Of a DNA stretch of 64,000 nt, positions 1-64,000 are shown piece by piece (positions within the stretch are counted from its first letter, which is position 1; each line of letters starts with the position of its first letter). The DNA is taken from IMG/VR virus record IMGVR_UViG_3300028841_000107; one strand, written 5' to 3'. This DNA comes from a virus. The notes beneath the pieces were generated by a model that was not told the DNA's origin, searched no databases, and saw only the letters and a program-made list of their open reading frames with translations. Both the position numbers and the translations under genes were made by a program.

Positions 1-2235
1 ATGGCGCCGCCGCTTGCGGAGCACGCGGGCGTCACGTCCTACAACCAGAGGCTCGTGGTCTGGGGAGGACGCTCGGCGCTCCAGAACGTTCTATCCTCGA
101 AGACGTCTTTCGCAGCGGGCGACTCGTCCGGCAAGGGCTACATGCAGGGCCCGATCGGCTGGCGTCTCGAGGGCGGTAACGATGGGACCTCGCCGAACGG
201 CTGGACCATCACGACGCCCGGAAGCGCGCTCACCACGAGCGCGACGGCCGTCGGGGATGTCGTGCGCTGGACCGGGACCGGTGTCGGGGCTGACTCCGGG
301 GATCTCGTCTCGGGGACGACGGTCGTCACCGGGGTGGATGGCGTGGACTCGCCCTTCCTGGCCGGGATCACCTACCGCTACAGGATCCGTCTGCGGCGCA
401 GCGCAGGGGCAACAGGGACGTTCCAGGTGACGACCTCGGGCGGAGTCTGGGAGATCGACATCGCCACCGAGGTAGGGGAGGACTGGACCATCATCGAGGG
501 CGGTGACGGCGCGGTGATGGACCCGACCCTGAAGGTGAAGGTCGCGGATCCGCTCCCGCTCGCCGAGTGGCTCGACTTCGACCGGCTCCACGCCTTCGAA
601 AAGGGCTTCCCCTACGAGCGCTCGATCGCGCGTGTCTCGCGCATCCGGGACCCGGAGTCCTTCGTGGAAGTGGACGAGGCCGGGCTGATCTCCGTGTCCC
701 CGGACGACGGCGAGGAGATCCGGGCCGCGATCGCGTTCCGCGGGAACCTCTACTTCTTCAAGGAACGGTCGATGTGGTGCGTCATCGACAACGGCGGCGA
801 GCCTGGCAACTGGTCGGTGAACCTCGTCTCCTCACAGGTCGGGGCCGAGAGTGCGCGAGGCGTCGTCGCCGGGGACGGCTTCCTCATCATCATGAACCGC
901 AACGGTCTCTACCTCTTCCAGGGCGGGCAGCCCACGAAGATTTCCACCGAGATCGACGGGACGTGGCGGGCCTCGGCGTTCGGCTCCTCGGCCTTCGGGA
1001 TCGTGGACTCGGAGCGGCAGCAGCTCTTCGCGTTCCCGGTCACTGGATCGAGCAGCGACAAGGCCACGTACTGCGACTACTTCGAGGGGCTCACGCAGGC
1101 CGGGACCTACACGCAGGGCCACGGCCGGAAGTATTCGAACATGACGATGGCGACCATCGAGACCGTGGCCCATGGGGCTTTGATGGTGCGGTCCAGCGGC
1201 ACTCGCGATGTGATGGTCGGCAAGACCAAGACCACGTCGAACGACTGTGTCAACTCCGAGAACGGCGTCCTTTCCGCCTCGGGGGCGTTCCCGATGGCGG
1301 GGTGGGTCAACGAAGACGGGAGTGTCCCAACTTCCGTTACGTCTGGACTCCCGGACCCTCTTGGAACCTCGAATGCCTGGGAGTGGGTCGAGGACGGGAC
1401 TGCCCACACGCGGATCGTTTCGGGGAAGACGTCGTCCGCCTCGCACGCCTTCGGGGCCGTGTGGCTGCGCTCCATGGGGGCCCCATTCACGGCCACCCTC
1501 GGCCTTCGTGTGTACACGGGGTCTACCGACTCCGACCCGTTCACTTACTACCAGAAGACCATCACGGTCACCTCCGAGTGGACACGCCACTCTTACACCT
1601 CGCTGGCAATCTGTCACAACACCGTATCTACGCTGCCCTCTGGCCGGCGATGCCTCTTTCTCTCCTACACTGGTCCTGTCACGCTCCAGATGTATGGGCA
1701 CCAGGTCATCTCCGGGAGCCCATGGGACACCGGTTACGCCCGTACGGTCGGATCGACCGTCACAGGAGTCACGTCGTCCATCATCCAGAATCTGACCCGC
1801 ACGCGACCCGGCTACTACACCGACCCGATCACGAGCGCCGTGTCCACACTCACCAACATCCCGGACCTCTCCTACGACTCTGACGGGAACATCCTGTCGT
1901 TCTACGTGGGGGCTCCAGTTGGGCGTACGCGAGAGCGTGGGGCGTTCCTCGGCTGCGCCATGAAGGTATGGGGCGTCGGAGACATCCAGGCGCGCACCTA
2001 CAAGCTCTACGCACGAGGCGAGACTCTCGTTGGTACGCGGACCCTGTCGGTTGATGCCGCCGAGGACGTGGAGGTGCTGTACGGGCCGAGCGGCGTGAAC
2101 CCCGGGCTCGTCATCAACTCCTGGCAGCTCAACTGGGGAATCAAGGGGGGGGTCGGAGTTCCACTCGACTGGTGGAACCTCTCCTCGATCAACATCTACG
2201 AGAAGCAGTCCACGGCGCCGCAGAGGGGCACCTGA
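1..2235 (+). CDS. Virion structural protein, 744 aa (tail-tube/adaptor-like by position; start may be cut by window edge)
   Basis: Track ORF 1..2235 with strong G/C third-position bias. ATG is nt 1, so the true start is uncertain. It lies directly upstream of low-complexity internal-virion-like genes, the slot of tail tubular protein B in T7-like gene order (synteny inference only, no motif recognised). Confidence 0.65.
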   Translation: MAPPLAEHAGVTSYNQRLVVWGGRSALQNVLSSKTSFAAGDSSGKGYMQGPIGWRLEGGNDGTSPNGWTITTPGSALTTSATAVGDVVRWTGTGVGADSGDLVSGTTVVTGVDGVDSPFLAGITYRYRIRLRRSAGATGTFQVTTSGGVWEIDIATEVGEDWTIIEGGDGAVMDPTLKVKVADPLPLAEWLDFDRLHAFEKGFPYERSIARVSRIRDPESFVEVDEAGLISVSPDDGEEIRAAIAFRGNLYFFKERSMWCVIDNGGEPGNWSVNLVSSQVGAESARGVVAGDGFLIIMNRNGLYLFQGGQPTKISTEIDGTWRASAFGSSAFGIVDSERQQLFAFPVTGSSSDKATYCDYFEGLTQAGTYTQGHGRKYSNMTMATIETVAHGALMVRSSGTRDVMVGKTKTTSNDCVNSENGVLSASGAFPMAGWVNEDGSVPTSVTSGLPDPLGTSNAWEWVEDGTAHTRIVSGKTSSASHAFGAVWLRSMGAPFTATLGLRVYTGSTDSDPFTYYQKTITVTSEWTRHSYTSLAICHNTVSTLPSGRRCLFLSYTGPVTLQMYGHQVISGSPWDTGYARTVGSTVTGVTSSIIQNLTRTRPGYYTDPITSAVSTLTNIPDLSYDSDGNILSFYVGAPVGRTRERGAFLGCAMKVWGVGDIQARTYKLYARGETLVGTRTLSVDAAEDVEVLYGPSGVNPGLVINSWQLNWGIKGGVGVPLDWWNLSSINIYEKQSTAPQRGT

Positions 2236-2732
2236 TGGCGACGAAGGCGCCGGGCGATCGGCCCACGTCCGCAGCGCTTTCGGACTTCCGGCGCGTTCTT
2301 GGGAACCCCGCGTTCGCGGCCCTGGCCGACGCGAACCCGGACCTCTACCTCGCGATGCAGCAACTCGTTGCGGCGAGCATCCTCGTGCAGGCCGACATCA
2401 ACGCTCGCGTCCTGAAGCTGGAAGAGGCGCCTGGCGTCGAGATCCCGCCCTACCCGGAGTTCCCGGACCGTCGCGAGGGGATCGCCCAGGGGTACGCGAG
2501 CCTCACGGCCGGGACCGTCACCGTGTCCGAGGCGAAGTGCGTCCCGAGCACGGTCATCCCGATCATCGTCGCCTCATATCGCGGCCTGAGCGGGACACAC
2601 GGGACGCTGTCCGTCCCGGCCGGCGGCACGGCCGACGGTTCCTTCACCATCGAATCTCGTGACGCGGCTGGTGCGATCGAGGCGCTCGACAACTCCGAGG
2701 TCGCCTGGATTCTCGTCAACCCGCTACTCTGA
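2235..2732 (+). CDS. Hypothetical virion-block protein, 165 aa
   Basis: In-frame ATG at 2235 inside track ORF 2172..2732, overlapping the upstream stop (TGATG). Reads MATKAPGDRP... with coding-like codon bias. Confidence 0.6.
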   Translation: MATKAPGDRPTSAALSDFRRVLGNPAFAALADANPDLYLAMQQLVAASILVQADINARVLKLEEAPGVEIPPYPEFPDRREGIAQGYASLTAGTVTVSEAKCVPSTVIPIIVASYRGLSGTHGTLSVPAGGTADGSFTIESRDAAGAIEALDNSEVAWILVNPLL

Positions 2733-2747
2733 CGCCGGAGGAAACCG

Positions 2748-3803
2748 ATGCCCTACAGCCCCCCGCACAACCCGGTCGGCAACGGCGGCACCGGCACGTC
2801 TCTCGGCGGGAACAACCCATACCCGCCGCCGGACCAGTACAACCCCTTCGTCGTCAATCCCAGCGGAGGCTCCGCCCAGATCGGGGGCGGCGTCCCCGGA
2901 GTAGGCGGCTATCGCCCACCGGACCACCACGTCAGCAACGGTGGGCACGGCCAGACCGTCTACCACGGGGCGCAGGGGAGCAGCGGCGGCGGTTCGTACG
3001 GGAGCGCCGGGAGCGCAGTGATGGGCCCGGCGGCTCCTGGCGGCGCGTCCGCCGCGTGGCGGGCCCAGCGCGCCGCCGCCATCGCCAAGAGGCGCGAGGG
3101 GCTCAAGCCAGAAGACATGGCCGGCTTCCGAACCGACGCCGAGGGGAGGCGGTACTGGTATCAGCCCGGGCTCGACGCCGCGGCGGCGAACAACCCGATC
3201 AACAAAGAGTGGGCCTACGGGCTCGCGAATCCGACGGGCGCGTTCGCAACCAGGCAGTTCGCGGGGCAGGGTCCGGCCCCGTTCCGGGCCTACCTCGCCC
3301 CACCCCCAGCGGCACCTCCTGCAGGGGGCGGTGGAGGCGGGCAGGGCCCGGGCCTTCACTCGGTCGTGGACACCCCCTCGACGCACCCGTACCAGCCGCC
3401 AGCCCCCGGTAGCGGGACGAGCGCGACGCCCTCCCCGACGGGTGGCGGCTCGGTCCCGGCACAGCCCGGGCAGCAGCAGGTGATGGCGGCCCAGCCGCGG
3501 TACTTCCCGATCGGGCAGTCCACCCCGGGCTTCGGCGGGGCCTCGACGCCGCTGCAGGTGGCCGGGATGCCTGGACCCGGAGGCGGGCAGGGCGGGAAGC
3601 CGGCGGGCCAGCCGGGCTTCGACCCGGCGACGGCACCGACCTCGGCCGCGGCGAAGCAGCAGGGCTCCGCCTACCAGGCCCGTCAGAGCACGGCGCAGCG
3701 GCAGCAGCAGACGAACCAGGCCCTCGCGCAACCAGGGGGGGCGAACCCCTACAATCGACGCTACACGCCGGCCAACCCGTATCAGCCGACGACGCGGTAC
3801 TGA
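2748..3803 (+). CDS. Gly/Pro/Gln/Ala-rich low-complexity protein, 351 aa (internal virion/ejection candidate)
   Basis: GGAGGA SD upstream of ATG 2748. Contains tracts such as PPAAPPAGGGGGGQGPG and QQQ runs. The 726-aa antisense ORF 2724..4904 is Arg/Pro-rich shadow. Confidence 0.7.
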   Translation: MPYSPPHNPVGNGGTGTSLGGNNPYPPPDQYNPFVVNPSGGSAQIGGGVPGVGGYRPPDHHVSNGGHGQTVYHGAQGSSGGGSYGSAGSAVMGPAAPGGASAAWRAQRAAAIAKRREGLKPEDMAGFRTDAEGRRYWYQPGLDAAAANNPINKEWAYGLANPTGAFATRQFAGQGPAPFRAYLAPPPAAPPAGGGGGGQGPGLHSVVDTPSTHPYQPPAPGSGTSATPSPTGGGSVPAQPGQQQVMAAQPRYFPIGQSTPGFGGASTPLQVAGMPGPGGGQGGKPAGQPGFDPATAPTSAAAKQQGSAYQARQSTAQRQQQTNQALAQPGGANPYNRRYTPANPYQPTTRY

Positions 3804-3812
3804 GGAGGCACT

Positions 3813-4550
3813 ATGGGATTCGACACGAGCGGTGGTGGCGGCGAGGGCGGCGGCGGGTCGATCTTCGACGACCCCCAGTTCATGCAGAACCTCCAGGGCG
3901 TCCTGGCGCAGCAGCCGCAGGGCGACGGGTATACCCAGGAGGCCGTCTACCGGAAGAAGCGGTTCATGGACAGGGGCTACGACCCGGACTTCGGCGACCC
4001 GCGGCGCGGGCAGGGGATCGGTGGCGGCGGGGCGGTATCCGCGCCCGACGGCAGCGTCTCCTACCAGGGTGGCGCGACCTCGCCCTTCGAGGTGGGCCCG
4101 TCGAGCGGCGCTCCGAACACGCTGCACGCGGCGCAGCAGCCCGGCGGAGGTGGCTATGGTCGCTTCCCCGAGATGGGCATGATGGGCGGCGGAGACCTCC
4201 GTGGCGGTGGCGGCGGGCGGGCACGCGGTGGCGGCTGGTACGGCGGCTACGGCAACGCCCAGGGCGGCGGGCAGCAGCAGTGGTATCGACCGCAGGGCTC
4301 CGACCGACCGGCCCCGGACAACCCGGGAGCGGCCTACGACGCCGGCCCGGGGCGGGCGGAGGCTCGCGATGAGGCAGCGGGGATGCCGCATGGCGGGCCC
4401 GCCCCGTCCCGCTGGCAGATGCCGCCCGGCGGCGCCTACGGCCGACCGCAGCCCCGGCAGAGGCGCCGGTTCTACGGCAACACCGGGGCCATCCAGGGCC
4501 CGCAGGGGAGCCCCGGCGGAGCGCCGCAGGGCGGCGGGTACAACATCTAG
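3813..4550 (+). CDS. Gly-rich low-complexity protein, 245 aa
   Basis: GAGGAGG SD. N-terminus MGFDTSGGGGEGGGGS, repeated GGGG and RGGGG tracts, G/C-rich third positions. Confidence 0.7.
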   Translation: MGFDTSGGGGEGGGGSIFDDPQFMQNLQGVLAQQPQGDGYTQEAVYRKKRFMDRGYDPDFGDPRRGQGIGGGGAVSAPDGSVSYQGGATSPFEVGPSSGAPNTLHAAQQPGGGGYGRFPEMGMMGGGDLRGGGGGRARGGGWYGGYGNAQGGGQQQWYRPQGSDRPAPDNPGAAYDAGPGRAEARDEAAGMPHGGPAPSRWQMPPGGAYGRPQPRQRRRFYGNTGAIQGPQGSPGGAPQGGGYNI

Positions 4551-4562
4551 AGGAGATGGCCG

Positions 4563-4826
4563 ATGGGACAGGACGGCGGCGGTGGCGGCGGGACCAACGT
4601 TCAGGCGGACATCGGGCTCAGCAAGTCCGACCAGGAGGACGTGGATCTCGCGAAGCTCATGGAGGAGCGGCGGAAGAAGCGCGAGGCTGACGCCGCCCGC
4701 TACAACCTCGGGCCCCAGCTCTGGCCGGGCGGCACCGGAGGCGAAGCGACTCCGACGATGGGCTTCGACACGACGAGCGAATCGGCTCCCGGGCCGATGG
4801 CGACGAAAGAGCGGAAGTGGTGGTGA
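4563..4826 (+). CDS. Small Gly-rich/charged protein, 87 aa
   Basis: GAGGAG SD. Reads MGQDGGGGGGTN..., has a charged helix KLMEERRKKREADAARY and a C-terminal MGFDTT that echoes the N-terminus of the 3813 gene. Confidence 0.6.
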   Translation: MGQDGGGGGGTNVQADIGLSKSDQEDVDLAKLMEERRKKREADAARYNLGPQLWPGGTGGEATPTMGFDTTSESAPGPMATKERKWW

Positions 4827-4827
4827 C

Positions 4828-5310
4828 GTGAGGATCCGGATCTTCCAGCAGGGGGACATGGCCGAGATCGAGCGTCTCGCGGATGCCGCACGGGCAGTCC
4901 ACAAGGCGAAGACCGGCCGGGACCTCTACTGCGCGCACCCGAACGACCCGGCGAATAGCTTCACCCTCGTGGCGGTGGACGAGGACGGGCGGATCGCCGC
5001 GGCGGCGACGGCTCGGCACGCCGTTGAGGCGTTCCTCCTGCCCGACCCCGACTGGCGGGAGCCGGAGGACCGCTGGGCCCTCGTCCAGGCGCTTCTGCAG
5101 GAGGGCGGAGAGCGGTGCCGGGCGCTCGGGATCCGCGAGCTCTACTGCCCGACGACGTCCCTTCGCTTCGCCAAGCGGCTTATGACCCTCCCGGGGGCGC
5201 ACGGTGACCCGCGCCCCCACGTCATCTTCTACCTGAACGAGCGGGCGCCCGGGGCGGCACCACCGGATCCGGGCAACCGGCTCCTCGTGCCACTCGAGGC
5301 GATCGCGTAG
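4828..5310 (+). CDS. Possible GNAT-like fold protein, 160 aa (function tentative)
   Basis: GTG 4828 lies two nt after the upstream stop (alternative ATG 4858); in-frame tail of track ORF 4201..5310. ALVQALLQEGGERCRALGIRELY...RFAKRL resembles the GNAT motif A/B region, but the Q/RxxGxG/A loop is not evident. Confidence 0.4.
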   Translation: MRIRIFQQGDMAEIERLADAARAVHKAKTGRDLYCAHPNDPANSFTLVAVDEDGRIAAAATARHAVEAFLLPDPDWREPEDRWALVQALLQEGGERCRALGIRELYCPTTSLRFAKRLMTLPGAHGDPRPHVIFYLNERAPGAAPPDPGNRLLVPLEAIA

Positions 5311-5320
5311 GGAGGCCACC

Positions 5321-7264
5321 ATGGGAAGCAGCGGCGTTTCTGGCGGGATGCAGATGGCCCGTGACCGCAACCAGGGCACGGACAAGTACACGTACATCGG
5401 CGAGGACAACCAGACCCAGCCGCTCCTCGACATGGGGTTCTCGGTCAACGACTGGCTGAACCAGCTTCGGGCCCAGAACAACGCGCTCTTCGGTGGCATC
5501 GGCTACGGCGGGTCCTACGGGAAGGCCGGGCAGAACAGGCCGAACACGGCCGGCGCCGGGACGAAGCTCCCGTCGGCGGGTGGGATCTACGGCAGCAACA
5601 CGGGTTTCGCTGGGCCGAAGGCGGCGCAGGGCGGGGGCGGGATGAACAACGCCCGAATGATGGGCCCCGGTGGTGGCCGTCCAGGCGGGATCGACAACAT
5701 GGACGGGACGAATCCGGGCGCTGGCGATCCGTCCGACCCACAGAACGCGGCGCCGAACGGCATCAACCTCGGCCAGCACTTCAACTACCTCCCCGAGAAC
5801 GACCCGAACGACGGCTACTTCCCGCGGTATCCGGAGATCCTGAACGACGCTGACAATGCTCGCCCGTCCAGCGTCAAGCCCCAGGGTTCTTCAACCGACC
5901 CGTGGAGCAGCCCGCTCGGCGATTCTCAGGATGCCCCTACCGGGGGGCTTTTCGGCGGCTACAGCGAGTTCGGCGACCCGACCGACTACGAGGAGCGGAT
6001 CGGGGCCGGCTGGCTGGACGAATACGGCAACCCGACGAACGAGTATGACGCGGGGGCGGCCGATACCTTCGGCACGATGCGCCTCGGCGGCCTCACCGGG
6101 AACGAGGCGGAGACCCGCGGCCTCCTCGGCGGCCTCGCCTCGAACACGGAGCAGGGACCGCTGAACGACCTCGCGAACGGGATCCGGAACGAGAACGAGA
6201 TCGAGACCAGGGGAGGCTTCCGGAAGCAGGCCCTGGGGGCCGACGACGCGACCGACTTCGAGCTGGCCGACCGCGGGCTGTACGGGGACTTCCTCTCCGG
6301 CCTCGGCGGGGCCGACGGGGCTGGCTTCGCCGGGTTCGGCGGGCTCGGTGGCGGCTCTGGGTCGGCCGTGAGCGGCCCGGCGGGTGGGATCGGCGCCGGG
6401 AGCGCCTTCGGAGGTGCGAAGGCGGCCTTCGAGGCGGCGCTGGCCGGGAAGGGCTTCGACGACGCCACGAAGAACGCGATCCAACAGGAGGGGATGCGGA
6501 CGGCGCGCGGCATCTTCGACAACAACGCCTCGGAGATGATGCGGCAGCGGGCGATGGGCGGCGGGCAGGCCGGACTCTACGGCGCCCTCGCTCGGCAGAC
6601 GGCGGATCGGGCCTCGGCCCTCGGCGGGCAGGCCCGGCAGAACACCATCGACTTCGCCAAGGAGGCCCAGCGCCAGAAGGAGTTCGGCGCCTCCGGCCTC
6701 GCGAACATCGCAGGGATCGAGTCGTCCGCGGCGCAGGCCGACGCCTCACGGGCGCTCCAGGCCCAGAGCCTCGCCTCGCAGAACGCCAGGGACGCGGCCC
6801 AGCTCCGGCTCGCCGGGATCTCCAGTCTCAACGCCTGGGACCAGGCTGCCCGGGACCGGCAGAAGTTCGGCCTCTCCGGCATGAACAGCCAGGACGAGGC
6901 GGCGCGTCAGCAGCAGCTCTCGGCCCTCGGGCAGCAGGGCACGCAGCGAATGGGGGCACTCGGGCTGATGAACCAGCAGGACGACCGGGCATCCGGCCGG
7001 ATGGGGACCGGCGCGGCCGGCCTCGCCGGGATGGGCCAGCAGCTCTACGGGCGGAAGAACGCGGCGCTCGAAGGGGCCACGGGGTACGCCGATGCCCAGC
7101 GGAAGAACCGGCAGTTCGGGCTCGCCGGCCAGCAGCAGCTCTACGGCCAGGGCCAGCAGAACTTCCTCTCGGGCCTCGGGACGCTCCTCGACATCTTCAA
7201 GAACCCGCGCGAGAAGTACCACATGGGCGCCGACACCAGCGGCTCCGGCGGCGTGAGCATCTAG
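5321..7264 (+). CDS. Gly/Gln/Asn/Ala-rich low-complexity protein, 647 aa (internal virion/ejection candidate)
   Basis: GGGAGG SD before ATG 5321. Gly-rich N-half (GGIGYGGSYG, GGLGGGSGS); Q/A/R-rich repetitive C-half (QQ..GL.G..Q motifs). Confidence 0.7.
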   Translation: MGSSGVSGGMQMARDRNQGTDKYTYIGEDNQTQPLLDMGFSVNDWLNQLRAQNNALFGGIGYGGSYGKAGQNRPNTAGAGTKLPSAGGIYGSNTGFAGPKAAQGGGGMNNARMMGPGGGRPGGIDNMDGTNPGAGDPSDPQNAAPNGINLGQHFNYLPENDPNDGYFPRYPEILNDADNARPSSVKPQGSSTDPWSSPLGDSQDAPTGGLFGGYSEFGDPTDYEERIGAGWLDEYGNPTNEYDAGAADTFGTMRLGGLTGNEAETRGLLGGLASNTEQGPLNDLANGIRNENEIETRGGFRKQALGADDATDFELADRGLYGDFLSGLGGADGAGFAGFGGLGGGSGSAVSGPAGGIGAGSAFGGAKAAFEAALAGKGFDDATKNAIQQEGMRTARGIFDNNASEMMRQRAMGGGQAGLYGALARQTADRASALGGQARQNTIDFAKEAQRQKEFGASGLANIAGIESSAAQADASRALQAQSLASQNARDAAQLRLAGISSLNAWDQAARDRQKFGLSGMNSQDEAARQQQLSALGQQGTQRMGALGLMNQQDDRASGRMGTGAAGLAGMGQQLYGRKNAALEGATGYADAQRKNRQFGLAGQQQLYGQGQQNFLSGLGTLLDIFKNPREKYHMGADTSGSGGVSI

Positions 7265-7273
7265 GAGGCCAGC

Positions 7274-8581
7274 ATGTCCGGATTCGGCGACTTCGGCACC
7301 TTCGGCTTCGATGACGCGGACGCGCAGGAGGATCCGTTCGGCATCGCCGCGAGTCAGCGGGAGACGCAGTGGTGGACGCCGTACGGTGCGCGAGCAAAGA
7401 AGAAGAAGGTGTCCCTCGGCGCCTTCGGCGGGGGCGGCGGTGGCGGCCGGCAGACCCAGACGCAGGGGTCCTACTACGACCCGAATCTGGCCGGGCCAGA
7501 CCCGGGCTACGGCACGCCGAACCCGTCCAGTACGCAGCGCGCAATCCTCGACCAGAAGCAGCGGGAGGAGGACGCGGTCCGGATCTTCGGCGGCGCCACC
7601 CCGCGGGACACGGGGGCCGGAGACGACTTCGATCTCGGCGGCGGAGGCGTGCTGAAGTACCAGGCGCCGGACCCGACCAACCCGGGCCAGCAGGACCAGG
7701 CGCGTGCAGCGACGGTGGACAACGCGATGCTGGACGAGTTCCGGGCGGACGAGAAGCGAGCGAAAGAGCTGGAAGACGCGGCGATGGCGCTTCCGGCGAG
7801 GACCGGGATCACCTGGGGTGGAGCCGGGACCGGGTCGATTGAGATGAAGCGGAACAAGTACCTGCAGGACGCTCAGATCCTGCGGGCGCGGAACGCCTAC
7901 AGGCGAGCGAGCCTGATGGGCGGTGCCGGGGGCTACGACCCGAACCGCTACAAGACGGTCGGGAACCTGATCTTCGACTCCTCGAAGCGGGAGTACGTGG
8001 TGCCGGACGAGTCCACGCTAGCGGCGATGCACCGGTCGGGCATCACCGCGCGCACCGGACGCTCTACGGCAGCCCAGAAGCCGTTCGCGGTCGGCGACGA
8101 CAACCGACTCGTGCTCCAGGACCCGAACGACCCACAGTCGCTCCTCCCGGTCGGGGACAAGATCCCGGCACAGGGCCCTCCGACGCCTTTCGCCGCTGCC
8201 GGGCAGGACCCGTCCCCGTCGGCAATCAAGCAGGCTACGGCCGCGAAGCCGGCGGCCGTTCAGGCGAAGGAGTACGCGACGGAGCACCCGAAGCCGGGGA
8301 AGGCGCAGAAGGCCGACGACAACGAGCCCGATCCGATCAAGGTGCAGGCCCAGCACAACAACATCGACGCTCGATTCGACCGCAGGCTGGCCGGCGCGCG
8401 ACCGAGCGAAGCCGCCAAGATCGAAGAGGAGCGGAAGAAGGCCCACGAGGACGCCGATCGGCGAATGGGCGGTTCTGGGGGCGGAGACGGGGATAATGAC
8501 CCCGTGCTGAAGACGGCGACGGACCCCAAGACCGGCAAGAAGATCGGCTACCGCAAGAAGCGCGGGTGGGGGCCGCTCTAA
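7274..8581 (+). CDS. Low-complexity/charged virion-block protein, 435 aa
   Basis: TAGGAGG SD. Reads MSGFGDFGTFGFDD..., with a GGGGGGG run, a basic patch AKKKKV and a Lys/Glu-rich C-terminus. Confidence 0.7.
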   Translation: MSGFGDFGTFGFDDADAQEDPFGIAASQRETQWWTPYGARAKKKKVSLGAFGGGGGGGRQTQTQGSYYDPNLAGPDPGYGTPNPSSTQRAILDQKQREEDAVRIFGGATPRDTGAGDDFDLGGGGVLKYQAPDPTNPGQQDQARAATVDNAMLDEFRADEKRAKELEDAAMALPARTGITWGGAGTGSIEMKRNKYLQDAQILRARNAYRRASLMGGAGGYDPNRYKTVGNLIFDSSKREYVVPDESTLAAMHRSGITARTGRSTAAQKPFAVGDDNRLVLQDPNDPQSLLPVGDKIPAQGPPTPFAAAGQDPSPSAIKQATAAKPAAVQAKEYATEHPKPGKAQKADDNEPDPIKVQAQHNNIDARFDRRLAGARPSEAAKIEEERKKAHEDADRRMGGSGGGDGDNDPVLKTATDPKTGKKIGYRKKRGWGPL

Positions 8582-11500
8582 GTGGACGGGATCCCGGCCC
8601 CTCCGGGAGGCTACGTCCTCGACGACGACATCCCGCCGCCCCCTGACGGGTTCGAGCTGGACGACAGCTTTCGCGCGACGGCGAGGAAGCGACTCGCCGT
8701 GCTCGGCGGGCGGCCGGAGAGCGAAAAGGCCGATTTCGCTCCCGAACCCGTAATCCCGCGTAATTCCACCGCAATTCAGCCCGTAATTCGGGAGGAGCCG
8801 GTAGCACCGGCCAGGCGTGGGCCGAGCTTTGCGGACGCCATCATGACGCCGGAGCTTCAGCGAGCAGCGGGGCGGATCGGGGCGCCCGCCATGGAGGCCC
8901 CCGAGATCACGGCGGCGACGCAGGGGATTCGCGACCGACGGGCGGCCGGGGCCCAGCGGCGGGAGAAGTACCTCGCCCCGCTGGCGGCCGTCGGGAGCGA
9001 GATGTTCGGCGGGGCCGGAGAGATGGCTCCGGATGCCACCCCCGTGCGTCGCGGCGTCCCTCTCTTCGCCGGGAAGGCCATCGGCGAGGCTCCGGTCACA
9101 CGACGCGCTCCAGGGGTCGGAGACGTGGCATTGGGCGCCATCGCCTCCTCGCCCCCGGTGGAGAGGCTGAAGAGCGACTACGAGCGCGTCCACGGGTGGG
9201 CGCAAGGGGCCTCTGACGACCTCGGGAAGTGGGCGACGAAGAACACCGAGCACTCCTCGCTCGCCCGGCTGATCGACGCTGGAGAGCAGAGCGACTCGAA
9301 GATCGTCCAGACCGCCGCAGCGATCACCCAGGGCGCCGCGCAGGCGGGTGCATCCTCGCTCCCGGCACTGGCCGAATTCGGGCTCCTCCATCGCGCGACT
9401 CCCGGGGCCATGAAGCCGCTCGTGGACGCCGCGCTGGTCTCCTACTTCGGCGGGGAGGGCGTCGGCGGGCTCGCTCAGGACGTTCCAGCCATCGCCAGCG
9501 AGATGAACTCGGAGACTCCTCCGCTCTCCTTCGATGAGCGGGCGAACCTCTACGGAAAGACCGTCATGGACGCGCTGATGGGCGCGGCTCCGTTCGGAGC
9601 GCGTCGCCACATCGCGGACTCGCTCGAAGCGCGGCGGGCTCCGCTGGAGGTGGGCGAGCCTGGGGCCCGCGTCTACCAGCCGGAGTACGGCGAGGCCGGG
9701 CCGCCCGTCTTCCGGGCGCCCGAGGACGTCATGGCGAAGGCGCGGGGGTTGATCTCCCCGCTCATCGAGCCCCGGCTGGGCGAGTACCGGCCGGACCTTG
9801 CTCCTCCCCCCGCTCGCGGAAACGGCGCCTACGCTCGCGACATCGTCCCGCCCGAGCCCGGCCCGAAGCAGGTATCCCCCGAGGAAGCGCAGGCGGTCCT
9901 CGACCGGCTCCTCGGCGGGCAGGTCGAGGGGCAGCGGATGGGGCCGTTCCCCGTCCCGCCCGACATCAGCCAGGGACGCACCCTCCCGCCCGGCCCGGCT
10001 CTCCCCGAGGGTGCGACGTGGCAGGAGCGCCAGGCAGCGGCACGTCGGCAGCCGTCGCCGGCTCCTCCTCCAGAGCCGCCCCCATCGCGGCCGAGGTACG
10101 CCCCGCCAGAGGTGCCACCTGACGCGACGTGGCAGCAGGCCCAGGCGACCGAGCGCGCGAAGCCGGCGAATCCGCTGGAGGACCCGGAGAAGCTCCGCGA
10201 GATCCTATCGAACCTGCTCGGTCCTGAGCCGCCGCAGGGCGTCGAGGCGCGCACCGGGCGCACCCCGCCCGCCGCCGAGAACATCCAGCCCGAGCCCAAG
10301 GCGACCCTCGACGCCCAGATGCAGGCCCTCGTGGAGGGGCGGAAGCCGGCCGTCCTCTTCCCCCGCCAGGGCGAGCACGCCGTTCCCGTGACGCCGGATG
10401 GCTTCGTCCGGGTGGACACGCCTGCCGGCGCGGTCATCTTCGACCCGAACAAGGTGGACGCGGGGGCCGTGGCGAAGGCGGCAGACTCCGGCCAGGGCCT
10501 CGGGAAGATCCTCGGGATGGGCGTGGACGAGCGGCCGGAGGGCGCGCAGACGGTCGTCACCGCTCGGACGCCAGAGGGGGTCGAGGTCCAGAGCGCGCAG
10601 GCGACGCCGGAGCAGGTTCCGGCGGCGGTGGAGGCGGCCCAGAAGGTCGCCGGGCCGGAAGGCCGGGTGACACAGGGCTCGACGGCGGACATCGTCGCCG
10701 AGCGGCAGGCCGGGATGGAGAGCGAAAAGGCCGATGTCGCTCCCCAGGTCGCGAAGGCCATCTACGGGCCGGATGCGCTGCCGGGGTCCGTCGAGTTCGT
10801 CCGGCGGGTCCTCGGGGGCGACGTCCCACCGAAGGCCGCTCCGAAGGTCGTCGCCCGGATCCGATTGGAGGCGAAGAAAGCGGCAAAGGCCGCCCCCCCG
10901 GTAGAGCGCCGAGTCGAGGACAAGGGCCCGGAGGGGCGCATCCATTTCGTTGACGTAGGCCAGATCGCCTCCGACTACAAGCTTCGCGAGCTGCGCAAGC
11001 TCAACGAAGCGATGGACAGCGCCGACGAAGCGCGTAGGATTTCCGAGAGGGAGGCGATTGATGCAGTCAGCCGAGCAAGGGCCGCCGAGATCCTCGCCCC
11101 AGAGCATGCCGAGTTCGCAGCTCGACGAGAGACTAGAGGACTACCTGGCGGAGGTGAGGGAGCACGCGGGCCTGCCGCCGAGGGAGAGAGGCTACCGGGA
11201 TCCGTCGCTGACGCAGTCACCGCAGGCCCCGCAGAAGCCGCTGGCACGTCCAAGTCTCAACTACCGCCCGCCGCCGAGCCGGTAGCTGGCGCCACGCCGG
11301 TCTCGTGGGCGGAAGCGAAGGAGATTCGCTCCACCCAGGAAATGATCCGGATTACTGCCGAGGTGGAGCCCGCCACGGCAGAGCGGCTCCTTCGGCGAGT
11401 CGCGGACTCACCCACGCAGCCGGAGGCCGCGAAAGCATGGGCGCGACGCCAACTCGCGCTCGATCCGGCGCAGCGCTTCAGGCCGGAGGGTAAGTCCGGC

Positions 11501-14500
11501 CCCACGTCAGGGGTTGGCGTCGTCCAGGAGGGCGACAAGACGTGGCTGGACATGCGCGGCCGGCCCGAAGAGAAGTCGCCGGTTCCTGGGCCGCCTAGCG
11601 GCGCTCCGGCTGCTGGGGCCGGGGCGGCTTCGTCCCGGCGGCGCTCGACCATCTGGGTCAAGCCGGACCAGCCCATCGAGGTCGAGCATCAGATCGTGGA
11701 GGCTGGCGATGTCGTCCCCTCGCACGACGCCGAGGGACGTATCGACCCACGCTACCCGCAGAAAGAGGGGCTGCAGCCGCGCGACAGGAGCCGCGACGAG
11801 TCGATTCGACAGATCACGGCGATGTCGCGAAACTTGAACCCGGACTTGCTCGGCGAGAGCCTCGACGCCACGACGGGGGCGCCTGTGGTGACCGACGCGG
11901 CCGATGGCGGGCTTCATCCTGTCGAGTCCGGGAACGGCCGGGCCGCTGCGATCAGAGAGGCGTACCGGACTGGTCGTGCCGGAGCCTACCGCGAGCGTCT
12001 TGAGGCGGACGCGGCGCGGTACGGGATGACTCCGGAGCAGGTCGCCGCCATGCGGGAGCCGATGCTGGTCCGCAGCAGGGTCACCGAGATGACCCCGGAG
12101 GAGCAGCGGCAGTTCACGCGGGACGCGAATGCTTCCTCGGCGCTCCGAATGGGGGCGGCCGAGCAGGCGACGAGCGACGCCGCGGCGCTGACGCCCGAGA
12201 TCCTCGCGGACTTCCTGCCGAGCGAAGAGGGCGACGTGCTCGCGGCGTCCAACCGCCGCTTCCTCCGCCGCTTCTTCGACGAGGTCGTCCCCGAGACCGA
12301 TCGCGGCGAGCTCATCGACGCTGACGGGAACCCGAACCTGCGGGCGGTGCAGCGCATCAAGGCCGCCATCATGGGGAAGGCGTACGGCCAGGACCGGCTC
12401 CTGGCGCGTGCCCTGGAGGCGGCGGACGACAACACGAGGACCGTGTCGAACGGACTGCTCTCGGCGGCGCCCCGCGTGGCGAAAGTGCGGGCCGCGATCG
12501 AAGCGGGCGACCTGCACCCGGTGGACTTCCTCGCCCCCATCAAGGAGGCGGTCGATCACCTCTACTCGGCCAAGGACATGAAGCTGTCGGTGCCCGACTA
12601 CCTGGCCCAGCGGGACATGTTCGCTGGCGAGATGTCGCCCGAAGGGAGCGCGCTCCTGTCCTTCATGGACAAGAACAAGCGGTCCGCCAAGAAGATCGGC
12701 GGCATGGTGGACGCCATCGCCCGCGCTGTCGAAGGAGCCGGGCACCCGGGCCAGGCCGACCTGTTCGGAGGAGAAGTCGATGTCCCACGAGTCGCCGAAA
12801 TCTACGATGCCGCCAAGCGGATCTACGAAGCCCGACACGAGGAAACCACCAGCGCCCAGACCGGACTCTTCGATCAGGCCGGAGGTGGTGGACCGGATCG
12901 TGGAGAGGGCCCTGGCGCAGGCCCGGCAGGAGGAGGGGGAGCCGGTGGAGACGGAGCCCCCCGCGTCTTCGCCTACTCCAGCGGCACCGGCCGCGGCGTC
13001 GGCCGCGACCCGTACGCCGAGCGCACCGGCCGCCAGAAGGTCCCAGTACCGTCCTTCAAGCGACTCCCCCGTACTCCCGCGGTACCGCCCCCCGACGGTC
13101 CACTAGAGCCGGAACGGTACGACAGTCCGAGCGGGGCTCCGCGCCAGGCCACGATGGCGGGCCCAGGCGAGAAGGCCGAGACGAACCCGCGGGAGATCGT
13201 GAAGGCGCTCGAGGACGTGAGCGGGACCCCGATTCGCTACGGGCACGGCTACTTCGGCCCCAGGCGGGCACTCGGCTGGTTCGACCCGCGCAACAACGCG
13301 ATCCGAACGAAGGTCGCCGAGGACATGGTCACTGCCGCCCACGAGGCGGGGCACTCGCTGCACCAGTTTGCGCTCAAGGATCGTCAGGCGTTCCCGGCCG
13401 CTGTGGCGATCGAACTGACGCGCCTCGGGAAAGACCTCTACGGGAGCCGAATGCCGGCGGGTGGCTATCTCAGAGAGGGGATGGCGGAGTACGTCGGCAA
13501 GTACCTGATCGGCGATGACATGGCGAAAGAGGCCCCGGCGCTGCACAAGTGGGTGCGCGACAACATGCCGCCAGAGAAACTCGGCGGGCTCGATTCGGCC
13601 CGCGAGCTGTACCGCAAGTGGGACGAGGCCGGCGCCGTCGGGCGCGTCAAGGGGAAGATCCACACGGTCGAGTCTGGCCCGGTGGCGCAGCTCAAGGACG
13701 GCATCGAAAAGCTGACGCACTTCTTTAGCCGACAGATGTGGGTGAACAAGTTCGCGCCGCTGGAGGACGCCGTCGGCCGCGTCATGAAGGAACACGGCCT
13801 CGTGCTTGAGCCCACGAAGAATCCAGCCTTCGTCGCCGCCGCGCTCGAGAAGAACGCACCAGGCACCGCCCGCACGTTCATCTTCAACGCGGCCGTCAAC
13901 ACCAAGGGCGATGTCGTCGGCGGGTCGCTCGCCGACGCGCTCAAGGAGATCCCGCACAAGGAGCTGCCCGACCTGATGGCGTACTCCTACGCGCGCCGGG
14001 CCGAGGATCTCTGGGAGCGTGGAATCAACCCCGGCATCACGCTCGCCGACGCGCAAGCGACGGTGAAGCAGCTGGAGAGCCCGCAGCGTCGCGCCGCGCT
14101 GGACGCGATGACGAAGTGGAGCAACTACCTGATCGACTACGTGGTGGAATCCGGAGGGCTCACGGCCGCTGAGGCTAAGGTCATCCGCGCCGCCAACCCC
14201 GTGTACGTCCCGCTCAAGAGGTACTTCGACGAGGTCGAGCGTGGCGGGGGCGGCGGCGCTAGAGCGGGATTCGTGAATCAGGGGAAGGGTGTTCAGAAGA
14301 TTCGCGGCTCGGGGCGCTCCGTCATCAACCCGCTCGACTCGTTCATCCGACAGGCCGACAGCATGGTCAGGCTCGGCAACAAGCTCCGCGTTGGGCGCTC
14401 CATCGCTGATATGGTCACGGAGAACCCCGGCCTCGCCTGGTTCGCGCAGAAGGTGGAGTCTCCCAAGGAGTCCACCGAGTTCAGCGTCAGGGAGTTGAAG

Positions 14501-16300
14501 CGCCAGCTTGAGAAGGCCGGCGCGGACCTCAGCGCGGCCGACCTGGACGCGACCCTCACGGTGTTCCAGAACGCAGGCGAATACCGTGGGCGCCAGAACA
14601 TCGTCTCGATCGCGCGCAACGGGCAGCGCGAGTTCTGGGAGCTCGACCCCGACGTCTATCGAGTCGTCACGCACATGGACCACGAGGTGCTCCCGTCGTA
14701 CCTCTCCGCCCTGGCGGCCCCGAAGCGCCTCGTCCAGCTCGGGGCGACCGGTGTCAACGCCGGGTTCTCGCTGATCGCAAACCCGATCCGCGACGCGTTC
14801 ACCTGGGCCGTGTATTCCAAGGGGCGACACCTGACGCCCGCCGACGCTCTCGTCGGCCTCTGGTCCGGCCTCTCGAAGTCGCCGGAGGCGCAGCGGTGGC
14901 GTGCGCTCGGCGGAGAGCTCTCTACCCTCATGGGCCAGGACCGCATCGCCGCCGGCCGGGCCGTCGAGGAGGCGCTGGCCCGCACCGGCAAAGAAAAGGC
15001 GTGGATCACGCTTCGCCACCCGATCGACGCCCTGCGTGAGCATCTCGGCGTCTTCGAGTCTGGGCCACGTATCGCAGAGTTCACGCGGGTGCTCGAGCAG
15101 GCCGAGCAGAAGTGGGGGAAGGGCACCGAGAACGCCTACCTGGAAGCACTCCTCGCCTCGAAGGAGGCTACGGTCAACTTCACCCGGGCCGGTGTGATCG
15201 GCCAGGCGCTCAACCAGCTGATCCCTTTCTTCAACGCCAAGATCCAGGGCGCGTCGAAGTTCTACCGCACGTTCGGTGGCTCCGAGGGGAAGGCCGCGGC
15301 GCTGAAAGCGACCGCGCAGGCGGTCTCGTGGATCACGGTCCCGACCGCACTCCTCTGGTACGCCAACAAGGACGAGGAGTGGTACAAGGAGCTCAAGTCG
15401 TGGGAGAAGGGGGCCTTCTGGGTCTGGTCCACGGATCACGGGAAGACGAAGTACCGGATCCCGAAGCCGCAGGAGCTGGGGTACATCTTCGGAAGCGTGC
15501 CCGAAGCCTTCCTCGACTACGCCTACCGGAAGAACGGTCGTGGCGTGTCCGACGCCATGTGGGGGACGCTCGATTCCCTCATGCCGTTCGGCCTCTCGCA
15601 GGGCGCGGCCGGCGTCGCTGACGTGCTACCGGCTGCCATCAAGCCGATGATCGAGGCCGGGCTGAACTACGACACGTTCAAGAACCGGCCGATCGTGGAC
15701 CCGTTCATGGAAAGGCGGAAGCTCCCCCGCGACCAGTACCAGCGGTACACGACGGAGATCGCGAAGCAGCTCGGCGCCTGGCTCAACATCAGCCCCTCGA
15801 AGATCGACCACACGGTCTCCGGCTACACCGGGGGGCTCGGGCTCGATCTTGCCCGCGGCGTCGAGCTCGCTACGGGGATGCGGAAGATGAAGGACATCGA
15901 GGGGCTCGAGGATGTTCCTGTCCTCGGGCGTCTCGGCGTGAGGGCGACCCCCGGCGTCTCCGTGGACCACATGCACGAGCAGGACGCGCTCCTCCGCCAG
16001 AAGGTCGGCTCCAAGGTGGCGACCGAGGAGGAGAAGGCGACCCTCAAGCGGATCGCAGCCGCCAAGACCGCCATCGACCACGCCAGGATCGCCGCCGAGG
16101 GGGCGAAGGGCGACGACCTCCACACCCTGAACACCTGGAGCACGCACATGGCGCAGTGGGCCCTCGGGAAGCGCGCTGAGATGCCGGAGGAGGAACTGGA
16201 GTCGCTCGAGGAGAAGTTCCCGTCCGAGGAGTGGGGGAAGGCGTTCAAGGCGATGCGCCGGAAGATCCCGACGTACGAGGCGGAAGCGCCGCCGGAGTAG
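8582..16300 (+). CDS. Giant polyvalent-type virion/ejection protein, 2572 aa, with ParB/Srx-like domain and HExxH zincin-like motif
   Basis: Single uninterrupted ORF, GTG directly after the upstream TAA. Near nt 11675-12200 it reads ...IVEAGDVVPSHDAEG...LQPRDRSR...ESGNGRAAAIREAY..., matching the ParB-superfamily domain I recall from phage/plasmid polyvalent proteins. HEAGH occurs at nt 13340-13354. The N-terminal third is Pro/Ala-rich. Confidence 0.8.
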   Translation: MDGIPAPPGGYVLDDDIPPPPDGFELDDSFRATARKRLAVLGGRPESEKADFAPEPVIPRNSTAIQPVIREEPVAPARRGPSFADAIMTPELQRAAGRIGAPAMEAPEITAATQGIRDRRAAGAQRREKYLAPLAAVGSEMFGGAGEMAPDATPVRRGVPLFAGKAIGEAPVTRRAPGVGDVALGAIASSPPVERLKSDYERVHGWAQGASDDLGKWATKNTEHSSLARLIDAGEQSDSKIVQTAAAITQGAAQAGASSLPALAEFGLLHRATPGAMKPLVDAALVSYFGGEGVGGLAQDVPAIASEMNSETPPLSFDERANLYGKTVMDALMGAAPFGARRHIADSLEARRAPLEVGEPGARVYQPEYGEAGPPVFRAPEDVMAKARGLISPLIEPRLGEYRPDLAPPPARGNGAYARDIVPPEPGPKQVSPEEAQAVLDRLLGGQVEGQRMGPFPVPPDISQGRTLPPGPALPEGATWQERQAAARRQPSPAPPPEPPPSRPRYAPPEVPPDATWQQAQATERAKPANPLEDPEKLREILSNLLGPEPPQGVEARTGRTPPAAENIQPEPKATLDAQMQALVEGRKPAVLFPRQGEHAVPVTPDGFVRVDTPAGAVIFDPNKVDAGAVAKAADSGQGLGKILGMGVDERPEGAQTVVTARTPEGVEVQSAQATPEQVPAAVEAAQKVAGPEGRVTQGSTADIVAERQAGMESEKADVAPQVAKAIYGPDALPGSVEFVRRVLGGDVPPKAAPKVVARIRLEAKKAAKAAPPVERRVEDKGPEGRIHFVDVGQIASDYKLRELRKLNEAMDSADEARRISEREAIDAVSRARAAEILAPEHAEFAARRETRGLPGGGEGARGPAAEGERLPGSVADAVTAGPAEAAGTSKSQLPPAAEPVAGATPVSWAEAKEIRSTQEMIRITAEVEPATAERLLRRVADSPTQPEAAKAWARRQLALDPAQRFRPEGKSGPTSGVGVVQEGDKTWLDMRGRPEEKSPVPGPPSGAPAAGAGAASSRRRSTIWVKPDQPIEVEHQIVEAGDVVPSHDAEGRIDPRYPQKEGLQPRDRSRDESIRQITAMSRNLNPDLLGESLDATTGAPVVTDAADGGLHPVESGNGRAAAIREAYRTGRAGAYRERLEADAARYGMTPEQVAAMREPMLVRSRVTEMTPEEQRQFTRDANASSALRMGAAEQATSDAAALTPEILADFLPSEEGDVLAASNRRFLRRFFDEVVPETDRGELIDADGNPNLRAVQRIKAAIMGKAYGQDRLLARALEAADDNTRTVSNGLLSAAPRVAKVRAAIEAGDLHPVDFLAPIKEAVDHLYSAKDMKLSVPDYLAQRDMFAGEMSPEGSALLSFMDKNKRSAKKIGGMVDAIARAVEGAGHPGQADLFGGEVDVPRVAEIYDAAKRIYEARHEETTSAQTGLFDQAGGGGPDRGEGPGAGPAGGGGAGGDGAPRVFAYSSGTGRGVGRDPYAERTGRQKVPVPSFKRLPRTPAVPPPDGPLEPERYDSPSGAPRQATMAGPGEKAETNPREIVKALEDVSGTPIRYGHGYFGPRRALGWFDPRNNAIRTKVAEDMVTAAHEAGHSLHQFALKDRQAFPAAVAIELTRLGKDLYGSRMPAGGYLREGMAEYVGKYLIGDDMAKEAPALHKWVRDNMPPEKLGGLDSARELYRKWDEAGAVGRVKGKIHTVESGPVAQLKDGIEKLTHFFSRQMWVNKFAPLEDAVGRVMKEHGLVLEPTKNPAFVAAALEKNAPGTARTFIFNAAVNTKGDVVGGSLADALKEIPHKELPDLMAYSYARRAEDLWERGINPGITLADAQATVKQLESPQRRAALDAMTKWSNYLIDYVVESGGLTAAEAKVIRAANPVYVPLKRYFDEVERGGGGGARAGFVNQGKGVQKIRGSGRSVINPLDSFIRQADSMVRLGNKLRVGRSIADMVTENPGLAWFAQKVESPKESTEFSVRELKRQLEKAGADLSAADLDATLTVFQNAGEYRGRQNIVSIARNGQREFWELDPDVYRVVTHMDHEVLPSYLSALAAPKRLVQLGATGVNAGFSLIANPIRDAFTWAVYSKGRHLTPADALVGLWSGLSKSPEAQRWRALGGELSTLMGQDRIAAGRAVEEALARTGKEKAWITLRHPIDALREHLGVFESGPRIAEFTRVLEQAEQKWGKGTENAYLEALLASKEATVNFTRAGVIGQALNQLIPFFNAKIQGASKFYRTFGGSEGKAAALKATAQAVSWITVPTALLWYANKDEEWYKELKSWEKGAFWVWSTDHGKTKYRIPKPQELGYIFGSVPEAFLDYAYRKNGRGVSDAMWGTLDSLMPFGLSQGAAGVADVLPAAIKPMIEAGLNYDTFKNRPIVDPFMERRKLPRDQYQRYTTEIAKQLGAWLNISPSKIDHTVSGYTGGLGLDLARGVELATGMRKMKDIEGLEDVPVLGRLGVRATPGVSVDHMHEQDALLRQKVGSKVATEEEKATLKRIAAAKTAIDHARIAAEGAKGDDLHTLNTWSTHMAQWALGKRAEMPEEELESLEEKFPSEEWGKAFKAMRRKIPTYEAEAPPE

Positions 16301-16382
16301 ACTCGACAAAGAAGCGGCCCCGGGCGAGCGTATCGAGCGCCCGCACCGGAGCCTCACCACCGTTCCTTTCGAGGAGGACCGA

Positions 16383-16856
16383 ATGGCTGAATGGACTCTA
16401 CCCCCCGCTGACCAAATCTGGCTAGACCGTTTCCTCATGAAGACGGACCGCGGAGCCGATCACTGGCTGTGGACGGCCGGCATCAACAGCCAGGGTTACG
16501 GGATGTTCTGGTTTCGCTCCCGGATGTGGCTGGCGCACCGGGCCTCGTGGGAACTGTTCTGCGGGCCCATCCCGAACGGCCTCAAAGTGCTGCATGAATG
16601 TGACACTCCCCTCTGTACGGCCCCGCGCCACCTTTTTCTTGGGACGCAGCGAGACAACGTCTTGGACATGTTTCGGAAGGGACGCGCCAATACGCCGCGT
16701 GGCGAGCGTCACCCGAACGCAGTCTTGACCGAAGAAACGGTACGGGCGTTGAGAGCGGACCCGAGGGGCACGGTGGCGGCTGGAGAGGCATTCGGCGTGT
16801 CGAAATCGCTTGTGTCTGTCGTCCGCCGCCGTGAGGTCTGGAAACACGTCCCCTGA
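16383..16856 (+). CDS. HNH homing endonuclease (HNH_3-like), 157 aa
   Basis: GAGGAGG SD. Reads CWLWTAGINSQGYGMF...AHRASWELFCGPIPNGLKVLHECDTPLCTAPRHLFLGTQRDN, then a GERHPNAVLTEETV and C-terminal HTH-like tail typical of phage HNH enzymes. Confidence 0.9.
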   Translation: MAEWTLPPADQIWLDRFLMKTDRGADHWLWTAGINSQGYGMFWFRSRMWLAHRASWELFCGPIPNGLKVLHECDTPLCTAPRHLFLGTQRDNVLDMFRKGRANTPRGERHPNAVLTEETVRALRADPRGTVAAGEAFGVSKSLVSVVRRREVWKHVP

Positions 16857-16860
16857 ACAA

Positions 16861-16890
16861 ACGAAAAGGGGCGGCTCGCAACCGCCCCCA
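16861..16890 (-). terminator. Rho-independent terminator candidate at the convergent junction
   Basis: Stem GGGGCGG (16868-16874) / CCGCCCC (16882-16888) with 7-nt loop. On the minus strand it is followed by TTTTCGTTTGTT, i.e. downstream of the vWA gene. There is no T-tract on the plus side. Confidence 0.6.
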
Positions 16891-16955
16891 AGATCAAGGC
16901 GCCGCTCCGTGGCCCCGTGGCCGGCGGAGGTTCGAGGCGCCAGGCCCTACAGGTT

Positions 16956-17630
16956 CTACCTCTTCTCGTGCTCGTGGACCGACTTCTGGAGGTCGATATC
17001 GCGAAGATTCTGGTTCGCGCGGACGGCACCAGAGACCTGATAGACATGCCTGGCCGCGGCTGCCTTCTCGGACACCGAGCCGTAGCTGGCGGCAACGCCA
17101 GACGCCGACGCCGAGTAGCTCGCGGCGAGGTTCTGCGGGATCCCCATCGCGCCGGCAGCCCTGAAGGCGTCCTGATTCGCCCCGAGGAAGAGGAACGTCC
17201 ACTTGTATACGTCCTGCTGGGCCGTGATGCGCTGGAACACGTCCTCGCGCGAGAACTTCCGGGAGTGGTTCTCCTCCCCGTCGGTGATGATGACCACCAT
17301 CACCATGCCGGGGCGCTCGGACTCCGCCATCATGGTGAAGCGAGCGCCGGTAGCGTCAACCGTCTCGCAGATCGCGTCGTAGAGCGCCGTGTTCCCGCTC
17401 GGCCGGTAGGTCTCGGTGGAAAGCAGCGGCGCGTCCGCGAGGGGCTTCCCGGCGTAGACCGTTGTCGAGCAGTCGGCGAAGCTGACGAGGGTCACGTTGG
17501 CAGCCCCGGCCACCTTCTTCTGCTCTGCGAGGAAGGTGTTGAATCCGCCGATCGTGTCGTCCACGAGGCCGGCCATCGAGCCAGAGCGATCGAGGATAAA
17601 GGTGATGTCGGTGAGAACGTTCTGCATCAC
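16956..17630 (-). CDS. von Willebrand factor A (vWA) domain protein, 224 aa
   Basis: MIDAS motif DRSGSM near the N-terminus, later ITDGEENHS. Last gene of the leftward block. GTG 17630 or ATG 17627 overlaps the upstream stop. Confidence 0.85.
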   Translation of the reverse strand: MMQNVLTDITFILDRSGSMAGLVDDTIGGFNTFLAEQKKVAGAANVTLVSFADCSTTVYAGKPLADAPLLSTETYRPSGNTALYDAICETVDATGARFTMMAESERPGMVMVVIITDGEENHSRKFSREDVFQRITAQQDVYKWTFLFLGANQDAFRAAGAMGIPQNLAASYSASASGVAASYGSVSEKAAAARHVYQVSGAVRANQNLRDIDLQKSVHEHEKR

Positions 17631-18496
17631 AGGTTCTCCAGGATGACGAGCGAGCCGGGCCCGTCGTTGACGAGGCTCTCGGTCTCGGCCCGAAAACTGT
17701 CGATCTCGTCCTCGATCGCCTTCTCCACGAAGTCCGGCTGGAGCGGCCAGGCGAGGGTGAAGGCCAGCGATGCCCCGCCGGGGGCCGCGCCGGCCGGCGG
17801 GTCCTTCAGCGTCACGTCCACCTCGAGCTCCGTCGCGTAGCTGTTGCCGCCGCGGGCGTAGGGGAGGAGGAGGGGGATCGTGGTGGGGAGGAACGTCTGC
17901 ATCGGCCCGCCGCGCGCCGAGAAGTTCATCTCGTAGGCGTGGTGGCCGTTGTTCTCGACCACGAGCGGCTGGGAGTCCACCCGGACGCCCCGCTCGAAGG
18001 TGACCTTTCGGAAGGCGCTCAGGAGCGTCCCGGCCGGGGTACCGGGCTCGTCCACGATGTAGGACCGGAGGCCCTGCAGGCAGCGGACGAGGGCCAGGTG
18101 TTCCATCGGCTTGCCGACGAGCTGGGAGACGGAGACGAAGGCCGGGGCCAGTTTGCGGGCGTAGCCGAAGGTGATCCGGTCGTCGGAGTCGTCCAGGTGG
18201 AAGGAGCCGCCCTGCTCGGTGAAGACGACGGTGGGCCAGGCGGCGTCCGGCTGGTCCTGAACGGCGGGCGCGGCAGACCGGTAGCGGCGGATCTCCGCCT
18301 TCACCATCGCGGCGAACGAGGAGATGTTCGAGACGGACCGGCGGCGGGCGTTGAAGTGCTCGATCTGGGCGTACGTCTTCGCGGCGTCGTTGAACATGAA
18401 GATCCGCCCGGAGCCGTCGTCCAGCTTCAGGAGGACGGGGCGGGAGGAGGTCCCGAGGGAGACCAGCTTGTCGATGGCGTCGTCGAGGCGGCTCAT
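17627..18496 (-). CDS. Hypothetical protein, 289 aa (possibly DUF2303/YfdQ-like; tentative)
   Basis: Full-length ORF with good codon bias and an ATGA overlap with the upstream gene. Size and prophage context resemble the YfdQ family from memory only. Confidence 0.6.
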   Translation of the reverse strand: MSRLDDAIDKLVSLGTSSRPVLLKLDDGSGRIFMFNDAAKTYAQIEHFNARRRSVSNISSFAAMVKAEIRRYRSAAPAVQDQPDAAWPTVVFTEQGGSFHLDDSDDRITFGYARKLAPAFVSVSQLVGKPMEHLALVRCLQGLRSYIVDEPGTPAGTLLSAFRKVTFERGVRVDSQPLVVENNGHHAYEMNFSARGGPMQTFLPTTIPLLLPYARGGNSYATELEVDVTLKDPPAGAAPGGASLAFTLAWPLQPDFVEKAIEDEIDSFRAETESLVNDGPGSLVILENL

Positions 18497-18696
18497 GCGG
18501 CGTCCTTGAAGAGCAGGGCCCGGACGGCGCAGTCCTTGGACTCGAGGAGCTTGCGGAGGGCCACGGTCCGCTCCGGGTTGCTCGGGAGCGTCGCGACGAT
18601 CTGCTCGGCCAGGATGCCGAACGGCTTCGACACCGCCTGAAGGTGCTCTGGCAGGTGCGCGTACGCGAAGAACTGGAGGAGGTAGTCGGTCTTCAC
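18493..18696 (-). CDS. Hypothetical protein, 67 aa
   Basis: GTG 18696 in a GTGA overlap with the upstream stop. Reads (V)KTDYLLQFFAYAHLPEHLQ... Confidence 0.55.
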   Translation of the reverse strand: MKTDYLLQFFAYAHLPEHLQAVSKPFGILAEQIVATLPSNPERTVALRKLLESKDCAVRALLFKDAA

Positions 18697-19040
18697 TTGG
18701 TCTCGGCTCCCGTCTTGACGATCTCCACCGGCAGGGTGAGCTGCTGGGGGTCGTCGGCGACGAGCGTCCCGCGCTTGTCGAGGTACGCCTTCACGGGGAG
18801 GGCGCCCTTCTCCGGGATCTTCGTCTTGACGTTGCTGGAGAGGGCCACCTCGTCATCGCCGAGGGGCTGGAGGGTTACGGTGATGGTGAAGGAGGACTTC
18901 TTCCGGGTCGAGGCGGAGGCCCGGGCGCAGTCGGCGAGCGCCTCGTCCAGGGTCTCGACCAGGAAGCGGTTCTTCCCCTTGTAGGGGTTCTCGACGGTCG
19001 CGGCGAGCGCCGAGAACGTCATGACGGTGTCTTGGCTCAC
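18693..19040 (-). CDS. Hypothetical protein, 115 aa
   Basis: GTG 19040 in a GTGA overlap; non-repetitive, balanced composition. Confidence 0.6.
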   Translation of the reverse strand: MSQDTVMTFSALAATVENPYKGKNRFLVETLDEALADCARASASTRKKSSFTITVTLQPLGDDEVALSSNVKTKIPEKGALPVKAYLDKRGTLVADDPQQLTLPVEIVKTGAETK

Positions 19041-19234
19041 TTCTTCTTCGCTCCCTTCTTGGGCTTGGCGGTGGGGATGGGCTGGACGACGTACGCGCTG
19101 GCCTGCTGGACCTGGGTGTAGCCGATCTGGTTTCCGTTCTCATCCTCCAGGTCCACGTGACGCGTCTTCCTGAGCACCCCGATCGAGAGGTCGGTGGTGA
19201 TCTCCAGCGAGAGGTTGACCTTTCTGGGCTTCAT
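19037..19234 (-). CDS. Hypothetical protein, 65 aa, Lys-rich tail
   Basis: ATG 19234 in an ATGA overlap with the stop of 19231..19554. This is the C-terminal part of track ORF 19037..19789 (MKPRKVNLSLEITTDL...). Confidence 0.55.
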   Translation of the reverse strand: MKPRKVNLSLEITTDLSIGVLRKTRHVDLEDENGNQIGYTQVQQASAYVVQPIPTAKPKKGAKKK

Positions 19235-19554
19235 GACTTCTTCGCTCCCTTCTTCTTGGTGTTCTTCTTCGGCCGCAGCCGCGAGACGTCCGGCGCCCCG
19301 AGCTGGATGCCGTAGGTCTTCCGCGCGTAGGAGATGGCCGCCGTGCCGGGCCACTTCGGGTCCGTCGCGAGCTTGCGCCGGATGTCGGCCAGGCACGTTT
19401 GCCTGTCGATGCCCAGATCGCGCCGGACGGCACGGATCATCGGGCGGGTCGCGCCCTTGACGCGCTCCAGCACCTCCGCCTCGGTCCGGTACTTCTGCTT
19501 CTTCAGGATGGCCTCCACCCGTTCGGCGGGGGTCCTCCGTTTGTTCGTTGCCAC
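19231..19554 (-). CDS. Hypothetical basic protein, 107 aa (possible DNA-binding)
   Basis: GTG 19554 lies directly after the upstream TAA. Basic termini (KRR.., KKNTKKKGAKKS). Confidence 0.55.
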   Translation of the reverse strand: MATNKRRTPAERVEAILKKQKYRTEAEVLERVKGATRPMIRAVRRDLGIDRQTCLADIRRKLATDPKWPGTAAISYARKTYGIQLGAPDVSRLRPKKNTKKKGAKKS

Positions 19555-19896
19555 TTACGCTTCCTCCTCTTCTCTGCCGATGTAGCTGATCTTGACCTTG
19601 ATGTCCGGCCTCTTCTTCAGGAGCGCCCGAGCCCGTCTCTTCGCCCGTGTCCAGCCCGTCGGCGTGTACGCCTTTCGCTGTAGCCTGCGACCCTCGCGCC
19701 GCTGCGAGCGGCCCCGCCGGCCCACCGGAGCCTCGGCCACCATCAGCATCCCGCGGTACGCGAATGCCTGCCGGGGGTGCATGTACCACGTCCAGGTCCC
19801 CGCATCGAACAGGTCAACACTGAGCGCCGCGTTCATCTTAAACACGAGCGGATGCATGGGCGGCTCTGGCTTCGGGCGGTCCGCACGCGGAGTCAT
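19555..19896 (-). CDS. Hypothetical protein, 113 aa
   Basis: ATG 19896, 9 nt after the upstream stop; basic C-half. Confidence 0.5.
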   Translation of the reverse strand: MTPRADRPKPEPPMHPLVFKMNAALSVDLFDAGTWTWYMHPRQAFAYRGMLMVAEAPVGRRGRSQRREGRRLQRKAYTPTGWTRAKRRARALLKKRPDIKVKISYIGREEEEA

Positions 19897-19905
19897 GTTG
19901 GTAGC

Positions 19906-20727
19906 CTACCCAACTTCCTCCGTATCGGTCAACATCTTCCGCAGGTGCGGCGGGAGGTTGTCCTCGTCCTCCTCAACCGCCGGGTACGTCGCCATCACGA
20001 GATCCATCTTCTCCTTGTGCGGGAGGGTCTCAGCGAGGGCCTTCGGATCATCGAGAATGTGCTCCATTCGCGCCGAGTTGGGCATCATGTGGACCCGCCT
20101 TGCCCGCACCATCGCCCGGCTCGCGTTCGTCTCGCGCCGCGGAGTCCCTGTCTTCTTCAGGCTTCGCACGATGGTCCACTTGGACACCCCGTAGTAGTCG
20201 CCGATCTCCGAGACGTGGGCGCCGGCCAGGTAGCGCGCCGCGATCTCCTCATCGTTTGGGAGGGGGTCCGGCGGCACGATCAGGTGAGCCTTCTTCAACC
20301 GCTTGTGCGCGCCGAGGTAGGTCAGCCCGCAGGTGACCGCTGCGTCCCGCACGAGGACGGGCGGCTCCGCCCGGACCAGGGTTACGAGCTTCGCCGTGAT
20401 CGGGTCCAGCTCCTTCCGCGACTTCGGGACCGGGATCTTGGCCCGGGTGAGGGCCTTGCGGGCTACCGATGGACTGATCCCGAGCTCGAGCGCCGTCGCG
20501 CGCAGGTGCCGTAGGCGCAGGTAGGTCTCGACGATCTTCTCGGGGGCGACCTTCGGCGCCTGGTACGGAGGCTGCGGGAGCGGCCCCTCCCGGCCCGAGG
20601 TTCGGATCTGGAGGATTCGCTGCCGGGAGACGCCGAGGGCCTTGGCGAGCTGCGAGTCCGTCGTCTTCGGGCTCTCGGCCAGGATCCGGAAGACGAGGAC
20701 CCGGGTAGACGGCTTGGGGTCGGGCAT
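19906..20727 (-). CDS. Multi-helix-turn-helix DNA-binding protein, 273 aa
   Basis: ATG 20727 preceded by GAGGAGAG. At least four HTH-like segments (TDSQLAKALGVSRQRILQIR; ATALELGISPSVARKALTR; AAVTCGLTYLGAHKRLKK; VSEIGDYYGVSKWTIVRSLKK). The upstream extension of the track ORF is Arg/Gly-rich and overlaps a hairpin. Confidence 0.75.
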   Translation of the reverse strand: MPDPKPSTRVLVFRILAESPKTTDSQLAKALGVSRQRILQIRTSGREGPLPQPPYQAPKVAPEKIVETYLRLRHLRATALELGISPSVARKALTRAKIPVPKSRKELDPITAKLVTLVRAEPPVLVRDAAVTCGLTYLGAHKRLKKAHLIVPPDPLPNDEEIAARYLAGAHVSEIGDYYGVSKWTIVRSLKKTGTPRRETNASRAMVRARRVHMMPNSARMEHILDDPKALAETLPHKEKMDLVMATYPAVEEDEDNLPPHLRKMLTDTEEVG

Positions 20728-20783
20728 CGTAGACTCTCCTCGGTCGGGATCGGCATCCCGGCTCCTTCTCGCTCCCAGGCTCA

Positions 20784-20812
20784 GAGGGGCGCCCCGGGCG
20801 GGGGCGCCCCTC
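20784..20812 (-). promoter_or_regulatory. GC hairpin with GGGCG(+)/CGCCC(mRNA) pentaloop, 12-bp stem
   Basis: GAGGGGCGCCCC (20784-20795), GGGCG loop (20796-20800), GGGGCGCCCCTC (20801-20812). Sits between the stop of 20820..21149 and ATG 20727. Confidence 0.55.
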
Positions 20813-20819
20813 ACTCTCT

Positions 20820-21149
20820 TCACTCATGGAACGTCCATGACCACGGCTGGTGGGGGCGCTTCAGCGTTCGCTTTTTCTTGACCGGGCCACGCTTCGGCGG
20901 CCAGAGGCACTCCGGGCAGACGGACTCGATGTGGTCGAGCGTCTCCCCGTTGTAGTCCTCCTCGGTGAAGCGGGTGAAGCGGATGCGGCTCGCGCGGGGG
21001 CGCCTGCATCCGACGCAGCACCGGCCGTCCCGGGCGAGCACCATTCCACGAACGAGCTGCCCCCTCTCGGAGATCAGGTAGTCCACGAAGGACGGGTAGC
21101 CGAGGCGCGCGAGGGTCGCCTGAGCCTCGGCCCACTCCTCGCGGGTCAT
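20820..21149 (-). CDS. Cys-containing (zinc-ribbon-like) protein, 109 aa
   Basis: ATG 21149. Contains CCVGC...CPEC pairs and a basic C-terminus KRGPVKKKRTLKR. Confidence 0.55.
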   Translation of the reverse strand: MTREEWAEAQATLARLGYPSFVDYLISERGQLVRGMVLARDGRCCVGCRRPRASRIRFTRFTEEDYNGETLDHIESVCPECLWPPKRGPVKKKRTLKRPHQPWSWTFHE

Positions 21150-21581
21150 GGGAAGAAAACGCCGGGAGGTTGCCCCCCCGGCGCCGCCCCGTGAGTCTGG
21201 TAGACTCGCGGGTGACTATGCGGTACGTCGAGAGTATCAGAGGTCATCTTCCCCGCGAAGCGGGAAAACTCTCGGCACGGGTTGAGGTTACGCGCGATCT
21301 CCCGGCGGAATTGCGAGCGCGTAGGGGGTGGCTGGGCCACCTCCAGGGGGTGCAGCGGGGAGACCGCTGCATGGTGTACGGGGATGACGGCAAGATTTCG
21401 GGCACCGCGCTGACCGATTGCGACCCGAGACCCGGGACTCTGGTTTTCGCCTTGCTCCCCGAGACACTGCGGACGTCCTGCCCGGGCCTCGGACCCGTGG
21501 CAGACCAGCGCCGGTAGCCCTTCTCCCGCACGGTCAAGAGCGGAGGCACCGCCCGGGACCCCTCCGGGGAAGGAAATCGGT

Positions 21582-21854
21582 CTATCCACGGGTAGGCGGC
21601 CCGCTCTCGTGGATCGCCCGGCTCGCCCCGGCCATCTCCCGGACGATCGCCACCCACTCCATCGCGGCGATCCACCCCAGGACGATCACCGGAGCCCACC
21701 CCAGGCCCCGGAGTAGGAAGCCGAGGGCGGGCAGGCCGAGGGCCAGGACGACCCGCCAGGGGGCGACGTGGCGGGCGAGGGGGACAGGCAGGGGTAGCGC
21801 CGGCTCGGGGCGTGGCGCCTCCACGGGCGCAGCGGGCGGGGATTTCACGATCAC
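21582..21854 (-). CDS. Small membrane protein, 90 aa
   Basis: GTG start. Two hydrophobic spans (WRVVLALGLPALGFLL; APVIVLGWIAAMEWVAIV). Confidence 0.5.
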   Translation of the reverse strand: MIVKSPPAAPVEAPRPEPALPLPVPLARHVAPWRVVLALGLPALGFLLRGLGWAPVIVLGWIAAMEWVAIVREMAGASRAIHESGPPTRG

Positions 21855-21858
21855 GGGT

Positions 21859-22160
21859 CTAGTCCCTCCTCTCGCGGTAGTCGGTCAGCAGGGCGGCGAG
21901 GTCCATGCAGGGGTCGTGCGCCGGGCACCAGATGTCGTAGCTGTCCCCGGCGAGGACCGCGCCGAGGAGATGGAAGCCGTTCACGAGATCCTCTCGCTCG
22001 TCCGTGGAGTCGAGGATCTGCTGATAGAGGTCTAGGGCGACGGCGGGGCGGTCCGCTGGCGGGATCCGGTCGAAGGTGGCGGATCGGCAGGTCTTGCAGC
22101 CGCCGTACTTCTTCGGGTCCGGCGTGACGGAGATGAGGCGTCGGGCGGAGATCGGCGCAC
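21859..22160 (-). CDS. Hypothetical protein, 100 aa
   Basis: GTG 22160 immediately follows the stop of 22161..22493. This is the C-terminal part of track ORF 21859..22524 (VSAPISARRLISVTPDPKKYGGCKTCRS...). Confidence 0.5.
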
Positions 22161-22493
22161 TCACTTCGGCACCTCGGCACCATCGAGGTACTCGGATTCC
22201 CACGGAGCGATCCTCCGCCCGGCGTCGATGGCGGAGTGGGCGCAGGCCCGCGACCCGGGGGCTATCGCGGACCCGCACGTGTCGCACGTGTAGGCGTCGA
22301 GGGGGAGCGGAACCGGCCGGCCGTTCACCCGGATCTCCCGCTGCGACTTCTTCGGGTGGCGGGCGGTCCCCCAGATGAACCGCTCGAACTCGGCCGGCCC
22401 GTCGGGTCCGGCGGGCGTGACGCGCGTCAGGTTCTCCGGCGAGCGCGATCCGGAGGCGCGCAGGCCGCAGGGCAGGCAGAGAAGCGCCCTCAT
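22161..22493 (-). CDS. Cys-containing protein, 110 aa
   Basis: ATG 22493 abuts the upstream stop. Contains CLPC and CDTC pairs. Confidence 0.5.
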   Translation of the reverse strand: MRALLCLPCGLRASGSRSPENLTRVTPAGPDGPAEFERFIWGTARHPKKSQREIRVNGRPVPLPLDAYTCDTCGSAIAPGSRACAHSAIDAGRRIAPWESEYLDGAEVPK

Positions 22494-22739
22494 TCACATC
22501 TCCTGCGCGGGCGCCGCCCGGCAAATCACGGAGGGGACCGGCGGTGGCTCGAATCCGCCGAGCTTGCTCATGAGGCTGACGAAGACCTTGGCCTCGGCGT
22601 CCACGTCGCCCCCCTTGGCATGGATCAAGAGCGCGGCCACGGCGCCGAAGACAGCCGCTTCCGGGCAGATGGCGCGGAGGATCTCGGTCAACAGGCGCAC
22701 CTCATCGGGGGTAAGGGTGACGGGTTCTCTCGTGCTCAC
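22494..22739 (-). CDS. Hypothetical protein, 81 aa
   Basis: GTG 22739 in a GTGA overlap. Reads VSTREPVTLTPDEVRLLTEILRAICPE...; the upstream part of the track ORF is Arg-rich shadow. Confidence 0.5.
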   Translation of the reverse strand: MSTREPVTLTPDEVRLLTEILRAICPEAAVFGAVAALLIHAKGGDVDAEAKVFVSLMSKLGGFEPPPVPSVICRAAPAQEM

Positions 22740-22924
22740 GACAGCTCCAGCCAGCCCTGGACGACGCGGTCGCCCTGCAACTTCTCGAGGGCAGTGGCGA
22801 GGCTCCGGCAGCGCGCCGCGCGGGCGGGCGTGGCGATCTGCGCGTGTTCTCGCAGGGCGGCGGGGATGATGTCGAGGTCGTCTTCCTCGATCGTGATCTG
22901 GAAGCGGCGGGGTTCGTCGGGCAT
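22736..22924 (-). CDS. Hypothetical acidic protein, 62 aa
   Basis: ATG 22924 preceded by GAAGGAG. Reads MPDEPRRFQITIEEDDLDIIPAALREH... Confidence 0.55.
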   Translation of the reverse strand: MPDEPRRFQITIEEDDLDIIPAALREHAQIATPARAARCRSLATALEKLQGDRVVQGWLELS

Positions 22925-22998
22925 CGGTGGCTCCTTCTCGGGCGGTGGCTCTAACCGCTCGCGGAGGGCGCCCCACGCCGGGCGCCTACCGCCAGGGG

Positions 22999-23361
22999 TC
23001 AGAAGAGTGACGGCTGCGGGTCGTCCTCGCCGCACGGCACCATGCCGTCCAGGTAGGCTCCGCTCTCGATCTCGGCATCCCGCCGAATGGTGCGTTCGAG
23101 CTGGCGCTGCTCGTTCCCCAAGAACTCGTGGATCGCGTCTCTCTCGGCCTCGCTCAGCCCGAACGCCAGGGCGCGGCGCAGTGCCGGCCCGTGCGGCACC
23201 GGGATCGCGATGCACTCGGTCATCCGCACGCCGCCCGGCCCCTCCGCCACCTCGAAGAGCGGCGAACGGAACGGCGGCCAGAGCTCCGGATCGCGGTCGT
23301 AGTCGGTCACGTCGATCCCGTGCTGGGTGTAGCGAACGATCGGGGCGGGCGGCTTCTTCAC
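22999..23361 (-). CDS. Hypothetical protein, 120 aa
   Basis: GTG 23361 in a GTGA overlap with the stop of the pentapeptide gene. Reads [28 protein letters not shown]... Confidence 0.55.
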
Positions 23362-24296
23362 GGGTTGTACTCCTGCGCTTCCTTCATCGTGATGAAGAAG
23401 TGGATCCCGTTGCTGCACTCGATCCGGACGTCATCGTTGAACGAGTCGGGGCGTGTTACCTCGCCGACGATATAGACGAGTCGCTTGAATCCGCAGGACT
23501 CCGCGCGCTCGATCTCGGAGCCGTCGGGCATCCTGATCGCCAGCGTGCGCACGGCCTCCGCCCGGCACTTCCGGCCCACGAGCGAACAGACACGCCGCGC
23601 GTTGTGGAGAATCTCCAGTTTCGCCACAGCGCCGCCGGCCAGCTTCTTGAACCCGATGAACGAGCCCTCTTCGGGAAGAATCCAGAACGAGGGCAGGTCG
23701 GCGCGCGAGAGGTAGGCGCCCGAGAGGTCGGCGCCCGAGAGGTAGGCGCCCGAGAGGTTGGCGCCCGAGAGGTCGGCGCGCGAGAGGTAGGCGCGCGAGA
23801 GGTAGGCGCCCGAGAGGTAGGCGCCCGAGAGGTAGGCGCCCGAGAGGTTGGCGCCCGAGAGGTAGGCGCCCGAGAGGTTGGCGCCCGAGAGGTCGGCGCC
23901 CGAGAGGTAGGCGCCCGAGAGGTTGGCGCCCGAGAGGTTGGCGCCCGAGAGGTCGGCGCGCGAGAGGTAGGCGCGCGAGAGGTAGGCGCCCGAGAGGTTG
24001 GCGCCCGAGAGGTTGGCGCCCGAGAGGTTGGCGCCCGAGAGGTCGGCGCGCGAGAGGTAGGCGCCCGAGAGGTCGGCGCCCGAGAGGTAGGCGCCCGAGA
24101 GGTTGGCGCCCGAGAGGTCGGCGCGCGAGAGGTAGGCGCCCGAGAGGTAGGCGCCCGAGAGGTTGGCGCCCGAGAGGTCGGCGCCCGAGAGGTTGGCGCA
24201 CGCTTTCGCGGCCTCCACCGCCGCGGCCTTAACGGTCGTAGCGGTCTCGCTCCGGTACAGCAGGCCGCCGTCCCATCGGTTATTGATCTCGATCAC
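23358..24296 (-). CDS. Pentapeptide-repeat protein, 312 aa, about 34 idealised A(D/N/Y)LS(G/R) pentads plus a C-terminal globular domain
   Basis: GTG 24296 in a GTGA overlap. Uninterrupted [20 protein letters not shown] run. The C-terminal ~110 aa ends ...[23 protein letters not shown], a GIHFF-type tail I recall from phage pentapeptide proteins (unverified). Confidence 0.85.
23697..24191 (-). repeat. 33 tandem 15-bp units (GT[CAT]GGCGC[GC]CGAGAG on the + strand) encoding the pentapeptide array
   Basis: Direct reading shows that units differ only at two positions, the first bases of the D/N/Y and G/R codons. All three frames on both strands stay open across the array. Confidence 0.95.
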
Positions 24297-24529
24297 TTCT
24301 CGTCTCCTTCTCCCGGGCGGGCGGCCCAGGTTGGCGGGTTGATAGTAACCACACGGCCTCCGTTGAGGGTAGCCAATTTCTCGGCCAGGACGCGACCGCT
24401 GAACTCGGCGAAGTTGAACCTCCTGTTCGGATCGCGGGTCCAGACGTGCGAGGGGGCGAGCCACTCCCCGGCGTCGTTCACGATGACGAGCCAGGGTCGC
24501 GCCGGGGTCTCGGGGCGACGCGCGCTCAT
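24293..24529 (-). CDS. Hypothetical protein, 78 aa
   Basis: ATG 24529 in an ATGA overlap. Reads [30 protein letters not shown]... Confidence 0.55.
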
Positions 24530-24786
24530 TCGCCGTCCCCTTCCCACCCCTCGAACGCGAGATCCCTCATGCTGTCGATGTCGGCGCGCAGATCCTCGCC
24601 CGGCGTGTCGTCGTCGTAGGCGTGTCGGTAGATCCGTTCGAGGAGGTCTTCCAGGTAGTGAATGCGCCCGCGAATGACGGCGACAGTGTTCGGGCTCTCG
24701 ACTCCGAGCTTCGATTCCAGCACCAGCAGGGCCAGGGAACTCTCCTGCTTCGTCACGAACGGGAGACCGCTCGGGCGCGCGCTCAC
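24526..24786 (-). CDS. Hypothetical acidic protein, 86 aa
   Basis: GTG 24786 in a GTGA overlap. Tail of track ORF 24526..25431 ([28 protein letters not shown]...EGWEGDGE). Confidence 0.55.
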
Positions 24787-25466
24787 TTGGCCACCAGCCG
24801 ATCCCGGATCGCGCGGGCGCGGTCCCACACCTCGTTCTCGTGCGGCCCGACGTAGGCGTCCCACTCGATCAGCTCGTTGAGGATGTCGAGGATCTCCTCT
24901 GGCGCGTCGAGAGGCGCAGTGCAGACGGGGCACGCTCCCTCGTGGAGCGGGGCGCCGCAGTCGTCGCACTCGCCCGCACACTCGTCCGTGTGGCCCCCGC
25001 CCTGCCAGCAGAAGCAGCCGGGGAAGCCGAGGTCCCAGACCTCGCCGGTCAGAGTCAGGACGGAGCCGTCCGCGAAGGTGTAGCGCGTCGAGTCGGACTC
25101 GTCCTCGCGGTCGCGTCGGCCGCCGGCCTCGCGGCACACGTCCTCGAGCTGGGCGCCGTCCGGATCCCGGAAGCGCAGGCCGTCGTCCTTGAAGCGGCGC
25201 GAGATCCGCTCGGCCGTCGTCTTCGTGTCGCACTCGCCCGGCCACTCGCAGGCCGTCGAGCCGCAGTTGACGCAGGGGATCTGGGCCTCGGGCGAGGTCT
25301 GGATCTTCACCCGGTCGCAGCCCTCGCACGGCACCGCGTAGGCGTCCACGAACGAGGCGCCGTGGTACTCCACCGCGTGACGGCAGGCGGCGCACAGCTC
25401 GCCGTCGGGTAGCGCCGGGAATGAGCCGCACGAGCGGCAGGAAGGGGCGGGGGTCGAGGTCGTCAT
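24783..25466 (-). CDS. Cys-rich multi-zinc-ribbon-like protein, 227 aa
   Basis: ATG 25466 preceded by GAAGGAG. About 18 Cys by my count, mostly in CxxC pairs (CRSC, CAAC, CEGC, CVNC, CDDC, CPVC). Confidence 0.7.
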   Translation of the reverse strand: MTTSTPAPSCRSCGSFPALPDGELCAACRHAVEYHGASFVDAYAVPCEGCDRVKIQTSPEAQIPCVNCGSTACEWPGECDTKTTAERISRRFKDDGLRFRDPDGAQLEDVCREAGGRRDREDESDSTRYTFADGSVLTLTGEVWDLGFPGCFCWQGGGHTDECAGECDDCGAPLHEGACPVCTAPLDAPEEILDILNELIEWDAYVGPHENEVWDRARAIRDRLVAK

Positions 25467-25484
25467 GGTCTTTTTGCTCCTTCT

Positions 25485-25503
25485 GGAACGCGGGCGGCGC
25501 TCC
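25485..25503 (-). promoter_or_regulatory. GC hairpin with GGGCG(+)/CGCCC(mRNA) pentaloop
   Basis: GGAACGC / GCGCTCC (one A-C mismatch) around loop GGGCG 25492-25496, 18 nt upstream of ATG 25466. Confidence 0.5.
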
Positions 25504-25551
25504 GGGAGTCCGGCGGGGGGATTGGACCCTCGCCGGCTACCCGCAGAGTCG

Positions 25552-25788
25552 CTAGGCGTCCGGGTTCTTCTCCAGAATCGTCCCGACCTTGATAGCGGCG
25601 AGCCCGTAGAGATAGCCACACCGCAGACCGCAGAACATCCCATCCCCGTAATCCCCGCGCCGTCTCTTTTCGATGGGTTCCTTCCGGTCATGCCAGTAGG
25701 CGCGAAGCGTCCGACCGCACCAGCGGCAGGTCCCCGGGAGACAGTCGGCAGCGAACTCGCGCCAGTGTGGGGCGCCGTAGAGCGTCAC
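25552..25788 (-). CDS. Small Cys-containing protein, 78 aa
   Basis: GTG 25788 in a GTGA overlap. Contains CRWC and CGLRC motifs. Confidence 0.5.
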   Translation of the reverse strand: MTLYGAPHWREFAADCLPGTCRWCGRTLRAYWHDRKEPIEKRRRGDYGDGMFCGLRCGYLYGLAAIKVGTILEKNPDA

Positions 25789-26015
25789 GCGACACCCCAG
25801 CGCATCGCCAGGCGCACGGGAACCTCGTGATCCTCGTCAACCGTGGCGGGGGAGCCGTAGTGGGTCCGGCCCTTCGCGAAGTTCTCAGCCTCGCGCCGGG
25901 TCCGGAAACGGTAGACGGAATCCCCGAGGTCGGAGCGCGGGTCTTCCGCAACGACGGTGTAGACGGTGCAGACGCGCTCGCTCGGGCGCCTGCGGTTCTG
26001 TCCAGCGGTTCTCAT
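25785..26015 (-). CDS. Hypothetical protein, 76 aa
   Basis: ATG 26015 abuts the upstream TAG. Reads ...VYTVVAEDPRSDLGDSVYRFRTRREAENFAKG... Confidence 0.5.
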   Translation of the reverse strand: MRTAGQNRRRPSERVCTVYTVVAEDPRSDLGDSVYRFRTRREAENFAKGRTHYGSPATVDEDHEVPVRLAMRWGVA

Positions 26016-26288
26016 CTAGTTCACCTGCATCATTTCGTCGGTCGGGTTGACGATCGCCGGCCCAGCCGCTTCGGCCAGAGCCAGCCTCACGAGACGCCGG
26101 GCCACGGCGTAGCGGGCGCGGATGACGGGTACGGAGCCCGGGAGCATCGTCCGGTCCCGGGCCTCCATGCGGTTCAGGGCGCAGTAGGCCAGGGTCCCGG
26201 CATCCGCCCTGCCGCTCTCGAGGAGCCGCGCCGTCTCCGGGAAGCCGAGGGCCGCCAGGCGCGCGAGGGGTGAGGCGGGGCCGGTCAC
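26016..26288 (-). CDS. Hypothetical protein, 90 aa
   Basis: GTG 26288 in a GTGA overlap. Reads VTGPASPLARLAALGFPETARLLESGRADAG... Confidence 0.5.
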   Translation of the reverse strand: MTGPASPLARLAALGFPETARLLESGRADAGTLAYCALNRMEARDRTMLPGSVPVIRARYAVARRLVRLALAEAAGPAIVNPTDEMMQVN

Positions 26289-26743
26289 CGCGTCACCTCG
26301 GCCAGATATACGGCGTTGTGTTCGTAGATAGGCACGCCGCCCGCCTTCTTGATCGCCGTCCGGGCCGCGCCGAGGGTCGCGTGCGCCTGAAAGCCGCCGA
26401 GGTCTTCCAGACACGTCCCGCGCCCGATCCAGTCCGCCGGGTTGAACAGCCGCACGGTGTAGCGCCGCGCGTCCCGCCGCCGGTCGCTCCCCTCGAACTG
26501 CTCCGAGGAGATGAACGCCACACGGCCATCCGGGAGCCGGTTCAAGGTCTGCGACTCGTCCACGCGGCAGCGGAAGAAACGGAACGTGTCGCGGTCCCAC
26601 CAGTGGGACCCGGCGCCCGTCATCACGGCGCGGATGTCGTCCACCGAGTAGAGCTCCGTCCGGGCCGGGTAGTAGGTGCGCGGCTTGTGTCCGCAGGTCG
26701 GGCAGGTCGTGGGGGTGGTGGTGTCGGTCGTGCTCGTGCTCAT
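26285..26743 (-). CDS. Hypothetical protein, 152 aa
   Basis: ATG 26743 preceded by GAGAAGGAAGGG. Thr-rich N-terminus with CPTCG, then a globular-looking sequence. Confidence 0.65.
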   Translation of the reverse strand: MSTSTTDTTTPTTCPTCGHKPRTYYPARTELYSVDDIRAVMTGAGSHWWDRDTFRFFRCRVDESQTLNRLPDGRVAFISSEQFEGSDRRRDARRYTVRLFNPADWIGRGTCLEDLGGFQAHATLGAARTAIKKAGGVPIYEHNAVYLAEVTR

Positions 26744-26764
26744 GTTTTCCCTTCCTTCTCGAGT

Positions 26765-26779
26765 CGCCCGGGCGGGGCG
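26765..26779 (-). promoter_or_regulatory. GC hairpin with GGGCG(+)/CGCCC(mRNA) pentaloop
   Basis: CGCCC / GGGCG stem around loop GGGCG 26770-26774, 21 nt upstream of ATG 26743. A second 9-bp hairpin GGGGAGGCG/CGCCTCCCC lies at 26787-26811. Confidence 0.5.
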
Positions 26780-26825
26780 CTCGATCGGGGAGGCGCCCGC
26801 TACGCCTCCCCTGTCCAGCGTCCAG

Positions 26826-27083
26826 CTACAGCGTCACCCCGACCAGCCGCCCCGGGACCGGCGGGAAGATCCCCGAGAGAGCCGCCGCCTTCTCGACGGC
26901 GTCCCGGAGGGTCGGGTACATCAGCACGGCCGAGCACGTCTCGCCCGAGTCCGTGTCCACGAGGAGTACGGCGTACCCCGTCTCCGGCTCCGTCCGGCGG
27001 ATCACCCACGACTCCAGACCGTCCTCCCCGTTGATGAAGGACGCGACGAGCGAGCGGGGACGCTCGACAGCCGCGCCGCTCAC
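26826..27083 (-). CDS. Hypothetical protein, 85 aa
   Basis: GTG 27083 in a GTGA overlap. Reads VSGAAVERPRSLVASFINGEDGLESWVIRR... Confidence 0.5.
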   Translation of the reverse strand: MSGAAVERPRSLVASFINGEDGLESWVIRRTEPETGYAVLLVDTDSGETCSAVLMYPTLRDAVEKAAALSGIFPPVPGRLVGVTL

Positions 27084-27370
27084 AGCCCGCACCCCGAGCC
27101 GTAGAGGCTCTCATCCCGCCGCGTGCAGGCGCCGCACTGGAGCCCGTGCCGCAGCTCGAAGCGGCTCAGGCTCGCGCCGCACCGGCACGCCCGCCGCGTC
27201 GCCTTGGGCGCCTCCGGCTCCGGCCAGCAGCCGCACAGGTTCCGGTCGCTCCCGTGGGAGGCGAGCGGCGTGCAGAGGCAGGACCCGCCCGAGCACGGGC
27301 AGAAGTCCACCGTTCCGCGCCCGAAGTTCAGCTCCAGGGTCTCAGCGTTCCGGCAGGGTCCCGCGCTCAC
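27080..27370 (-). CDS. Cys-rich small protein, 96 aa
   Basis: GTG 27370 in a GTGA overlap. About 12 Cys (FCPCSGGSCLC, LCGC, CRC, CGAC). Confidence 0.5.
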   Translation of the reverse strand: MSAGPCRNAETLELNFGRGTVDFCPCSGGSCLCTPLASHGSDRNLCGCWPEPEAPKATRRACRCGASLSRFELRHGLQCGACTRRDESLYGSGCGL

Positions 27371-27519
27371 CGGGCACCGTCCTTGAGGATGCCGACGCAC
27401 CCGAGGAGCCGCACAAGCTCCGCCGCCCACTCTTCGGCGTCTCTCTGCTTCCCGCACGCGGCGTAGGCGAGTGCTTTCGCCAGGGCGCGGGCGATGGCGG
27501 ATCGGTCGATGGTTCCCAT
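27367..27519 (-). CDS. Hypothetical protein, 50 aa (below ORF-track size cut-off)
   Basis: Hand translation from ATG 27519 (SD GAGAAGGAG): MGTIDRSAIARALAKALAYAACGKQRDAEEWAAELVRLLGCVGILKDGAR. Its stop overlaps the next GTG. Confidence 0.5.
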   Translation of the reverse strand: MGTIDRSAIARALAKALAYAACGKQRDAEEWAAELVRLLGCVGILKDGAR

Positions 27520-27542
27520 TCTCTTCTCCTTCTCGGTCCGGT

Positions 27543-27559
27543 GACTCCGGGCGGGAGTC
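27543..27559 (-). promoter_or_regulatory. GC hairpin with GGGCG(+)/CGCCC(mRNA) pentaloop
   Basis: GACTCC / GGAGTC stem around loop GGGCG 27549-27553, 23 nt upstream of ATG 27519. Confidence 0.5.
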
Positions 27560-27618
27560 CGTCCGCTGAGGCGTCCCGGGGATCGGACCCGAGGCGCCTC
27601 GACTGACGGGCGCGCGTC

Positions 27619-28092
27619 CTACTCGATCGGCTCCGGGTCGAACGGCTCCCCGAGCCGGGCATTCAACTCCAGCGTGCGCGGCGACCGCTCGCCCGCGAGG
27701 AGCATCTCGAGGGCTTCCGAGTCCGCGATGAGGCGCGCGATCCTCGGGTCAGTCGCCGGGCAGTAGGGCGGCGCCGCGTCCGGGTACAGACACCCGCTCA
27801 CCCGATCCCGCACGGTGCCGCCGAGCCTCACCGCCTCGGCCGTCCGCACCATCGCCAGCTCGTCCGCCGGGTCCCGCTGGGTGACGTAGACGTGAGCCGC
27901 GAGGGACTGCCAGCCGTCGCGCCTGTCCGCGCGCCGCGCCGCGATGTACTCGGCGCCCCAGAGGATCTCGCTCGGGTCGCTCGCATCCATCGAGAGGATG
28001 GAGGCGTGCGCCTCCGGGTCGCTCGCCGCCGTGTAGCCGTAGCCGGCCGGCGTGACCCATCCCACGGCCAGAGCGTAGCGCGGCGCGCTCAC
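27619..28092 (-). CDS. Hypothetical protein, 157 aa
   Basis: GTG 28092 in a GTGA overlap. Reads VSAPRYALAVGWVTPAGYGYTAASDPEAH...; the upstream part of the track ORF is Arg-rich. Confidence 0.6.
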   Translation of the reverse strand: MSAPRYALAVGWVTPAGYGYTAASDPEAHASILSMDASDPSEILWGAEYIAARRADRRDGWQSLAAHVYVTQRDPADELAMVRTAEAVRLGGTVRDRVSGCLYPDAAPPYCPATDPRIARLIADSEALEMLLAGERSPRTLELNARLGEPFDPEPIE

Positions 28093-28202
28093 CGGTCCCT
28101 CCCGTCCCGGAGGCTGCGGACCGTCTCGTAGACCGCCATCGCCAGCAGGGGCAACCCGACGAAGAGCACCTCTCCCAGCAGGTAGGCGTTCTCGGCGCTC
28201 AC
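28089..28202 (-). CDS. Small membrane peptide, 37 aa
   Basis: GTG 28202 and stop 28089 are both in GTGA overlaps. Hydrophobic core LLGEVLFVGLPLLAMAVY. Confidence 0.4.
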   Translation of the reverse strand: MSAENAYLLGEVLFVGLPLLAMAVYETVRSLRDGRDR

Positions 28203-28459
28203 AGCGCACCCGCCAGGATCAGCAGCCGCCACGACGCCCGCCGCATCTCGTACGGCACCGCGTCCGGCCCGTACGACCCCGCCGCGTGCTCCCACGGGGC
28301 CAGGGAGTCCACCACCACGAGGAGCCGACGCGTCGTCCCGCACGCCTCCGAGTAGCCCGCGGGCGCCTGTTCGGCCGGGAAGGAATGCCGGACACCGTCC
28401 GGCCCCGTCAGGGTCACGATGCGGTCGGGGCTCCAGTTGTGCGGAGTCTCGCCGCTCAC
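28199..28459 (-). CDS. Hypothetical protein, 86 aa
   Basis: GTG 28459 in a GTGA overlap. Reads VSGETPHNWSPDRIVTLTGPDGVRHSFPAEQ... Confidence 0.5.
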   Translation of the reverse strand: MSGETPHNWSPDRIVTLTGPDGVRHSFPAEQAPAGYSEACGTTRRLLVVVDSLAPWEHAAGSYGPDAVPYEMRRASWRLLILAGAL

Positions 28460-28674
28460 GACCGCACCTCGCCGTGCAGCGCCCGCGCGGCCTCGCACGC
28501 CTCGCGGATCGTCTCCTCGGCCTCGGTAGGCGTGTCGAAGTCGCCGGTATCCCGCGACGCCCGGATGGTGTCCAGCGCGTCCCCGAGGTCGCACCCGTCG
28601 ATGATCTCCTGAGCGGTCTCACCGTACCTCAGCGCCACGAGGCGCCGGGCCTGCTGCTGCGCGTACGGGCTCAC
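28456..28674 (-). CDS. Hypothetical acidic protein, 72 aa
   Basis: GTG 28674 in a GTGA overlap. Reads VSPYAQQQARRLVALRYGETAQEIIDGCDLGD... Confidence 0.5.
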   Translation of the reverse strand: MSPYAQQQARRLVALRYGETAQEIIDGCDLGDALDTIRASRDTGDFDTPTEAEETIREACEAARALHGEVRS

Positions 28675-28865
28675 GACCGCGCCCCCTCGTAACAGCGCAC
28701 CGGGCAGACCGGCCGCCGGGCGGGGATCAGCTTCCCGAGCGCGTAGGCGTCGCTCTCGTATCCCTCGGGGGTCCGCTCCGGCGTCTCCGGGGACCCGCCC
28801 CAGAAAGCCAGGTAGGTCCACCCGTCGTGCTCCAGGGTCACCGCGTGGATGGTGGTGTTCGGCAT
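28671..28865 (-). CDS. First gene of the leftward block, 64 aa
   Basis: ATG 28865 preceded by AAAGGAG. Reads MPNTTIHAVTLEHDGWTYLAFWGGSPETPE... Confidence 0.55.
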   Translation of the reverse strand: MPNTTIHAVTLEHDGWTYLAFWGGSPETPERTPEGYESDAYALGKLIPARRPVCPVRCYEGARS

Positions 28866-28887
28866 GTTCGGCTCCTTTCGGCTCCCT

Positions 28888-28904
28888 CGATCCGGGCGGG
28901 ATCG
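28888..28904 (-). promoter_or_regulatory. GC hairpin with GGGCG(+)/CGCCC(mRNA) pentaloop in the 5' leader
   Basis: CGATCC / GGATCG stem around loop GGGCG 28894-28898, 22 nt upstream of ATG 28865. Confidence 0.5.
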
Positions 28905-28916
28905 GGGGCCGCCCAG

Positions 28917-28945
28917 AAGGTAGTCCCGCCCGGGCCGCTTGTCAA
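28917..28945 (-). promoter_or_regulatory. Sigma-70-like leftward promoter candidate
   Basis: Minus strand reads TTGACA (28945..28940), a 17-nt spacer, then TACCTT (28922..28917), about 50 nt upstream of ATG 28865. Confidence 0.45.
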
Positions 28946-30285
28946 GGGGCGGCGCGAACAAAGTGCATACGCCCGCTGCCAGAGCGGCTCGGCGCCTCTA
29001 CTGTATATGCGCCCCACGATCCCCCGATGTCGGCACGCCGACACGACCGCTCTCCAGACTTACGCCTCTAGTGGTGCCTGCTTTTTCAGGCAGGTGTAGC
29101 ATGGCGTGCGACAGTGTCCCCTTTTCCGTACAAGCGTGAGCCATGCGGCCACGACGCGGGACGGGTCGATTCCGCACCAGACCAGCGCTACGATGGCCCC
29201 ATGCAGACCCCCTCGATTCACCCCGCCACGGCTCCAGCGGGCGCCGGTACGCCGGGAGGAACCGTCGGCGCGACTGCGGGCGCCGGCAGGTGAGCCGCCC
29301 GGTCAAGGTGGACTCGCCGTGGCGAGCACCGGACCTCGGCCTCGGCCTCGCGGAGACCATCGAGCCATCGGCCGGTCTCTCGTACCAGGCAGAGCTCCCT
29401 CGCCCGTGGGCGGCGGCGTCGGTCCCGGTGGCCGGCTGGCTGCCGTCGAGCGGTCGGAGCCACCGACCGGTCAGGGTGGACTTTCAGGCCCCGGAGACCC
29501 CTTCGAGGCCCGAAACCAGGGCGCAAGTCGGGTCAGAGGCGCGTAATCGGTCCCGATAATCTCGACGCTTTCGTCAGGGATCGGCCGTAACTCGTTGCAG
29601 GGACAGTGGATTACGCGCTTCCGGGCGGATTGACACTCTGTCTGTTATCGGACGTAGCACTTTGCGGTACAGAGTAGGCGTCCCTCTCGACTGCTCTGGG
29701 CGGGGGGCTCGCTCTCGGCGCTGCTCTCGTGGTGCCTTGCCCTTGGCCTCGAGCTGGGCCACGGCGACGACCACGACGTTGACCGGGGTGGCCGGGTACT
29801 CCCCTCGTCCACACCGCGCCGCGGGTCCCATCGGCTGTGCCTCGAACTCTACGTCCCCCCCCGCTCCGCCTGAGGTTTCCCCTGGATCCGTGCGGGGATC
29901 GGGGGTAGTAGAAAAAAGTCAGGTAGGGGGTTCGGGCTCGAGGGAGGGTCGGTCTTCGGATCCCGCTTCGGTCGGTCGTTCGCTTGGTGCGCTCCCTCCC
30001 TCCGCTGGGGGTAGGGGTTTTCGGATGGGATCTTTGCGGGATGGGTCTTGGGGGCTTCGTTCTCGTCGGGGGTCTTGGACCGGCTTACTTCCTGCCCTCC
30101 GGAGTGCGGTCTTTGGGGCTGGATGAGCCCTACGTCCCGTACCTCCTCACGGAGGTAGTAGGAACCATTACGCGTTACGCAGTCAATACGCGGCGTCCAA
30201 GAAAGCGTCCACTTCCTGTGAATTCAGCCCGTAAGTCGTTGCAGCGTGAGAAGAAAAAAAATCACCCGCAGTTTTGTTCAAGAAG

Positions 30286-30313
30286 TGGAATTTCCCCATT
30301 TGGGGAATACAGT
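30286..30313 (+). promoter_or_regulatory. Rightward promoter candidate with palindromic operator in the spacer
   Basis: TGGAAT (30286-30291), then a 16-nt spacer that is the perfect palindrome TTCCCCA-TT-TGGGGAA (30292-30307), then TACAGT (30308-30313). The -35 match is weak. Confidence 0.3.
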
Positions 30314-30433
30314 TTCCCGAAATGAGGACTAGGTGGGTGGATGGGTTGGTGGGTAGGATAGGTGGAGCGGCGCGCGGGGAAGCTACTACCCTTCCCCGGT
30401 TGCCTGACCTGGAACCTGCTGAAGGAGGTCCCG

Positions 30434-30775
30434 ATGGCTGACGAGGATCGTAACGTAGAACGGTGGCGCGAGGCTGGGCGGCGCGACTCGACCGTGCTCG
30501 AGACGGAGCCTGCAGACGCGCCTGCCCCGGTGATGGAGGGCGTCTACGGACGCGGTCTTCCTCCTGGGCGTGGGACGTACGTGGTGCTGGCGCAGCACCC
30601 GGACGAGGAACTTCCGCGGTGGTTGACGGTGGTGTGGGAGCCGGTGCAGCGGGTGTGGTTGATTGGCCGCTGCTCGCTGGAGGCGCTGGGCTACCGGGTG
30701 GTGAAGTGGCGGAAGGCAGACCCGGCGGTGCAGGGGCCCGAGCCGGCGGACGGGTTCTGGGACGTGCCGCTGTGA
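30434..30775 (+). CDS. First gene of the rightward block, 113 aa
   Basis: GAAGGAGG SD before ATG 30434. Reads MADEDRNVERWREAGRRDSTVLE... Confidence 0.6.
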   Translation: MADEDRNVERWREAGRRDSTVLETEPADAPAPVMEGVYGRGLPPGRGTYVVLAQHPDEELPRWLTVVWEPVQRVWLIGRCSLEALGYRVVKWRKADPAVQGPEPADGFWDVPL

Positions 30776-31146
30776 GCGCGAAGCCTGACGACCGCTGGGC
30801 GATGGAGCTGCTGGACGAGGTGGTGCCGGTGCTGAACAAGCGGACGGACGAGGCGACGGAGCGGATCCGCCTCTTCGAGGAGTACCTGCGGCGGGTGGGG
30901 CTGGCGATCCCTGTGGAGACGATGATCCCATCCAAGACGACCACGGCGTATCTCATCTTCAAGAAGCTGGACTACGACGGGGAGTGGCGCGTCCGCTGCG
31001 ACGGAGGTTCGGTGGCCCCGTACGCCGGGACGCCGCTGCTGGAGTGCCCGCGGTGGATCAAGCTGATGGCGATGGTTGGCTGGGACGTCTTCGTGGCTAC
31101 GGTCGTCGAGAAGGCGAACGCGTGGGCGAAGGGGCAGGCGTCGTGA
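30772..31146 (+). CDS. Hypothetical protein, 124 aa
   Basis: GTG 30772 in a GTGA overlap. Reads VSAKPDDRWAMELLDEVVPVLNKRTDEATERIRLFEEYL... Confidence 0.6.
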   Translation: MSAKPDDRWAMELLDEVVPVLNKRTDEATERIRLFEEYLRRVGLAIPVETMIPSKTTTAYLIFKKLDYDGEWRVRCDGGSVAPYAGTPLLECPRWIKLMAMVGWDVFVATVVEKANAWAKGQAS

Positions 31147-31892
31147 CGCGCCCCGCGCCGCCCGAGGTCTACGAGGCGCGCCCAGAGGCGCCGCTGGTCG
31201 TGATGCCATCGAATAACACGGGGGCGACGGTGCGGTCTATCGCACAGCGTTTCCCGGGCCGCCTGGCCCACCTGATCGGCCCCGGCGGCTGGCGCACGCC
31301 ATTCCTACCGTACGCGCTCGACAACGGCGCCTTCGGCGCCTGGGCGTCCGGCACGCCGTTCAACGAGGATGCGTTCTGCGAGCTGTTGGCGCGGGCGCAG
31401 TGCCACGAGGAAGCGTCGCGGGCGGGCGGCTCCTGCGAGGCTCCGCTGTGGGTCGCGGTTCCTGATGTCGTGGCCGACCGTCGCGCCACTCTCGACTCGT
31501 GGGGCGCGTGGGCGCCGCGTCTTCGTAGGTACGGCTGGCCGCTCGCCTTCGTGGTGCAGGACGAGATGGTGAGGCAGGACGTTCCCGGTGACGCCGACGT
31601 CGTCTTCGTCGGTGGCACGACGAAGTGGAAGTGGTCAACCGTACCGGCGTGGTGCGCGTGGTTCCGGCGCGTTCACGTCGGGCGCGTCAACCGTCCCCGC
31701 GCGCTCGACTACCTCGACCAGCTCGGTGCCGAATCGTGCGACGGGACCGGTTGGCTGCGTGGCGATCAGGTCCAGCTGAACGGTCTCATCGACTTCCTCG
31801 CGGGCCGGACGAACCTCCGGCTCTTCGATGCTCCAGACGGACCGCTCCCGGCAGCCGACGAGGAGGTGACGCGTGATGCCTGCGCTGCGTAA
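31143..31892 (+). CDS. TGT-fold TIM-barrel protein, DpdA-like DNA/tRNA transglycosylase candidate, 249 aa
   Basis: GTG 31143 in a GTGA overlap. Ordered motifs VVMPSNN, YALDNGAFG (cf. DSGGFQ), WVAVPDVV, AFVVQDE, VFVGGTTKWK, CDGTGW resemble the TGT/DpdA barrel as I recall it. No CxCxxC zinc site seen. Confidence 0.45.
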   Translation: MTRPAPPEVYEARPEAPLVVMPSNNTGATVRSIAQRFPGRLAHLIGPGGWRTPFLPYALDNGAFGAWASGTPFNEDAFCELLARAQCHEEASRAGGSCEAPLWVAVPDVVADRRATLDSWGAWAPRLRRYGWPLAFVVQDEMVRQDVPGDADVVFVGGTTKWKWSTVPAWCAWFRRVHVGRVNRPRALDYLDQLGAESCDGTGWLRGDQVQLNGLIDFLAGRTNLRLFDAPDGPLPAADEEVTRDACAA

Positions 31893-32091
31893 GCTGCCAC
31901 GCGCCGACTCGTCCGTCCCGGGGGAGGGGTTGTCGCTCCGGGACCGGGACGCGATCATGACAGCAATCAGGACGTGTCCGCACCCGAAGCGAACGCTGGC
32001 GCGCAGGACGTTCCTCCGCAGCCTCGCCAGGAGCTACAACGTCACGCTCGGGTGCATCGAAAAGTACCAAGCGCGGGTGAGCCGTGGATAG
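31876..32091 (+). CDS. Small HTH-like protein, 71 aa (paralog of 33847..34083)
   Basis: AGGAGG 9 nt upstream of ATG 31876 (GTG 31873 also possible). Shares PRAD..PGE...CP....R..F..LA with the 33847 gene. Confidence 0.5.
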   Translation: MPALRKLPRADSSVPGEGLSLRDRDAIMTAIRTCPHPKRTLARRTFLRSLARSYNVTLGCIEKYQARVSRG

Positions 32092-32237
32092 GCGATGCGC
32101 TCCATCTGGCGAGGTCTACGAGGCGCGCCTGGCGTCGGTCGCCTGCCGTGCAGACGGCCTGATGGCGATGACCCGCCCCGTGCGGGACGAGGAGGCGCGG
32201 CCGTGATCCGCGTCGCCTGCCGGATCTGCCGCATCGG

Positions 32238-32774
32238 ATGACCTACCGGCACCCCGCCGCTGAACCCGGCCCTTGGAAGGACAACCCGGACTACCTCAAG
32301 CGCGAGGCCCGCGGCGATCGCTGGCGGCGTGCCGTTGCGGCTCGGTTCAGCGAGGAAGGGTTCACGGTGATGCTGCCGCACACGAAGCGGCAGAGCCGGC
32401 GGGACGACCCGACGGACTGGAACCTGGAGATCGACCTCTACATCGGGCTGACGTGGCCGACAGCGTTCCCGGGGGGCGTCGGCATGCCGTGGCCGACGAC
32501 GGTGGAGGTGAAGAGCACGGACCTGCGCTTCGCCTCGCCGGAGAGCTTCCCGCTGCAGGAGCTCATGCTCTACAAGCGGGCGAAGGCGCACCCTGGGGTG
32601 TGGGTGATGGTGTCGGACACGAGCGGGGCGATGGTGGGGCTGTTCCCCGGCACAGCCCCCATCTTCGAGGGGATCGGGGTGGACCGGAAGCGCGGGATCA
32701 CGTACCCGGTGTGGAAGGCGAAGCGGGCGGATCTCCTCCCCTTCGAGGAGCTGGTGCGGCGGCTGAAGGGGTAG
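32238..32774 (+). CDS. Putative PD-(D/E)xK nuclease-fold protein, 178 aa
   Basis: ATG 32238. EIDLYIG ... TTVEVKS spacing fits a D...(D/E)xK core. Function tentative. Confidence 0.5.
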   Translation: MTYRHPAAEPGPWKDNPDYLKREARGDRWRRAVAARFSEEGFTVMLPHTKRQSRRDDPTDWNLEIDLYIGLTWPTAFPGGVGMPWPTTVEVKSTDLRFASPESFPLQELMLYKRAKAHPGVWVMVSDTSGAMVGLFPGTAPIFEGIGVDRKRGITYPVWKAKRADLLPFEELVRRLKG

Positions 32775-32940
32775 CTACCAAGACTCCCCATGGCTCGATG
32801 CCAAGCCATTTGCCGGTGCAGTTGGGGTTCCAGTGGTAGCCCATCGCGCCGTACAAGACGTCCTCGCGATCGACCGCCTCCTGATACCGTCGGCACGCCT
32901 CTTCCGCGATCACGAGGGCCTTCTTGCGGGTGACTCTCAC
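32698..32940 (-). CDS. Hypothetical protein, 80 aa
   Basis: GTG 32940 in a GTGA overlap with the DUF551-like gene. The 3' end overlaps the convergent 32238..32774 gene by 77 nt. Confidence 0.45.
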   Translation of the reverse strand: MRVTRKKALVIAEEACRRYQEAVDREDVLYGAMGYHWNPNCTGKWLGIEPWGVLVATPSAAAPAPRRGGDPPASPSTPGT

Positions 32941-33137
32941 GGGTCCTCCGGCCACTCGCACCAGTGGGTGATCGAGGCAGATAGCGGGTTGTTCTGCCAC
33001 CCGGACATGTTGTGCGTCCCGTCCGGCTCGAACCAAGCGACGTGCCGCAGCGGCTTCTCCGGGTCGGCCGTCGGTATGAACACGGGGTAGACGCCCGGCT
33101 TCTCTGGCAGGCGGTCAGCGACCGAGATCCAAGTCAC
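32937..33137 (-). CDS. DUF551-like protein, 66 aa
   Basis: (V)TWISVADRLPEKPGVYPVF...W...HWCEWPEDP matches the WISV.DRLPE signature I recall for DUF551. GTGA overlap at the start. Confidence 0.65.
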   Translation of the reverse strand: MTWISVADRLPEKPGVYPVFIPTADPEKPLRHVAWFEPDGTHNMSGWQNNPLSASITHWCEWPEDP

Positions 33138-33697
33138 AGCTTCACCCCCAGCTTCTCGGCGCGGTGACCGAAGCTCCTGACTTCATCGCACCACTTCAAA
33201 TACTCGCTCGCGATGCGAGTGTCAGGGGTGGTCTTGGCAAACGTCACCAGGTCGCGGATCAGCGCGTCCTTCGGGTCTTCGGCGTCGTCGGAGCAGAGAC
33301 GGGGAGCCGGGACGCCGACCCTCCTCGCGATCTCCGAGAGGTACCCCGCGACTCTCCTCAAGTCTTTCCTGTTCGCGCTCTCCCTCTCGATCGCCTCCTT
33401 GTTGCAGGAGATGGCGTACCGAAGCTCCTTCTCGAGCGCGTCGAGGCGCTTAGCGAGATCGCGTCTGAGCGACGTTTCGGCCAACATCGCCTGTTCAATA
33501 GCCCTATGCCACGGCTCACTGGCGGCGGAGCCATGCTGGCCGGTGCCGTGAACTTCTCTCCTGTGCTGCTCGCCCACCTCAGACACCCGCGCCATCTCGG
33601 CATCGAGGTCGCGACCTTCTATCGGAGTCATCCCCTCCGGCGAATAGGTATATCCGCACGTTGGGCACGTGAACCTCACGTCGGCCAAGATCGACAT
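33134..33697 (-). CDS. Zinc-ribbon plus coiled-coil protein, 187 aa
   Basis: AGGAAGGAGACG SD before ATG 33697. N-terminal CPTCG; helical, charged middle. Confidence 0.6.
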   Translation of the reverse strand: MSILADVRFTCPTCGYTYSPEGMTPIEGRDLDAEMARVSEVGEQHRREVHGTGQHGSAASEPWHRAIEQAMLAETSLRRDLAKRLDALEKELRYAISCNKEAIERESANRKDLRRVAGYLSEIARRVGVPAPRLCSDDAEDPKDALIRDLVTFAKTTPDTRIASEYLKWCDEVRSFGHRAEKLGVKL

Positions 33698-33815
33698 CTA
33701 CGTCTCCTTCCTTAAGTGCCGCCGGCTCCCCTTCCGCAACCCCCCGGCGGTGTTCGGCGAGCCTCGGTGGCGGGGCGGCGCCGCCTGGGGCGAGTGACCA
33801 ATCTAGAGAAAGTTC

Positions 33816-33845
33816 TTGCCTGTGTCGAGAAGAATCTTGTAGCCT
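33816..33845 (+). promoter_or_regulatory. Promoter candidate giving a leaderless or near-leaderless transcript
   Basis: TTGCCT (33816-33821), 18-nt spacer, TAGCCT (33840-33845). ATG 33853 lies 7 nt downstream of the -10 and there is no SD. Confidence 0.3.
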
Positions 33846-33846
33846 T

Positions 33847-34083
33847 GTGAGTATGCTGGAACCCAACGAGAAGAGACCGATCGACATCGCGTGCCGGCCG
33901 CGTGCTGACGGGCTGCGGCCAGGCGAGAAGTTTCCCCGCGAGGTGCGGCGCCGGATGCGGGAAGCCGTGCTGGCGTGCCCGTACGAGCGCGCGGCGGAGA
34001 AGCGCCTCTACTTCGAGAACCTGGCCGAGCAGTTCGGGGCGACGGTCGCGTACGTGAAGGCACAAGGAAGGGAGCAGCGATGA
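33847..34083 (+). CDS. Small HTH-like protein, 76-78 aa (paralog of 31876..32091)
   Basis: GTG 33847 or ATG 33853. First gene after the divergent intergenic region. See the paralog note on 31876..32091. Confidence 0.5.
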   Translation: MSMLEPNEKRPIDIACRPRADGLRPGEKFPREVRRRMREAVLACPYERAAEKRLYFENLAEQFGATVAYVKAQGREQR

Positions 34084-34895
34084 GCGCGCCGTGCTCCGTC
34101 TGCCGCGGCACGGGCGCGGTGCGGGTGACGGGACTGACCGAGACGGGCTTCCGCGAGACCGTCACGGCGCCGTGCGCGGCGTGCCGGCCGATTACGGTCA
34201 GCATCAACCCGGACGCGGCAGCGCAGCAGCACCCCAAGGGCGCCCCTGAAGGGTGCGTCTGCCGGAGGTGTCGCCCCGACCTGAACATCGCTGCGCCCCC
34301 CGCCGAGCGCGGCGCCAAGCCGGCCGACAGCGGCTGCCCGTGGTGTCTCCTCGCCGCCGAGAAGCGGCGCGCGGACGAGGCGGAGCGGGCGTTGGGCGCG
34401 ATGGTATCCGAGCGGTTCCGGGACGACACGCTCCAGTCTGCGGCGGCTATCTCGTCTGACCTCCGCGCCCGCCTCGCGACCGCCGAGGCCGAGGTGGGAT
34501 CGCTGCGGACGGTGGCGCTTGCGAACCAAAATGCGGCGCTCGACCTGACCAAGAAGCTCGAAGTCGCCGAGGCCGAGGTGGCGCGGCTGCGGGCGGCATA
34601 CGACGATCCGCTCACGGACTCAACCGACTTCGCGCACCCGGCGTGGGTGCGTGGCTGCGACCGCGGCGTTCGCGGGGCCGCCGAGTCGATCGAGCGCGTG
34701 TTCGAGGAGCCGTTGCCGCTGGTCGGCAACGTGAGCGACGAGGTGCTCGAACGCGTCCGCCAGCGCGTCGCCGCGCTCCGCGACCAGGTCGCGCGGCTGG
34801 AGGGGGCGGGGGACGAGATGGACACGATGCTGCGCCTCGGCAACTGGGGCGAGAGGCAGCGTGCCGGGTGGCGCGCCGCCCGCGAGGTGAAGTGA
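34080..34895 (+). CDS. Zinc-finger plus coiled-coil protein, 271 aa
   Basis: ATGA overlap at 34080. Contains CSVCRGTG, CAAC, CVCRRC, CPWC, then long Ala/Glu/Arg heptad-like helices. Confidence 0.65.
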   Translation: MSAPCSVCRGTGAVRVTGLTETGFRETVTAPCAACRPITVSINPDAAAQQHPKGAPEGCVCRRCRPDLNIAAPPAERGAKPADSGCPWCLLAAEKRRADEAERALGAMVSERFRDDTLQSAAAISSDLRARLATAEAEVGSLRTVALANQNAALDLTKKLEVAEAEVARLRAAYDDPLTDSTDFAHPAWVRGCDRGVRGAAESIERVFEEPLPLVGNVSDEVLERVRQRVAALRDQVARLEGAGDEMDTMLRLGNWGERQRAGWRAAREVK

Positions 34896-35278
34896 TGGCG
34901 CGCTACACGGAGTCCAAACCATGCGCCGAACCCGGCTGTATGGCGCGCGGCTTCTTCGAGTACGCCACCCGTCGCGAGCAGGCCGAGGCGTCTCCGCGCC
35001 CCTACCGCTGCCTGAAGCACACGACGCCGGACGAGTGGATGACTCCGGAGAACGCCTCTCGCACGGTGACGCTGGTTGCGACGAGGCTTCCGTACGTAGA
35101 CTCGCGCACCGGCGAGAGCAGTTTTCTGCCCGGCCTGTTCTGGGTCGCCGAAGGGCGATGGAGCGGGTCCGGATTCACCTTCGGTCCTGGGTTCAAGGCA
35201 GACGCCAAGGAGTTCCCCGAGGGGACGCGGCTGATCGTCAGCGCGACGGTGGTCCTGCCCGAAGGCGGTGCCCGGTGA
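34895..35278 (+). CDS. Hypothetical protein, 127 aa
   Basis: ATG 34895 shares its A with the upstream TGA. Reads MARYTESKPCAEPGCMARGFFEYATRREQ... Confidence 0.6.
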   Translation: MARYTESKPCAEPGCMARGFFEYATRREQAEASPRPYRCLKHTTPDEWMTPENASRTVTLVATRLPYVDSRTGESSFLPGLFWVAEGRWSGSGFTFGPGFKADAKEFPEGTRLIVSATVVLPEGGAR

Positions 35279-35487
35279 CCGCCGCCGAGCGGCCCGAGCG
35301 ACGTGGTCCCGTCGTCATCGCGAGGAGCGATAAGGGCGGGTACTCGTACGTCGAGAGGAATGTCTGTCACGCCTACGAATGCCCCGCCTGGCGGATCGGG
35401 AAGAAGAGCGGGCCGTGCAATTGCGGGGCGGAGGAGCTGTTCCCTACGGTGGCCGAAGCCATCGCCGCCCTGGAGGCCGGCTCGTGA
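35275..35487 (+). CDS. Hypothetical protein, 70 aa
   Basis: GTGA overlap. Reads VTAAERPERRGPVVIARSDKGGYSYVERNVCHAYECPAW... Confidence 0.5.
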   Translation: MTAAERPERRGPVVIARSDKGGYSYVERNVCHAYECPAWRIGKKSGPCNCGAEELFPTVAEAIAALEAGS

Positions 35488-35756
35488 CCGCCGCCGAGCG
35501 CGTGCTGGCGGAGGTCGGCGAGAAAGCGTTCCGTGAACCGATCGACGAGTGGTCATGCGTCAACGAGATCGGTCTCCGGTACTCGCGGGTGCTGGTGTGG
35601 TCCGGCGGGATGGATGAGACTGCCCCCTCCGCCGGGCCGGCGATCACGGCGTCGAGGCGGGCGAACTTGCGTGCCTGCCTCGTCTCGCTCGCGGCCCTCT
35701 GCGTGGCCGCCGTCGCCGCGCTCGACGTCGAGCGGGAGCGCGGAGGCAAGCCGTGA
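35484..35756 (+). CDS. Hypothetical protein with C-terminal hydrophobic segment, 90 aa
   Basis: GTGA overlap. Reads VTAAERVLAEVGEKAFREPIDEW...CLVSLAALCVAAVAAL. Confidence 0.5.
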   Translation: MTAAERVLAEVGEKAFREPIDEWSCVNEIGLRYSRVLVWSGGMDETAPSAGPAITASRRANLRACLVSLAALCVAAVAALDVERERGGKP

Positions 35757-35953
35757 GCGACGTGACGCTCTGGTACGAGGTGTACGCGTGCGGCTGCACC
35801 TCCGAGGCGGTCCCGCGCAAGCGTCACTTGCCTGGCTACTGCCCGACGCACGGCGACGACCGCGAGTCGATCGGCACGACCGACGACCCGGAGATCGACG
35901 GACTGACTGTGGCCGTACTGACCCCGCGCCCCGGCGTGGAGGAGGGGAAGTAG
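35753..35953 (+). CDS. Small Cys-containing protein, 66 aa
   Basis: GTGA overlap. Contains YACGC...YCPTHG. Confidence 0.5.
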   Translation: MSDVTLWYEVYACGCTSEAVPRKRHLPGYCPTHGDDRESIGTTDDPEIDGLTVAVLTPRPGVEEGK

Positions 35954-36157
35954 GTGCGACATCACCAATGGGACAGCGTCGGTAGCAAGCAGCGCTGCGT
36001 CCGCTGTGGCGTTATGCGACAGAGGCGAGTCGTGGGGCCGAAGGGCGGGTGGAACTGGAAGTGGCTGTCGCCGCTTTCGAGACACGAAATCCATGAAGTG
36101 AAGTGCCAGGAGGTCCCGCGCGAGATCGAGCCGCCCGCCGGGCCGGAGGAGAAGTAG
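35954..36157 (+). CDS. Small Cys-containing protein, 67 aa
   Basis: GTG directly after the upstream TAG. Contains CVRCG. Confidence 0.45.
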   Translation: MRHHQWDSVGSKQRCVRCGVMRQRRVVGPKGGWNWKWLSPLSRHEIHEVKCQEVPREIEPPAGPEEK

Positions 36158-36352
36158 ATGAGCGTGACCGTCCCGGTCTTCGTCCTGCTTCTACTTCTGA
36201 TCATCTCGGCGACCGTTGTCCTGGCGATTCGCTTCGGGCGATCGCGGGGCGACTACGACATGACCTCGGGTCTCATCGGGTGCGGGGTGTGCCTGCTCGG
36301 CACGATCGCGGCGTTGGGCGTCCTGCTCGCCCACGCATTGGGATGGCTGTGA
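36158..36352 (+). CDS. Small two-span membrane protein, 64 aa
   Basis: ATG directly after the upstream TAG. Spans VPVFVLLLLLIISATVVLAI and LIGCGVCLLGTIAALGVLLAHAL. Confidence 0.55.
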   Translation: MSVTVPVFVLLLLLIISATVVLAIRFGRSRGDYDMTSGLIGCGVCLLGTIAALGVLLAHALGWL

Positions 36353-36389
36353 GTCCCGCCGCCGGGCCGGGCGGCAAGGAGGAGACGCC

Positions 36390-36572
36390 TTGAGAGCCTA
36401 TAGCAAGCTCACGCTCGCCGAGCTGAAGAGCCTCCGGGCGAAGATCGAGGATGACCCGGCGAGCCACAACAGCGTGGGCAAGTACCTGTTCAACTCGCGC
36501 GCGTCCGAGAGGCTCAGCCACATCAACGCCCTGATCTTGTACTGGCCGCGCCAGGGGAAGGGCAAGCCGTGA
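36390..36572 (+). CDS. Hypothetical protein, 60 aa
   Basis: TTG 36390 preceded by AAGGAGGAG. Stop in a GTGA overlap with the next gene. Confidence 0.45.
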   Translation: MRAYSKLTLAELKSLRAKIEDDPASHNSVGKYLFNSRASERLSHINALILYWPRQGKGKP

Positions 36573-36964
36573 GCGCCTCGTACTACACGTCCTACACGAC
36601 GAGCGTCGCGCTCCGCGAGGCCGGAGCGCCGCAGGGGCCGCAAAAGCCGAACGAACCGATCGTCTGCTCGTCACAACTGCGCATTTGCTGGAACAGGGAT
36701 GGCGAGGAAAAGCCGTGGCTCGGGGAGTGGATCGGCGATGACTTCAGCGTCCGCTCGTGGAGGCTCGACGAGATCCTGGAGGCGTTGGACGGGCACCTCT
36801 GGCAGATCGGGCAGGAGGACAACCACGACTACATCTGCGGCGCCGAGCTGCCCAACGGCGAGTGGTTCTGCGCGTCATCGCCTCCGACGCTGCCGTGGAG
36901 CCCCGTCGAGGCCGCGGCGCAGGTGTGGCTCGCGGTCCTGCGGGCCAAGGGCAAGGAGGAGTGA
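36569..36964 (+). CDS. Hypothetical protein, 131 aa
   Basis: GTGA overlap at the start; Trp-rich globular-looking sequence. Confidence 0.55.
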   Translation: MSASYYTSYTTSVALREAGAPQGPQKPNEPIVCSSQLRICWNRDGEEKPWLGEWIGDDFSVRSWRLDEILEALDGHLWQIGQEDNHDYICGAELPNGEWFCASSPPTLPWSPVEAAAQVWLAVLRAKGKEE

Positions 36965-37281
36965 TGGAGAACGTGATCGACCGCATCGACGCGCTCATCA
37001 AGACGCACGGGACCGATCTCCAGATCGTCGTACACCCCGACGACGTAGGGGAGCTTGGGAAGCGCTTCGGGCCGCACTACCGGCCCGCCACCGAGCACAT
37101 CATGGCTACCGTCATGGGCTTGCCGGTAGTCACCTCGGAGTGGATCGAGCGAGGAACTAGCACCATCATGCCGAGGACCGACATCTTCGGTAACGTCAGG
37201 AGCACGGGTCCGGTCTCCATCGAAAAGGCGCTGGCTGGGTTCGAGGCATACCTCAAGAATCACGAGGCCGCCCGTGGCTGA
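36964..37281 (+). CDS. Hypothetical protein, 105 aa
   Basis: ATG 36964 shares its A with the upstream TGA. Reads MENVIDRIDALIKTHGTDLQIVVHPDDVGELGKRF... Confidence 0.6.
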   Translation: MENVIDRIDALIKTHGTDLQIVVHPDDVGELGKRFGPHYRPATEHIMATVMGLPVVTSEWIERGTSTIMPRTDIFGNVRSTGPVSIEKALAGFEAYLKNHEAARG

Positions 37282-37519
37282 CCTCGCGGACCGCCTCCGC
37301 CGGCTGCACGAGTATTACGTATCGCGCCCTGGCGGAGATACGGCAATGCACGCCGCCGCTCGGCTACTCCCCGAGATCGCCGAGGCGGTGGCCGTCTTGG
37401 AGATTGCCGCGCACCAGCCGTGCGCCAAGGTAGCGGGCGCCGAGAAGCTCATCAACGGCTGCATCGGGTGCGCCTCGCGTCATGCGCTCATCGCGCTCCG
37501 CGCGAAGGTGGCGCCGTGA
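37274..37519 (+). CDS. Hypothetical protein, 81 aa
   Basis: GTG 37274 overlapping the upstream gene by 8 nt; helical-looking. Confidence 0.5.
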   Translation: MADLADRLRRLHEYYVSRPGGDTAMHAAARLLPEIAEAVAVLEIAAHQPCAKVAGAEKLINGCIGCASRHALIALRAKVAP

Positions 37520-37863
37520 GCGAGACGTGCAAGGAGACGGTCGGCGGTCCGTGGCGCTTCCGAGACTGCGGGAGACCGGCAAAGGGGCGCGGAGACGTGA
37601 TCGGCGGTAAGGATGTCCCGCTGTGTGGCATCCACTTGGCGGCGATTAAGAGGCGCGCGGACAACGACGCAAACCGGGCGCAGAGGTCGGCCGAGCGTGA
37701 GGCGTCCTCCGCCCGCCTCGCGCGCGTCGCCGCCGCCGAGCGGCGCGTGATCGGGTTGGCGGAAGGATGGGGCGGCGCGGTCGCGAGGGAAGAGCGCCGG
37801 ATCTACCTGATGGAGATGGAGACGGCCGTCGCGGATCTCCGCGCGGCGCGGGAGGCGAAGTGA
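37516..37863 (+). CDS. Hypothetical protein, 115 aa
   Basis: GTGA overlap. Reads VSETCKETVGGPWRFRDCGRPAKGRGD...CGIH, then an Arg/Ala/Glu helix. Confidence 0.55.
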   Translation: MSETCKETVGGPWRFRDCGRPAKGRGDVIGGKDVPLCGIHLAAIKRRADNDANRAQRSAEREASSARLARVAAAERRVIGLAEGWGGAVAREERRIYLMEMETAVADLRAAREAK

Positions 37864-38165
37864 CGATCGCTATCACTGCGCCACGCGTGGATGCTGCGGG
37901 CATCCCGTGGTGCGACGACTCATGCCCCCAGCACGACGGGAAGCGGTGCCGGCTCACCGGCTTCCGTCCGGGCTCGTTCTGCGAGCCGGCCGTAGCCGAG
38001 ATGGCGGAGCGCCTCGCCGCCCCCGACCCCCGCGACGCGCGCATCAGGGCGCTCGAGGCCGAGGTCGCCCGGCTGGAGGCGCTCATCGTGGCGCAGGGCG
38101 ACTCCGGCTTCGTCACCGACGAGATGTACGCCGAGGCCGACCGCATCCGCAGGAGCCGCGCGTGA
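37860..38165 (+). CDS. Hypothetical protein, 101 aa
   Basis: GTGA overlap. Cys cluster WCDDSCPQHDGKRC, then a coiled-coil-like RIRALEAEVARLEALI. Confidence 0.55.
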   Translation: MTIAITAPRVDAAGIPWCDDSCPQHDGKRCRLTGFRPGSFCEPAVAEMAERLAAPDPRDARIRALEAEVARLEALIVAQGDSGFVTDEMYAEADRIRRSRA

Positions 38166-38407
38166 GCCTCCACGAGTCCAACGCCACCGTCTACTGGCTC
38201 TCCTGCGACGTCCCTGGTTGCCGGGAGACCAGCGAGGTCACGCCGCACTCCCGAGGCCGCGCCCTGAACCTGGCCGGCGGAGACGGCGGCTGGCACCTCT
38301 TCGGGCCCGCCCACCACGTCTGCCCGGTCCGCGACCACCCCCACGAGGAGGCGGCCCGGAAGTGGGCGGTTGAAATCAAGGATCTTGAGGATTCGTGCCC
38401 GTTCTGA
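38162..38407 (+). CDS. Hypothetical protein, 81 aa
   Basis: GTGA overlap. Reads VSLHESNATVYWLSCDVPGCRETSEV... Confidence 0.5.
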   Translation: MSLHESNATVYWLSCDVPGCRETSEVTPHSRGRALNLAGGDGGWHLFGPAHHVCPVRDHPHEEAARKWAVEIKDLEDSCPF

Positions 38408-38447
38408 GCCATCGCGAAGGGAAACGAGAAGAAAGAGAAGGAAGCGA

Positions 38448-39473
38448 ATGAAGATCGACTCGACCGTCACCGCCAAGGTCACCATCATCACCCCCGCCAT
38501 GGCCGAAGAGTGGCTCAAGGGACGCGTCCACAACCGGCCGCTTCGGGAGAACGACTGCCTGATGTACGCCGAGCTCATCGAGCAGGGGAAGTTCTACCTG
38601 ACGCACCAGGGTATCGCGTTCGACGTGGACGGGCAGCTCATCGACGGGCAGCACCGGCTGCAGGGGATCGCCCTGGCCCGTATCCCGACGCCGATGATGG
38701 TCACGACCGGTCTCGAGCGCGAGGTCATGCGGTGCGTGGACACGGGGCGCTCAAGGAACATCCGGGACAACATCGCGATCGCCACCGGCCACACCCCCGA
38801 CGCCCATCGGGTCAAGGTGGCGACGGCCCTCCTGCGCTTCAGCACCAACCGGCGGAAGGGGAAGGCGACCGCGGACGAGGTCGAGGAGATCCTGAAGAAG
38901 CACGAGGCTGCCTTCGACTTCGTGACCTCGTTCATCAAGTCCGGGAAGCAGGGGATCGCCGTCGCCTGGGTCGGCGCGATCTTCCTGCGTACCTACTATG
39001 ACCCTCGCCGCGCCAGGGCTGCCGACCTGATGTCCTTCCTGGTGTCCGGCTACGTGGACGAGGGGGAGCCGTGCAGGGGCCTCGCCGTGCGCCTGCGGGA
39101 CTACCTAATCGGCGGCTCCGGGGTCGCCGAGGCGAAGTCGCAGTCCACGGCGGCCTACATGAGGGTCGAGCGGTCTGTCCGGGCTTTCGTGGACGCCGAG
39201 CCACTCTCGAAGCTGGTCCTGGCGACGGAGGAGCAGTTCCCGTTGCCCGGGGAGTCGGTCGTTTCCATCAAGCGTGGGACCGTCGGCGAGTTCGCCAAGG
39301 CGGCCACGAACCGCGGGAAGTCGTTTCAGTCCTCCATGACCGCCGAACAGAAGGCCGCGAACGCGAGAAAGGGTGGCCCGAAGACCCCCGAGGCGAAGGC
39401 GAAGATGGTCGCTACCAGGAAGGCGACGATGGCGGCCAGGCGGCCGACCGTCACGATGTCGGGGCGGCTGTAG
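38448..39473 (+). CDS. ParB/Srx-fold protein with DGQHR motif, 341 aa
   Basis: GAAGGAAG SD before ATG 38448. ITPAMAEEWL...NRPL...GIAFDVDGQLIDGQHRLQGI is the signature I recall for phage/plasmid ParB-like (DndB/DGQHR-type) proteins. Basic C-terminal tail. Confidence 0.65.
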   Translation: MKIDSTVTAKVTIITPAMAEEWLKGRVHNRPLRENDCLMYAELIEQGKFYLTHQGIAFDVDGQLIDGQHRLQGIALARIPTPMMVTTGLEREVMRCVDTGRSRNIRDNIAIATGHTPDAHRVKVATALLRFSTNRRKGKATADEVEEILKKHEAAFDFVTSFIKSGKQGIAVAWVGAIFLRTYYDPRRARAADLMSFLVSGYVDEGEPCRGLAVRLRDYLIGGSGVAEAKSQSTAAYMRVERSVRAFVDAEPLSKLVLATEEQFPLPGESVVSIKRGTVGEFAKAATNRGKSFQSSMTAEQKAANARKGGPKTPEAKAKMVATRKATMAARRPTVTMSGRL

Positions 39474-39484
39474 ACTCGATCGGT

Positions 39485-39560
39485 GCCCCCGTAGCTCAGA
39501 CGGCAGAGCCGCCGGCCCGTAACCGGATGGTCGCAGGTTCGACTCCTGTCGGGGGCCCCA
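39485..39560 (+). tRNA. tRNA-Thr (anticodon CGT) with encoded CCA
   Basis: Hand-folded cloverleaf. Acceptor GCCCCCG/CGGGGGC; D stem GCTC/GAGC; anticodon stem GCCGG/CCGGA (first pair G-A); loop CCCGTAA; variable TGGTC; T arm GCAGG-TTCGACT-CCTGT; discriminator C plus CCA. Position 33 reads C, not T. Confidence 0.8.
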
Positions 39561-39592
39561 AGCATCACGCTGCATGCAGAGGTAGAATCTCC

Positions 39593-39628
39593 GTCACGTA
39601 GTGTCACGGCGCGTCACGGCGCGTCACG
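39593..39628 (+). repeat. Four GTCACG direct repeats with exact 10-bp phasing upstream of the initiator-like gene
   Basis: GTCACG at 39593, 39603, 39613 and 39623, ending 11 nt before ATG 39639. Confidence 0.85.
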
Positions 39629-39638
39629 GAGGAAGCGG

Positions 39639-40658
39639 ATGTACTCCCCACTCTTCGCCGCGCTGTACCAGGGAAGCATGTCTGGGAAGTCGGACATGCT
39701 GCTCGTCTGGCCCTGCATCTTGGCCCACGCTGACCCTCGCGGAAACGTGGACCTACACCCTCGCGTGATCGCCGCACTCACCGGCCTGTCGCAGGACCGC
39801 GTGGACGCGGCCATCGCCGAGCTCGAGGCGGACGACCCGGAAAGTCGCACCATGGATCCTGTCTACGGCGGGAAGCGGATGGTCCGCCTTGACGAGACGC
39901 GTCGATGGGGATGGTTCGTCGTCAACCACCTGCTGTACAGGAAGATGGCGTCGCTCGGGGCCGTTCGGGCCCAGGCGGCAGAGCGGCAGGCGAGGAGGCG
40001 CGCCAGGGACAACGACGTCACGCCGGGTCACGGCATGTCACGCACCCGTCACGCACCCGTCACGGCTTTGTCACGCAAGGAAGAGGAGGAGGAAGAGGAG
40101 AAGGAATCTACCCCCCTACCCCCCTTGCAGGGGGGATTTGTTCTGGAGCCCGTGGATCCACCCGCGAAGAAGCCTAGGACGAAGAAGCCGAAAGCCGTCC
40201 CGCTTGTCCCTGCCCCCGGCTTCGAGGAGTTCTGGGCCGGGTTTCCTAGGAAGGAGGGGAAACAGCCGGCGATCGGGGTCTGGAACGAGATGAGCCCCGA
40301 GGATCGCAAGCTCGCTACAGCCGCTGCACCCCGATACGCTGCCCGCCGGGCCGGGCAAGACCCCACCGGGACCAAGATGCCGCAGGGATGGCTGAACGAG
40401 AGGCGCTTCGAGGACGAGGCTAACGGGCCAGTCCCTCTAACCGAGAAGCAGAAATCGCAGCAACCGACGGCCGCACAGGTCGCCGAGTGGGTCCGCATCG
40501 ACGCCATGAAGGCCCAGGAACGCGAGGAGACGCGAGCCGAGTACCGGGCAACGATTGACTCGCTGCCCCCGGAGAAACGCGAACGCCTGCTCAGGGTGAT
40601 CCTCCCGGTTACCGACCCTGAGTTCGCCGCAGAGCTTGCAGAGAAGGGATACCGATGA
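39639..40658 (+). CDS. Replication initiator/organiser-like protein, 339 aa
   Basis: GGAGGAAG SD. N-terminal wHTH-like region; C-terminal FEEFWAGFPRKEGKQPAIGVWNEM...GWLNERRFEDE motif I recall from phage replication-organiser accessory domains. The iteron array lies inside its linker-coding region, as in lambda O. Confidence 0.55.
   Translation: MYSPLFAALYQGSMSGKSDMLLVWPCILAHADPRGNVDLHPRVIAALTGLSQDRVDAAIAELEADDPESRTMDPVYGGKRMVRLDETRRWGWFVVNHLLYRKMASLGAVRAQAAERQARRRARDNDVTPGHGMSRTRHAPVTALSRKEEEEEEEKESTPLPPLQGGFVLEPVDPPAKKPRTKKPKAVPLVPAPGFEEFWAGFPRKEGKQPAIGVWNEMSPEDRKLATAAAPRYAARRAGQDPTGTKMPQGWLNERRFEDEANGPVPLTEKQKSQQPTAAQVAEWVRIDAMKAQEREETRAEYRATIDSLPPEKRERLLRVILPVTDPEFAAELAEKGYR
40018..40076 (+). 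repeat. Six GTCACG iterons inside the initiator gene (candidate ori core)
   Basis: GTCACG at 40018, 40028, 40038, 40049, 40060 and 40071 (spacing 10/10/11/11/11). Immediately followed by the purine tract AAGGAAGAGGAGGAGGAAGAGGAGAAGGAA (poly-Glu codons). Confidence 0.8.
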
Positions 40659-41059
40659 CGACGAACCCGTGGAAGACCCCGTTCGCCTGCGAGAAGTGCT
40701 CCGACCACCGAACCGTCATCAACAAGCTCCACAAGGCTGCGCCGTGCCCGGTCTGCGGCGGACGGAACGACGAGGTTTACGCGACCTTCCGGGCCGAGCG
40801 GTACAAGCCGCCGCAGCCAGAAGACATCGTCGCCGAGGTGGACCTGTCGGACGCCGAGTTCGTGGTCTACAACCAGATGAAGACGGAGCACCCGAACGCG
40901 CACAAGAGAACCCTCTTCGCGTGGATGGAGGCGCGGCGCTACGACCCGAGCAAGGACCCGGCGGTGCGGAGGCAGGTCGATCGCCTGCTCGCTGACTGGA
41001 AGACCCGGCAGGCCGCCTCCGCGGCCGAACGAGGGGAGAAGTGGGAGGCGGCCCCCTGA
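40655..41059 (+). CDS. Zinc-ribbon protein, 134 aa
   Basis: ATGA overlap at 40655. Contains CEKC...CPVCGG. The stop is 1 nt from the convergent terL stop. Confidence 0.6.
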   Translation: MTTNPWKTPFACEKCSDHRTVINKLHKAAPCPVCGGRNDEVYATFRAERYKPPQPEDIVAEVDLSDAEFVVYNQMKTEHPNAHKRTLFAWMEARRYDPSKDPAVRRQVDRLLADWKTRQAASAAERGEKWEAAP

Positions 41060-41060
41060 C

Positions 41061-43508
41061 CTACCTCCCGAACCTCCAGGGCCCCGCCACCCGCCCCCTC
41101 CCGGCCCCCCGACGCCGCCCCCCGTCCAGCGAGAACGGCTTGTCGCCGACCCCCCGGGCCTTCTCCCGTGCCATCAACTGCCGGATGAAGAGCTGGTTCA
41201 TGTCCTTCGGCTTCCCGTGGGTGTCCTCAAGCGCCTGCATCGCCCGGCCGACCGCCACCTCGAAGGGCGGGTTGCCGGTCCCCCACCGGTTCTGGATCAG
41301 GTAGCGCAGGGCGTCCGGGGCGTCGTCCCCGTCGATCTTCAGGACGTCGTCCGGGGCGTCCGGGTCCCGCTGTAGCTCCGGGATGGCCGCGATCAGGGCC
41401 GTGCAGCTCTTGTGGATCCGGAGCTGGCCGGCGCGGAGCATCTCGTACATGTGCACCCAGCCCGGGATCCGGCTGCTCCTGGCGTTCTGGGGCCACGGCA
41501 GGCCGTTGGCGGTCAGGACCCTGCCGAGCTGGTCGGCGATCGAGAACTCCTCCTTACGGAGCTCGTGGGCGTCGTGGGAGAGGTAGATGTTCGCGATCGA
41601 GGGACGCTCCGAGGGGGGCGTCAAGGCCACGATCGACTCCCCGAGCTTCTCCGGGGTCATCCTGGGGGCGACGAGCTCCCGGTAGACGGTCAGGGTCTCG
41701 GCCCGCTCGTCGGTCGCGCCCCACTCGACGGCGGAGTTGTGGGAGAAGCCCCAGTCGATGCCGATGTTCCGCTCGCACCAGGGGGGGGACTCGACCTTGG
41801 GCGAGAAGTCCACGTTGTTCTGGAGGTTCCAGCAATCGAAATACTGGCCGGCCACGAGGTCCCATGAGCCGTCGAGGTAGGCGGCCCGGAGCGCCTCGGG
41901 GAGGTTCCGGAGGTATTCCTCGTACTCCGGGTTTGCCTCCATCAAGAACGGGTTGTCGTAGACGCGGGCTGGAATGTACGCGAAGTGCTCTGGCACGTAT
42001 CCGGTCGCGGGCCACCCGTTGAACGGTCGCTTGTCGATCCACAGAGTCTTCGTCCAGACGTGCCCGATACCGCCCGGGTTCGTGGCCCCGGCCATGTTCG
42101 GCCTGCCGTTGACGTTCCGATTACGCGAGGTCAGGAAGACGAATTCGTCGAAGGTAAACTGTGTCTGCTCGTCAAAACCGCAGTTTTGTGATACAAACCC
42201 TCCCCGTGAAATGTAGTGAGAGACCTCTTCCACTCTTAGATCGAAAACTTCCACCTCACCCACTGGGGAAATATCGAAGGGGACGAGGCGGACGGCCCGC
42301 GACGAGACCTCGTGGGCCTTCGTGTAGGGGTGGCTATACCGTAACCTCTCGACAAGGGTATGTTCTGGAGTATTCGCCGGATCATCCAAGTTGTTCGGGG
42401 CTGAAGAAGCGGGTGCCGCAGCACAGGCTGGTGATGGAGTGCCTACTTGGCAGGCTGCTTCGGCCGGAAGAGGTAGTCCATCACGAGAATCACGTTCGTC
42501 ACGACAACCGACGTCGAAACCTGCGCCTGATGCCGAGCCGTTCAGCCCATACGCAGGAGCACGCAGAAGACCTGCGGGCGGCAAACCTGATCCAGCTGAC
42601 GGAGGCACAGGTACGGCGAGCGCTAAAAGGCAGGACAACGCTTCAGGCGGCCAAGCTTCTGGGCGTTCACCACATGACGCTTCGGACGCGGTTCGACCAT
42701 CTGCTGAAGAAGCGGCGAAGCCCAGGGGCAGGTTTCCCGCCCGAGTTTGTTGAGAAGGTACAGGCTCTTGCGATGGATCCGGACGTGACGACGACGGCAG
42801 CCCATCGGTTACTGGGGACGACGGCGATCCGGCTACGCGTGTGCCGGAAGCTGCACGGGATCGAGTGGTGTCGTCGCGCAGGAGTGAAGGGACTCCCGCC
42901 CATGCGCCCTCACCAGTTAAAAGGCTATGGTCTGAGCCGATGACTACGGAGAAGCCGCCGGCCCGCACGCGGTAACACTCGACCCGCCGTGGCGGCGGCG
43001 TAAGCGTTACGGCCCGTGGGCCCTTGAGGGTCGCTACGAGGTCACCGACGGCGATGTTCTCGATGGCCCTAAACGAGCCGTCGGACATCTCGATCTCGGT
43101 TCCACCTGCGACGCAGAACCCGTACTCGCCACCCTGGTACTTCATCAGATCGCGCTTCGTTTCCAAGTGGCCGAAGCGGAGCGTAGATCCGTTGAAGAAG
43201 GAGAGAATCCCATCCTGCTCGTTGTAGGTGGCGAGCTCGGGCGGCATCTCCGTTCGCATCTTTGAGATGTGGTTGTCCTCGAGCTCCTTCGAGGTTCTCC
43301 GGAGGATTAGGGCGGTCCATTTCGGTATGGCAAGGCACTGTGCGTAGGCTTCCCAGCGCAGCCAGACCGATTTTCCAGACCCCGCCGCGCCGCCCATTAG
43401 GCGATACCTGGCGACGGCCGTGTGGGCTGCGAGCTGGCGCTCCGTTGGCTTGTAGGGCAACCGGAAGTAGTTCGCGACTTCGGGCGTGACGATGTCCATC
43501 GGGGCCAT
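41061..43508 (-). CDS. terL: Terminase large subunit precursor, interrupted by an intein (mature about 504 aa)
   Basis: ATG 43508 (MAPMDIVTPE...). Walker A GGAAGSGKS. Walker B split as GGEYGF | intein | CGFDEQ. The C-extein has an RNase H-like IGIDWGFSHNSA region. The upstream extension of the 900-aa track ORF is Arg/Gly-rich. Confidence 0.85.
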   Translation of the reverse strand: MAPMDIVTPEVANYFRLPYKPTERQLAAHTAVARYRLMGGAAGSGKSVWLRWEAYAQCLAIPKWTALILRRTSKELEDNHISKMRTEMPPELATYNEQDGILSFFNGSTLRFGHLETKRDLMKYQGGEYGFCVAGGTEIEMSDGSFRAIENIAVGDLVATLKGPRAVTLTPPPRRVECYRVRAGGFSVVIGSDHSLLTGEGAWAGVPSLLRDDTTRSRAASGTRVAGSPSSPVTDGLPSSSRPDPSQEPVPSQQTRAGNLPLGFAASSADGRTASEASCGERPEAWPPEALSCLLALAVPVPPSAGSGLPPAGLLRAPAYGLNGSASGAGFDVGCRDERDSRDGLPLPAEAACQVGTPSPACAAAPASSAPNNLDDPANTPEHTLVERLRYSHPYTKAHEVSSRAVRLVPFDISPVGEVEVFDLRVEEVSHYISRGGFVSQNCGFDEQTQFTFDEFVFLTSRNRNVNGRPNMAGATNPGGIGHVWTKTLWIDKRPFNGWPATGYVPEHFAYIPARVYDNPFLMEANPEYEEYLRNLPEALRAAYLDGSWDLVAGQYFDCWNLQNNVDFSPKVESPPWCERNIGIDWGFSHNSAVEWGATDERAETLTVYRELVAPRMTPEKLGESIVALTPPSERPSIANIYLSHDAHELRKEEFSIADQLGRVLTANGLPWPQNARSSRIPGWVHMYEMLRAGQLRIHKSCTALIAAIPELQRDPDAPDDVLKIDGDDAPDALRYLIQNRWGTGNPPFEVAVGRAMQALEDTHGKPKDMNQLFIRQLMAREKARGVGDKPFSLDGGRRRGAGRGRVAGPWRFGR
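42161..42943 (+). CDS. HNH homing endonuclease with HTH tail, encoded antisense inside the terL intein (up to 260 aa; start uncertain)
   Basis: Reads GYVLEYSPDHP...VPQHRLVMECLLGRLLRPEEVVHHENHVRHDNRRRNLRLMPSRSAHTQEH (HNH_3 pattern), then TLQAAKLLGVHHMTLRTRF and TTAAHRLLGTTAIRLR HTH-like segments. In-frame GTG candidates at 42161, 42188 and 42206. Locally lower G+C. Confidence 0.8.
   Translation: MSARQNRSFVIQTLPVKCSERPLPLLDRKLPPHPLGKYRRGRGGRPATRPRGPSCRGGYTVTSRQGYVLEYSPDHPSCSGLKKRVPQHRLVMECLLGRLLRPEEVVHHENHVRHDNRRRNLRLMPSRSAHTQEHAEDLRAANLIQLTEAQVRRALKGRTTLQAAKLLGVHHMTLRTRFDHLLKKRRSPGAGFPPEFVEKVQALAMDPDVTTTAAHRLLGTTAIRLRVCRKLHGIEWCRRAGVKGLPPMRPHQLKGYGLSR
42183..43115 (-). mobile_element. Intein, 311 codons, in terL at Walker B
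   Basis: Starts with Cys (codon 43115..43113): CVAGGTEIEMSDGSF (block A) and VVIGSDHSLLT (block B-like). Ends EVEVFDLRVEEVSHYISRGGFVSQN (Asn codon 42185..42183) followed by +1 Cys. The interior ~200 codons are S/P/A-rich with no endonuclease motif in this frame. Confidence 0.8.
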
Positions 43509-43526
43509 TATGCCGCGCGAATTTTC

Positions 43527-43555
43527 TTGACCGCCCAACCCGGCCCCGATACGAT
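43527..43555 (+). promoter_or_regulatory. Sigma-70-like promoter candidate, leaderless configuration
   Basis: TTGACC (43527-43532), 17-nt spacer, TACGAT (43550-43555). ATG 43563 lies 7 nt downstream and there is no SD. Confidence 0.4.
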
Positions 43556-43562
43556 TTGACAG

Positions 43563-43811
43563 ATGCGGCCCCGCCCCACGACCCCACCGACGAGTCCCAC
43601 CCCGTCCGGGTCCACAGACGCCCCGCCGAAGAACCCGGGGGCTTCGGCCCCCGGCCCTACCCTCATCGACCTGACGCAGCCGATCGTGCTGGAGATCACG
43701 GCGGAGTTCTCGGATACCGTCGAGGGACAGGCCGCCGCCGAGGCGCTGGGCCGAGAGCTGCAAAAGGCGAAGCGGGCCCGCGAGTGCGGCGGGATCCGGA
43801 GGCTCAAGTGA
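43563..43811 (+). CDS. Hypothetical protein, 82 aa (Pro/Thr-rich N-terminus)
   Basis: ATG 43563. The stop is in a GTGA overlap with the next gene, which supports this frame. Confidence 0.45.
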   Translation: MRPRPTTPPTSPTPSGSTDAPPKNPGASAPGPTLIDLTQPIVLEITAEFSDTVEGQAAAEALGRELQKAKRARECGGIRRLK

Positions 43812-44095
43812 TTGCCGGCTTCGGCACAGCCGGCTGCGACGTGGCGAGCAACGGGCAGTACGCGCGTCGCGAGGATATCGAGGCGTTCAAGCGGCAGGCC
43901 ACCGACTTCCCTACCCAGAGCCCCTACGTCGGGGAGTTGTCGAAGTGGGTCGTTTCCGTCCGCCCGATCGTGTCCGAAGCCGTGAAGGCCACCGCCGTGA
44001 AGAAGCCGGTGCCGCAGGTGATCCACTGCGGCTACTGCGGAGATCGTCTGGCGAGCCGGGTGTGCGTGGAGTGCGGCGAGAGGCTACTCACTTGA
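43808..44095 (+). CDS. Hypothetical protein with C-terminal zinc ribbon, 95 aa
   Basis: GTGA overlap. Reads ...VIHCGYCGDRLASRVCVECGERL. Confidence 0.55.
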   Translation: MIAGFGTAGCDVASNGQYARREDIEAFKRQATDFPTQSPYVGELSKWVVSVRPIVSEAVKATAVKKPVPQVIHCGYCGDRLASRVCVECGERLLT

Positions 44096-44265
44096 ACGGC
44101 GGCCCGCTGTCCCAGGAAGAGCGCGTGGCGCTCCGTACCGCCGTCCTCCTCCTCGACGGCATCCCGCCGGAGACCGGCGAGCGTGTCGCGGCCTTCGAGG
44201 ATCGAATCCGGGCAACCTCCGACGACCCAGAGAGGGACGAATGGGAACGAAAGCATCGCGGTTGA
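44092..44265 (+). CDS. Hypothetical protein, 57 aa
   Basis: TTG 44092 in a TTGA overlap; tail of track ORF 43945..44265. Confidence 0.35.
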   Translation: MNGGPLSQEERVALRTAVLLLDGIPPETGERVAAFEDRIRATSDDPERDEWERKHRG

Positions 44266-44462
44266 TGAAGATCGTGCGCTCGGCCGCGTTTGGCCCGGAT
44301 CCGGTTGCCGGGCTCACCGACCAGCAGGCGCGCGTTCTCTACTCAGCACGGGCGCAGGCGATGGAATGGGGCAAGCTCTGGCGCTTTACCGGTATCTACC
44401 CGGAGGCGCACCGAGACGGTGGGCCAGAGCCCGGCCGTCGCCGCGGGGCACTCGCGCGATGA
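44241..44462 (+). CDS. Hypothetical protein, 73 aa
   Basis: AGAGGGA before ATG 44241. Stop in an ATGA overlap with the exonuclease gene. Confidence 0.45.
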   Translation: MGTKASRLMKIVRSAAFGPDPVAGLTDQQARVLYSARAQAMEWGKLWRFTGIYPEAHRDGGPEPGRRRGALAR

Positions 44463-45253
44463 CCCCTCGCTTCCACCAGAGCACGGCCAACACCCTGCTC
44501 ACCCTGTCGCCGTACCACGCCTGGTACTTCCACCCGGACCTTGGCGGGCACGAGAAGAAGGGGACCGCGGCAACGGTACGAGGGAACATCCTCGATCGGA
44601 TGCTCTTCGGCGTCGGGCCCGAGATCGCGGTGCTGGACTTCGGCGACTTCAAGTCCAAGGCGGCGCAGGCGGCCCGCGACGACGCCGAGGCCGCCGGGAA
44701 GCTGGTCGTGCTGCTGGAGACCTACGAGAAGCACCGGCTGTTCGTGGAGGCGGTGAACTCGCAGCTCCTACACGACCACGGGATCAGGCTGTCGGGGCAG
44801 AGCCAGGTCGAGCTCGAATGGGACTCCCCACACGGGGTCACGTGCGCCGGCCGCCTGGACCATCTCCTGCTCGACCCGAAGCTCAGAATCCTTGATCTCA
44901 AGACGTGCCAGAGCGCCTCGGAAGACGCGGTCACGCAGTCCATAGTGAAGTACGGCTACCACGTCCAGCATGCCGCCTACACCGAGGCGGCCCGGGTGTT
45001 GTTCGAGGACGAGCCCCAGATGGACTTCATCTTCGCCGAGAGCAACGAGCCGTTTCGGATCCGGCTGGCCCCGCTGGCCGGCACGATGAAAAGCCTCGGC
45101 GAGCACCAGTGGGCCCGCGCGTGCCGCATCTGGAAGGAGTGTCTGGATACGAACCGCTGGCCGGCGTACCCGGTCACCCGCATCGAGGCGAAGCCGTGGC
45201 ACCTGGCGCAGGCCGTCGAGGACGGGGACGAGGCGATGGACATCCATGGCTGA
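44459..45253 (+). CDS. PD-(D/E)xK recombination exonuclease (RecE/DUF3799-like), 264 aa
   Basis: Reads AGRLDHLLLDPKLRILDLKTCQSA...IVKYGYHVQHAAYTEAA, the D...D-x-K...Q..Y pattern of phage Cas4/RecE-type exonucleases. Adjacent to the Sak4-like ATPase. Confidence 0.7.
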   Translation: MTPRFHQSTANTLLTLSPYHAWYFHPDLGGHEKKGTAATVRGNILDRMLFGVGPEIAVLDFGDFKSKAAQAARDDAEAAGKLVVLLETYEKHRLFVEAVNSQLLHDHGIRLSGQSQVELEWDSPHGVTCAGRLDHLLLDPKLRILDLKTCQSASEDAVTQSIVKYGYHVQHAAYTEAARVLFEDEPQMDFIFAESNEPFRIRLAPLAGTMKSLGEHQWARACRIWKECLDTNRWPAYPVTRIEAKPWHLAQAVEDGDEAMDIHG

Positions 45254-46334
45254 CTTCAAGCGACAGTTCACGCACCACATCGCTACCCGTACCGACGTTC
45301 CGCTGCTCATCGGCATCACCGGAGCATCCTCGTCCGGGAAGACCTACTCGGCGCTGGAGCTTGCGGTCGGGATCCAGAGCGTGCGCCCGGGGCCGATCTT
45401 CTGCATCGACACAGAGGGCGGGCGAGCACGCCACTACTCGGACAAGTTCAAGTTCGAGCACGTCCCGTTCAACCCGCCGTTCGGCCCGCTCGACTACAAG
45501 GCCGCAATCGACTACTGCGTTGCCCAAGGGGCACGCATCATCGTGGTGGACTCGATGTCGCACGAGCACGACGGCGACGGCGGGGTACTCGACCAGATTG
45601 ACGACTATCTGGAGAAGAAGGCCGGCGACAACTGGGAGCGCCGGGACAAGCTGAAGTTCGCCGCGCAGATCAAGCCGAAGGCAGAGCGCAAGGAGCTGAA
45701 TCAGAGGATCCTCCAGCTCACCGACGTGACGTTCATCTTCTGCTACAGGGCCCACGAGAAGATCCGTCTCACGAAGGGGAAGGACCCCGAGAAAGGGTGG
45801 GCGCCCATCTCGACGTCGCCCCTGTTCTTCGACATGACGCTGCGGCTCCTACTGCCGCCCGGATCCGACGGGCGCCCCACGTTCTTCCCGCAGGACGAGG
45901 GCGAGAAGCTGCTCACGAAGCTGCCATACCAGTTCCGTGAGTGGTTCAAGGCAGGCGATCAGCTCAACGCCGAGATCGGCCGGAAGCTGGCGCTGTGGGC
46001 GAAGGGCGGGGACGCATCGGGGAGTCCGGCGCCGTTACCGCCGCCAGCCCCGGCGTCCCCGCCCAGGGCGGTCTCCGGGCCGCCACCTACGGAGCACGCC
46101 TCGTTCACCGGCACCGTGAAGAACGTGAAGGACAGGCCGAAGTCCGCGACCAAGCCGGCGTCCTTCTGCATCACGGCATCGGACGGGCACGACTACTGGA
46201 CGACGGACGCGGCCATCGCAGACCGTGCGCGGGTTGCCGGAGAGGTCGATGCCGAGATGAAGTTCACCTATCACGCAGATGAGAAGGCGCGCTACCTCGA
46301 CAGCTTCGAGATCGCGCCCGAGAAGGAGGGGTAA
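45246..46334 (+). CDS. Sak4-like (AAA_24/RecA-fold) recombination ATPase, 362 aa
   Basis: Walker A GITGASSSGKT and Walker B IIVVDSMSHEH. Pro-rich linker and a ~100-aa C-terminal extension. Confidence 0.7.
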   Translation: MADFKRQFTHHIATRTDVPLLIGITGASSSGKTYSALELAVGIQSVRPGPIFCIDTEGGRARHYSDKFKFEHVPFNPPFGPLDYKAAIDYCVAQGARIIVVDSMSHEHDGDGGVLDQIDDYLEKKAGDNWERRDKLKFAAQIKPKAERKELNQRILQLTDVTFIFCYRAHEKIRLTKGKDPEKGWAPISTSPLFFDMTLRLLLPPGSDGRPTFFPQDEGEKLLTKLPYQFREWFKAGDQLNAEIGRKLALWAKGGDASGSPAPLPPPAPASPPRAVSGPPPTEHASFTGTVKNVKDRPKSATKPASFCITASDGHDYWTTDAAIADRARVAGEVDAEMKFTYHADEKARYLDSFEIAPEKEG

Positions 46335-46337
46335 CCC

Positions 46338-46820
46338 GTGGAAGCTACCAATCCAGCCCTCGCGGGCCTGGGGGACAACTACAGTGCGGCCGGCACCGGA
46401 CTCTCGATGCCCACCGAGCCGACGTTCGCCGCTCGGCTGGAGGCCGTCGAGAAGATGAAGGCGAACCTCGTCGCCGAGGGGAGGACGCGGCTGGAGCAGA
46501 TCGCCGCTACTCGGCGCGAGCTCGACGCCGAACAGGCGAAGATCCACGACTTCCTCGGCATCGACGCTCCGGCCCCGGCCCCCGAGCCGGAGAAGAAGCC
46601 GAAGGCGGCCCGCGGCAGCGTCAGGGGTCCGGTCAGGGACTACTACCGCGACAACGCCACGCTCCAGACGGCGGAGGGCATTCCGACGTCCGTCGTCGCC
46701 AAGGAGACCGGCCTGGACCTCGACCAGGTTCAGGGTGCGGCTGCCAAGCTCTGCAAGGACGGGGTCCTCGAGCGCGGCTCCGCGAAGTCCTCCTACCGAT
46801 GGAAGTCGCAGGCTGCGTAG
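46338..46820 (+). CDS. Hypothetical protein with C-terminal wHTH-like region, 160 aa
   Basis: GAAGGAGGGG before GTG 46338; coiled N-half. Confidence 0.55.
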   Translation: MEATNPALAGLGDNYSAAGTGLSMPTEPTFAARLEAVEKMKANLVAEGRTRLEQIAATRRELDAEQAKIHDFLGIDAPAPAPEPEKKPKAARGSVRGPVRDYYRDNATLQTAEGIPTSVVAKETGLDLDQVQGAAAKLCKDGVLERGSAKSSYRWKSQAA

Positions 46821-47192
46821 ATGGCCCGCTACCTCTACTGCGAGTCGTGCGGGGAGCTGACGTGCGGAGGCCCCGGCGTAGCGCTCTCCCGCGGCTCCGG
46901 GGAGGACGCGGAGCGTGCCGTCTGGGGCGTTCTGCGCGCCCCGAAGATGAAGGTCGGCGCCTACACGAACCTCGGCATCTCGCGCGTCGAGAGCGTGTCG
47001 TTCGGGCAGAAGAAGACGCAGGAGTACCTCAACATCGGCGAGAAGACGACATTGCAGGCGGCCCCACACGCCGATCTCGAATGCGGTGGCTGCGGCGACA
47101 TGCTGTCCCCCGGCGACAAGGTCTGTGCGTACTCCCTGGGCGAGGAGCCGGAATGGGAGAACCGCTACTTGGAAGGCGCGGATGCCTCCTAG
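46821..47192 (+). CDS. Cys-containing protein, 123 aa
   Basis: ATG directly after the upstream TAG. Contains CESCGELTCGG and CGGCGD. Confidence 0.55.
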   Translation: MARYLYCESCGELTCGGPGVALSRGSGEDAERAVWGVLRAPKMKVGAYTNLGISRVESVSFGQKKTQEYLNIGEKTTLQAAPHADLECGGCGDMLSPGDKVCAYSLGEEPEWENRYLEGADAS

Positions 47193-47511
47193 AGGGCGCG
47201 ACATCAAGGAGTACGTCTGCCCTGAGTGCAAGACGCCGTTCATGCGGGACGCCGCCCAGGTCCACGTCGAGGAGCCTTGCTGCACGCGTCGCTGCTCCGT
47301 GAAGCACCGGAAGACGGGGCCGTTCAGGTGGGAGCGCGAGGAGGAGGAGTTCGGGCCTCGGGAGCCAATCGGGGTCTGCTCCGACTGCCAGCGCGTGTGC
47401 GGCGTCGAGGACGTGCGGCAGGGGTGGGTGCAGGGGGAGGGCGTGATGTGCGTGGCGTGCTGCTCGGATCGCGGGATTCCATGGGCGGCGTGGGAGCCGA
47501 CCGATGCCTGA
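47182..47511 (+). CDS. Cys-rich zinc-ribbon protein, 109 aa
   Basis: In-frame ATG 47182 in track ORF 47086..47511. Contains CPECK, CCTRRC, CSDCQRVC, CVACC. Confidence 0.5.
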   Translation: MPPRGRDIKEYVCPECKTPFMRDAAQVHVEEPCCTRRCSVKHRKTGPFRWEREEEEFGPREPIGVCSDCQRVCGVEDVRQGWVQGEGVMCVACCSDRGIPWAAWEPTDA

Positions 47512-48001
47512 GCCACTCGGCGAGCTTCTTCCGCCGAAGCAGACGAAGCTGGAGATCGCGTACGGCAACCACCTAGCGCTTCAGAAGGCGGCGGGGGAGA
47601 TCCTCGCGTTCTGGTTCGAGGGGATCACGCTCCGCCTCGGGCCGAACGTGCGCTACAACCCCGACTTCCTCGTGATGCGGACCGACCGCGTCCTGGAGCT
47701 CCACGAGACGAAGCCGATCGGCGGCGCCGGCATCAGGGCGAAGGGCGGCCCTCGTTTCGGGAACGACTCGATCGTGAAGCTGCGGGCCTGCGCCGGCTCA
47801 TTCCCGTTCCCCTGCTTCATCGTCACGCCGGAGGACAAGGGGATGTCCAGGTGGGTGAAGAAGCAGGTCGTCTACGAAACGGCCAGAGAGGTCCCGATCA
47901 CGATACCTGCCGGGACTCTCGAAGAAGGCGACTCGATCCGCTTCACGGCAGTAGGGCCGACGATCCAGACGGTCCGTATTCACCGCAAGGTGATCGGCTG
48001 A
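47504..48001 (+). CDS. DUF1064-like PD-(D/E)xK nuclease (resolvase candidate), 165 aa
   Basis: Reads TKLEIAYGNHLALQKAAGEI...VRYNPDFLVMRTDRVLELHETKP, matching the S.LE....L...G.I...Y.PDF...E.K pattern recalled for DUF1064. Confidence 0.6.
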   Translation: MPEPLGELLPPKQTKLEIAYGNHLALQKAAGEILAFWFEGITLRLGPNVRYNPDFLVMRTDRVLELHETKPIGGAGIRAKGGPRFGNDSIVKLRACAGSFPFPCFIVTPEDKGMSRWVKKQVVYETAREVPITIPAGTLEEGDSIRFTAVGPTIQTVRIHRKVIG

Positions 48002-48330
48002 TGGCTGACACCTGCCCCTTCTGCCTCTCCCCGAACGCCGAGAACCTCGACACGCTCGTGGCCTACGCCGACCGCGCGCCGTTCTTCCCGTCCGCGATCG
48101 TGACCCTCGCGCAGGCAGCCATCGTGCCGCTGCAGCAGAGCCACCAAGCCGCCGTGGAACGCGGGGTAAGGGAGCCCGACGCGGTCCTACCTCCGATCCT
48201 CGCCGCGCGCCTCAAGCTGTACGCATGCCCACAGTGCAATCTCCGCTACAGGATCGCCCACCTCCCGATCGACGTGCTCTACAAGGCAGCCTACCTTCGG
48301 ATCGGGGGCCAGTTGAGGTACTCGCGATGA
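48001..48330 (+). CDS. Hypothetical Cys-containing protein, 109 aa
   Basis: ATG 48001 shares its A with the upstream TGA. Contains CPFC...CPQC. Confidence 0.5.
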   Translation: MADTCPFCLSPNAENLDTLVAYADRAPFFPSAIVTLAQAAIVPLQQSHQAAVERGVREPDAVLPPILAARLKLYACPQCNLRYRIAHLPIDVLYKAAYLRIGGQLRYSR

Positions 48331-48491
48331 CACTCCGCCCGCCGAACGGTCACCCGTCGAGCTGCCCGTGCCCAACCTGCAACGACTACGACCCGACCGA
48401 CGACTTCGAGCGCGAAGAGGCGAGGCTGGAATCGTGGCGCGAGGACCCGCCTGACGCGAGGGAACGGGATCAGGCGCCAGACGCCGCGTAG
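48327..48491 (+). CDS. Hypothetical protein, 54 aa
   Basis: ATGA overlap. Reads MTLRPPNGHPSSCPCPTCNDYDPTDDFE... Confidence 0.4.
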   Translation: MTLRPPNGHPSSCPCPTCNDYDPTDDFEREEARLESWREDPPDARERDQAPDAA

Positions 48492-49051
48492 TCCCGGTCC
48501 CTGTCCTCTCCACTAGAGTCCACGGCCCGCCGCCGAATCTCGGCGTAGTGGAGTTCCAGCGTAGTCCGGTCCATCCCGGACCGGATGATCGAGAAGCAGA
48601 TGAAGCAGGCGAGTGCGAACGGTGGGACGTTCCGCCCCGGCAGAACCCGGTAGTGCTCACCGAGCGCTCCGCCGCAGACGCAGCAGGGCTCGCCAGGGAG
48701 CACCTTCAGGAGGGCGTTCGCGGCGATCTCCAGCCGTATCCCGCGAAGCGCTCCTCCAGTCGCGGCCTTGATGCGTTCCTGGGCCCCCACGATCTCCTCT
48801 GCGGGGAATGCCCGCTCGATCGCTGCCCGTGCGGCGCGCTTCTGGTTGAAGCGGGCCCGCGCCTTCGCCTGACACTCCGAGCAGGCCCGCAGATCCTCGC
48901 GCTCCGCACGCTGGGACGGCGCGAAATCGTCTGGCGCCTTCCACGCCGAGCACCTCGCGCACCACAGAGCCTTTGCGTTGGGCTTGGCCGGTCGGGTGAT
49001 GGGGCGAGCGGAAGCCCGCAGGAAGGCCGGGAGAGTCGGTTTCTTCGCCAT
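48470..49051 (-). CDS. Cys-containing basic protein, 193 aa
   Basis: ATG 49051. Contains CARC...CSEC...CCVCG...CFIC. The 3' end overlaps the convergent 48327..48491 gene by 22 nt. Confidence 0.55.
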   Translation of the reverse strand: MAKKPTLPAFLRASARPITRPAKPNAKALWCARCSAWKAPDDFAPSQRAEREDLRACSECQAKARARFNQKRAARAAIERAFPAEEIVGAQERIKAATGGALRGIRLEIAANALLKVLPGEPCCVCGGALGEHYRVLPGRNVPPFALACFICFSIIRSGMDRTTLELHYAEIRRRAVDSSGEDRDRDYAASGA

Positions 49052-49072
49052 TCCCCCAATCTATAACTCTGC

Positions 49073-49101
49073 GTGACAAAGTCACTAACTTTCCGTAACC
49101 T
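49073..49101 (+). promoter_or_regulatory. Promoter candidate
   Basis: GTGACA (49073-49078), 17-nt spacer, TAACCT (49096-49101). The -35 sits in the palindrome GTGAC-AAA-GTCAC. Confidence 0.3.
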
Positions 49102-49120
49102 ATTGGTGAGGAGGTGCCTT

Positions 49121-49333
49121 GTGGCAAAGACCGAAGCCCCGATCGTCGCCGCACCGCGACCCCCGACCCTGTTCTCGGAGGCCCAGCGGGTCGTGCTGCG
49201 GGAGTTCTCACGCCTGAAGCTCCACGGCGGCGCTATCCAGAGCAAGGGATGCCCGACGTGTGGCGAATCGGCGTGCCGGTGCAACCAGCAGGACCCCGTC
49301 GCGGCGGCGCTACAGGCCGCGGGCCTTCTCTAA
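49121..49333 (+). CDS. Hypothetical protein, 70 aa
   Basis: GAGGAGG 6 nt upstream of in-frame GTG 49121 within track ORF 49073..49333. Confidence 0.45.
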   Translation: MAKTEAPIVAAPRPPTLFSEAQRVVLREFSRLKLHGGAIQSKGCPTCGESACRCNQQDPVAAALQAAGLL

Positions 49334-49471
49334 GAGATCCGAGATCAGGCGCTCGATGTCGAGCCGCCAGAATGTGATGCTCAAGCGGCCGATCGAGACG
49401 TGGACGAAGTGCTCTGCCCGGACGATCTCCCATGCAGAGCGCGCGGCCCACGCCACGGAGAGCGATCTCAC
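49310..49471 (-). CDS. Hypothetical protein, 53 aa
   Basis: GTG 49471 in a GTGA overlap with the stop of 49468..50019; tail of track ORF 49310..49735. Confidence 0.35.
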   Translation of the reverse strand: MRSLSVAWAARSAWEIVRAEHFVHVSIGRLSITFWRLDIERLISDLLEKARGL

Positions 49472-50019
49472 CGCTGGCCGGCGAAGCCAGCGGTATGGGT
49501 GACACCTGTCGCCTGCGGTGGCGGCGTCTCTACGATCTCGGCATCCTGAACGTCGTCGGCCCCGTAGCCTGAGCCACCAGCACGCAGGGCGGCGGCAACG
49601 GCCCGAGCTGCGTCCGGGTACGGAACGAGGGCCGCGGCGATTGTCTTCCGGATCCGGTTCCATTCCGGGGACTCGGCCAAGTGGACGATGTGAACCTGCT
49701 GGCGGTCCTGCACCTCGCCGAGGATGCGCGCGCAAGTGTCGAGATTCTTAATGTTGACCATGGCGGCGTCGAGGGCCAGACGGAATCCCGTGTCCGGCTT
49801 CCTCTTGCAGACCTGGCAGGCGGGGCCCTCGTCCTCTCGCTTCCCGCGCTCCCGGCCCGCCTCCATGATCTCCTTGGTGAGGGCCAGGACGTCCTCGAGC
49901 TCGTCCAGAAGCCGGGCGCCACCGTGGGACATGCGATGATGGGCGAGTTCGCTCATCCGGCGGATCTGGTTCCCGTTAGGCTTCTTCATCGCGAGGTCTT
50001 TCATGCTTGATGTCGCCAC
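49468..50019 (-). CDS. Hypothetical protein, 183 aa
   Basis: AGAAGGGG before GTG 50019; helical, charged. No motif recognised. A small-terminase role is possible but unsupported. Confidence 0.55.
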   Translation of the reverse strand: MATSSMKDLAMKKPNGNQIRRMSELAHHRMSHGGARLLDELEDVLALTKEIMEAGRERGKREDEGPACQVCKRKPDTGFRLALDAAMVNIKNLDTCARILGEVQDRQQVHIVHLAESPEWNRIRKTIAAALVPYPDAARAVAAALRAGGSGYGADDVQDAEIVETPPPQATGVTHTAGFAGQR

Positions 50020-50031
50020 GGGGCCCCTTCT

Positions 50032-50559
50032 TTAGTCTAGTACGTGTTTCCACGTCTTCCGGTTGAGGACGTGAATTACAAGCTGCGGGCTGCACCCGAT
50101 GATCTTCGCCAGGGCGCCCGGAGGACCGCCGACCCGGCGGATATACCTTACCTTCTCCTCCGTCAACACTGCCGCGTAGTGTGCTTCCCCGCGAGGTCTC
50201 GCCTCTATTCTGGTTCGCGAACTATGGGTATCGCCGCGCCCCTGCCTCCCCTTCGCGACCATATCCGCGATGTTCTCGGCCTTCGTCCCAAGAAACAGGT
50301 GGAGCGGCGCGCAGCATTGACGGACGTCGCACTTGTGGCACACACAGAGGCGCCCAGGATCTCCCCAGAACAAGCGCCACGCAACCGTATGGGCTCCATA
50401 GCTCCGGCCCCACGCGTACATCTGCCCGTAACCGTTCGGGCCGTAGAGCCCAGCCTTCCAGATCCAGCACCCGTTCTCCATCTTCTCGATCTTCGACAGA
50501 AACCTGCCGAGAAGGACCGGGTCGGCGTCTGGTAGTGGGGTAGGATCGTCGGTAGCCAT
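50032..50559 (-). CDS. HNH homing endonuclease (HNH_3-like), 175 aa
   Basis: Reads NGCWIWKAGLYGPNGYGQMY...AHTVAWRLFWGDPGRLCVCHKCDVRQCCAPLHLFLGTKAEN...GEAHYAAVLTEEKVRYIRR. Paralog of 16383 and 53641. Confidence 0.9.
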   Translation of the reverse strand: MATDDPTPLPDADPVLLGRFLSKIEKMENGCWIWKAGLYGPNGYGQMYAWGRSYGAHTVAWRLFWGDPGRLCVCHKCDVRQCCAPLHLFLGTKAENIADMVAKGRQGRGDTHSSRTRIEARPRGEAHYAAVLTEEKVRYIRRVGGPPGALAKIIGCSPQLVIHVLNRKTWKHVLD

Positions 50560-50643
50560 GTGAGCCTCCTCGCCGGGTTCCGTGGTTAGGCCCGCTCGAA
50601 CGGTCGCACGTTCTTGCGGGCCGCCTTATTCTAAAGCGGTTTC

Positions 50644-50667
50644 GTCCCGCGGTACTGGGACGTTGAG
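50644..50667 (+). promoter_or_regulatory. Conserved late-region motif, copy A
   Basis: GTCCCGCGGTACTGGGACG (50644-50662) is identical to 61275-61293. ACTGGGACGTTGA is shared with 54361-54373. It ends 34 nt upstream of ATG 50701. Confidence 0.5.
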
Positions 50668-50700
50668 TCGCTGGCTACCATGCCCTCCCGGAGGGCATAC

Positions 50701-52728
50701 ATGCTCAAGAAGCTGGCCTGTCTCCTGGCCCTCATCGCTACCCCCATTTTCGCGCAGCAGACCCCCCAGGCGATCCCGCTGACCTCCGGGGCCTGCAAGC
50801 TGGACGGCACGGTGGGGTGCGGCGCCGGGGGTGGTGGGGGCTCGGGCACCGTGACGTCAGTCGGCGCATCCGGAGGGACGACCGGGTTCAGCTTCGGTGG
50901 CGGCCCCATCACGACGAGTGGCACGTTCACGCTGTCGGGCACGCTCGCGATCGCTAACGGCGGGACGAACCTGACGACATACACGCTCGGCGACATCCTC
51001 TATTCGTCTGCCGCGAACACGCTGGCGAGGCTGGCCGGGAACACGACCGCCACGAAGAAGTTCCTGATGCAGGTCGGGGATGGGACGGTCAGCGCGGCCC
51101 CGTCGTGGACGGCCACGGCGGCCGACTTCCCCACGCTGAACCAGAACACCACCGGGAACGCGGCCACGGCGACGCAGCTGGCTGCCGACCCCGGAAACTG
51201 CCTGAGCGGGAACGCTCCGCTCGGGGTCTCTGCGAACGGAGATGCCGAAGGATGCTTCGCCGTCGTGCAGCCAACAGACATCATGGTCGGCGACTCCGGG
51301 TCCGGCGGGACCGCCGGGCTCGTTCCGGCGCCGGCTGCCGGCGATGCCGCGAAGTGCCTTAGCGGGGCCGGGACGTACGTCGCCTGCTCTGGTGGTGGTG
51401 GCGGCGCCGACACGGCCCTGTCGAACATCGCCTCGGTGGTGATCCCCGTCGATCTGAACACGGCGGCCGGCGTCGCGGCCAACCTCAAGGCAACGGCGCC
51501 GGCTCAGATCACGACGGCGCAGGCCGGCATCGGCGCGAGCGTCAAGGCGAGTGACGCGGTCGCCGGGTCTTCCGTGGCCGGTGCCGCGGCTGGCGGGACT
51601 CTGACGCTCCAGGCTGGCGACGCCAAGAGGCTGACCTCTGGCAATGCCAGCGGCGGAGGCGTCAGCGTCAACACGGGTGCCGGGATCGGGACAGGAGCCC
51701 CAGGTGGCTTCGTGGTTTTCACGGGCGGGCCGACTGTCTCTAATCAGAAGGTCAGACTCTTGGCGCCGGCCACGAGTTCGCTCGTCGTGGATAGCGGTGC
51801 GCTGGCGGATGCCTACTACACCGGGGCTACATCGACAATCGTCGGTAGCTCTGGGTCCACGTCGGCGGCGCCGTCAGTGATTGCAGTTGGCTACGGGGCT
51901 AGCGTCCCGAGCACAGCAACCGGCGCGACGGTTATCGGAACTTCGGCAAACAACGGCACGGGGGCGTCCAACGAGACAGGCGGGTTGTCCAGTCTCGGGG
52001 GGTCAGCGAACGTCGTGATAATCGGGCGTTACGCCGCGACGACCGCGACGAGTGGACAGGACCGCGCGATTGCGATCGGGTACGCGGCCCGCGCCGACGC
52101 AGCTGACAAGGCTGTCATCGGCGGGATCACCGTCTCGGCACTCCAGATCGGGAGTACCAGTAACACCCCGAAGACGCGTGTGCTCGCCGCCGCTTCCTCC
52201 AGGGCAGGGACCGACAGCAACGTCGCCGGCTCGGGCCTCAACGTCGCAGGTGGTCTCGGCACCGGCACCGCGGGCGGCGGCTCGCTCAGGCTGCAAACCG
52301 CGCCAGCTGACTCTACCGGAACGACGGCCAACACGCTCGCCGACAGGCGCGTGTTTGCAGCCAAGCAGGTCACACTGACCGAGAGCACGGACACCCTCGT
52401 GCTTAACGTCGGGGTTGCCAGCGGCAGCGTTGCCGGCGGAGTCTTCAGCTACACGATTCGGGCGGACGACGGCACTGACTTCCAGGCGATTCGCGGGGAC
52501 GTTCCCTGGAGCGCCATCAACAAAGCCGGCACCGTAACAGTGACGCTCGGTACACCCGTCGAGGTGACGACCACCTCAACTGGCACTCTTACCAATACGA
52601 CTACGGCAGTCGTGAACGGGAACGCGATCGACTTCAAGCTGAACGCCGTCTCATCTCTGACACAGACGACACTCCACGCATACGTGTCGGCGGTGCAGGA
52701 CGGGACCGGCGTCTTCACCACGCAATAG
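50701..52728 (+). CDS. Tail-fibre-like protein with signal-peptide-like N-terminus, 675 aa
   Basis: GGAGGG before in-frame ATG 50701. N-terminus MLKKLACLLALIATPIFAQQ. Reads TVTSVG...GTFTLSGTLAIANGGTN, LNQNTTGNAATATQLA and long Gly/Ala/Thr/Ser beta-rich repeats typical of fibre proteins. Confidence 0.65.
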   Translation: MLKKLACLLALIATPIFAQQTPQAIPLTSGACKLDGTVGCGAGGGGGSGTVTSVGASGGTTGFSFGGGPITTSGTFTLSGTLAIANGGTNLTTYTLGDILYSSAANTLARLAGNTTATKKFLMQVGDGTVSAAPSWTATAADFPTLNQNTTGNAATATQLAADPGNCLSGNAPLGVSANGDAEGCFAVVQPTDIMVGDSGSGGTAGLVPAPAAGDAAKCLSGAGTYVACSGGGGGADTALSNIASVVIPVDLNTAAGVAANLKATAPAQITTAQAGIGASVKASDAVAGSSVAGAAAGGTLTLQAGDAKRLTSGNASGGGVSVNTGAGIGTGAPGGFVVFTGGPTVSNQKVRLLAPATSSLVVDSGALADAYYTGATSTIVGSSGSTSAAPSVIAVGYGASVPSTATGATVIGTSANNGTGASNETGGLSSLGGSANVVIIGRYAATTATSGQDRAIAIGYAARADAADKAVIGGITVSALQIGSTSNTPKTRVLAAASSRAGTDSNVAGSGLNVAGGLGTGTAGGGSLRLQTAPADSTGTTANTLADRRVFAAKQVTLTESTDTLVLNVGVASGSVAGGVFSYTIRADDGTDFQAIRGDVPWSAINKAGTVTVTLGTPVEVTTTSTGTLTNTTTAVVNGNAIDFKLNAVSSLTQTTLHAYVSAVQDGTGVFTTQ

Positions 52729-52736
52729 GAGTCGCC

Positions 52737-53126
52737 ATGAAGAAGCGCTTGCTCGTCCTTCTCCTTATCGTCCTCGCCGCCCCGGCCCTCGCGACCGACT
52801 ACACGGTGACCACGAACGCTTCTGGCGACGCGGTGCTCGAGAGAGCGCGCGTGCGCTCTAACGCCGCCGTCTGCCTGTCCGTCGGGCTGCCGACGTCCTG
52901 CTCGCGAGCACAGGCAATAGCCGTCGATCCGGTGCGGGGAGCCGACTACGCGAACACGCTCACGGTGTTCATCAACAAGCGGGTGAAGGACGTGATCGCT
53001 GCCGAGAAGGCAACGTCGGACGCAGAGGATGTCTCCTCGTTCGAGCAGGCGTGGGCTGCGGCCTCGCAGGCGACGCGTGGCTCGGCATGCGTCACCCTCG
53101 GGCTGCCGGCCGGGTGTAAGCCCTGA
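52737..53126 (+). CDS. Secreted small protein, 129 aa
   Basis: TAGGAG SD. Classic signal peptide MKKRLLVLLLIVLAAPALA-TD. Two CxxxGLPxxC loops (VCLSVGLPTSC, ACVTLGLPAGC). Confidence 0.6.
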   Translation: MKKRLLVLLLIVLAAPALATDYTVTTNASGDAVLERARVRSNAAVCLSVGLPTSCSRAQAIAVDPVRGADYANTLTVFINKRVKDVIAAEKATSDAEDVSSFEQAWAAASQATRGSACVTLGLPAGCKP

Positions 53127-53656
53127 TGTGGCGCCGTCTCGCCGTCGTCCTCTTCGCACTCGGGCTCCTTCGGGTGCTCTGGTCAGAGGGCCATGTCGAG
53201 GCTCAGTACCCATGGTCCACGAAGACGCCGACGCGGACGCCGCGCCCGCTCACGCCGACGCCTACCCGCCCCGTTGTCCCTACCATCGCAGCTACAACGC
53301 CGACCCCGGCCCCGTCCTCGTCTCCGACTCCTCCGCCGCCCGCTGGCGGTTCGAGCGTCACGCTCCAGCTCTCGACGATCCTGACCGGCGTCGAAGCATC
53401 CGGCTTCGAGCCGGTGCGGTACGAGGTACAGGTGCTCGGGCAGTGGTACGAGCTATCCCCCGCCGTCCCGGGGAAGTGCTGGAAGGCGGACGGCAAGTGC
53501 CTCGCGCTCGGGGCAACATCCTACGTTCGGATCACTGGGCGCGACGGGTCCCTCAAGCAAGGCCCCGTGCGTCTATCTCAACCACGCATCCTTCTCGCGC
53601 AGAACGTCGGCCCGCTCACACTCGTTTCTTTCGTTACGCCTCAGGTGATCCCGTGA
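53126..53656 (+). CDS. Signal/anchor plus Pro/Thr-linker protein, 176 aa
   Basis: ATG shares its A with the upstream TGA. N-terminus MWRRLAVVLFALGLLRVLW, then a TPTRTPRPLTPTPTRP...TPTPAPSSSPTPPPP linker and a beta-rich C-domain. Confidence 0.6.
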   Translation: MWRRLAVVLFALGLLRVLWSEGHVEAQYPWSTKTPTRTPRPLTPTPTRPVVPTIAATTPTPAPSSSPTPPPPAGGSSVTLQLSTILTGVEASGFEPVRYEVQVLGQWYELSPAVPGKCWKADGKCLALGATSYVRITGRDGSLKQGPVRLSQPRILLAQNVGPLTLVSFVTPQVIP

Positions 53657-54324
53657 GTGGGCCAATCAACGTGCGCCCAGCTCTTCCTGCGTCGGATACG
53701 GCTTATGGTTGTCTCGCTTACGTTGAAGCGAGCAGCCAGCGAATGTCCGCCCTCGTGCGACATTCGAATATACCGAATGTCATCGTCCACGAGCGTGGAC
53801 TTCTTGGCTACAACCCCGCGTGCTATGCGGTCTGGCCGAAGAGCGGTCCAGTGGGAAGCCCCTCTGGGGCGTCGTTCAGGATGGGTACGCGCCCCACTCC
53901 GGGCCCCACGAGGGACTCGCTCCGGGTGTGTTTTGGACCCGTGGCGGTCTCCACGTGGCATCCGCTCGATATGGACTCGTGCGCCATTTCGGTCTCCGGA
54001 TGCCTGCCTCCCCTTCGCGTCGCGGTCGGCCGCGTTATCGGCGTGTGTCCCGAGGAACAGATGCCCCATGCCGGGCCGGACGCACGGCGGGTTATCGCAG
54101 GCGTGCAGCACGCAGAGCCCTTCAGGTATTGGCCCAACGAACAGGGTCCATGCGACGCGGTTCGCACGTCCAGTTCGAGCAGAAATTGCTGCCACGCCGT
54201 AGCCGTCCTTGTCCCTAGCCCCAGTCCAGAGCCAGCATTCGCCGGACCTGTCCACCTTAGCGAGGAAGCGGGTTATGGCCTTCAAATCGGCGCCGTGGGC
54301 CGGGGTAAGATCGTCGTCAGCCAT
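53641..54324 (-). CDS. HNH homing endonuclease (HNH_3-like), 227 aa
   Basis: Reads [16 protein letters not shown]...[42 protein letters not shown], an expanded run of RG(D/A)RH-type motifs and a C-terminal HTH-like tail. The 3' end overlaps 53126..53656 by 16 nt. Confidence 0.9.
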   Translation of the reverse strand: [227 protein letters not shown]

Positions 54325-54350
54325 CAGGGGCCTCCCACACAGGTTCCGAG

Positions 54351-54373
54351 GTCAGGGCCGACTGGGACGTTGA
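54351..54373 (+). promoter_or_regulatory. Conserved late-region motif, copy B (degenerate 5' half)
   Basis: GTCAGGGCCGACTGGGACGTTGA matches 17 of 23 positions of copy A, including ACTGGGACGTTGA exactly. It ends 80 nt upstream of ATG 54454. Confidence 0.4.
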
Positions 54374-54453
54374 CCGCGTCTCGTCGGCTCGCTTTCCATT
54401 GTACGTCAACGATCACTCAACTTCCGCAACCGCAAGTCCAGTAGGAGGACCAC

Positions 54454-54915
54454 ATGGCGTCAGTCCCCCAGGAAGTCCAGAAGCTCTTCGAGACCTTCTA
54501 CGACGGCATGGCCGCTCTCGGTCTCACCGTCACCGCCTCGGCGAAGACGGACACCCCCACCAGCGCCGAGATCGCCTCGATGGGCATCCGCCCGGCCGGC
54601 GCGGACCCCGAGCAGGCGCTCGTGAACGTCCGGCTCGGCTGGAGCGCGCAGGCCGATCGCAGGCTCTTCCTCCCCGAGGAGGCCGCCGGCCGCGCCCGAT
54701 CGTGGCCGAAGGTGGCCGCGAAGTACCTCGCGATCGGCATCCCGGCCGACATGGCGGAGTACGGCTACCTCGCCGACCTCTCCGAGTTCCAGGCCGTCGA
54801 GTCGTTCAAGGATCTGAGCGGCTATCTCTCGAACTACGTGGGACTCGACCTCCACACCAAGCTGCTCTCGGACATCACCGAGACCGGCAAGGCGTCGGGC
54901 GGCGACAAGAGGTAG
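54454..54915 (+). CDS. Hypothetical late protein, 153 aa
   Basis: TAGGAGG SD; balanced globular composition. Confidence 0.65.
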   Translation: MASVPQEVQKLFETFYDGMAALGLTVTASAKTDTPTSAEIASMGIRPAGADPEQALVNVRLGWSAQADRRLFLPEEAAGRARSWPKVAAKYLAIGIPADMAEYGYLADLSEFQAVESFKDLSGYLSNYVGLDLHTKLLSDITETGKASGGDKR

Positions 54916-54917
54916 GC

Positions 54918-55289
54918 ATGAGCGAGGGAAAGGGGGAGGCTGCACTCGCACAGCCTTCCGACCCGCTGGCCGGTATCACCATCCACGCGCAGACCCCGAA
55001 GGCATGGCCGGCAACCTTCGTGGCTGGTCGCGCGCTCGAGTACGCCCGTGCCGGGTACTCGTACAAGGGAGACGCGGGCCCGAGCCTCGACCCCACGGAG
55101 ACGGCGCATCGGGACAAGCTCCGGGCCGAGTTCTGGGCCGCGCCAGAGCTTCAGGGGGTCCCGGGCGATATGCGGCTCTACGGGCTCCTCGCCCCCGGCC
55201 TCGAAACGGCCTTCTACCCGCCGTACACCGACATCGGGAAGTTCCGTGCCGTCACGCTGCAGGCGTGGCTCAACAAGGAGAAGAAGTAG
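54918..55289 (+). CDS. Hypothetical late protein, 123 aa
   Basis: In-frame ATG 54918 two nt after the upstream stop. Reads MSEGKGEAALAQPSDPLAGITIHAQTPKAW... Confidence 0.6.
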   Translation: MSEGKGEAALAQPSDPLAGITIHAQTPKAWPATFVAGRALEYARAGYSYKGDAGPSLDPTETAHRDKLRAEFWAAPELQGVPGDMRLYGLLAPGLETAFYPPYTDIGKFRAVTLQAWLNKEKK

Positions 55290-55291
55290 CC

Positions 55292-55708
55292 ATGAGCGCC
55301 CCCACCCAGGTCCGCCTCCTGAAGCCCGGTATCCGCAACGGACGAACCTGTACACCCTGGGTGGGGGCCATCCTCGTTCTGGCGCTCCTGTCCGCGGCGT
55401 GCGCCGGGACCTCGCCCGACCGGATCGCCTACAACACGATCGACGCGGCAGTAACCGCGGTTGATACGGCCCTCACGGCCTTCAACGACTTCTACAAAGA
55501 GGGCGTCAAGACCGACCGCGCGACGTGGGACGCCCGCAGGGAGAAAGCGAAGGATGCCTACCTGAAGTTCCAGGTGTCTGCTCGCTCTGCCACGAAGCTC
55601 GCACAGGAGGCAACAGATCCGACCCACCAGACGAGTGCCGTGAAGCTCGCGTCCGATGCCGCCGTCGAGGCGCTCTCGATCATCCAGGCGTTCACGGGAG
55701 GGAAGTGA
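55292..55708 (+). CDS. Putative lipoprotein (lysis or exclusion accessory), 138 aa
   Basis: ATG 55292 two nt after the upstream TAG. WVGAILVLALLSAAC-AGT is lipobox-like (non-canonical -3 Ser); helical remainder. Confidence 0.45.
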   Translation: MSAPTQVRLLKPGIRNGRTCTPWVGAILVLALLSAACAGTSPDRIAYNTIDAAVTAVDTALTAFNDFYKEGVKTDRATWDARREKAKDAYLKFQVSARSATKLAQEATDPTHQTSAVKLASDAAVEALSIIQAFTGGK

Positions 55709-55709
55709 C

Positions 55710-55883
55710 ATGGAACCGCTCACCTGGGTCACCGTCGCGCAGCTCGTCGCCCGGTACGGCGTACCGTTCGTCACGGGCCTGTTCCAGAAGATCGAGAACA
55801 AGGACCCGGTCACGGCCGCCGAGTGGGGGACCCTTTCGGCCAAGATCGAGACGCCGTTCGACACGCTGGTTCCGAAGGCGTGA
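55710..55883 (+). CDS. Hypothetical protein, 57 aa
   Basis: In-frame ATG 55710 in track ORF 55656..55883. Confidence 0.4.
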   Translation: MEPLTWVTVAQLVARYGVPFVTGLFQKIENKDPVTAAEWGTLSAKIETPFDTLVPKA

Positions 55884-56038
55884 TGCAGAAGCCCACCGTC
55901 GCCCTCACGACCGACCGCCGCGGGACCGTCTACCGCGAGCTCCTGAACGGCCAGATCGTCCGCAGCGGGCCCAAGAAGCGGTCCCGGAAGCGTGAGCGGC
56001 GCGACCGGGCCAAGGCCGAGAAGGAGTCCGCCACGTGA
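55883..56038 (+). CDS. Small basic protein, 51 aa
   Basis: ATG shares its A with the upstream TGA. Contains KKRSRKRERRDRAKAEKE. Confidence 0.4.
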   Translation: MQKPTVALTTDRRGTVYRELLNGQIVRSGPKKRSRKRERRDRAKAEKESAT

Positions 56039-56538
56039 GCGTCGAGCGGAACGCCGCCAACCGAGATGCGCGCTGGGCCGCACTCGTGATCGTGCTCACC
56101 ACCCTGGGGGTGCTATGTGGCCTTCTCGCCTTCAGCGCCATCGGGCAGCAGTCGGAGCCGAGCGCGACGCCGGTAGTCGCGCCGATGAACGATTCGGCAG
56201 AACTCCCCATCATCCGCTGGCTGGATCGGACGCTGCTGCCGCTCCTTCACTACCTGGGACAGCATCCAGTGATCCTTGCCCTGATGGGCGTGGCGCTTCT
56301 CTACCTCCTCTACGTCGTGATGGCGATGTCGGTCCTGATCGCGCTCCAGACCTACTACGACAACGACCGGAAGAAGTGCAGGTTCTGGGTCCTGGTCTTG
56401 TGGAATTTCTTCGAGGCCACCGCCGGCACACCCGGCGTGTTCCTGCGCCGCACGGCTCGCCACTACTGGCCGGTCTCCTTCAAGCCCTGGGAGCCGGACA
56501 CGGCCGAAGGGAAGACCCCCCCCGGGAGCCCAGGATGA
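56035..56538 (+). CDS. Multi-span membrane protein (holin candidate), 167 aa
   Basis: GTGA overlap. About three hydrophobic spans (WAALVIVLTTLGVLCGLLAF; VILALMGVALLYLLYVVMAMSVLIAL; FWVLVLWNFF). Upstream of the endolysin. Confidence 0.55.
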   Translation: MSVERNAANRDARWAALVIVLTTLGVLCGLLAFSAIGQQSEPSATPVVAPMNDSAELPIIRWLDRTLLPLLHYLGQHPVILALMGVALLYLLYVVMAMSVLIALQTYYDNDRKKCRFWVLVLWNFFEATAGTPGVFLRRTARHYWPVSFKPWEPDTAEGKTPPGSPG

Positions 56539-57011
56539 AGAATTTCGGTTTCCTTTGGGCCATTCTCGGGCCTGAAAAGGGACTTCCCAGTGGGGATGTC
56601 GCGCGAACGCGGCACCCGCTTGTGGAGGTCGCCGTGAAGAACATGATCGCGACGTTCGGGGAGCTGCTCGTCGGGCTGTCATTCATCGGGTTGTCCCGGG
56701 CAATCCCGATGATGGTGGAGCCCCGCCTCGGAGCCATCGTACGGCTTGACCCAGACACCAGGTGGAAGTTCACCTTCCTCGCCGGATGCGCCCTCGTACT
56801 GGGGGCGTTCCAGGTGATCTTCTTGGCGCTCGGCTTCAGCAGAGTACGGACGATCATGGCTATCGCCGGGGTGTTTCTCTCCGGCGCGCTGGTCTACGTG
56901 TTCTACACGGTCGCCTTCCACGGGATCGTGACCTGGGCGGCTGTCCTATTCCTCGGAAACGTGATCGCCGTCTACCTGGGCGAGACCCGCGAGCGGAACC
57001 GTGCGACGTGA
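56535..57011 (+). CDS. Multi-span membrane protein (holin/antiholin candidate), 158 aa
   Basis: ATGA overlap. About four hydrophobic spans. Confidence 0.55.
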   Translation: MKNFGFLWAILGPEKGLPSGDVARTRHPLVEVAVKNMIATFGELLVGLSFIGLSRAIPMMVEPRLGAIVRLDPDTRWKFTFLAGCALVLGAFQVIFLALGFSRVRTIMAIAGVFLSGALVYVFYTVAFHGIVTWAAVLFLGNVIAVYLGETRERNRAT

Positions 57012-57013
57012 GC

Positions 57014-57475
57014 ATGCCAGATTCGCAGCAGGCCGCCGAAGTGGCGAAGCAGGCCCAGGAACACCTGTCGTGGTGGCAAGTCCTGATGGGCGGCTCTGGT
57101 GGCCTTCTGGTCGGAAGGCTCGTCCTGTCATTCCTGCGGAGGCTGGGCTTCTCGGACTCCCTGGCTGGTGCCGAGGCTCGGATGAGGCAGGAGTTGATGG
57201 GGGAGCTGGAAGCGGCCCGGAAGCGGCTTGTGGAGAGGGAGACGGCTCACGCAGCGCGGATCGCGGAAATCGAGAAGGCCAGAGACGTCAAGATCGAGGA
57301 GCTGGAAGCGGAGCTCAGGTCGGAGCGGGAGATGACCGTGGAGCAGGCCCGTGCTATCGCTGGACTGGAAGCGCGTCTCCCCGCCCAGCGCTCCGAGCCG
57401 CCGCCCGAGCCCTTGGACTCGTCCCGTCCTACCTCGAAGACGTATCGCTCGCCGAATCCGAAGGGGGGACGTTGA
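57014..57475 (+). CDS. TM plus coiled-coil protein (i-spanin-like), 153 aa
   Basis: One N-proximal hydrophobic span (WWQVLMGGSGGLLVGRLVLSFL), then a Glu/Arg/Ala coiled coil and a Pro-rich end. Immediately upstream of the endolysin. Confidence 0.5.
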   Translation: MPDSQQAAEVAKQAQEHLSWWQVLMGGSGGLLVGRLVLSFLRRLGFSDSLAGAEARMRQELMGELEAARKRLVERETAHAARIAEIEKARDVKIEELEAELRSEREMTVEQARAIAGLEARLPAQRSEPPPEPLDSSRPTSKTYRSPNPKGGR

Positions 57476-57476
57476 G

Positions 57477-58004
57477 TTGAGGGACCCGAACGGGACTACC
57501 GTCGTCCTGCCGCTGCCAGTCGAGGACGCGTTGCTGGAGGCCGCAAAGGAGAGCGGAGTCCGTCCGTCTCTCCTCGTCGGCCTCGCGTGGAAGGAGTCGT
57601 CCTTCCAGTGGTGGGCCGCGAAGTTCGAGCCGGGCTACCCGTACCTCTGGGACGTCAAGGCGAACAAGCCGACCCGGAGCGAGACGGTCGGGTCAATCGG
57701 CTTCGTCTCGCAGGCAACCGAGCTGGCGTTCCAGCGGACCTCTTGGGGCCTCTGCCAGGTGATGGGGGCCGTGGCACGCGAGTTCGGGTTCAAGGAGGCA
57801 CTCCTCTCGCACCTCCTCGATGTGCGGCTCTCGGCAACGTACGGCTCGCGTGTGCTGGCGAACCTCCTGAAGCGGCACGGGAACGAGGCGGACGGTTTGT
57901 CGTCCTACAACGCCGGCTCGCCGACGGACTCGAACTTTGCCGGCTACGTGTCGCCCATCCTGAAGATGGCCGAAATCTACCGGCGCGAGAAGGGCGTGGA
58001 ATGA
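57477..58004 (+). CDS. Endolysin, SLT-type lytic transglycosylase, about 175 aa
   Basis: GLAWKESSF (catalytic Glu-Ser), WGLCQVMG and SSYNAGS motifs. The start is uncertain; TTG 57477 lies just after the upstream stop. Confidence 0.75.
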   Translation: MRDPNGTTVVLPLPVEDALLEAAKESGVRPSLLVGLAWKESSFQWWAAKFEPGYPYLWDVKANKPTRSETVGSIGFVSQATELAFQRTSWGLCQVMGAVAREFGFKEALLSHLLDVRLSATYGSRVLANLLKRHGNEADGLSSYNAGSPTDSNFAGYVSPILKMAEIYRREKGVE

Positions 58005-58246
58005 GCACGTTCGAGATCCTCGCTCTGGCGCAAGCGTGCTGCCTGGCGGTCGTCGCCGTGTGCGGGATTGTCGCGGTGCGTTCCGTGAACCGCGTCGTTG
58101 CTGCGATCGAGCGCTTCTCCCCTGCGCCACAGCCGCCCGCCGCGGAAACACCGAAGACCGAGGCCGACCTCGACCCCGAAAGCTGGAAACCGGTTCAACT
58201 CCACCCACGGCGTCGCCGCCGCCGCATCGCATTCCCGGGGAGGTGA
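58001..58246 (+). CDS. Small membrane protein, 81 aa
   Basis: ATGA overlap. One span ILALAQACCLAVVAVCGIVAV; Arg-rich end. Confidence 0.5.
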   Translation: MSTFEILALAQACCLAVVAVCGIVAVRSVNRVVAAIERFSPAPQPPAAETPKTEADLDPESWKPVQLHPRRRRRRIAFPGR

Positions 58247-58249
58247 CGA

Positions 58250-60814
58250 ATGGGATTCAGAGACATCGTGAAGAGCTTCTTCGGCCCCGGCGGGGCAACC
58301 GACGAGCCGCCGGAGCCGCCGCTGGCTACCCAGACGCACGAGGACACGACCCAGGTCATCACCGCGCACGATGTCGGCGGAGAGCCTACCGAGGTGACAC
58401 AGAAGGAGCGTGACGCGCTCTTCTGGATCATCGAGCGCTACCTCCTCGAAGACTCGTGGAGCTACCGCCAGGATCTCTTCCGCTGCACCAAGGCGGACGA
58501 ATACTGGGCGAACAACATGTACCAGGAGGGCGAGTCGTCCGACGGGACGATGGCCTACGGCGTCCAGCAGAGCCTCCTGACGACCGACGACGAGGGTCCG
58601 GCAGACGACGGCGAGGCCATCTACTCGATCCCCTCCTACCGGGGCTACGGCCTGTCCTTCGTGGCCGTCGTGGCCGCGCGAGTCCCAGGAGTCCGGTTCA
58701 CGGCCCTGAACCCGGAGAGCCGGGACGACGTCGCCGCCGCGCGCTCGGCCGGCCTCGTGGCCGAACTGTTCCGCCGCAACAACAAGCTCCAGCCGGAGCT
58801 GGCGAAGGCGGCGAAGCTGCTCTGGAACCACGGACGCTGCTACGCCTGGGTCCGCCACCAGGCGTCCGCCCAGCGCTTCGGCTTCACAGTGAAGCCGATC
58901 ATCGAGTACGTCCCGCAGATTCTCCCCGGGAAGCCGGCCGAGCACATCTGCGCCCAGTGCGGGGCCTCTTCTCCCCCCGAGGCGCCGGCCTGCGTCGTCT
59001 GCGGCGCCCCCCTCGGGCCAACCACTTTCATCCCCCCGCAGCCACCGCAGCCCACGATGGTCCCCAGGGTGACCGGTACGAAGCGGACTCCGAACGGGGC
59101 CGAGGTCGTCACGATCCACTCGGCGCTCGAGGTCCGCACCCCCGCGATCTCCAGCGACATGTCGGACTTCCCCTACCTCCACTTCTCAACGGAGGTCGAT
59201 CGGTCTGCTCTGCGCGCGGTCTACGGCGGGGAGGTCATCGACAAGGCGCCGTCCACGATGGGCTCGGACGGCGACGTGGGCGAGCTCCAGCGGCGCGTAC
59301 GGATGACGCTCCGGAGCCGCACGGGCGGCGTCAGCGGCTCCTACGCCGTCCCCTACGACCCCAGCAACTCGAAGATGACGCTCTCCCGCGTCTGGCTTCG
59401 GCCGTACACGTTCTTCCGGGACGACCTTCCCGGGGGAGACGAGGTCCGCGACAGCCTGCTCGCACGGTTCCCGGAGGGCGTCTCCTTCGATCTCCTCGGG
59501 AACACCGTGATCGGGACCCCTCGGGCTGGCTCGATGGACGACGAGTGGAAGGTCTGCCACGCCCACCCGGGCGAGGGGCAGTTCCGGGAGTCCGTCGGTG
59601 ACGCCATGCTGGACTGCCAGGACGCCTCGAACGACCTCCTCTCCTCCGCGATTGACGCGGCCCGTCACTCCTCCTCCAAGGTCTTCGCGAACAAGGCCGT
59701 CATCAACCAGGAGGCGATGAAGAATTCCAAGGAGCGGGCCGGCCAGTTCTTCCCGATCAATATGCCGGGGAACGGGCCCGCCAGGGACGCCTTCTACGAG
59801 ACCCAGATGTCCACCGTGGGGGCCCAGCACGTCCAGCTCCAGCAGATCCTCATCAACGACACGGCGCAGTTCGTGTGCGGCGTCCTCCCCGCCGTGATGG
59901 GTCAGGGTGACGCCGACCTGAAGACGGCCGCGGGGTTCGCGATGGCGCGGGACCAGGCCCTCGGCAGGATCGGGACGCCGTACCGTGCGCTGAAGGAGTT
60001 CTTCGTCGGGATCTACGACCTCGGCGTGATCGCCTTCATCAAGAACCGCAAGAGCGACACCCTTGCCGCGGCCGGCGACATGGCGAAGCTGATCCGGCTG
60101 GAAGACCTGAAGGGCGAGTTCCGGGTCGCCCCCGAGTCCGACGACGGCTACCCGGTGGTGCCGTCCGACGTCCGCGATGTCGTGATGGGCTACGCCAACA
60201 ACCCGGACATGAAGCCGGCATTCTTCGACCCTGACAACTACGGGGTCACGAAACAGGCGCTCGGTCCGCTCGGGTTCAAGTTCCCTGGCGAGAAGGCTTA
60301 TGCCCAGCAGGAGCGCGAGATCGAGGCCCTGCTCCGGAACAAGCCGCAGCCGGTGCTGGACGCGATGGGGATGCCGGCCCTCGACATGATGGGACAGCCG
60401 ATCCTTCGGTCCTCAGTCCCGATCGACCCGGTTTTCGATGACTCCCCGGCGCACTTCACAGCGATCCAGAAGTGGCTGCAGGGCGAGAAGGCGGACGAGG
60501 CGAAGATCATCAATCCGCTCGGGTTCAAGAACGTCTGGCTGCACGGGCTGGAGCACCACCAGGCCATCCAGGCGATGCAGGCCGGCTTCCCGCCCCCCGG
60601 CGCTCCGATGCCGCCGATGCCGCCTCCCGAAATGGGCGGCCCGCCTCCTCCCGGGGCAGAACCACCGATGGGGCCGGAAAGCGGCGCCCCCCTCGAACCG
60701 CCACCTGAGTTCAACCCACAGGCTCCTCCCGAGGCGCTTCAGCAGGCGCCGATGGAGGGCCCGCCCCCCGCTTCCGGGCCAACGCCCATCGCACAAGGAG
60801 GACTCCAGCCATGA
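58250..60814 (+). CDS. Portal protein candidate, 854 aa
   Basis: GGAGGTGA SD. Call rests on size and position immediately upstream of the scaffold-like and capsid genes. Has an inserted zinc-ribbon-like CAQCG...CVVCG and a Pro-rich C-tail. No portal motif recognised by eye. Confidence 0.6.
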   Translation: MGFRDIVKSFFGPGGATDEPPEPPLATQTHEDTTQVITAHDVGGEPTEVTQKERDALFWIIERYLLEDSWSYRQDLFRCTKADEYWANNMYQEGESSDGTMAYGVQQSLLTTDDEGPADDGEAIYSIPSYRGYGLSFVAVVAARVPGVRFTALNPESRDDVAAARSAGLVAELFRRNNKLQPELAKAAKLLWNHGRCYAWVRHQASAQRFGFTVKPIIEYVPQILPGKPAEHICAQCGASSPPEAPACVVCGAPLGPTTFIPPQPPQPTMVPRVTGTKRTPNGAEVVTIHSALEVRTPAISSDMSDFPYLHFSTEVDRSALRAVYGGEVIDKAPSTMGSDGDVGELQRRVRMTLRSRTGGVSGSYAVPYDPSNSKMTLSRVWLRPYTFFRDDLPGGDEVRDSLLARFPEGVSFDLLGNTVIGTPRAGSMDDEWKVCHAHPGEGQFRESVGDAMLDCQDASNDLLSSAIDAARHSSSKVFANKAVINQEAMKNSKERAGQFFPINMPGNGPARDAFYETQMSTVGAQHVQLQQILINDTAQFVCGVLPAVMGQGDADLKTAAGFAMARDQALGRIGTPYRALKEFFVGIYDLGVIAFIKNRKSDTLAAAGDMAKLIRLEDLKGEFRVAPESDDGYPVVPSDVRDVVMGYANNPDMKPAFFDPDNYGVTKQALGPLGFKFPGEKAYAQQEREIEALLRNKPQPVLDAMGMPALDMMGQPILRSSVPIDPVFDDSPAHFTAIQKWLQGEKADEAKIINPLGFKNVWLHGLEHHQAIQAMQAGFPPPGAPMPPMPPPEMGGPPPPGAEPPMGPESGAPLEPPPEFNPQAPPEALQQAPMEGPPPASGPTPIAQGGLQP

Positions 60815-61275
60815 AGCTCTATCGCGGGATCATCTACGGCATCCTCGTGGCCGCCCTCCTGCCGGGGGCGCAGGCGTTCGCCGCCACGAAGATGCTCAAG
60901 AGCACCAAGCCCGGGAACGTCGCCATCACCTCGATCGTGTGTGGTGGAACCGACGCCTCGGCTTACGGCGACTTCGCCGCCGAGAATCTCTACTCGGCCG
61001 CCTACAACATGAAGGGCGGTCGAGTGGGGTCTATCACGGCCGCAAGTACGGCTGGCGCGACCGCGGCTCCCGTCATGCAGATCGCGCCGACGGAAACCGG
61101 GCCATGGGAGACGGTGGCGACGTTCACCAACCCGCCGGCAAGCACGGCGATCTCCTATTCCATCCCGCTCAACATCAACTACGTGAGGGTCGGGATCCCA
61201 ACTGGCGCCTACACGACCGGGACGGTCTACTTCTGCATCACGGTCGTCAGCCGCAGCGGAGAGCCCGTCTACTAG
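60811..61275 (+). CDS. Signal-peptide protein between portal and scaffold genes, 154 aa
   Basis: ATGA overlap. N-terminus MKLYRGIIYGILVAALLPGAQAFAAT; beta-rich remainder. Confidence 0.6.
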   Translation: MKLYRGIIYGILVAALLPGAQAFAATKMLKSTKPGNVAITSIVCGGTDASAYGDFAAENLYSAAYNMKGGRVGSITAASTAGATAAPVMQIAPTETGPWETVATFTNPPASTAISYSIPLNINYVRVGIPTGAYTTGTVYFCITVVSRSGEPVY

Positions 61276-61293
61276 TCCCGCGGTACTGGGACG
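61275..61293 (+). promoter_or_regulatory. Conserved late-region motif, copy C
   Basis: GTCCCGCGGTACTGGGACG is identical to 50644-50662. It starts at the last base of the upstream TAG and ends 91 nt upstream of ATG 61385. Confidence 0.5.
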
Positions 61294-61384
61294 ATACAGC
61301 CGAACCTAACATTCCGGCACACCCCTGCGGCGCGGGCCCGCAACCCGTAACCACTGCGAGCCGAGGGACAAAGGAGCAGACCAC

Positions 61385-62830
61385 ATGGTCGGAGACGTCT
61401 CGATCGAGACCGCCCCGCAAGCGGGGGCGCAGAATCCGGGAGGACTTGCTGATCCTGCGACGCTGGCAGGCGAAGGAAGGTCCGACGCGTACATGGCGGA
61501 GATGGAAGCCCTCGGGCTTGCCGGCGACGCCCACGCGGATCAGATCGCGGATGCCGTCACGGGCGGTACTCCGCTCCCAACGACGCCGACCGAACCCGTT
61601 TCCGGCGACGAGCCGCAGGCCGGGGAGGTCAAGGCGGAAGCCGCCGCCCCGGTACTGGACGGCGACGAACCCCCGGCGGACTGGGCTCCAAGCGAAGACG
61701 TCAAGGCCGCGTTCGGCAGGCTCAACAAGGAGCAGGCTCGCGTCTTCCGTGCCGCCTTCTTCAGGGACGCCCAGTTCAAGCAGTACGGGTTCCGGCCGCA
61801 GGACGCGAAGCTCTTCAAGGAGACCGGCTTCACGCCGGAGCGCGCCCGCAAGACCCTCGAGCGGTTCTCGACCGCCGAGGACGAGGAGATCGCAGACAAC
61901 CTGGCGGCGAGCGCTCAGGAGTTCGTCCGCGACTTCAAGACGAGCCCCGAACGGTTCCTGCAGAACCTCTACGCTCTCGACCCCGACGCCTTCGTGGACG
62001 TCGTGAAGGCCGCGGCGCCGATTGCTCCGAAGGTCGATCCCGTGTCGGCGCGGGAGCAAGCCCAGGCCACCTACGACCGCAACCTCCGGTGGCACTTCAA
62101 CCAGGCGCGGCAGAACGCCATCAAGGCGGGCAACCAGGAACTCGCTGCCGCGGTCGATCTCATGGAGATCGACGCCTTCGGCTCGATCGGAACCGGCGAC
62201 GCGCGCCCGCCGACCTCGGGGGATCCCGAGCTCGACCGTCAGCGCGAAGAGCTTCGCCTCGAAAAGAGGCGGATCGCGGACGAACAGCGCCGCATGGCCG
62301 AGAGTCGGCAGGCGTCGTTCACCGACTACGTCGTCACGGCGGCGCGGCGGGACATCCGCGGAGAGATCGAGAAGACCTTCGACGCCATGAACCCGACTGG
62401 GTTCAGTCCGGCGGCCCGCAAGCGGGTCGTCACCGAAACCTTCGAGACCCTGGAGCGGGCGATGGCCGGCAATTCTCGTCGTCGGAACGAGATCGCCTCC
62501 ATCCTCCAGCAGGGCAGGCTCGACCAGGCGCACGCCCAGCAGGCGTACGGATTCATCACCTCACGGGCCAAGCCGATGATCCCGGCGGTACTCCAGGAGA
62601 AGCTGGCGGAGTACCGGGAGATCACGGCCTCGCCCGCACCGGCCGCCCCCGCGGCGGCCCGCCCTGCCGCTCCCGCGCCCCCAGCGCGGCGGGCAGCCCC
62701 ATCCCCGCGGCCTCCCGCGCCGCAGCAGCAGCCAGCCCAGAGTCCCGATCGGGATTTCGGGGCCCCCGGCTGGAAGGGGATGCAGGCTCTCCTGAACGAG
62801 CACACGCGCAGGGCGGGCATCCCCGTGTAG
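61385..62830 (+). CDS. Scaffolding protein candidate, 481 aa
   Basis: AAAGGAG SD. Acidic N-terminus, long Ala/Glu/Arg/Gln helical body, Pro/Ala-rich C-region. Sits between the portal-like and capsid genes. Confidence 0.55.
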   Translation: MVGDVSIETAPQAGAQNPGGLADPATLAGEGRSDAYMAEMEALGLAGDAHADQIADAVTGGTPLPTTPTEPVSGDEPQAGEVKAEAAAPVLDGDEPPADWAPSEDVKAAFGRLNKEQARVFRAAFFRDAQFKQYGFRPQDAKLFKETGFTPERARKTLERFSTAEDEEIADNLAASAQEFVRDFKTSPERFLQNLYALDPDAFVDVVKAAAPIAPKVDPVSAREQAQATYDRNLRWHFNQARQNAIKAGNQELAAAVDLMEIDAFGSIGTGDARPPTSGDPELDRQREELRLEKRRIADEQRRMAESRQASFTDYVVTAARRDIRGEIEKTFDAMNPTGFSPAARKRVVTETFETLERAMAGNSRRRNEIASILQQGRLDQAHAQQAYGFITSRAKPMIPAVLQEKLAEYREITASPAPAAPAAARPAAPAPPARRAAPSPRPPAPQQQPAQSPDRDFGAPGWKGMQALLNEHTRRAGIPV

Positions 62831-62849
62831 AGGGCAGAAGAGGTAGCCC

Positions 62850-64000
62850 ATGGCCCTCACCAATGAAGACTTCGTAGCCGCGCAGCTCGAAGTCGTCCGG
62901 CCCCTCGCGCCGAAGTTCTACGAGCGGGAAGACTCGCTCGGCTCCCGCATGCTGAAGAGCACGGCGGTCTCGCAGTCCACGCGCGACCTCCGCATCCCGC
63001 TCCCGATCCGGCCCGGCGGCAAGTTCCGCTACCTCAACTTCAACGGCGGAGACTTCGGGCTGGGCTCCGGCGAGCACCTCGAAGTGGCGAAGCTGGCGCC
63101 GATCGAGTTCGGCATCGTCTACGAGATCACCGACCGGGTGATCTTCGCGACGGACTCGCCGCAGAAGTCGGCCGTCAACGCCGTGAACCGTTCCGTCTCG
63201 ATGGCGATGGACGAGTTCAAGAACTACGTGGACGGCGCCCTCCAGGGCGGCGGCACGGGCATCGTCGGCTACGTGGACGCCGGCTACGTCAGCGGCGACA
63301 CGGTGGCCTTCACGCTTCCCTACTACGCGCAGAACCTGCGCGAGGGGGCCACGTACGGCGTCTACAACTCGACGCAGACGACCTACCGCGGCCTTCTCGA
63401 TCTCGTGACGCTCGACCTCCCCAACGGAGAGGCGACGTTCTACGCGGGGCAGGCCGCCACTATCGGCCTCACGCAGGGCGACGTCCTCGTGAACGAGGGG
63501 CTCACCGCGACCCCGCCGGTCGGGCCGTACGGCCTGCGCTACCACCACAACAACGCCACGTCCGGCCTCTGGCTGAACGTCGATCGGGCGACCTACCCGC
63601 AGGCGCGCACCCCGACCGTCAACGCGAACGACTCGATCTTCACCCAGACCCACGTCCAGAGCCTCATCGCCCGCATGGAGATGGCCCTCGGCCAGGAGAT
63701 GTTCGAGGGCGGCAAGTGGGCGTGGTTCATGCACCCCGGCCAGCTCCTCCAGTACATGGAGCAGCACATCACCATCTCGGAGATGACGCTGAACGGCGGC
63801 GGGGCGGCGAACGGGAACGTGGACATCGTGCAGCAGAGGAAGGCCCTCGCCAAGATCCACGGCATCCCGGTGATCCAGAGCATCCACGCCTCCCGCGAGG
63901 ACGTGGACCTCATCAACTTCGAGGTCTGGCTGCGCGGCACCTACAAGGAGGTCGGCCTGCACCCGATCGGGAACAGCACCAAGTTCCCGCGGGTCTCGGC
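62850..64000 (+). CDS. Major capsid protein candidate, 3'-truncated by window end (at least 383 codons)
   Basis: Not in the ORF track because it has no stop in the window. Hand translation from ATG 62850 stays open to nt 64000 with very high G/C third-position bias: MALTNEDFVAAQLEVVRPLAPKFYEREDSLGSRMLKSTAV... The 446-aa minus ORF 62622..63962 is its shadow. Confidence 0.7.
   Translation, partial: MALTNEDFVAAQLEVVRPLAPKFYEREDSLGSRMLKSTAVSQSTRDLRIPLPIRPGGKFRYLNFNGGDFGLGSGEHLEVAKLAPIEFGIVYEITDRVIFATDSPQKSAVNAVNRSVSMAMDEFKNYVDGALQGGGTGIVGYVDAGYVSGDTVAFTLPYYAQNLREGATYGVYNSTQTTYRGLLDLVTLDLPNGEATFYAGQAATIGLTQGDVLVNEGLTATPPVGPYGLRYHHNNATSGLWLNVDRATYPQARTPTVNANDSIFTQTHVQSLIARMEMALGQEMFEGGKWAWFMHPGQLLQYMEQHITISEMTLNGGGAANGNVDIVQQRKALAKIHGIPVIQSIHASREDVDLINFEVWLRGTYKEVGLHPIGNSTKFPRVS

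Follow-up and report, generated by a model that had tools for sequence, protein, structure and literature searches.

The minus-strand locus at 23358-24296 of the window (the whole stretch of DNA that was analysed, 64,000 nucleotides) is a real gene of a phage-like element, and its 312-aa product belongs to the pentapeptide-repeat/DUF5758 family. The protein is an additional member of a known, uncharacterised family, and its architecture is already common. The best explanation that we can offer, which we hold tentatively and at somewhat less than even confidence, is that it is an accessory, probably early protein in which a fast-evolving binding rod is joined to a conserved DUF5758 module, and that it is probably not a DNA mimic of the MfpA/Qnr type.

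The gene and its genomic setting

The features discussed here are as follows:

24304..24309, minus strand: Shine-Dalgarno-like AAGGAG, 7 nt 5' of the GTG, read off the sequence
24293..24547, minus strand: upstream ORF of 84 aa; its TGA overlaps the GTG of the gene (GTGA); no Pfam or PADLOC match
23358..24296, minus strand: CDS of the pentapeptide-repeat/DUF5758 protein, 312 aa, GTG start, TGA stop (translation; Pfam Pentapeptide and DUF5758)
24198..24296, minus strand: N-terminal cap, aa 1-33; helix predicted at aa 19-29; aligns with homologue N-termini
23688..24197, minus strand: pentapeptide array, aa 34-203; 33 near-identical 15-bp units (23703-24197) and a terminal degenerate ADLPS
23376..23675, minus strand: DUF5758 (PF19062) C-terminal domain, aa 208-307 (Pfam, conservation, AlphaFold)
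22999..23361, minus strand: downstream ORF of ~120 aa; its putative start, an in-frame GTG at 23361, overlaps the TGA of the gene (GTGA)

The open reading frame runs from the GTG at 24296 to a TGA at 23358-23360. Two corrections apply to an earlier sequence-only reading of this DNA: the gene lies on the minus strand, and the last residues of the protein are not those first given. In the 368-aa ORF (23358-24464) that encloses the gene in the same frame, GC at the third codon position is 0.88. Three observations support the start at 24296: the AAGGAG motif, the GTGA overlap with the upstream stop, and the similarity of the N-terminus to those of homologues (MIQIKHRW..., MTTDIYDRDGNLLHAS...). The whole protein has a pI of 6.18 and a net charge of -1.3, and an exact-product look-up found no record of the 312-aa product.

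The small ORFs around the gene form a run on the minus strand; the gene overlaps its neighbour by GTGA on either side, and the overlap with the 84-aa ORF suggests translational coupling. The putative virion and polyvalent-protein block at 1-16300 is on the opposite strand. Neither flanking ORF has a Pfam match, the PADLOC defence-system models gave zero matches for the gene and eight neighbours, and scanning for sigma-70 promoters gave no match. The homologue in Ralstonia phage BOESR1 has small genes around it and lies upstream of the RNA polymerase, and that in phage 244 is just right of the repressor. Recurrent neighbours elsewhere are a YqaJ-like exonuclease, an Erf-like annealing protein (motifs judged by eye) and extra pentapeptide paralogues; neighbour clustering across 46 loci turned up recombination genes and paralogues but no partner gene that is conserved. 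The setting is non-structural and resembles the early regions of those homologues whose surroundings can be read.

The repeat array

Tandem Repeats Finder reported a single array at 23695-24199 (period 15, 33.7 copies, 93% matches, zero indels), and in translation residues 34-203 form 34 unbroken A-x-L-x-x pentads, in agreement with the earlier count of about 34 consecutive pentads and 33 near-identical 15-bp units. All but one of the 34 units fall into four DNA/peptide types, namely GCCAACCTCTCGGGC (ANLSG, 11 copies), GCCGACCTCTCGGGC (ADLSG, 8 copies), GCCTACCTCTCGGGC (AYLSG, 7 copies) and GCCTACCTCTCGCGC (AYLSR, 7 copies); the 34th is the degenerate ADLPS. Among the 33 units the only variable columns are column 4, where A/G/T yields N/D/Y, and column 13, where G/C yields G/R, just as the sequence-only reading had placed the variation at the first bases of these two codons, and there are zero synonymous differences. 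The ADLSR-type units that it also listed do not occur in register: R is confined to the AYLSR units, and 'SRADL' is a product of unit boundaries.

The array contains multi-unit duplications, with exact internal repeats of 100 bp at a 345-bp offset and of 74 bp at a 180-bp offset. The units follow no periodic order, and no exact internal repeat exceeds the one of 100 bp. Because of these long internal repeats, the exact copy number hinges on the assembly method. An 813-aa plus-strand ORF and a 256-aa minus-strand ORF that run across the array are frame shadows of the repeat. A diversity-generating retroelement was considered on account of the AAC-type codons varying at adenine, and was rejected on the pattern of variation: the second variable site is G/C and not adenine, it is tandem units that differ from one another and not a variable repeat from its template, and duplication gives rise to the same pattern again in unrelated phages.

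The C-terminal domain

The region of ~110 aa after the array had at first been described as a domain flanking it. It is the conserved part of the family, which that reading overlooked: the profile search proposed there identifies DUF5758, with a Pfam E-value of 2.4e-21 and 76.1 bits against a gathering cut-off of 26.9, over profile positions 6-105 of 105. The match occupies aa 208-307 of 312, that is, the extreme C-terminus right after the array. Nearly all of the 150 cluster representatives listed, and 130 of the 147 that were scanned, share this layout of an array followed by a C-terminal DUF5758.

The conserved residues are P208, G211, K217, R235, R242-K243-C244-R245, Y275, G278, C294, G297-I-H299-F-F, T303 and E306-A307, and the family motif P-x2-G...K...R...RKCR...Y-x-x-G...C-x2-GIHFF-x-T-x2-EA is present in the protein. 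Every one of the 19 positions with at least 90% conservation is kept; a Pro conserved at 78% is replaced by Leu230. AlphaFold models the domain, with a pLDDT of 89.8, as a beta-rich unit of ~100 aa with one short terminal helix. No relative was found among solved structures by phmmer, by a 31-sequence profile or by Foldseek, and NCBIfam holds no DUF5758 model. Literature searches found no papers on 'DUF5758' and nothing relevant for 'pentapeptide repeat protein' with 'mycobacteriophage', and a review of pentapeptide proteins (PMC8145042) does not mention phage anywhere. With no solved or annotated relative, any activity given to DUF5758 is a guess. The Lys/Arg cluster of the domain is invariant; with His, Tyr, Glu and two Cys it might point to the binding or processing of an anionic ligand.

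Predicted fold of the rod

The array matches Pfam Pentapeptide (PF00805) with E = 3.8e-70 and 231 bits against a cut-off of 20.2, and it has 34 contiguous A(D/N)LXX-type pentapeptides where that family calls for at least 8. In the AlphaFold model the array has block pLDDT values of 67-92, mostly above 70, with a strand residue every five residues, and it is predicted to fold as a quadrilateral beta-helix that is right-handed and takes four pentads per coil, so that 34 pentads make 8.5 coils. The model aligns with synthetic consensus solenoids at an rmsd of 0.8 A over 170 columns and 53% identity (Foldseek), and with MfpA (2bm6) at an rmsd of 2.1 A and a TMt of 0.75. The profile match, the model and these superpositions on solved proteins support the beta-helix that had been proposed from the letters, and the 8.5 coils match the MfpA-like length proposed with it. 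In composition the array has 5.3% acidic residues, a net charge of -2, a pI of 4.6 and 14 exposed Tyr.

Distribution of the family

The pentapeptide/DUF5758 architecture occurs in 158 deposited phage genomes, mostly of Mycobacterium phages (e.g. phage 244 gp59), and in full in over 40 IMG/VR loci; a cut-off of E <= 1e-3 gave 2,896 protein clusters (50% identity). DUF5758 is present in 147/147 close cluster representatives and Pentapeptide in 130/147, and a further non-repeat domain in 0/147. The best relative is 78% identical over a truncated remnant, and elsewhere identity in the C-terminal domain is at most ~60%. Because this nearest relative (L164) retains only the truncated remnant, the gene is dispensable.

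Megablast of the 21-27 kb region against INPHARED phages and tblastn of the 854-aa ORF both gave no match, and the exonuclease has matches of <=30% only, mostly in phages of actinobacteria such as Gordonia. An exact-pattern metagenome scan for the 3' end of the gene had zero matches, and a protein-guided metagenome scan gave 80 loci, all at <=56% identity. A full-protein scan of genome contigs was dominated by generic cyanobacterial pentapeptide proteins, and only a few matches reached DUF5758. Many homologous contigs end inside the array, and since arrays break short-read assemblies, metagenome counts of the family are probably too low and the sizes of its members wrong. The family is large and spans many phage types and giant viruses, yet its conserved domain has no solved structure; tractable members are at hand in Mycobacterium smegmatis phages.

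Evolution of the array

Across the family DUF5758 is conserved, and each lineage has homogenised its array on its own. Arrays have between 4 and 56 pentads, and some homologues carry only about 3-5. In related jumbo-phage contigs, which are 92-96% identical at the nucleotide level, the protein is 330, 300, >=311 or 286 aa long; the caps and DUF5758 are nearly identical among them, and indels in the array come in multiples of five residues. Mean unit identity is 0.87 or more in the arrays of at least 20 lineages, and one pentapeptide consensus is written in different codons between lineages, Ser being TCN or AGC. At the level of the family, the concerted evolution and copy-number change expected from the uniformity of this array are supported.

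At the three outward codons of 23 arrays, 98 non-synonymous and 5 synonymous unit variants were counted; with uniform mutation assumed, the expected synonymous fraction is 0.23 and the binomial P is 3e-7. At the two inward codons of the same arrays there were only 10 variants. Codon-usage selection in GC-rich genomes could likewise deplete synonymous variants. Independent homogenisation, steps of five residues and amino-acid-changing variation at exposed positions are the pattern expected of a contested interface, and for this reason the family is a reasonable candidate for work on host takeover or counter-defence.

Interpretation and alternatives

It seems that the protein is cytoplasmic and accessory, with a pentapeptide beta-helix as a rigid rod, quick to change in length and in the residues that face outward, and with DUF5758, ~100 aa, as the constant functional module. 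Duplication and deletion of several units at a time homogenise the rod, and selection would retain amino-acid differences at its exposed positions. The rod would most likely be an evolvable surface for binding or presenting proteins, and it may couple DUF5758 to a variable host factor in early infection, in host takeover or counter-defence. The analysis shows the gene, its architecture, its place in the family, how the array changes and the non-structural setting, and from these we infer binding, timing and target. A bolder form of this proposal, which we consider distinctly unlikely, is that the arrays are a natural fast-evolving binder scaffold by which DUF5758 could be pointed at new targets in the host, defence proteins for example, as these change. 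The rod would be remade over and over by slippage and unequal recombination, with selection diversifying the Tyr/Asp/Asn/Arg/Ser residues on its surface; if so, viruses would have in these arrays an equivalent of adaptive binders built from repeats.

An alternative to the binding rod that we consider unlikely is a passive spacer. The array would then only keep DUF5758 at a distance, as a solubility handle or a stiff rod that folds by itself, and its length and surface would drift through frequent slippage under weak constraint. The multi-unit duplications agree with slippage, all lengths from 4 to 56 pentads are apparently tolerated, and an idealised consensus maximises solenoid stability, as in designed beta1 proteins. 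However, under pure drift and homogenisation one would expect as many synonymous variants as opportunity allows, whereas the variation is concentrated on exposed residues and is almost all amino-acid-changing (98 vs 5); moreover, the exposed Tyr, Arg and Asp would be typical of interfaces. Beta-helices are common in fibres, and a weak PHROG tail-fibre match (E = 0.0011) could place the helix in the virion, as the rod of a spike or tail fibre. That match is restricted to the repeats, though, and the protein is small and has no fibre-type N-terminal anchor; its gene lies amid small non-structural ORFs on the strand opposite to the putative virion block, and homologues occupy early or immunity-proximal regions, which makes a fibre module very improbable. 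The chance that the locus is an assembly artefact, or a non-coding tandem repeat with an accidental open frame, is practically negligible. Assembling 505 bp of 15-bp units is difficult, homologous contigs often break off in it and shadow ORFs traverse it in other frames, but the frame links a conserved N-cap to a DUF5758 with strong homology, the aperiodic unit order and the 100-bp limit on exact internal repeats speak against an artefact, and finished phage genomes have the identical architecture.

The sequence-only reading had suggested an early-operon DNA mimic. An early-like setting is supported; mimicry is not. The proposal would have the beta-helix imitate B-DNA and titrate a DNA-binding enzyme of the host, for example gyrase, a restriction enzyme or another nuclease, with DUF5758 dimerising or anchoring it. 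T7 Ocr is a precedent for a DNA mimic in an early position, and the early-like position of the gene is analogous. The modelled rod geometry is MfpA-like, as its fit to 2bm6 indicates, and the array is slightly acidic, MfpA and QnrB1 themselves having net charges of only -5 and -6. MfpA-type proteins have about 8 coils (PMC8145042), against 8.5 here. However, NCBIfam scores fall far below the family cut-offs (MfpA 68.3 bits vs 360; Qnr 67 vs 240; QnrA/B/S 50-72 vs 450-460). In MfpA, Qnr and AlbG a C-terminal alpha-helical element mediates the head-to-head dimer (PMC8145042); this dimerisation helix is absent here, and the beta-rich DUF5758 takes its place. A charge comparison made from sequence, in place of the surface comparison suggested earlier, would also weigh against a mimic: acidic residues make up 5.3% of the array against 13.7% of MfpA and 12.6% of QnrB1, with 14 Tyr predicted to be exposed. 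The net charge of 128 family arrays ranges from -11 to +10, and 42 of the 128 are zero or positive. The wide range of array lengths also tells against mimicry, and what the family conserves is the basic DUF5758 domain and not the helix. MfpA/Qnr-type DNA mimicry is thus not supported by the sequence of this protein, and we regard it as quite improbable.

Comparison with known systems

The closest counterparts of the protein are in other phages. Mycobacterium phage 244 gp59 (with many homologues in Mycobacterium phages), Synechococcus phage B23 gp186 and Ralstonia phage BOESR1 HIBIKMCM_00009 have the same layout of cap, array and DUF5758. In these proteins the DUF5758 motif is conserved, identity in the C-terminal domain is 38-45% and the setting is non-structural. 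The window's array differs in being longer and far more uniform, with 34 pentads and four unit types, whereas phage 244 gp59 has degenerate repeats with a mean unit identity of 0.50. In giant viruses (Klosneuvirinae, Mimivirus) the same C-terminal DUF5758 fold (E down to 3e-8; TM 0.7-0.8) follows pentapeptide, MORN or HEAT repeats or RING fingers and, as here, is terminal after repeat scaffolds. Those proteins, also uncharacterised, differ in having eukaryotic hosts, mostly other partner repeats and identities of 13-35%.

MfpA, Qnr and AlbG are right-handed quadrilateral beta-helices of about 8 coils, and the predicted rod superposes on MfpA; the Qnr loop insertions are missing from the window's protein, the charge density of its array is much lower and its surface is Tyr-rich. 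The anti-restriction DNA mimics Ocr and ArdA are very acidic, with phosphate-like rows of Asp/Glu. A mimic of that type was considered and is ruled against by the near-neutral charge of the whole protein (pI 6.18, net -1.3) and the lack of any sequence relation. The best matches to the array in both sequence and structure are the synthetic 'beta1' solenoids (PDB 4yei, 5dns, 4yc5; phmmer 1.1e-48), which are laboratory constructs without DUF5758, and the likeness reflects a shared consensus and not descent. As idealised as a designed consensus repeat, the window's array is among the most idealised natural beta-solenoids. The type III effectors NleL and SopA, which are structural matches to the array, are secreted bacterial proteins working in eukaryotic cells, and their C-terminal HECT E3 ligase is unrelated to DUF5758; they serve as an analogy only. 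They have, as here, an N-terminal beta-helix and a C-terminal functional domain, and their pentapeptide-like beta-helices act as binding domains before the C-terminal effector.

Reading frame and repeat array

In this study, we show that the repeats at 23695-24199 form one strong array (period 15, 33.7 copies, 93% matches and 0 indels by Tandem Repeats Finder) inside a minus-strand gene, whose best-supported frame is the following.

23358-24296, minus strand, target coding sequence, GTG at 24296 to TGA at 23358-23360, 312 aa

An alternative start for this frame, GTG at 24464, lies upstream, but GTG at 24296 is preferred because AAGGAG stands 7 nt before it, because it shares a 4-nt GTGA overlap with the stop codon of the 84-aa ORF before it, and because the protein that it yields aligns from its first residues with homologous N-termini. 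The target stop codon likewise has a GTGA overlap, with an in-frame GTG of the following ORF, and the gene, overlapping at both ends, therefore appears to belong to a series of small minus-strand ORFs that are translationally coupled. Two other long open frames cross the array, 22236-24677 (plus strand, AREVG... repeats) and 23431-24201 (minus strand, RQPLG... repeats); they were ruled out as genes, being frame shadows of the 15-bp repeat, and could mislead automatic gene callers.

Residues 34-203 make up 34 uninterrupted pentads, or 8.5 coils, of which 33 are encoded by four 15-bp units (ANLSG x11, ADLSG x8, AYLSG x7 and AYLSR x7) that differ only at columns 4 (A/G/T) and 13 (G/C), each difference altering the amino acid; the final unit is a degenerate ADLPS. 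The sequence-only reading had described the gene, the 33 near-identical units, the two variable columns and the coil number correctly, whereas the ADLSR-type unit that it listed does not occur in register, and its account needs small corrections as to the strand (minus) and the C-terminal end (...EAQEYNP). Because the array contains exact repeats of 100 bp at 23-unit spacing and of 74 bp at 12-unit spacing, it has expanded by duplication of multi-unit blocks, and for the same reason the exact copy number hinges on the genome assembly method.

Domains and predicted structure

Pfam Pentapeptide covers the array (3.8e-70), and the profile search proposed earlier for the C-terminal domain identifies it as DUF5758 (PF19062; residues 208-307, 2.4e-21, 76 bits against a cut-off of 26.9). 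Single-sequence AlphaFold predicts the array as a regular beta-helix with a strand residue at every fifth position (block pLDDT 67-92, mostly >70), and this model superposes on both natural and designed solenoids. Its best matches by structure and by sequence are the laboratory-designed beta1 consensus solenoids (Foldseek rmsd 0.8 A over 170 columns, 53% identity; phmmer 1.1e-48), compared with an rmsd of 2.1 A to MfpA (2bm6), and "idealised consensus" was a fair description. The C-terminal domain, modelled from an 18-sequence alignment, is confidently predicted to be beta-rich with a short terminal helix (pLDDT 89.8, pTM 0.84).

No solved relative of DUF5758 was found by phmmer or a 31-sequence profile, nor by Foldseek (best E-value 1.4, TM <0.25). 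The fold recurs among predicted viral structures (TM 0.7-0.8): in Klosneuvirinae, Mimivirus and Pithovirus it follows pentapeptide/MORN repeats or RING fingers or stands alone, in one phage protein it follows HEAT repeats, and in Acidovorax phage ACP17 it forms four short paralogues. Because it recurs after such various repeats, DUF5758 is, on these predictions, a portable C-terminal module joined by viruses to differing repeat scaffolds. In about 150 representatives, P208, G211, K217, R235, R242, K243, C244, R245, Y275, G278, C294, G297, I298, H299, F300, F301, T303, E306 and A307 are at least 90% conserved. The invariant basic cluster, with the His, Tyr, Glu and two Cys residues, may point to an anionic ligand that the domain binds or processes, or to a metal site. 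A literature search found 'DUF5758' in no paper and no published function for the pentapeptide/DUF5758 architecture.

Genomic setting

The window (68% GC) is, to judge from its sequence, a novel GC-rich phage-like lineage; megablast of its 21-27 kb region and tblastn of an 854-aa ORF matched no deposited phage. Most of its large ORFs have no Pfam or PHROG match, among them those at 5321-7264, 7274-8581, 58250-60814, 61385-62830 and 62850-63998. Weak virion-protein matches occur on the plus strand at 1-16300, adjoining the ORF of a polyvalent protein; large proteins of this kind are thought to be delivered together with mobile-element DNA. Beyond 30 kb the plus strand carries a replication-initiator-like gene, a RecE-like exonuclease, a resolvase, a lytic tail/transglycosylase-like protein and a tRNA-Thr. 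Between these two regions, at ~17-29 kb, small ORFs on the minus strand form the block that holds the target; most of them are without a family match, the exceptions being an HTH protein and a DUF7447 protein, and a promoter scan of this block found no sigma-70-like promoter.

8582-16300, plus strand, 2,572-aa polyvalent protein ORF (ddrB-like ParB, aa 1029-1166, 1.1e-26; LPD38, aa 2265-2447, 4.2e-37)
16867-16889, terminator-like hairpin
21164-21178, terminator-like hairpin
26285-26743, minus strand, DUF7447 protein (9.2e-13, also phrog_4655), in the same block as the target
39485-39560, plus strand, tRNA-Thr(CGT)
39592-39629, short tandem repeat, 10 bp x3.8
39639-40658, plus strand, replication-initiator-like gene (phrog_270)
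40037-40064, short tandem repeat, 11 bp x2.5
40077-40106, short tandem repeat, 12 bp x2.5

The three short repeats, which follow the tRNA gene and lie at the start of and within the initiator-like gene, may be origin iterons.

In Ralstonia phage BOESR1 (Autographiviridae) the homologue sits upstream of the RNA polymerase, with small genes around it; that of phage 244 lies three genes rightward of the repressor, and that of Synechococcus phage B23 belongs to a series of small hypothetical genes. Since these positions and the block in the window are comparable, the setting is non-structural and looks early. Neighbour clustering across 46 loci gave no fixed partner gene; recurrent neighbours were pentapeptide paralogues, a YqaJ-like exonuclease and an Erf-like annealing protein, the latter two named by eye from sequence motifs and not from a library match.

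Family spread and array evolution

The C-terminal domain alone matched 158 deposited phage genomes by tblastn, each at >80% query coverage; 152 are Mycobacterium phages such as phage 244 (gp59), and the others include Synechococcus phages B23 and B3, Ralstonia phage BOESR1, one Rhizobium phage and one Thiohalocapsa phage. Among the matches listed with annotation, nearly all lie in genes called 'pentapeptide repeat protein' or 'hypothetical protein'. When 1.84 billion cluster representatives were searched exhaustively with HMMER, 2,896 clusters passed E <= 1e-3, of which 1,041 also passed E <= 1e-10; in almost all, DUF5758 lies at the very C-terminal end. DUF5758 is present in every one of the 147 closest representatives and Pentapeptide in 130 of them, and none has a non-repeat domain. 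The architecture is common and already known, and a 2021 review of pentapeptide proteins does not mention phage (PMC8145042). Paralogues occur as well: contig L019 encodes two in tandem at 7866-10276 (456 and 299 aa), near identical in their C-terminal domains and different in their arrays, and in five lineages extra pentapeptide paralogues adjoin the DUF5758 gene.

Arrays range from 16 to 56 pentads in IMG/VR loci with the full architecture and from 4 to 33 (median 13) in cluster representatives. The uniformity of the window's array is matched in more than 20 independent lineages (mean pairwise unit identity 0.87-0.93, 5-10 unit types), and the common consensus is written in lineage-specific codons, for example GCGAACCTCTCCGGG, GCCAACCTGAGCGGC and GCTAACCTATCCGGA. 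Because one consensus is spelled so differently, the arrays have evidently been homogenised independently in each lineage by concerted evolution. In the interior units of 23 uniform arrays, the outward-facing codons (i-1, i+1, i+2) hold 98 distinct non-synonymous and 5 synonymous variants, against ~23% synonymous expected under equal mutation (binomial P = 3e-7); the inward-facing codons (Ala, Leu) hold 10 variants in total. Across four jumbo-phage contigs that share 92-96% nucleotide identity, the protein is 330, 300, at least 311 or 286 aa long; N-cap and DUF5758 are near identical, and the array shows many substitutions and indels in multiples of five residues. Ongoing concerted evolution with variable copy number, anticipated from the sequence alone, is thus borne out at family level by the lineage-specific codons and five-residue-step indels.

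For the target lineage, exact-product look-up and metagenome scans found no close array-bearing relative. The nearest, L164, a 1,145-bp Logan contig (SRR32548947), retains the final 248 nt of the gene at 78% identity, without the array or the initial third of DUF5758. After the remnant comes a sequence homologous to the 3' end of window gene 24783-25691, a gene order that differs from the window and marks the contig, as far as can be read from it, as a mosaic with gene decay. ORF 3272-4708 of contigs L069, L072, L075 (12,056 bp) and L080 (11,876 bp) belongs to another family of phage pentapeptide proteins, whose C-terminal domain (PDLTFIIMGMEYPITITNGEYIRAGCQNH...) is unrelated. Among these, contigs 99.5% identical differ by 180 bp, or 12 pentads, and contigs 99.95% identical show single-residue changes inside the array; in these contigs the copy number of an idealised array is directly seen to be polymorphic.

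Proposed role

The sequence-only reading proposed a DNA mimic of the MfpA/Qnr type, which we now regard as improbable. The rod superposes on MfpA and the target array is slightly acidic (net charge -2), and net charge alone is not decisive, MfpA having only -5 and QnrB1 only -6. However, the NCBIfam models score far below cut-off (MfpA 68 bits against 360, Qnr 67 against 240), and whereas topoisomerase-directed pentapeptide proteins are head-to-head dimers formed via C-terminal alpha-helices (PMC8145042), DUF5758 occupies that place in the target. The charge comparison, made by charge counts on sequences verified against PDB 2bm4 and 2xtw, also went against it: acidic density is 5.3% in the target array compared with 13.7% in MfpA and 12.6% in QnrB1, and the array exposes 14 tyrosines. 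Nor is charge conserved, ranging from -11 to +10 over 128 family arrays (zero or positive in 42), and a rod that imitated one defined stretch of DNA would hardly be expected to range over 4-56 pentads.

The leading alternative, in which the rod serves as a passive spacer, is somewhat unlikely given the excess of amino-acid-changing variation at exposed positions. It is highly improbable that the target is a structural protein, and the chance that it is an artefact is next to negligible. Because a constant C-terminal module is combined with a rod that is rapidly rebuilt and re-surfaced at its exposed residues, a two-part accessory protein used in host takeover or counter-defence is the best fit, although we hold to it tentatively. 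In such a protein the beta-helix would offer an evolvable surface for binding or presenting, DUF5758 would carry a conserved activity, and the whole would be deployed in host takeover or counter-defence.

The target adds an unusually idealised member to a known uncharacterised family and is not a new type of system; what makes it worth attention is chiefly the evolutionary signature seen across the family, together with the unexplored DUF5758 fold. By analogy, NleL and SopA, in which a pentapeptide-like helix precedes a C-terminal effector domain, provide a precedent for its layout.

Follow-up and report, generated by a model that had tools for sequence, protein, structure and literature searches.

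The large terminase gene (terL) of the virus examined here appears to carry a class 1-type intein immediately before the TerL Walker B motif, and the homing endonuclease of that intein appears to be encoded not as an in-frame domain but as a separate gene on the opposite strand; we put the probability of this reading at about 0.85. The locus lies in a 64,000-nt stretch of DNA (the window; IMG/VR record IMGVR_UViG_3300028841_000107), for which an earlier, sequence-only reading had proposed a composite of this kind, in which a splicing domain like that of a mini-intein is combined with a homing endonuclease gene on the antisense strand. All of the computational tests that it called for support that proposal, and each of its sequence observations that was checked proved correct.

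terL is carried by an unbroken minus-strand ORF (41061..43763), within which the precursor, large terminase subunit plus intein, occupies 41061..43508 (likely start at ATG 43508 or ATG 43499; stop codon at 41061-41063). The precursor matches phage terminases as two pieces, one on either side of an insert. The N-extein (43116..43508, minus strand) contains the Walker A motif GAAGSGKS, ends in ...KYQGGEYGF, and can be aligned to the insert-free TerL proteins P0001 to P0008; the C-extein (41061..42182, minus strand) opens with the +1 Cys (42180-42182) and the Walker B motif GFDE, whose D and E do not vary among the aligned TerL proteins. Between ...KYQGGEYGF and CGFDEQTQF, just before Walker B, lies the insert of exactly 311 codons (42183..43115, minus strand; Cys1 to Asn311), in a continuous ORF, as the sequence-only reading had it. 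The TerL protein P0001, which is 88% identical, lacks the insert and reads ...KYQGGEYGFCGFDEQTQF at this place; its junction is ...EYGF|CGFDE in protein and ...GGGTTC|TGCGGT... in DNA, with 84% identity throughout. Removal of the insert in silico, which had been suggested as a check, gave exactly this junction and restored the Terminase_6N match (33.9 bits against a cut-off of 22, over residues 35-244, spanning the junction), whereas the unspliced precursor reaches only 17.1 bits.

The two ends of the insert read as conserved splicing blocks. Block A (CVAGGTEIEMSDG; 43077..43115, minus strand) aligns to the N terminus of PI-SceI. Its Cys1 (43113-43115) is invariant in family alignments of 10 and of 15 members, and C1, V2, T6, and M10 are conserved. 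In block B (VVIGSDHSLLT; 42915..42947, minus strand), His63 and L66 are invariant and the usual Thr of TxxH is absent, the window having GSDH. Further along, the motif HPYT (42321..42332, minus strand) has invariant H262, P263, and Y264. Blocks F/G (EVEVFDLRVEEVSHYISRGGFVSQN; 42183..42257, minus strand, with the terminal Asn at 42183-42185) have invariant D292, V295, I302, and N311, along with a conserved block F Asp/His and +1 Cys. The penultimate residue is Gln in the window, and the penultimate His was present in none of the family members examined; inteins without this His are known to splice. Blocks A, B-like, and F/G, the penultimate Gln, and the +1 Cys had all been picked out beforehand, and all are present. 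A family profile built from the N and C parts matches gp41-1 at E=1.3e-7 (columns 14-114) and PI-SceI at E=1.5e-6, as well as the DnaB, RecA, and DnaX mini-inteins, and Pfam Hom_end_hint or Vint matches 13 of the 15 intein family members. The window intein alone scores 20.7-23.2 bits on Pfam, below the gathering score of 32.1, and its AlphaFold2 model, made from an alignment of two sequences, has a pLDDT of 31. Taken from its sequence, the insert is predicted to be a class 1-type intein and to be active in protein splicing, an activity to which the conserved blocks, the essential nature of the host gene, and its selected open frame point indirectly.

It is extremely improbable that the insert is instead an RNA-level element, that is, a group I or group II intron with an antisense endonuclease gene. 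Some group I introns are known to carry endonuclease genes in antisense, but the present insert is in frame and an exact multiple of three, and its ends match solved inteins and are conserved as protein (terL-frame dN/dS of 0.055 for the intein N part against L142, a related locus). Both types of intron were rejected as candidates for want of a recognizable ribozyme structure, an Rfam search of 41000-44000 having given no family match even at E<=1.

On the plus strand of the same interval lies a 260-codon HNH homing-endonuclease-like gene (42161..42943). As anticipated in the sequence-only reading, both intein and HNH profiles match, one on each strand: the HNH ORF scores 29.2 bits on Pfam HNH_3 (cut-off 24.8; residues 88-128) and matches PHROGs HNH families at up to E=4.5e-16. 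Within the HNH_3 catalytic core (...HRLVMECLLGRLLRPEEVVHHENHVRHDNRRRNLRL...; 42422..42544, plus strand) and shortly beyond it, residues H107, H108, N116, N120, and H130 do not vary across 71 aligned homologues, and all are intact in the window copy. The two helix-turn-helix-like segments noted earlier were also recovered as putative helical DNA-binding modules (residues about 147-232; 42599..42856, plus strand); their Pfam matches are weak (HTH_Tnp_ISL3, E=0.0016), and in the AlphaFold2 model (mean pLDDT 86.8) residues 148-177 and 194-232 are helical, with pLDDT values exceeding 90. Structural neighbors of the protein include HTH domains and I-HmuI, an HNH homing endonuclease from group I introns of Bacillus phages (PDB 1u3e). 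I-HmuI is the best fold match, albeit a weak one (E=0.073, probability 0.75), and also the best, again weak, PDB sequence-profile match (E=0.099, over the HNH motif). In both proteins, helical modules for DNA binding come after an HNH core; however, I-HmuI is intron encoded in the sense orientation, whereas the window HNH is antisense within an intein. We found 87 HNH homologues, and gene calls in public assemblies include the exact window protein (P0025). The HNH protein of L142 is 86% identical to the window copy and equal to it in length. Judged on these matches, the plus-strand ORF is an intact gene for an I-HmuI-like HNH_3 endonuclease, which would be expected to cleave DNA.

The HNH ORF has no ATG start. 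GTG 42206 is homologous to the ATG start of relatives and lacks a Shine-Dalgarno sequence; GTG 42161 is better placed but falls beyond the intein, within the C-extein, and has a Shine-Dalgarno-like GAAGGT (42150..42155, plus strand) 5 nt upstream, inside C-extein codons. L142 has a stronger GAAGGAG at the same place. A plus-strand promoter for the HNH gene was sought, and none was found.

The coordinates agree with the earlier description of how the two genes overlap: the first HNH codons are antisense to blocks F/G, the splice junction, and 22 nt of the C-extein, and the last codons and the stop are antisense to block B. Over the HNH gene the terL register has 0 stops, against a mean of 6.3 expected from synonymous permutation of the HNH ORF, and it stayed open in only 0.015% of 20,000 trials; 7 and 11 stops lie in the two remaining antisense registers. 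The same test at 11 loci (G+C 0.38-0.66) gave 0 host-frame stops against 3-10 expected, with the frame open in <=0.015 of shuffles. The host frame is open in all 69 HNH-bearing IMG/VR loci, in register a2 every time, including loci with a G+C of 0.38-0.45, where 10 stops are expected. The open host frame across the HNH gene is therefore under selection, as the sequence-only reading had suspected before the synonymous shuffle that it called for was carried out.

These counts also bear on whether terL is fractured, a split gene or pseudogene whose halves would be made separately (trans-splicing) and whose open frame would be accidental. Public gene callers do break the locus up, calling a C-terminal fragment of TerL and the HNH gene and leaving the N-terminal part uncalled, and there is a precedent in fractured genes, in which a free-standing endonuclease gene lies between the halves of a split intein (Dassa et al. 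2009, PMC2677866). The present locus resembles these in having such a gene at the endonuclease insertion point of an intein, in phage-like metagenomic DNA, and in the short coding overlaps of the nuclease gene with an intein part. In fractured genes, however, the host is in two ORFs and the nuclease follows the host orientation, whereas here the host is unbroken and the nuclease antisense. A fractured gene with a split intein was rejected because a single stop-free ORF is under selection, and we regard a split or broken terL as very unlikely. When the window TerL precursor was used as a query against a collection of 5.8 billion proteins, the precursor was not recovered, and the HNH ORF was present there. 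Given that gene callers split these terminase genes and that the window precursor is missing from the protein collection, essential phage genes are evidently being misannotated in metagenomes.

Substitutions relative to L142, counted by HNH codon position (1/2/3), show which strand is read for its amino acids in each segment. The counts are 3/13/0 in the C-extein, 13 of the 16 being at terL position 3, and 10/30/2 in the intein N part (p=3.5e-7); those in the N-extein fall at terL codon position 3. The interior, by contrast, gives 23/20/74 (p=5.5e-11). The codon phase of substitutions thus switches at the segment borders, and it does so as well in a separate group of 26 loci that forms an independent lineage. 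For the interior, dN/dS is 0.115 in the HNH frame (180 codons) versus 2.4 in the terL frame, and amino acid conservation there was found in the HNH frame, never the host frame, in 36 of 36 pairs tested. Hence, the exteins and intein N part evolve under the terL frame and the interior under the HNH frame, and purifying selection acts on each frame within its own segment. Base composition was found to vary along the locus too: host-frame GC3 is 0.45 in the interior versus 0.81-0.93 in the exteins, and the drop in G+C described for 42170-42300 is visible as 0.535 at 42100-42299, against 0.65-0.72 in the terL exteins.

In the terL frame, the interior (42346..42914, minus strand) comprises about 190 codons with no stop, unconserved and, as had been noted, rich in S/P/A/G (53% of the 186 residues examined). 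The proposed 0.78 kb or so of dual coding stands for one part of the overlap: only some 170 nt (roughly 42206-42345 plus 42915-42943) are constrained in sequence in a way that may serve both proteins, and over the interior of about 570 nt the terL frame is just kept open. Since the terL-frame translation is unconserved there, the interior does not encode two conserved proteins, and in that sense its coding is not dual.

The arrangement is not peculiar to the window. It recurs, in the same register, in 69 of 74 related viral-metagenome loci (those with both intein ends detected; G+C 0.38-0.65), and in these 74 loci the HNH gene is present only together with the intein halves, at the endonuclease insertion point of the Hint fold. 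The family has 168 matches in IMG/VR and was not found in the isolate phage collection searched. The state of the element differs from one related genome to another. Both the insert and the HNH gene are missing from relatives whose TerL is 74-88% identical; L010 has a degenerate HNH that has lost one catalytic His and the last His; L177 and L193 have a deleted nuclease core; and L163 to L165 and L169 have mini-inteins of 147-151 aa. The family is thus large and includes empty, full, decayed, and mini forms. Both kinds of relative that the sequence-only reading had thought worth searching for, namely, empty alleles and inteins without the HNH gene, were found, as were copies with decayed HNH. 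One insertion site is common to very different TerL families, with HNH identity reaching 50-59% where the exteins are unalignable, which points to transfer between hosts. Similarity of the HNH proteins nevertheless goes in part with similarity of the exteins (Spearman 0.42), which suggests that much of the inheritance is vertical. Among the fetched loci there were also in-frame HNH_3 inteins, in SNF2-type helicase genes (L039, L095, L105, L107, L131, and L155). The antisense HNH variant belongs to a large family that has been seen in metagenomes only and apparently has no published description. More tentatively, and at somewhat less than even odds, we suggest that this is a large undescribed family of terminase Walker B inteins in which the endonuclease is always a separate HNH_3 gene, antisense and in one fixed codon register, with its ribosome-binding site, start, and N terminus written into the conserved splicing blocks and, in the window lineage, reaching into the extein.

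The decayed relatives raise the possibility that the intein is fixed and that its antisense HNH gene no longer homes, being either an inactive relic on its way to a mini-intein or expressed without a target. The lack of an ATG, and of a clear ribosome-binding site at the homologous start, would fit such a relic. However, the invariant catalytic residues are all intact, the ORF is full length with an 86%-identical copy of equal length elsewhere, and the dN/dS of 0.115 points to maintenance of the protein; we consider either case unlikely. It is similarly unlikely that the phage, and not the intein, is what benefits from the HNH protein, by its cutting genome ends in association with the terminase or by acting against competitors, with its position in terL being secondary. 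HNH proteins are encoded beside terminase genes in many phages, as noted in PMC3592412, and nuclease genes are often placed at exchange boundaries in phages, in the account of PMC10055350. Nevertheless, close TerL relatives lack the insert and the HNH gene together, and the gene keeps to the insertion point between Hint halves; moreover, its decay toward mini-inteins is what is expected of a selfish element, and HNH_3 plus HTH, resembling I-HmuI, is the domain makeup of homing enzymes.

Under the favored reading of an intein with an antisense homing endonuclease, we infer protein splicing, transcription and translation of the HNH gene, a cleavage target, and homing. Weighing against this reading are the Pfam score of the window intein below the gathering level, the absent block B Thr and penultimate His, the start codons of the HNH ORF, the failure to find a plus-strand promoter, the weak I-HmuI matches, and the partly vertical inheritance. 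Ribosomes would read terL mRNA straight across the insert, and the Hint halves (about 70 aa at the N terminus and 50 aa at the C terminus) would splice the precursor around a linker of some 190 residues that is unconserved and probably disordered, yielding a TerL of 501-504 aa with the junction of the insert-free alleles. The I-HmuI-like HNH_3 nuclease, with its two HTH modules, would be made from the plus strand of the interior and presumably nicks or cuts insert-free terL alleles of coinfecting phages, whereupon break repair would copy the intein, nuclease gene included, into the vacant site. A stop in the terL frame would be lethal to a copy, TerL being essential, and this would account for the open frame and the fixed antisense register.

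The sequence-only reading was mistaken in supposing that no intein with an antisense-encoded endonuclease was known. An antisense LAGLIDADG gene in the Synechocystis DnaX intein has been known since 1998 (Gorbalenya 1998; Gogarten 2002, as cited in bioRxiv 10.1101/2025.01.02.630785), and in that 2025 preprint Gosselin, Arsenault, and Gogarten described actinobacteriophage inteins with antisense genes of the LAGLIDADG and VSR-like types, among them VSR-like genes in phage terL. Those systems and the present one share an opposite-strand ORF between blocks B and F, a contiguous intein, and an uninterrupted host frame that reads sequence with no recognizable fold, and terL is among their hosts. 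The origin proposed for them, in which a free-standing endonuclease gene invades an intein (bioRxiv 10.1101/2025.01.02.630785), would apply equally to the window locus. Unlike them, the window nuclease is HNH_3 plus HTH rather than LAGLIDADG or VSR-like, making it a new variant outside the described subtypes; its family is large, is known from IMG/VR rather than from the isolate phages searched, and has an HNH ORF that enters the conserved splicing blocks and, in the window, the extein. The same preprint lists HNH as in-frame only. In-frame HNH inteins (Dalgaard et al. 1997, as cited there) likewise join an HNH-type nuclease to a Hint splicing domain in phage genes, but their nuclease forms part of the intein polypeptide itself, whereas the window nuclease is a protein of its own, read from the opposite strand.

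With regard to the origin of mobile inteins, the family offers a clean and widely replicated natural example of the possible capture of a free-standing endonuclease by a splicing domain, with all stages (empty site, full element, decayed nuclease, and mini-intein) represented. It also places two kinds of selection on one stretch of DNA, for an amino acid sequence on one strand and for the mere absence of stop codons on the other, and this leaves a signature that can be measured and that changes over at exact borders. Possible tools include a splicing domain that tolerates an arbitrary linker of roughly 190 residues and a compact nuclease that is a candidate site-specific enzyme. Should the family with one fixed register prove real, no natural system so far would serve better for showing that intein-endonuclease partnerships form when free-standing endonuclease genes are captured, for studying genuine two-strand dual coding, or for asking whether antisense transcription couples the nuclease to terL expression.

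Under the reading with one fixed register, two examples of HNH gene signals written into splicing blocks would be the HNH motif KGG, opposite the intein HPY, and AGGAG, opposite VTPIG; in the window, the plus strand reads the HNH motif (C)RGG opposite HPYT, and free-standing HNH_3 relatives have an intrinsic WKGG at the homologous place.

We favor, with a probability that we put at roughly 85%, a structural and evolutionary reading in which terL carries an intein that houses, on the opposite strand, a gene for an HNH protein of putative endonuclease activity. The terL-containing ORF (41061..43763, minus strand) is an uninterrupted reading frame in which phage large terminase matches fall in two pieces, one on each side of a 311-codon insert (43115..42183, minus strand); a 260-codon HNH ORF with a GTG start (42161..42943, plus strand) lies entirely within it. 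In terL-frame translation, the insert begins with CVAGGTEIEMSDG, contains VVIGSDHSLLT further in, and ends in ...EVEVFDLRVEEVSHYISRGGFVSQN, followed by Cys at +1. Between the splicing blocks, this frame encodes 186 residues, 53% of which are Ser, Pro, Ala, or Gly. The drop in G+C near 42170-42300 that was noted in the sequence-only reading is real (0.535 at 42100-42299 versus 0.65-0.72 in the flanking exteins), and the other statements of that reading on the insert and the HNH ORF (ORF, coordinates, blocks, and composition) all held on rechecking. In the host frame, GC3 falls from 0.81-0.93 in the exteins and 0.79 in the N part of the intein to 0.45 in its interior and 0.39 in its C part.

The insertion and its boundaries are firmly established. 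The nearest database relatives of the window TerL are insert free (497-500 aa, 74-88% identity), and splicing in silico, a check proposed from the sequence alone, gave exactly the junction of the 88% identical protein P0001 (...KYQGGEYGFCGFDEQTQF). Nucleotide identity to the empty allele L007 is 84% over the whole spliced gene, with a precise junction; the site in L007 reads TATGGTTTC before and TGCGGTTTTGAT after the insertion point. The spliced 501-aa TerL has a contiguous Terminase_6N match across the junction (33.9 bits, residues 35-244; cut-off, 22), versus 17.1 bits for the unspliced form.

Taken by itself, the window intein gives Hint matches that are all below threshold. A family splicing profile, built from the N-terminal (~72 aa) and C-terminal (~50 aa) intein parts of 15 members, matches the solved inteins gp41-1 (E=1.3e-7, with nearly the whole profile covered) and PI-SceI (E=1.5e-6), as well as the DnaB, RecA, and DnaX mini-inteins; Pfam Hom_end_hint or Vint is matched in 13 of the 15. 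Conserved across the family are Cys1, the block B His, the HPY motif, the block F Asp and His, the terminal Asn, and a +1 Cys, Ser, or Thr, and no member examined has a penultimate His. We reject the alternative of an RNA intron, given that the insert ends match solved inteins and that no Rfam family matched in the intein region. Several searches were less informative. AlphaFold2 returned a pLDDT of 31 for the 311-aa intein from an alignment of two sequences; a 10-member intein alignment found nothing at E<=1e-5 in a large protein collection, where low-complexity interior words probably flooded the candidates; and the whole window intein found no relative among viral contigs, whereas a profile of only the splicing halves did.

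Profile searches of both strands, also suggested by the earlier reading, placed the opposite-strand product in its own family. The HNH ORF scores 29.2 bits against Pfam HNH_3 (gathering threshold, 24.8), with weak HTH matches, and E=4.5e-16 against PHROGs HNH endonuclease families. Searching with the HNH protein gave 87 homologues, and public assemblies of the same phage contig (~70 kb) already include a gene call for the identical 260-aa protein. An alignment of 71 sequences shows no variation at the catalytic His/Asn/His positions, which the window protein retains; the AlphaFold2 model built from this alignment (mean pLDDT, 86.8) has an HNH core and then two helical modules. In the PDB, both the fold search (E=0.073) and the sequence-profile search (E=0.099) rank the HNH homing endonuclease I-HmuI first, and each match is weak.

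That so long a terL frame across the HNH gene is selected rather than accidental had been surmised without calculation, and our permutations bear this out. Among 20,000 synonymous codon permutations of the HNH ORF, the terL register contained a mean of 6.3 stops and was open in only 0.015%; shuffling codon order left it open in 0.04%. The remaining two antisense registers contain 7 and 11 stops. In ten other loci spanning a G+C of 0.38-0.66, no host-frame stops were observed versus 3-10 expected. The terL frame is thus kept open by selection, and since the ORF is also uninterrupted, we reject the alternative that terL is a split gene.

The two frames are selected in different places. The decisive comparison was with the metagenomic sequence L142 (1,066 bp), a relative that encodes an HNH protein 86% identical to that of the window. 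The register pairs the third position of HNH codons with the second of terL codons, and the second of HNH codons with the third of terL codons. Substitutions at HNH positions 1/2/3 numbered 3/13/0 in the C-extein (p=1.7e-4), 0/4/9 in the intein C part (p=0.009), 23/20/74 in the interior (42346..42914; p=5.5e-11), 10/30/2 in the intein N part (p=3.5e-7), and 1/4/0 in the N-extein (p=0.074). Nei-Gojobori dN/dS against L142 was 0.115 for the HNH frame and 2.4 for the terL frame in the interior, and 0.055 for the terL frame in the intein N part. The selected coding phase therefore flips between strands at the nuclease-gene borders, and 26 loci of an independent lineage, whose inteins are 345 aa long, show the same flip. 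The reading of a chance ORF is rejected: the opposite-strand frame is a genuine gene on which purifying selection acts. Among 36 pairs of more distant relatives, local BLOSUM62 scores in the interior were 111-856 for HNH versus 23-300 for the host frame; the interior is conserved as HNH protein, not as host-frame protein. Phase flip, family profiles, and permutations all agree with the composite proposed earlier, an intein splicing domain plus an antisense HNH gene with the terL frame selected to stay open.

Only at the two ends of the HNH gene (42206-42345 and 42915-42943) is there constraint on both proteins at once. At 42321-42332, one set of bases encodes the invariant intein motif HPY(T) (minus strand) and the HNH motif (C/Y)(R/K)GG (plus strand), the latter being homologous to a WKGG motif that is intrinsic to free-standing relatives. 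In the C-terminal splicing segment (42183-42345), the differences from L142 favor the HNH frame (dN/dS, 0.149 versus 1.49), although at 13 they are too few to carry weight. The excess of terL-frame substitutions in this segment of L142 resembled intein decay, a possibility that we set aside, as other intact-looking members share the VAGAS/VEGAS variants and only 13 substitutions are involved.

How the HNH gene is expressed is the weakest link of the proposed mechanism, because a promoter and terminator scan of 40500-44500 returned nothing useful for it. GTG 42206, the start homologous to that of relatives, would give a 245-aa protein and lacks a Shine-Dalgarno sequence. The open frame extends as far as GTG 42161, 22 nt into the C-extein and preceded by GAAGGT (GAAGGAG in L142). 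In one subfamily, AGGAG precedes the HNH ATG and is antisense to the intein segment VTPIG. An HNH start on the strand opposite the block F His was rejected, as the register does not fit. In the window phage, terL is the sole minus-strand gene amid plus-strand neighbors in a called stretch of 6.8 kb (window 39639-45253; L143), and the antisense HNH gene is consequently co-oriented with them, so that read-through from upstream plus-strand genes could supply its message. Upstream, the plus-strand ORF runs to 41059 and so stops two bases away from the stop codon of terL; the inverted layout is also found in insert-free relatives (L007/L008). In the relatives L159-L162, the HNH gene is the sole gene opposed to the late operon. 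Public gene calls (window 41061-43508; L143, L144, and L159-L162) give a C-terminal TerL fragment and the HNH gene, with no call for the N-terminal part of TerL; the window precursor, used as a query against a 5.8-billion-protein collection, did not recover itself.

In the mechanism that we propose, the TerL precursor would be translated through the insert and spliced by two Hint halves separated by a linker of ~190 residues. The HNH protein would be made from the opposite strand and would cut or nick insert-free terL, whose repair would then install a copy of the element at the empty site.

With the HNH protein as query, scans of viral, metagenome, and genome contigs, plus the contexts of database homologues, yielded 16 further TerL Walker B loci arranged in this way, duplicate contigs not counted (among them L001, L010, L011, L013, L066, L067, L068, L073, L142, L145, and L159-L162). 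Of the 168 relatives that a splicing-profile scan picked up in IMG/VR, we retained 80. Among these, 74 had both ends of the intein detected, and 69 of the 74 have an HNH gene, in every case (69/69) antisense, in the same register, and with the host frame open. The related alleles whose search had been advised do exist: besides the empty form, there are four mini-intein loci (147-151 aa), copies that have lost the nuclease core and kept the HTH part (L177 and L193/L195), and one with a degenerate HNH gene (L010). The insertion site is always directly before the TerL Walker B strand (YQG.., the intein as C...N, then C/S/T..DE or ..EE), and is the same in very different TerL families. HNH identity reaches 50-59% even where the exteins cease to align; because HNH and extein similarities are partly correlated overall (Spearman, 0.42), inheritance of the element combines vertical descent with transfer. 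Against 50,697 isolate phage records, the window HNH had no match at E<=1e-5; isolate phages yield only splicing-domain matches to other inteins and HNH-core matches to free-standing genes.

Individual loci add detail. The TerL of L011 (2203-5979, minus strand) has two inteins: one of in-frame LAGLIDADG type within its Walker A loop, and, before Walker B, the one with the antisense HNH gene. In L160 (1-1150, minus strand), the adjoining 981-aa portal gene, which runs off the locus, has Pfam Intein_splicing matches, and inteins may therefore be present in both portal and terminase of that phage. The 2.9-kb contig L145 (JAAKFP010000329.1), binned into a "Chlamydiae" MAG, has a phage terL with the Walker B intein and its antisense HNH gene; a binning artifact or a prophage fragment is the probable explanation.

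The sequence-only reading was wrong in seeing no precedent for an antisense endonuclease in an intein: antisense LAGLIDADG genes were reported in 1998-2002, as cited in the preprint of Gosselin, Arsenault and Gogarten (bioRxiv 10.1101/2025.01.02.630785), which adds antisense LAGLIDADG and VSR-like genes in actinobacteriophage inteins, terL included, and proposes capture of free-standing endonuclease genes. In that survey, HNH is given only as an in-frame domain, and our full-text literature searches turned up no published intein with an HNH gene in antisense. The arrangement is therefore a variant of a known architecture, and its HNH version is what is new here; the family size, the absence from cultured phages, and the unusually clean selection signature are the added value. 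It also differs from fractured genes (Dassa et al. 2009, PMC2677866), in which the host gene is broken, whereas the window terL ORF is unbroken.

HNH_3 genes were also seen in other settings. Two unrelated inteins with antisense HNH_3 genes occupy P-loops, one in a 1,087-aa terminase-like protein (L004:1557-4820, minus strand; HNH 3572-4309, plus strand) and one in a clamp-loader/DnaX-like AAA+ protein (L081:2395-4233, minus strand; HNH 3294-3995, plus strand). Their codon register is that of the window family, and their domain order differs from it, with HTH first and HNH last. Zinc-finger HNH_3 ORFs of 167-179 aa lie inside long DNA methyltransferase ORFs (DPPY...), on the same strand in the +2 frame (L101:3312-3812, L052:1778-2314, L123:3303-3812, and L106:1026-1526; by span analysis, also L044, L047, L048, L058, L059, L099, L102-L104, L109, L111, L112, L119, and L124). 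The host frame stays open across them as S/T/A-rich low complexity between conserved methyltransferase segments, and their borders showed no intein blocks; the arrangement resembles an out-of-frame endonuclease gene lodged within a loop of the host protein, with no splicing element. Canonical in-frame HNH_3 inteins (L039, L095, L105, L107, L131, and L155) are found in SNF2-type helicases (DEMG, the intein as C...HN, then CGK), and one nuclease family is thus carried in frame, out of frame, or antisense, depending on the host.
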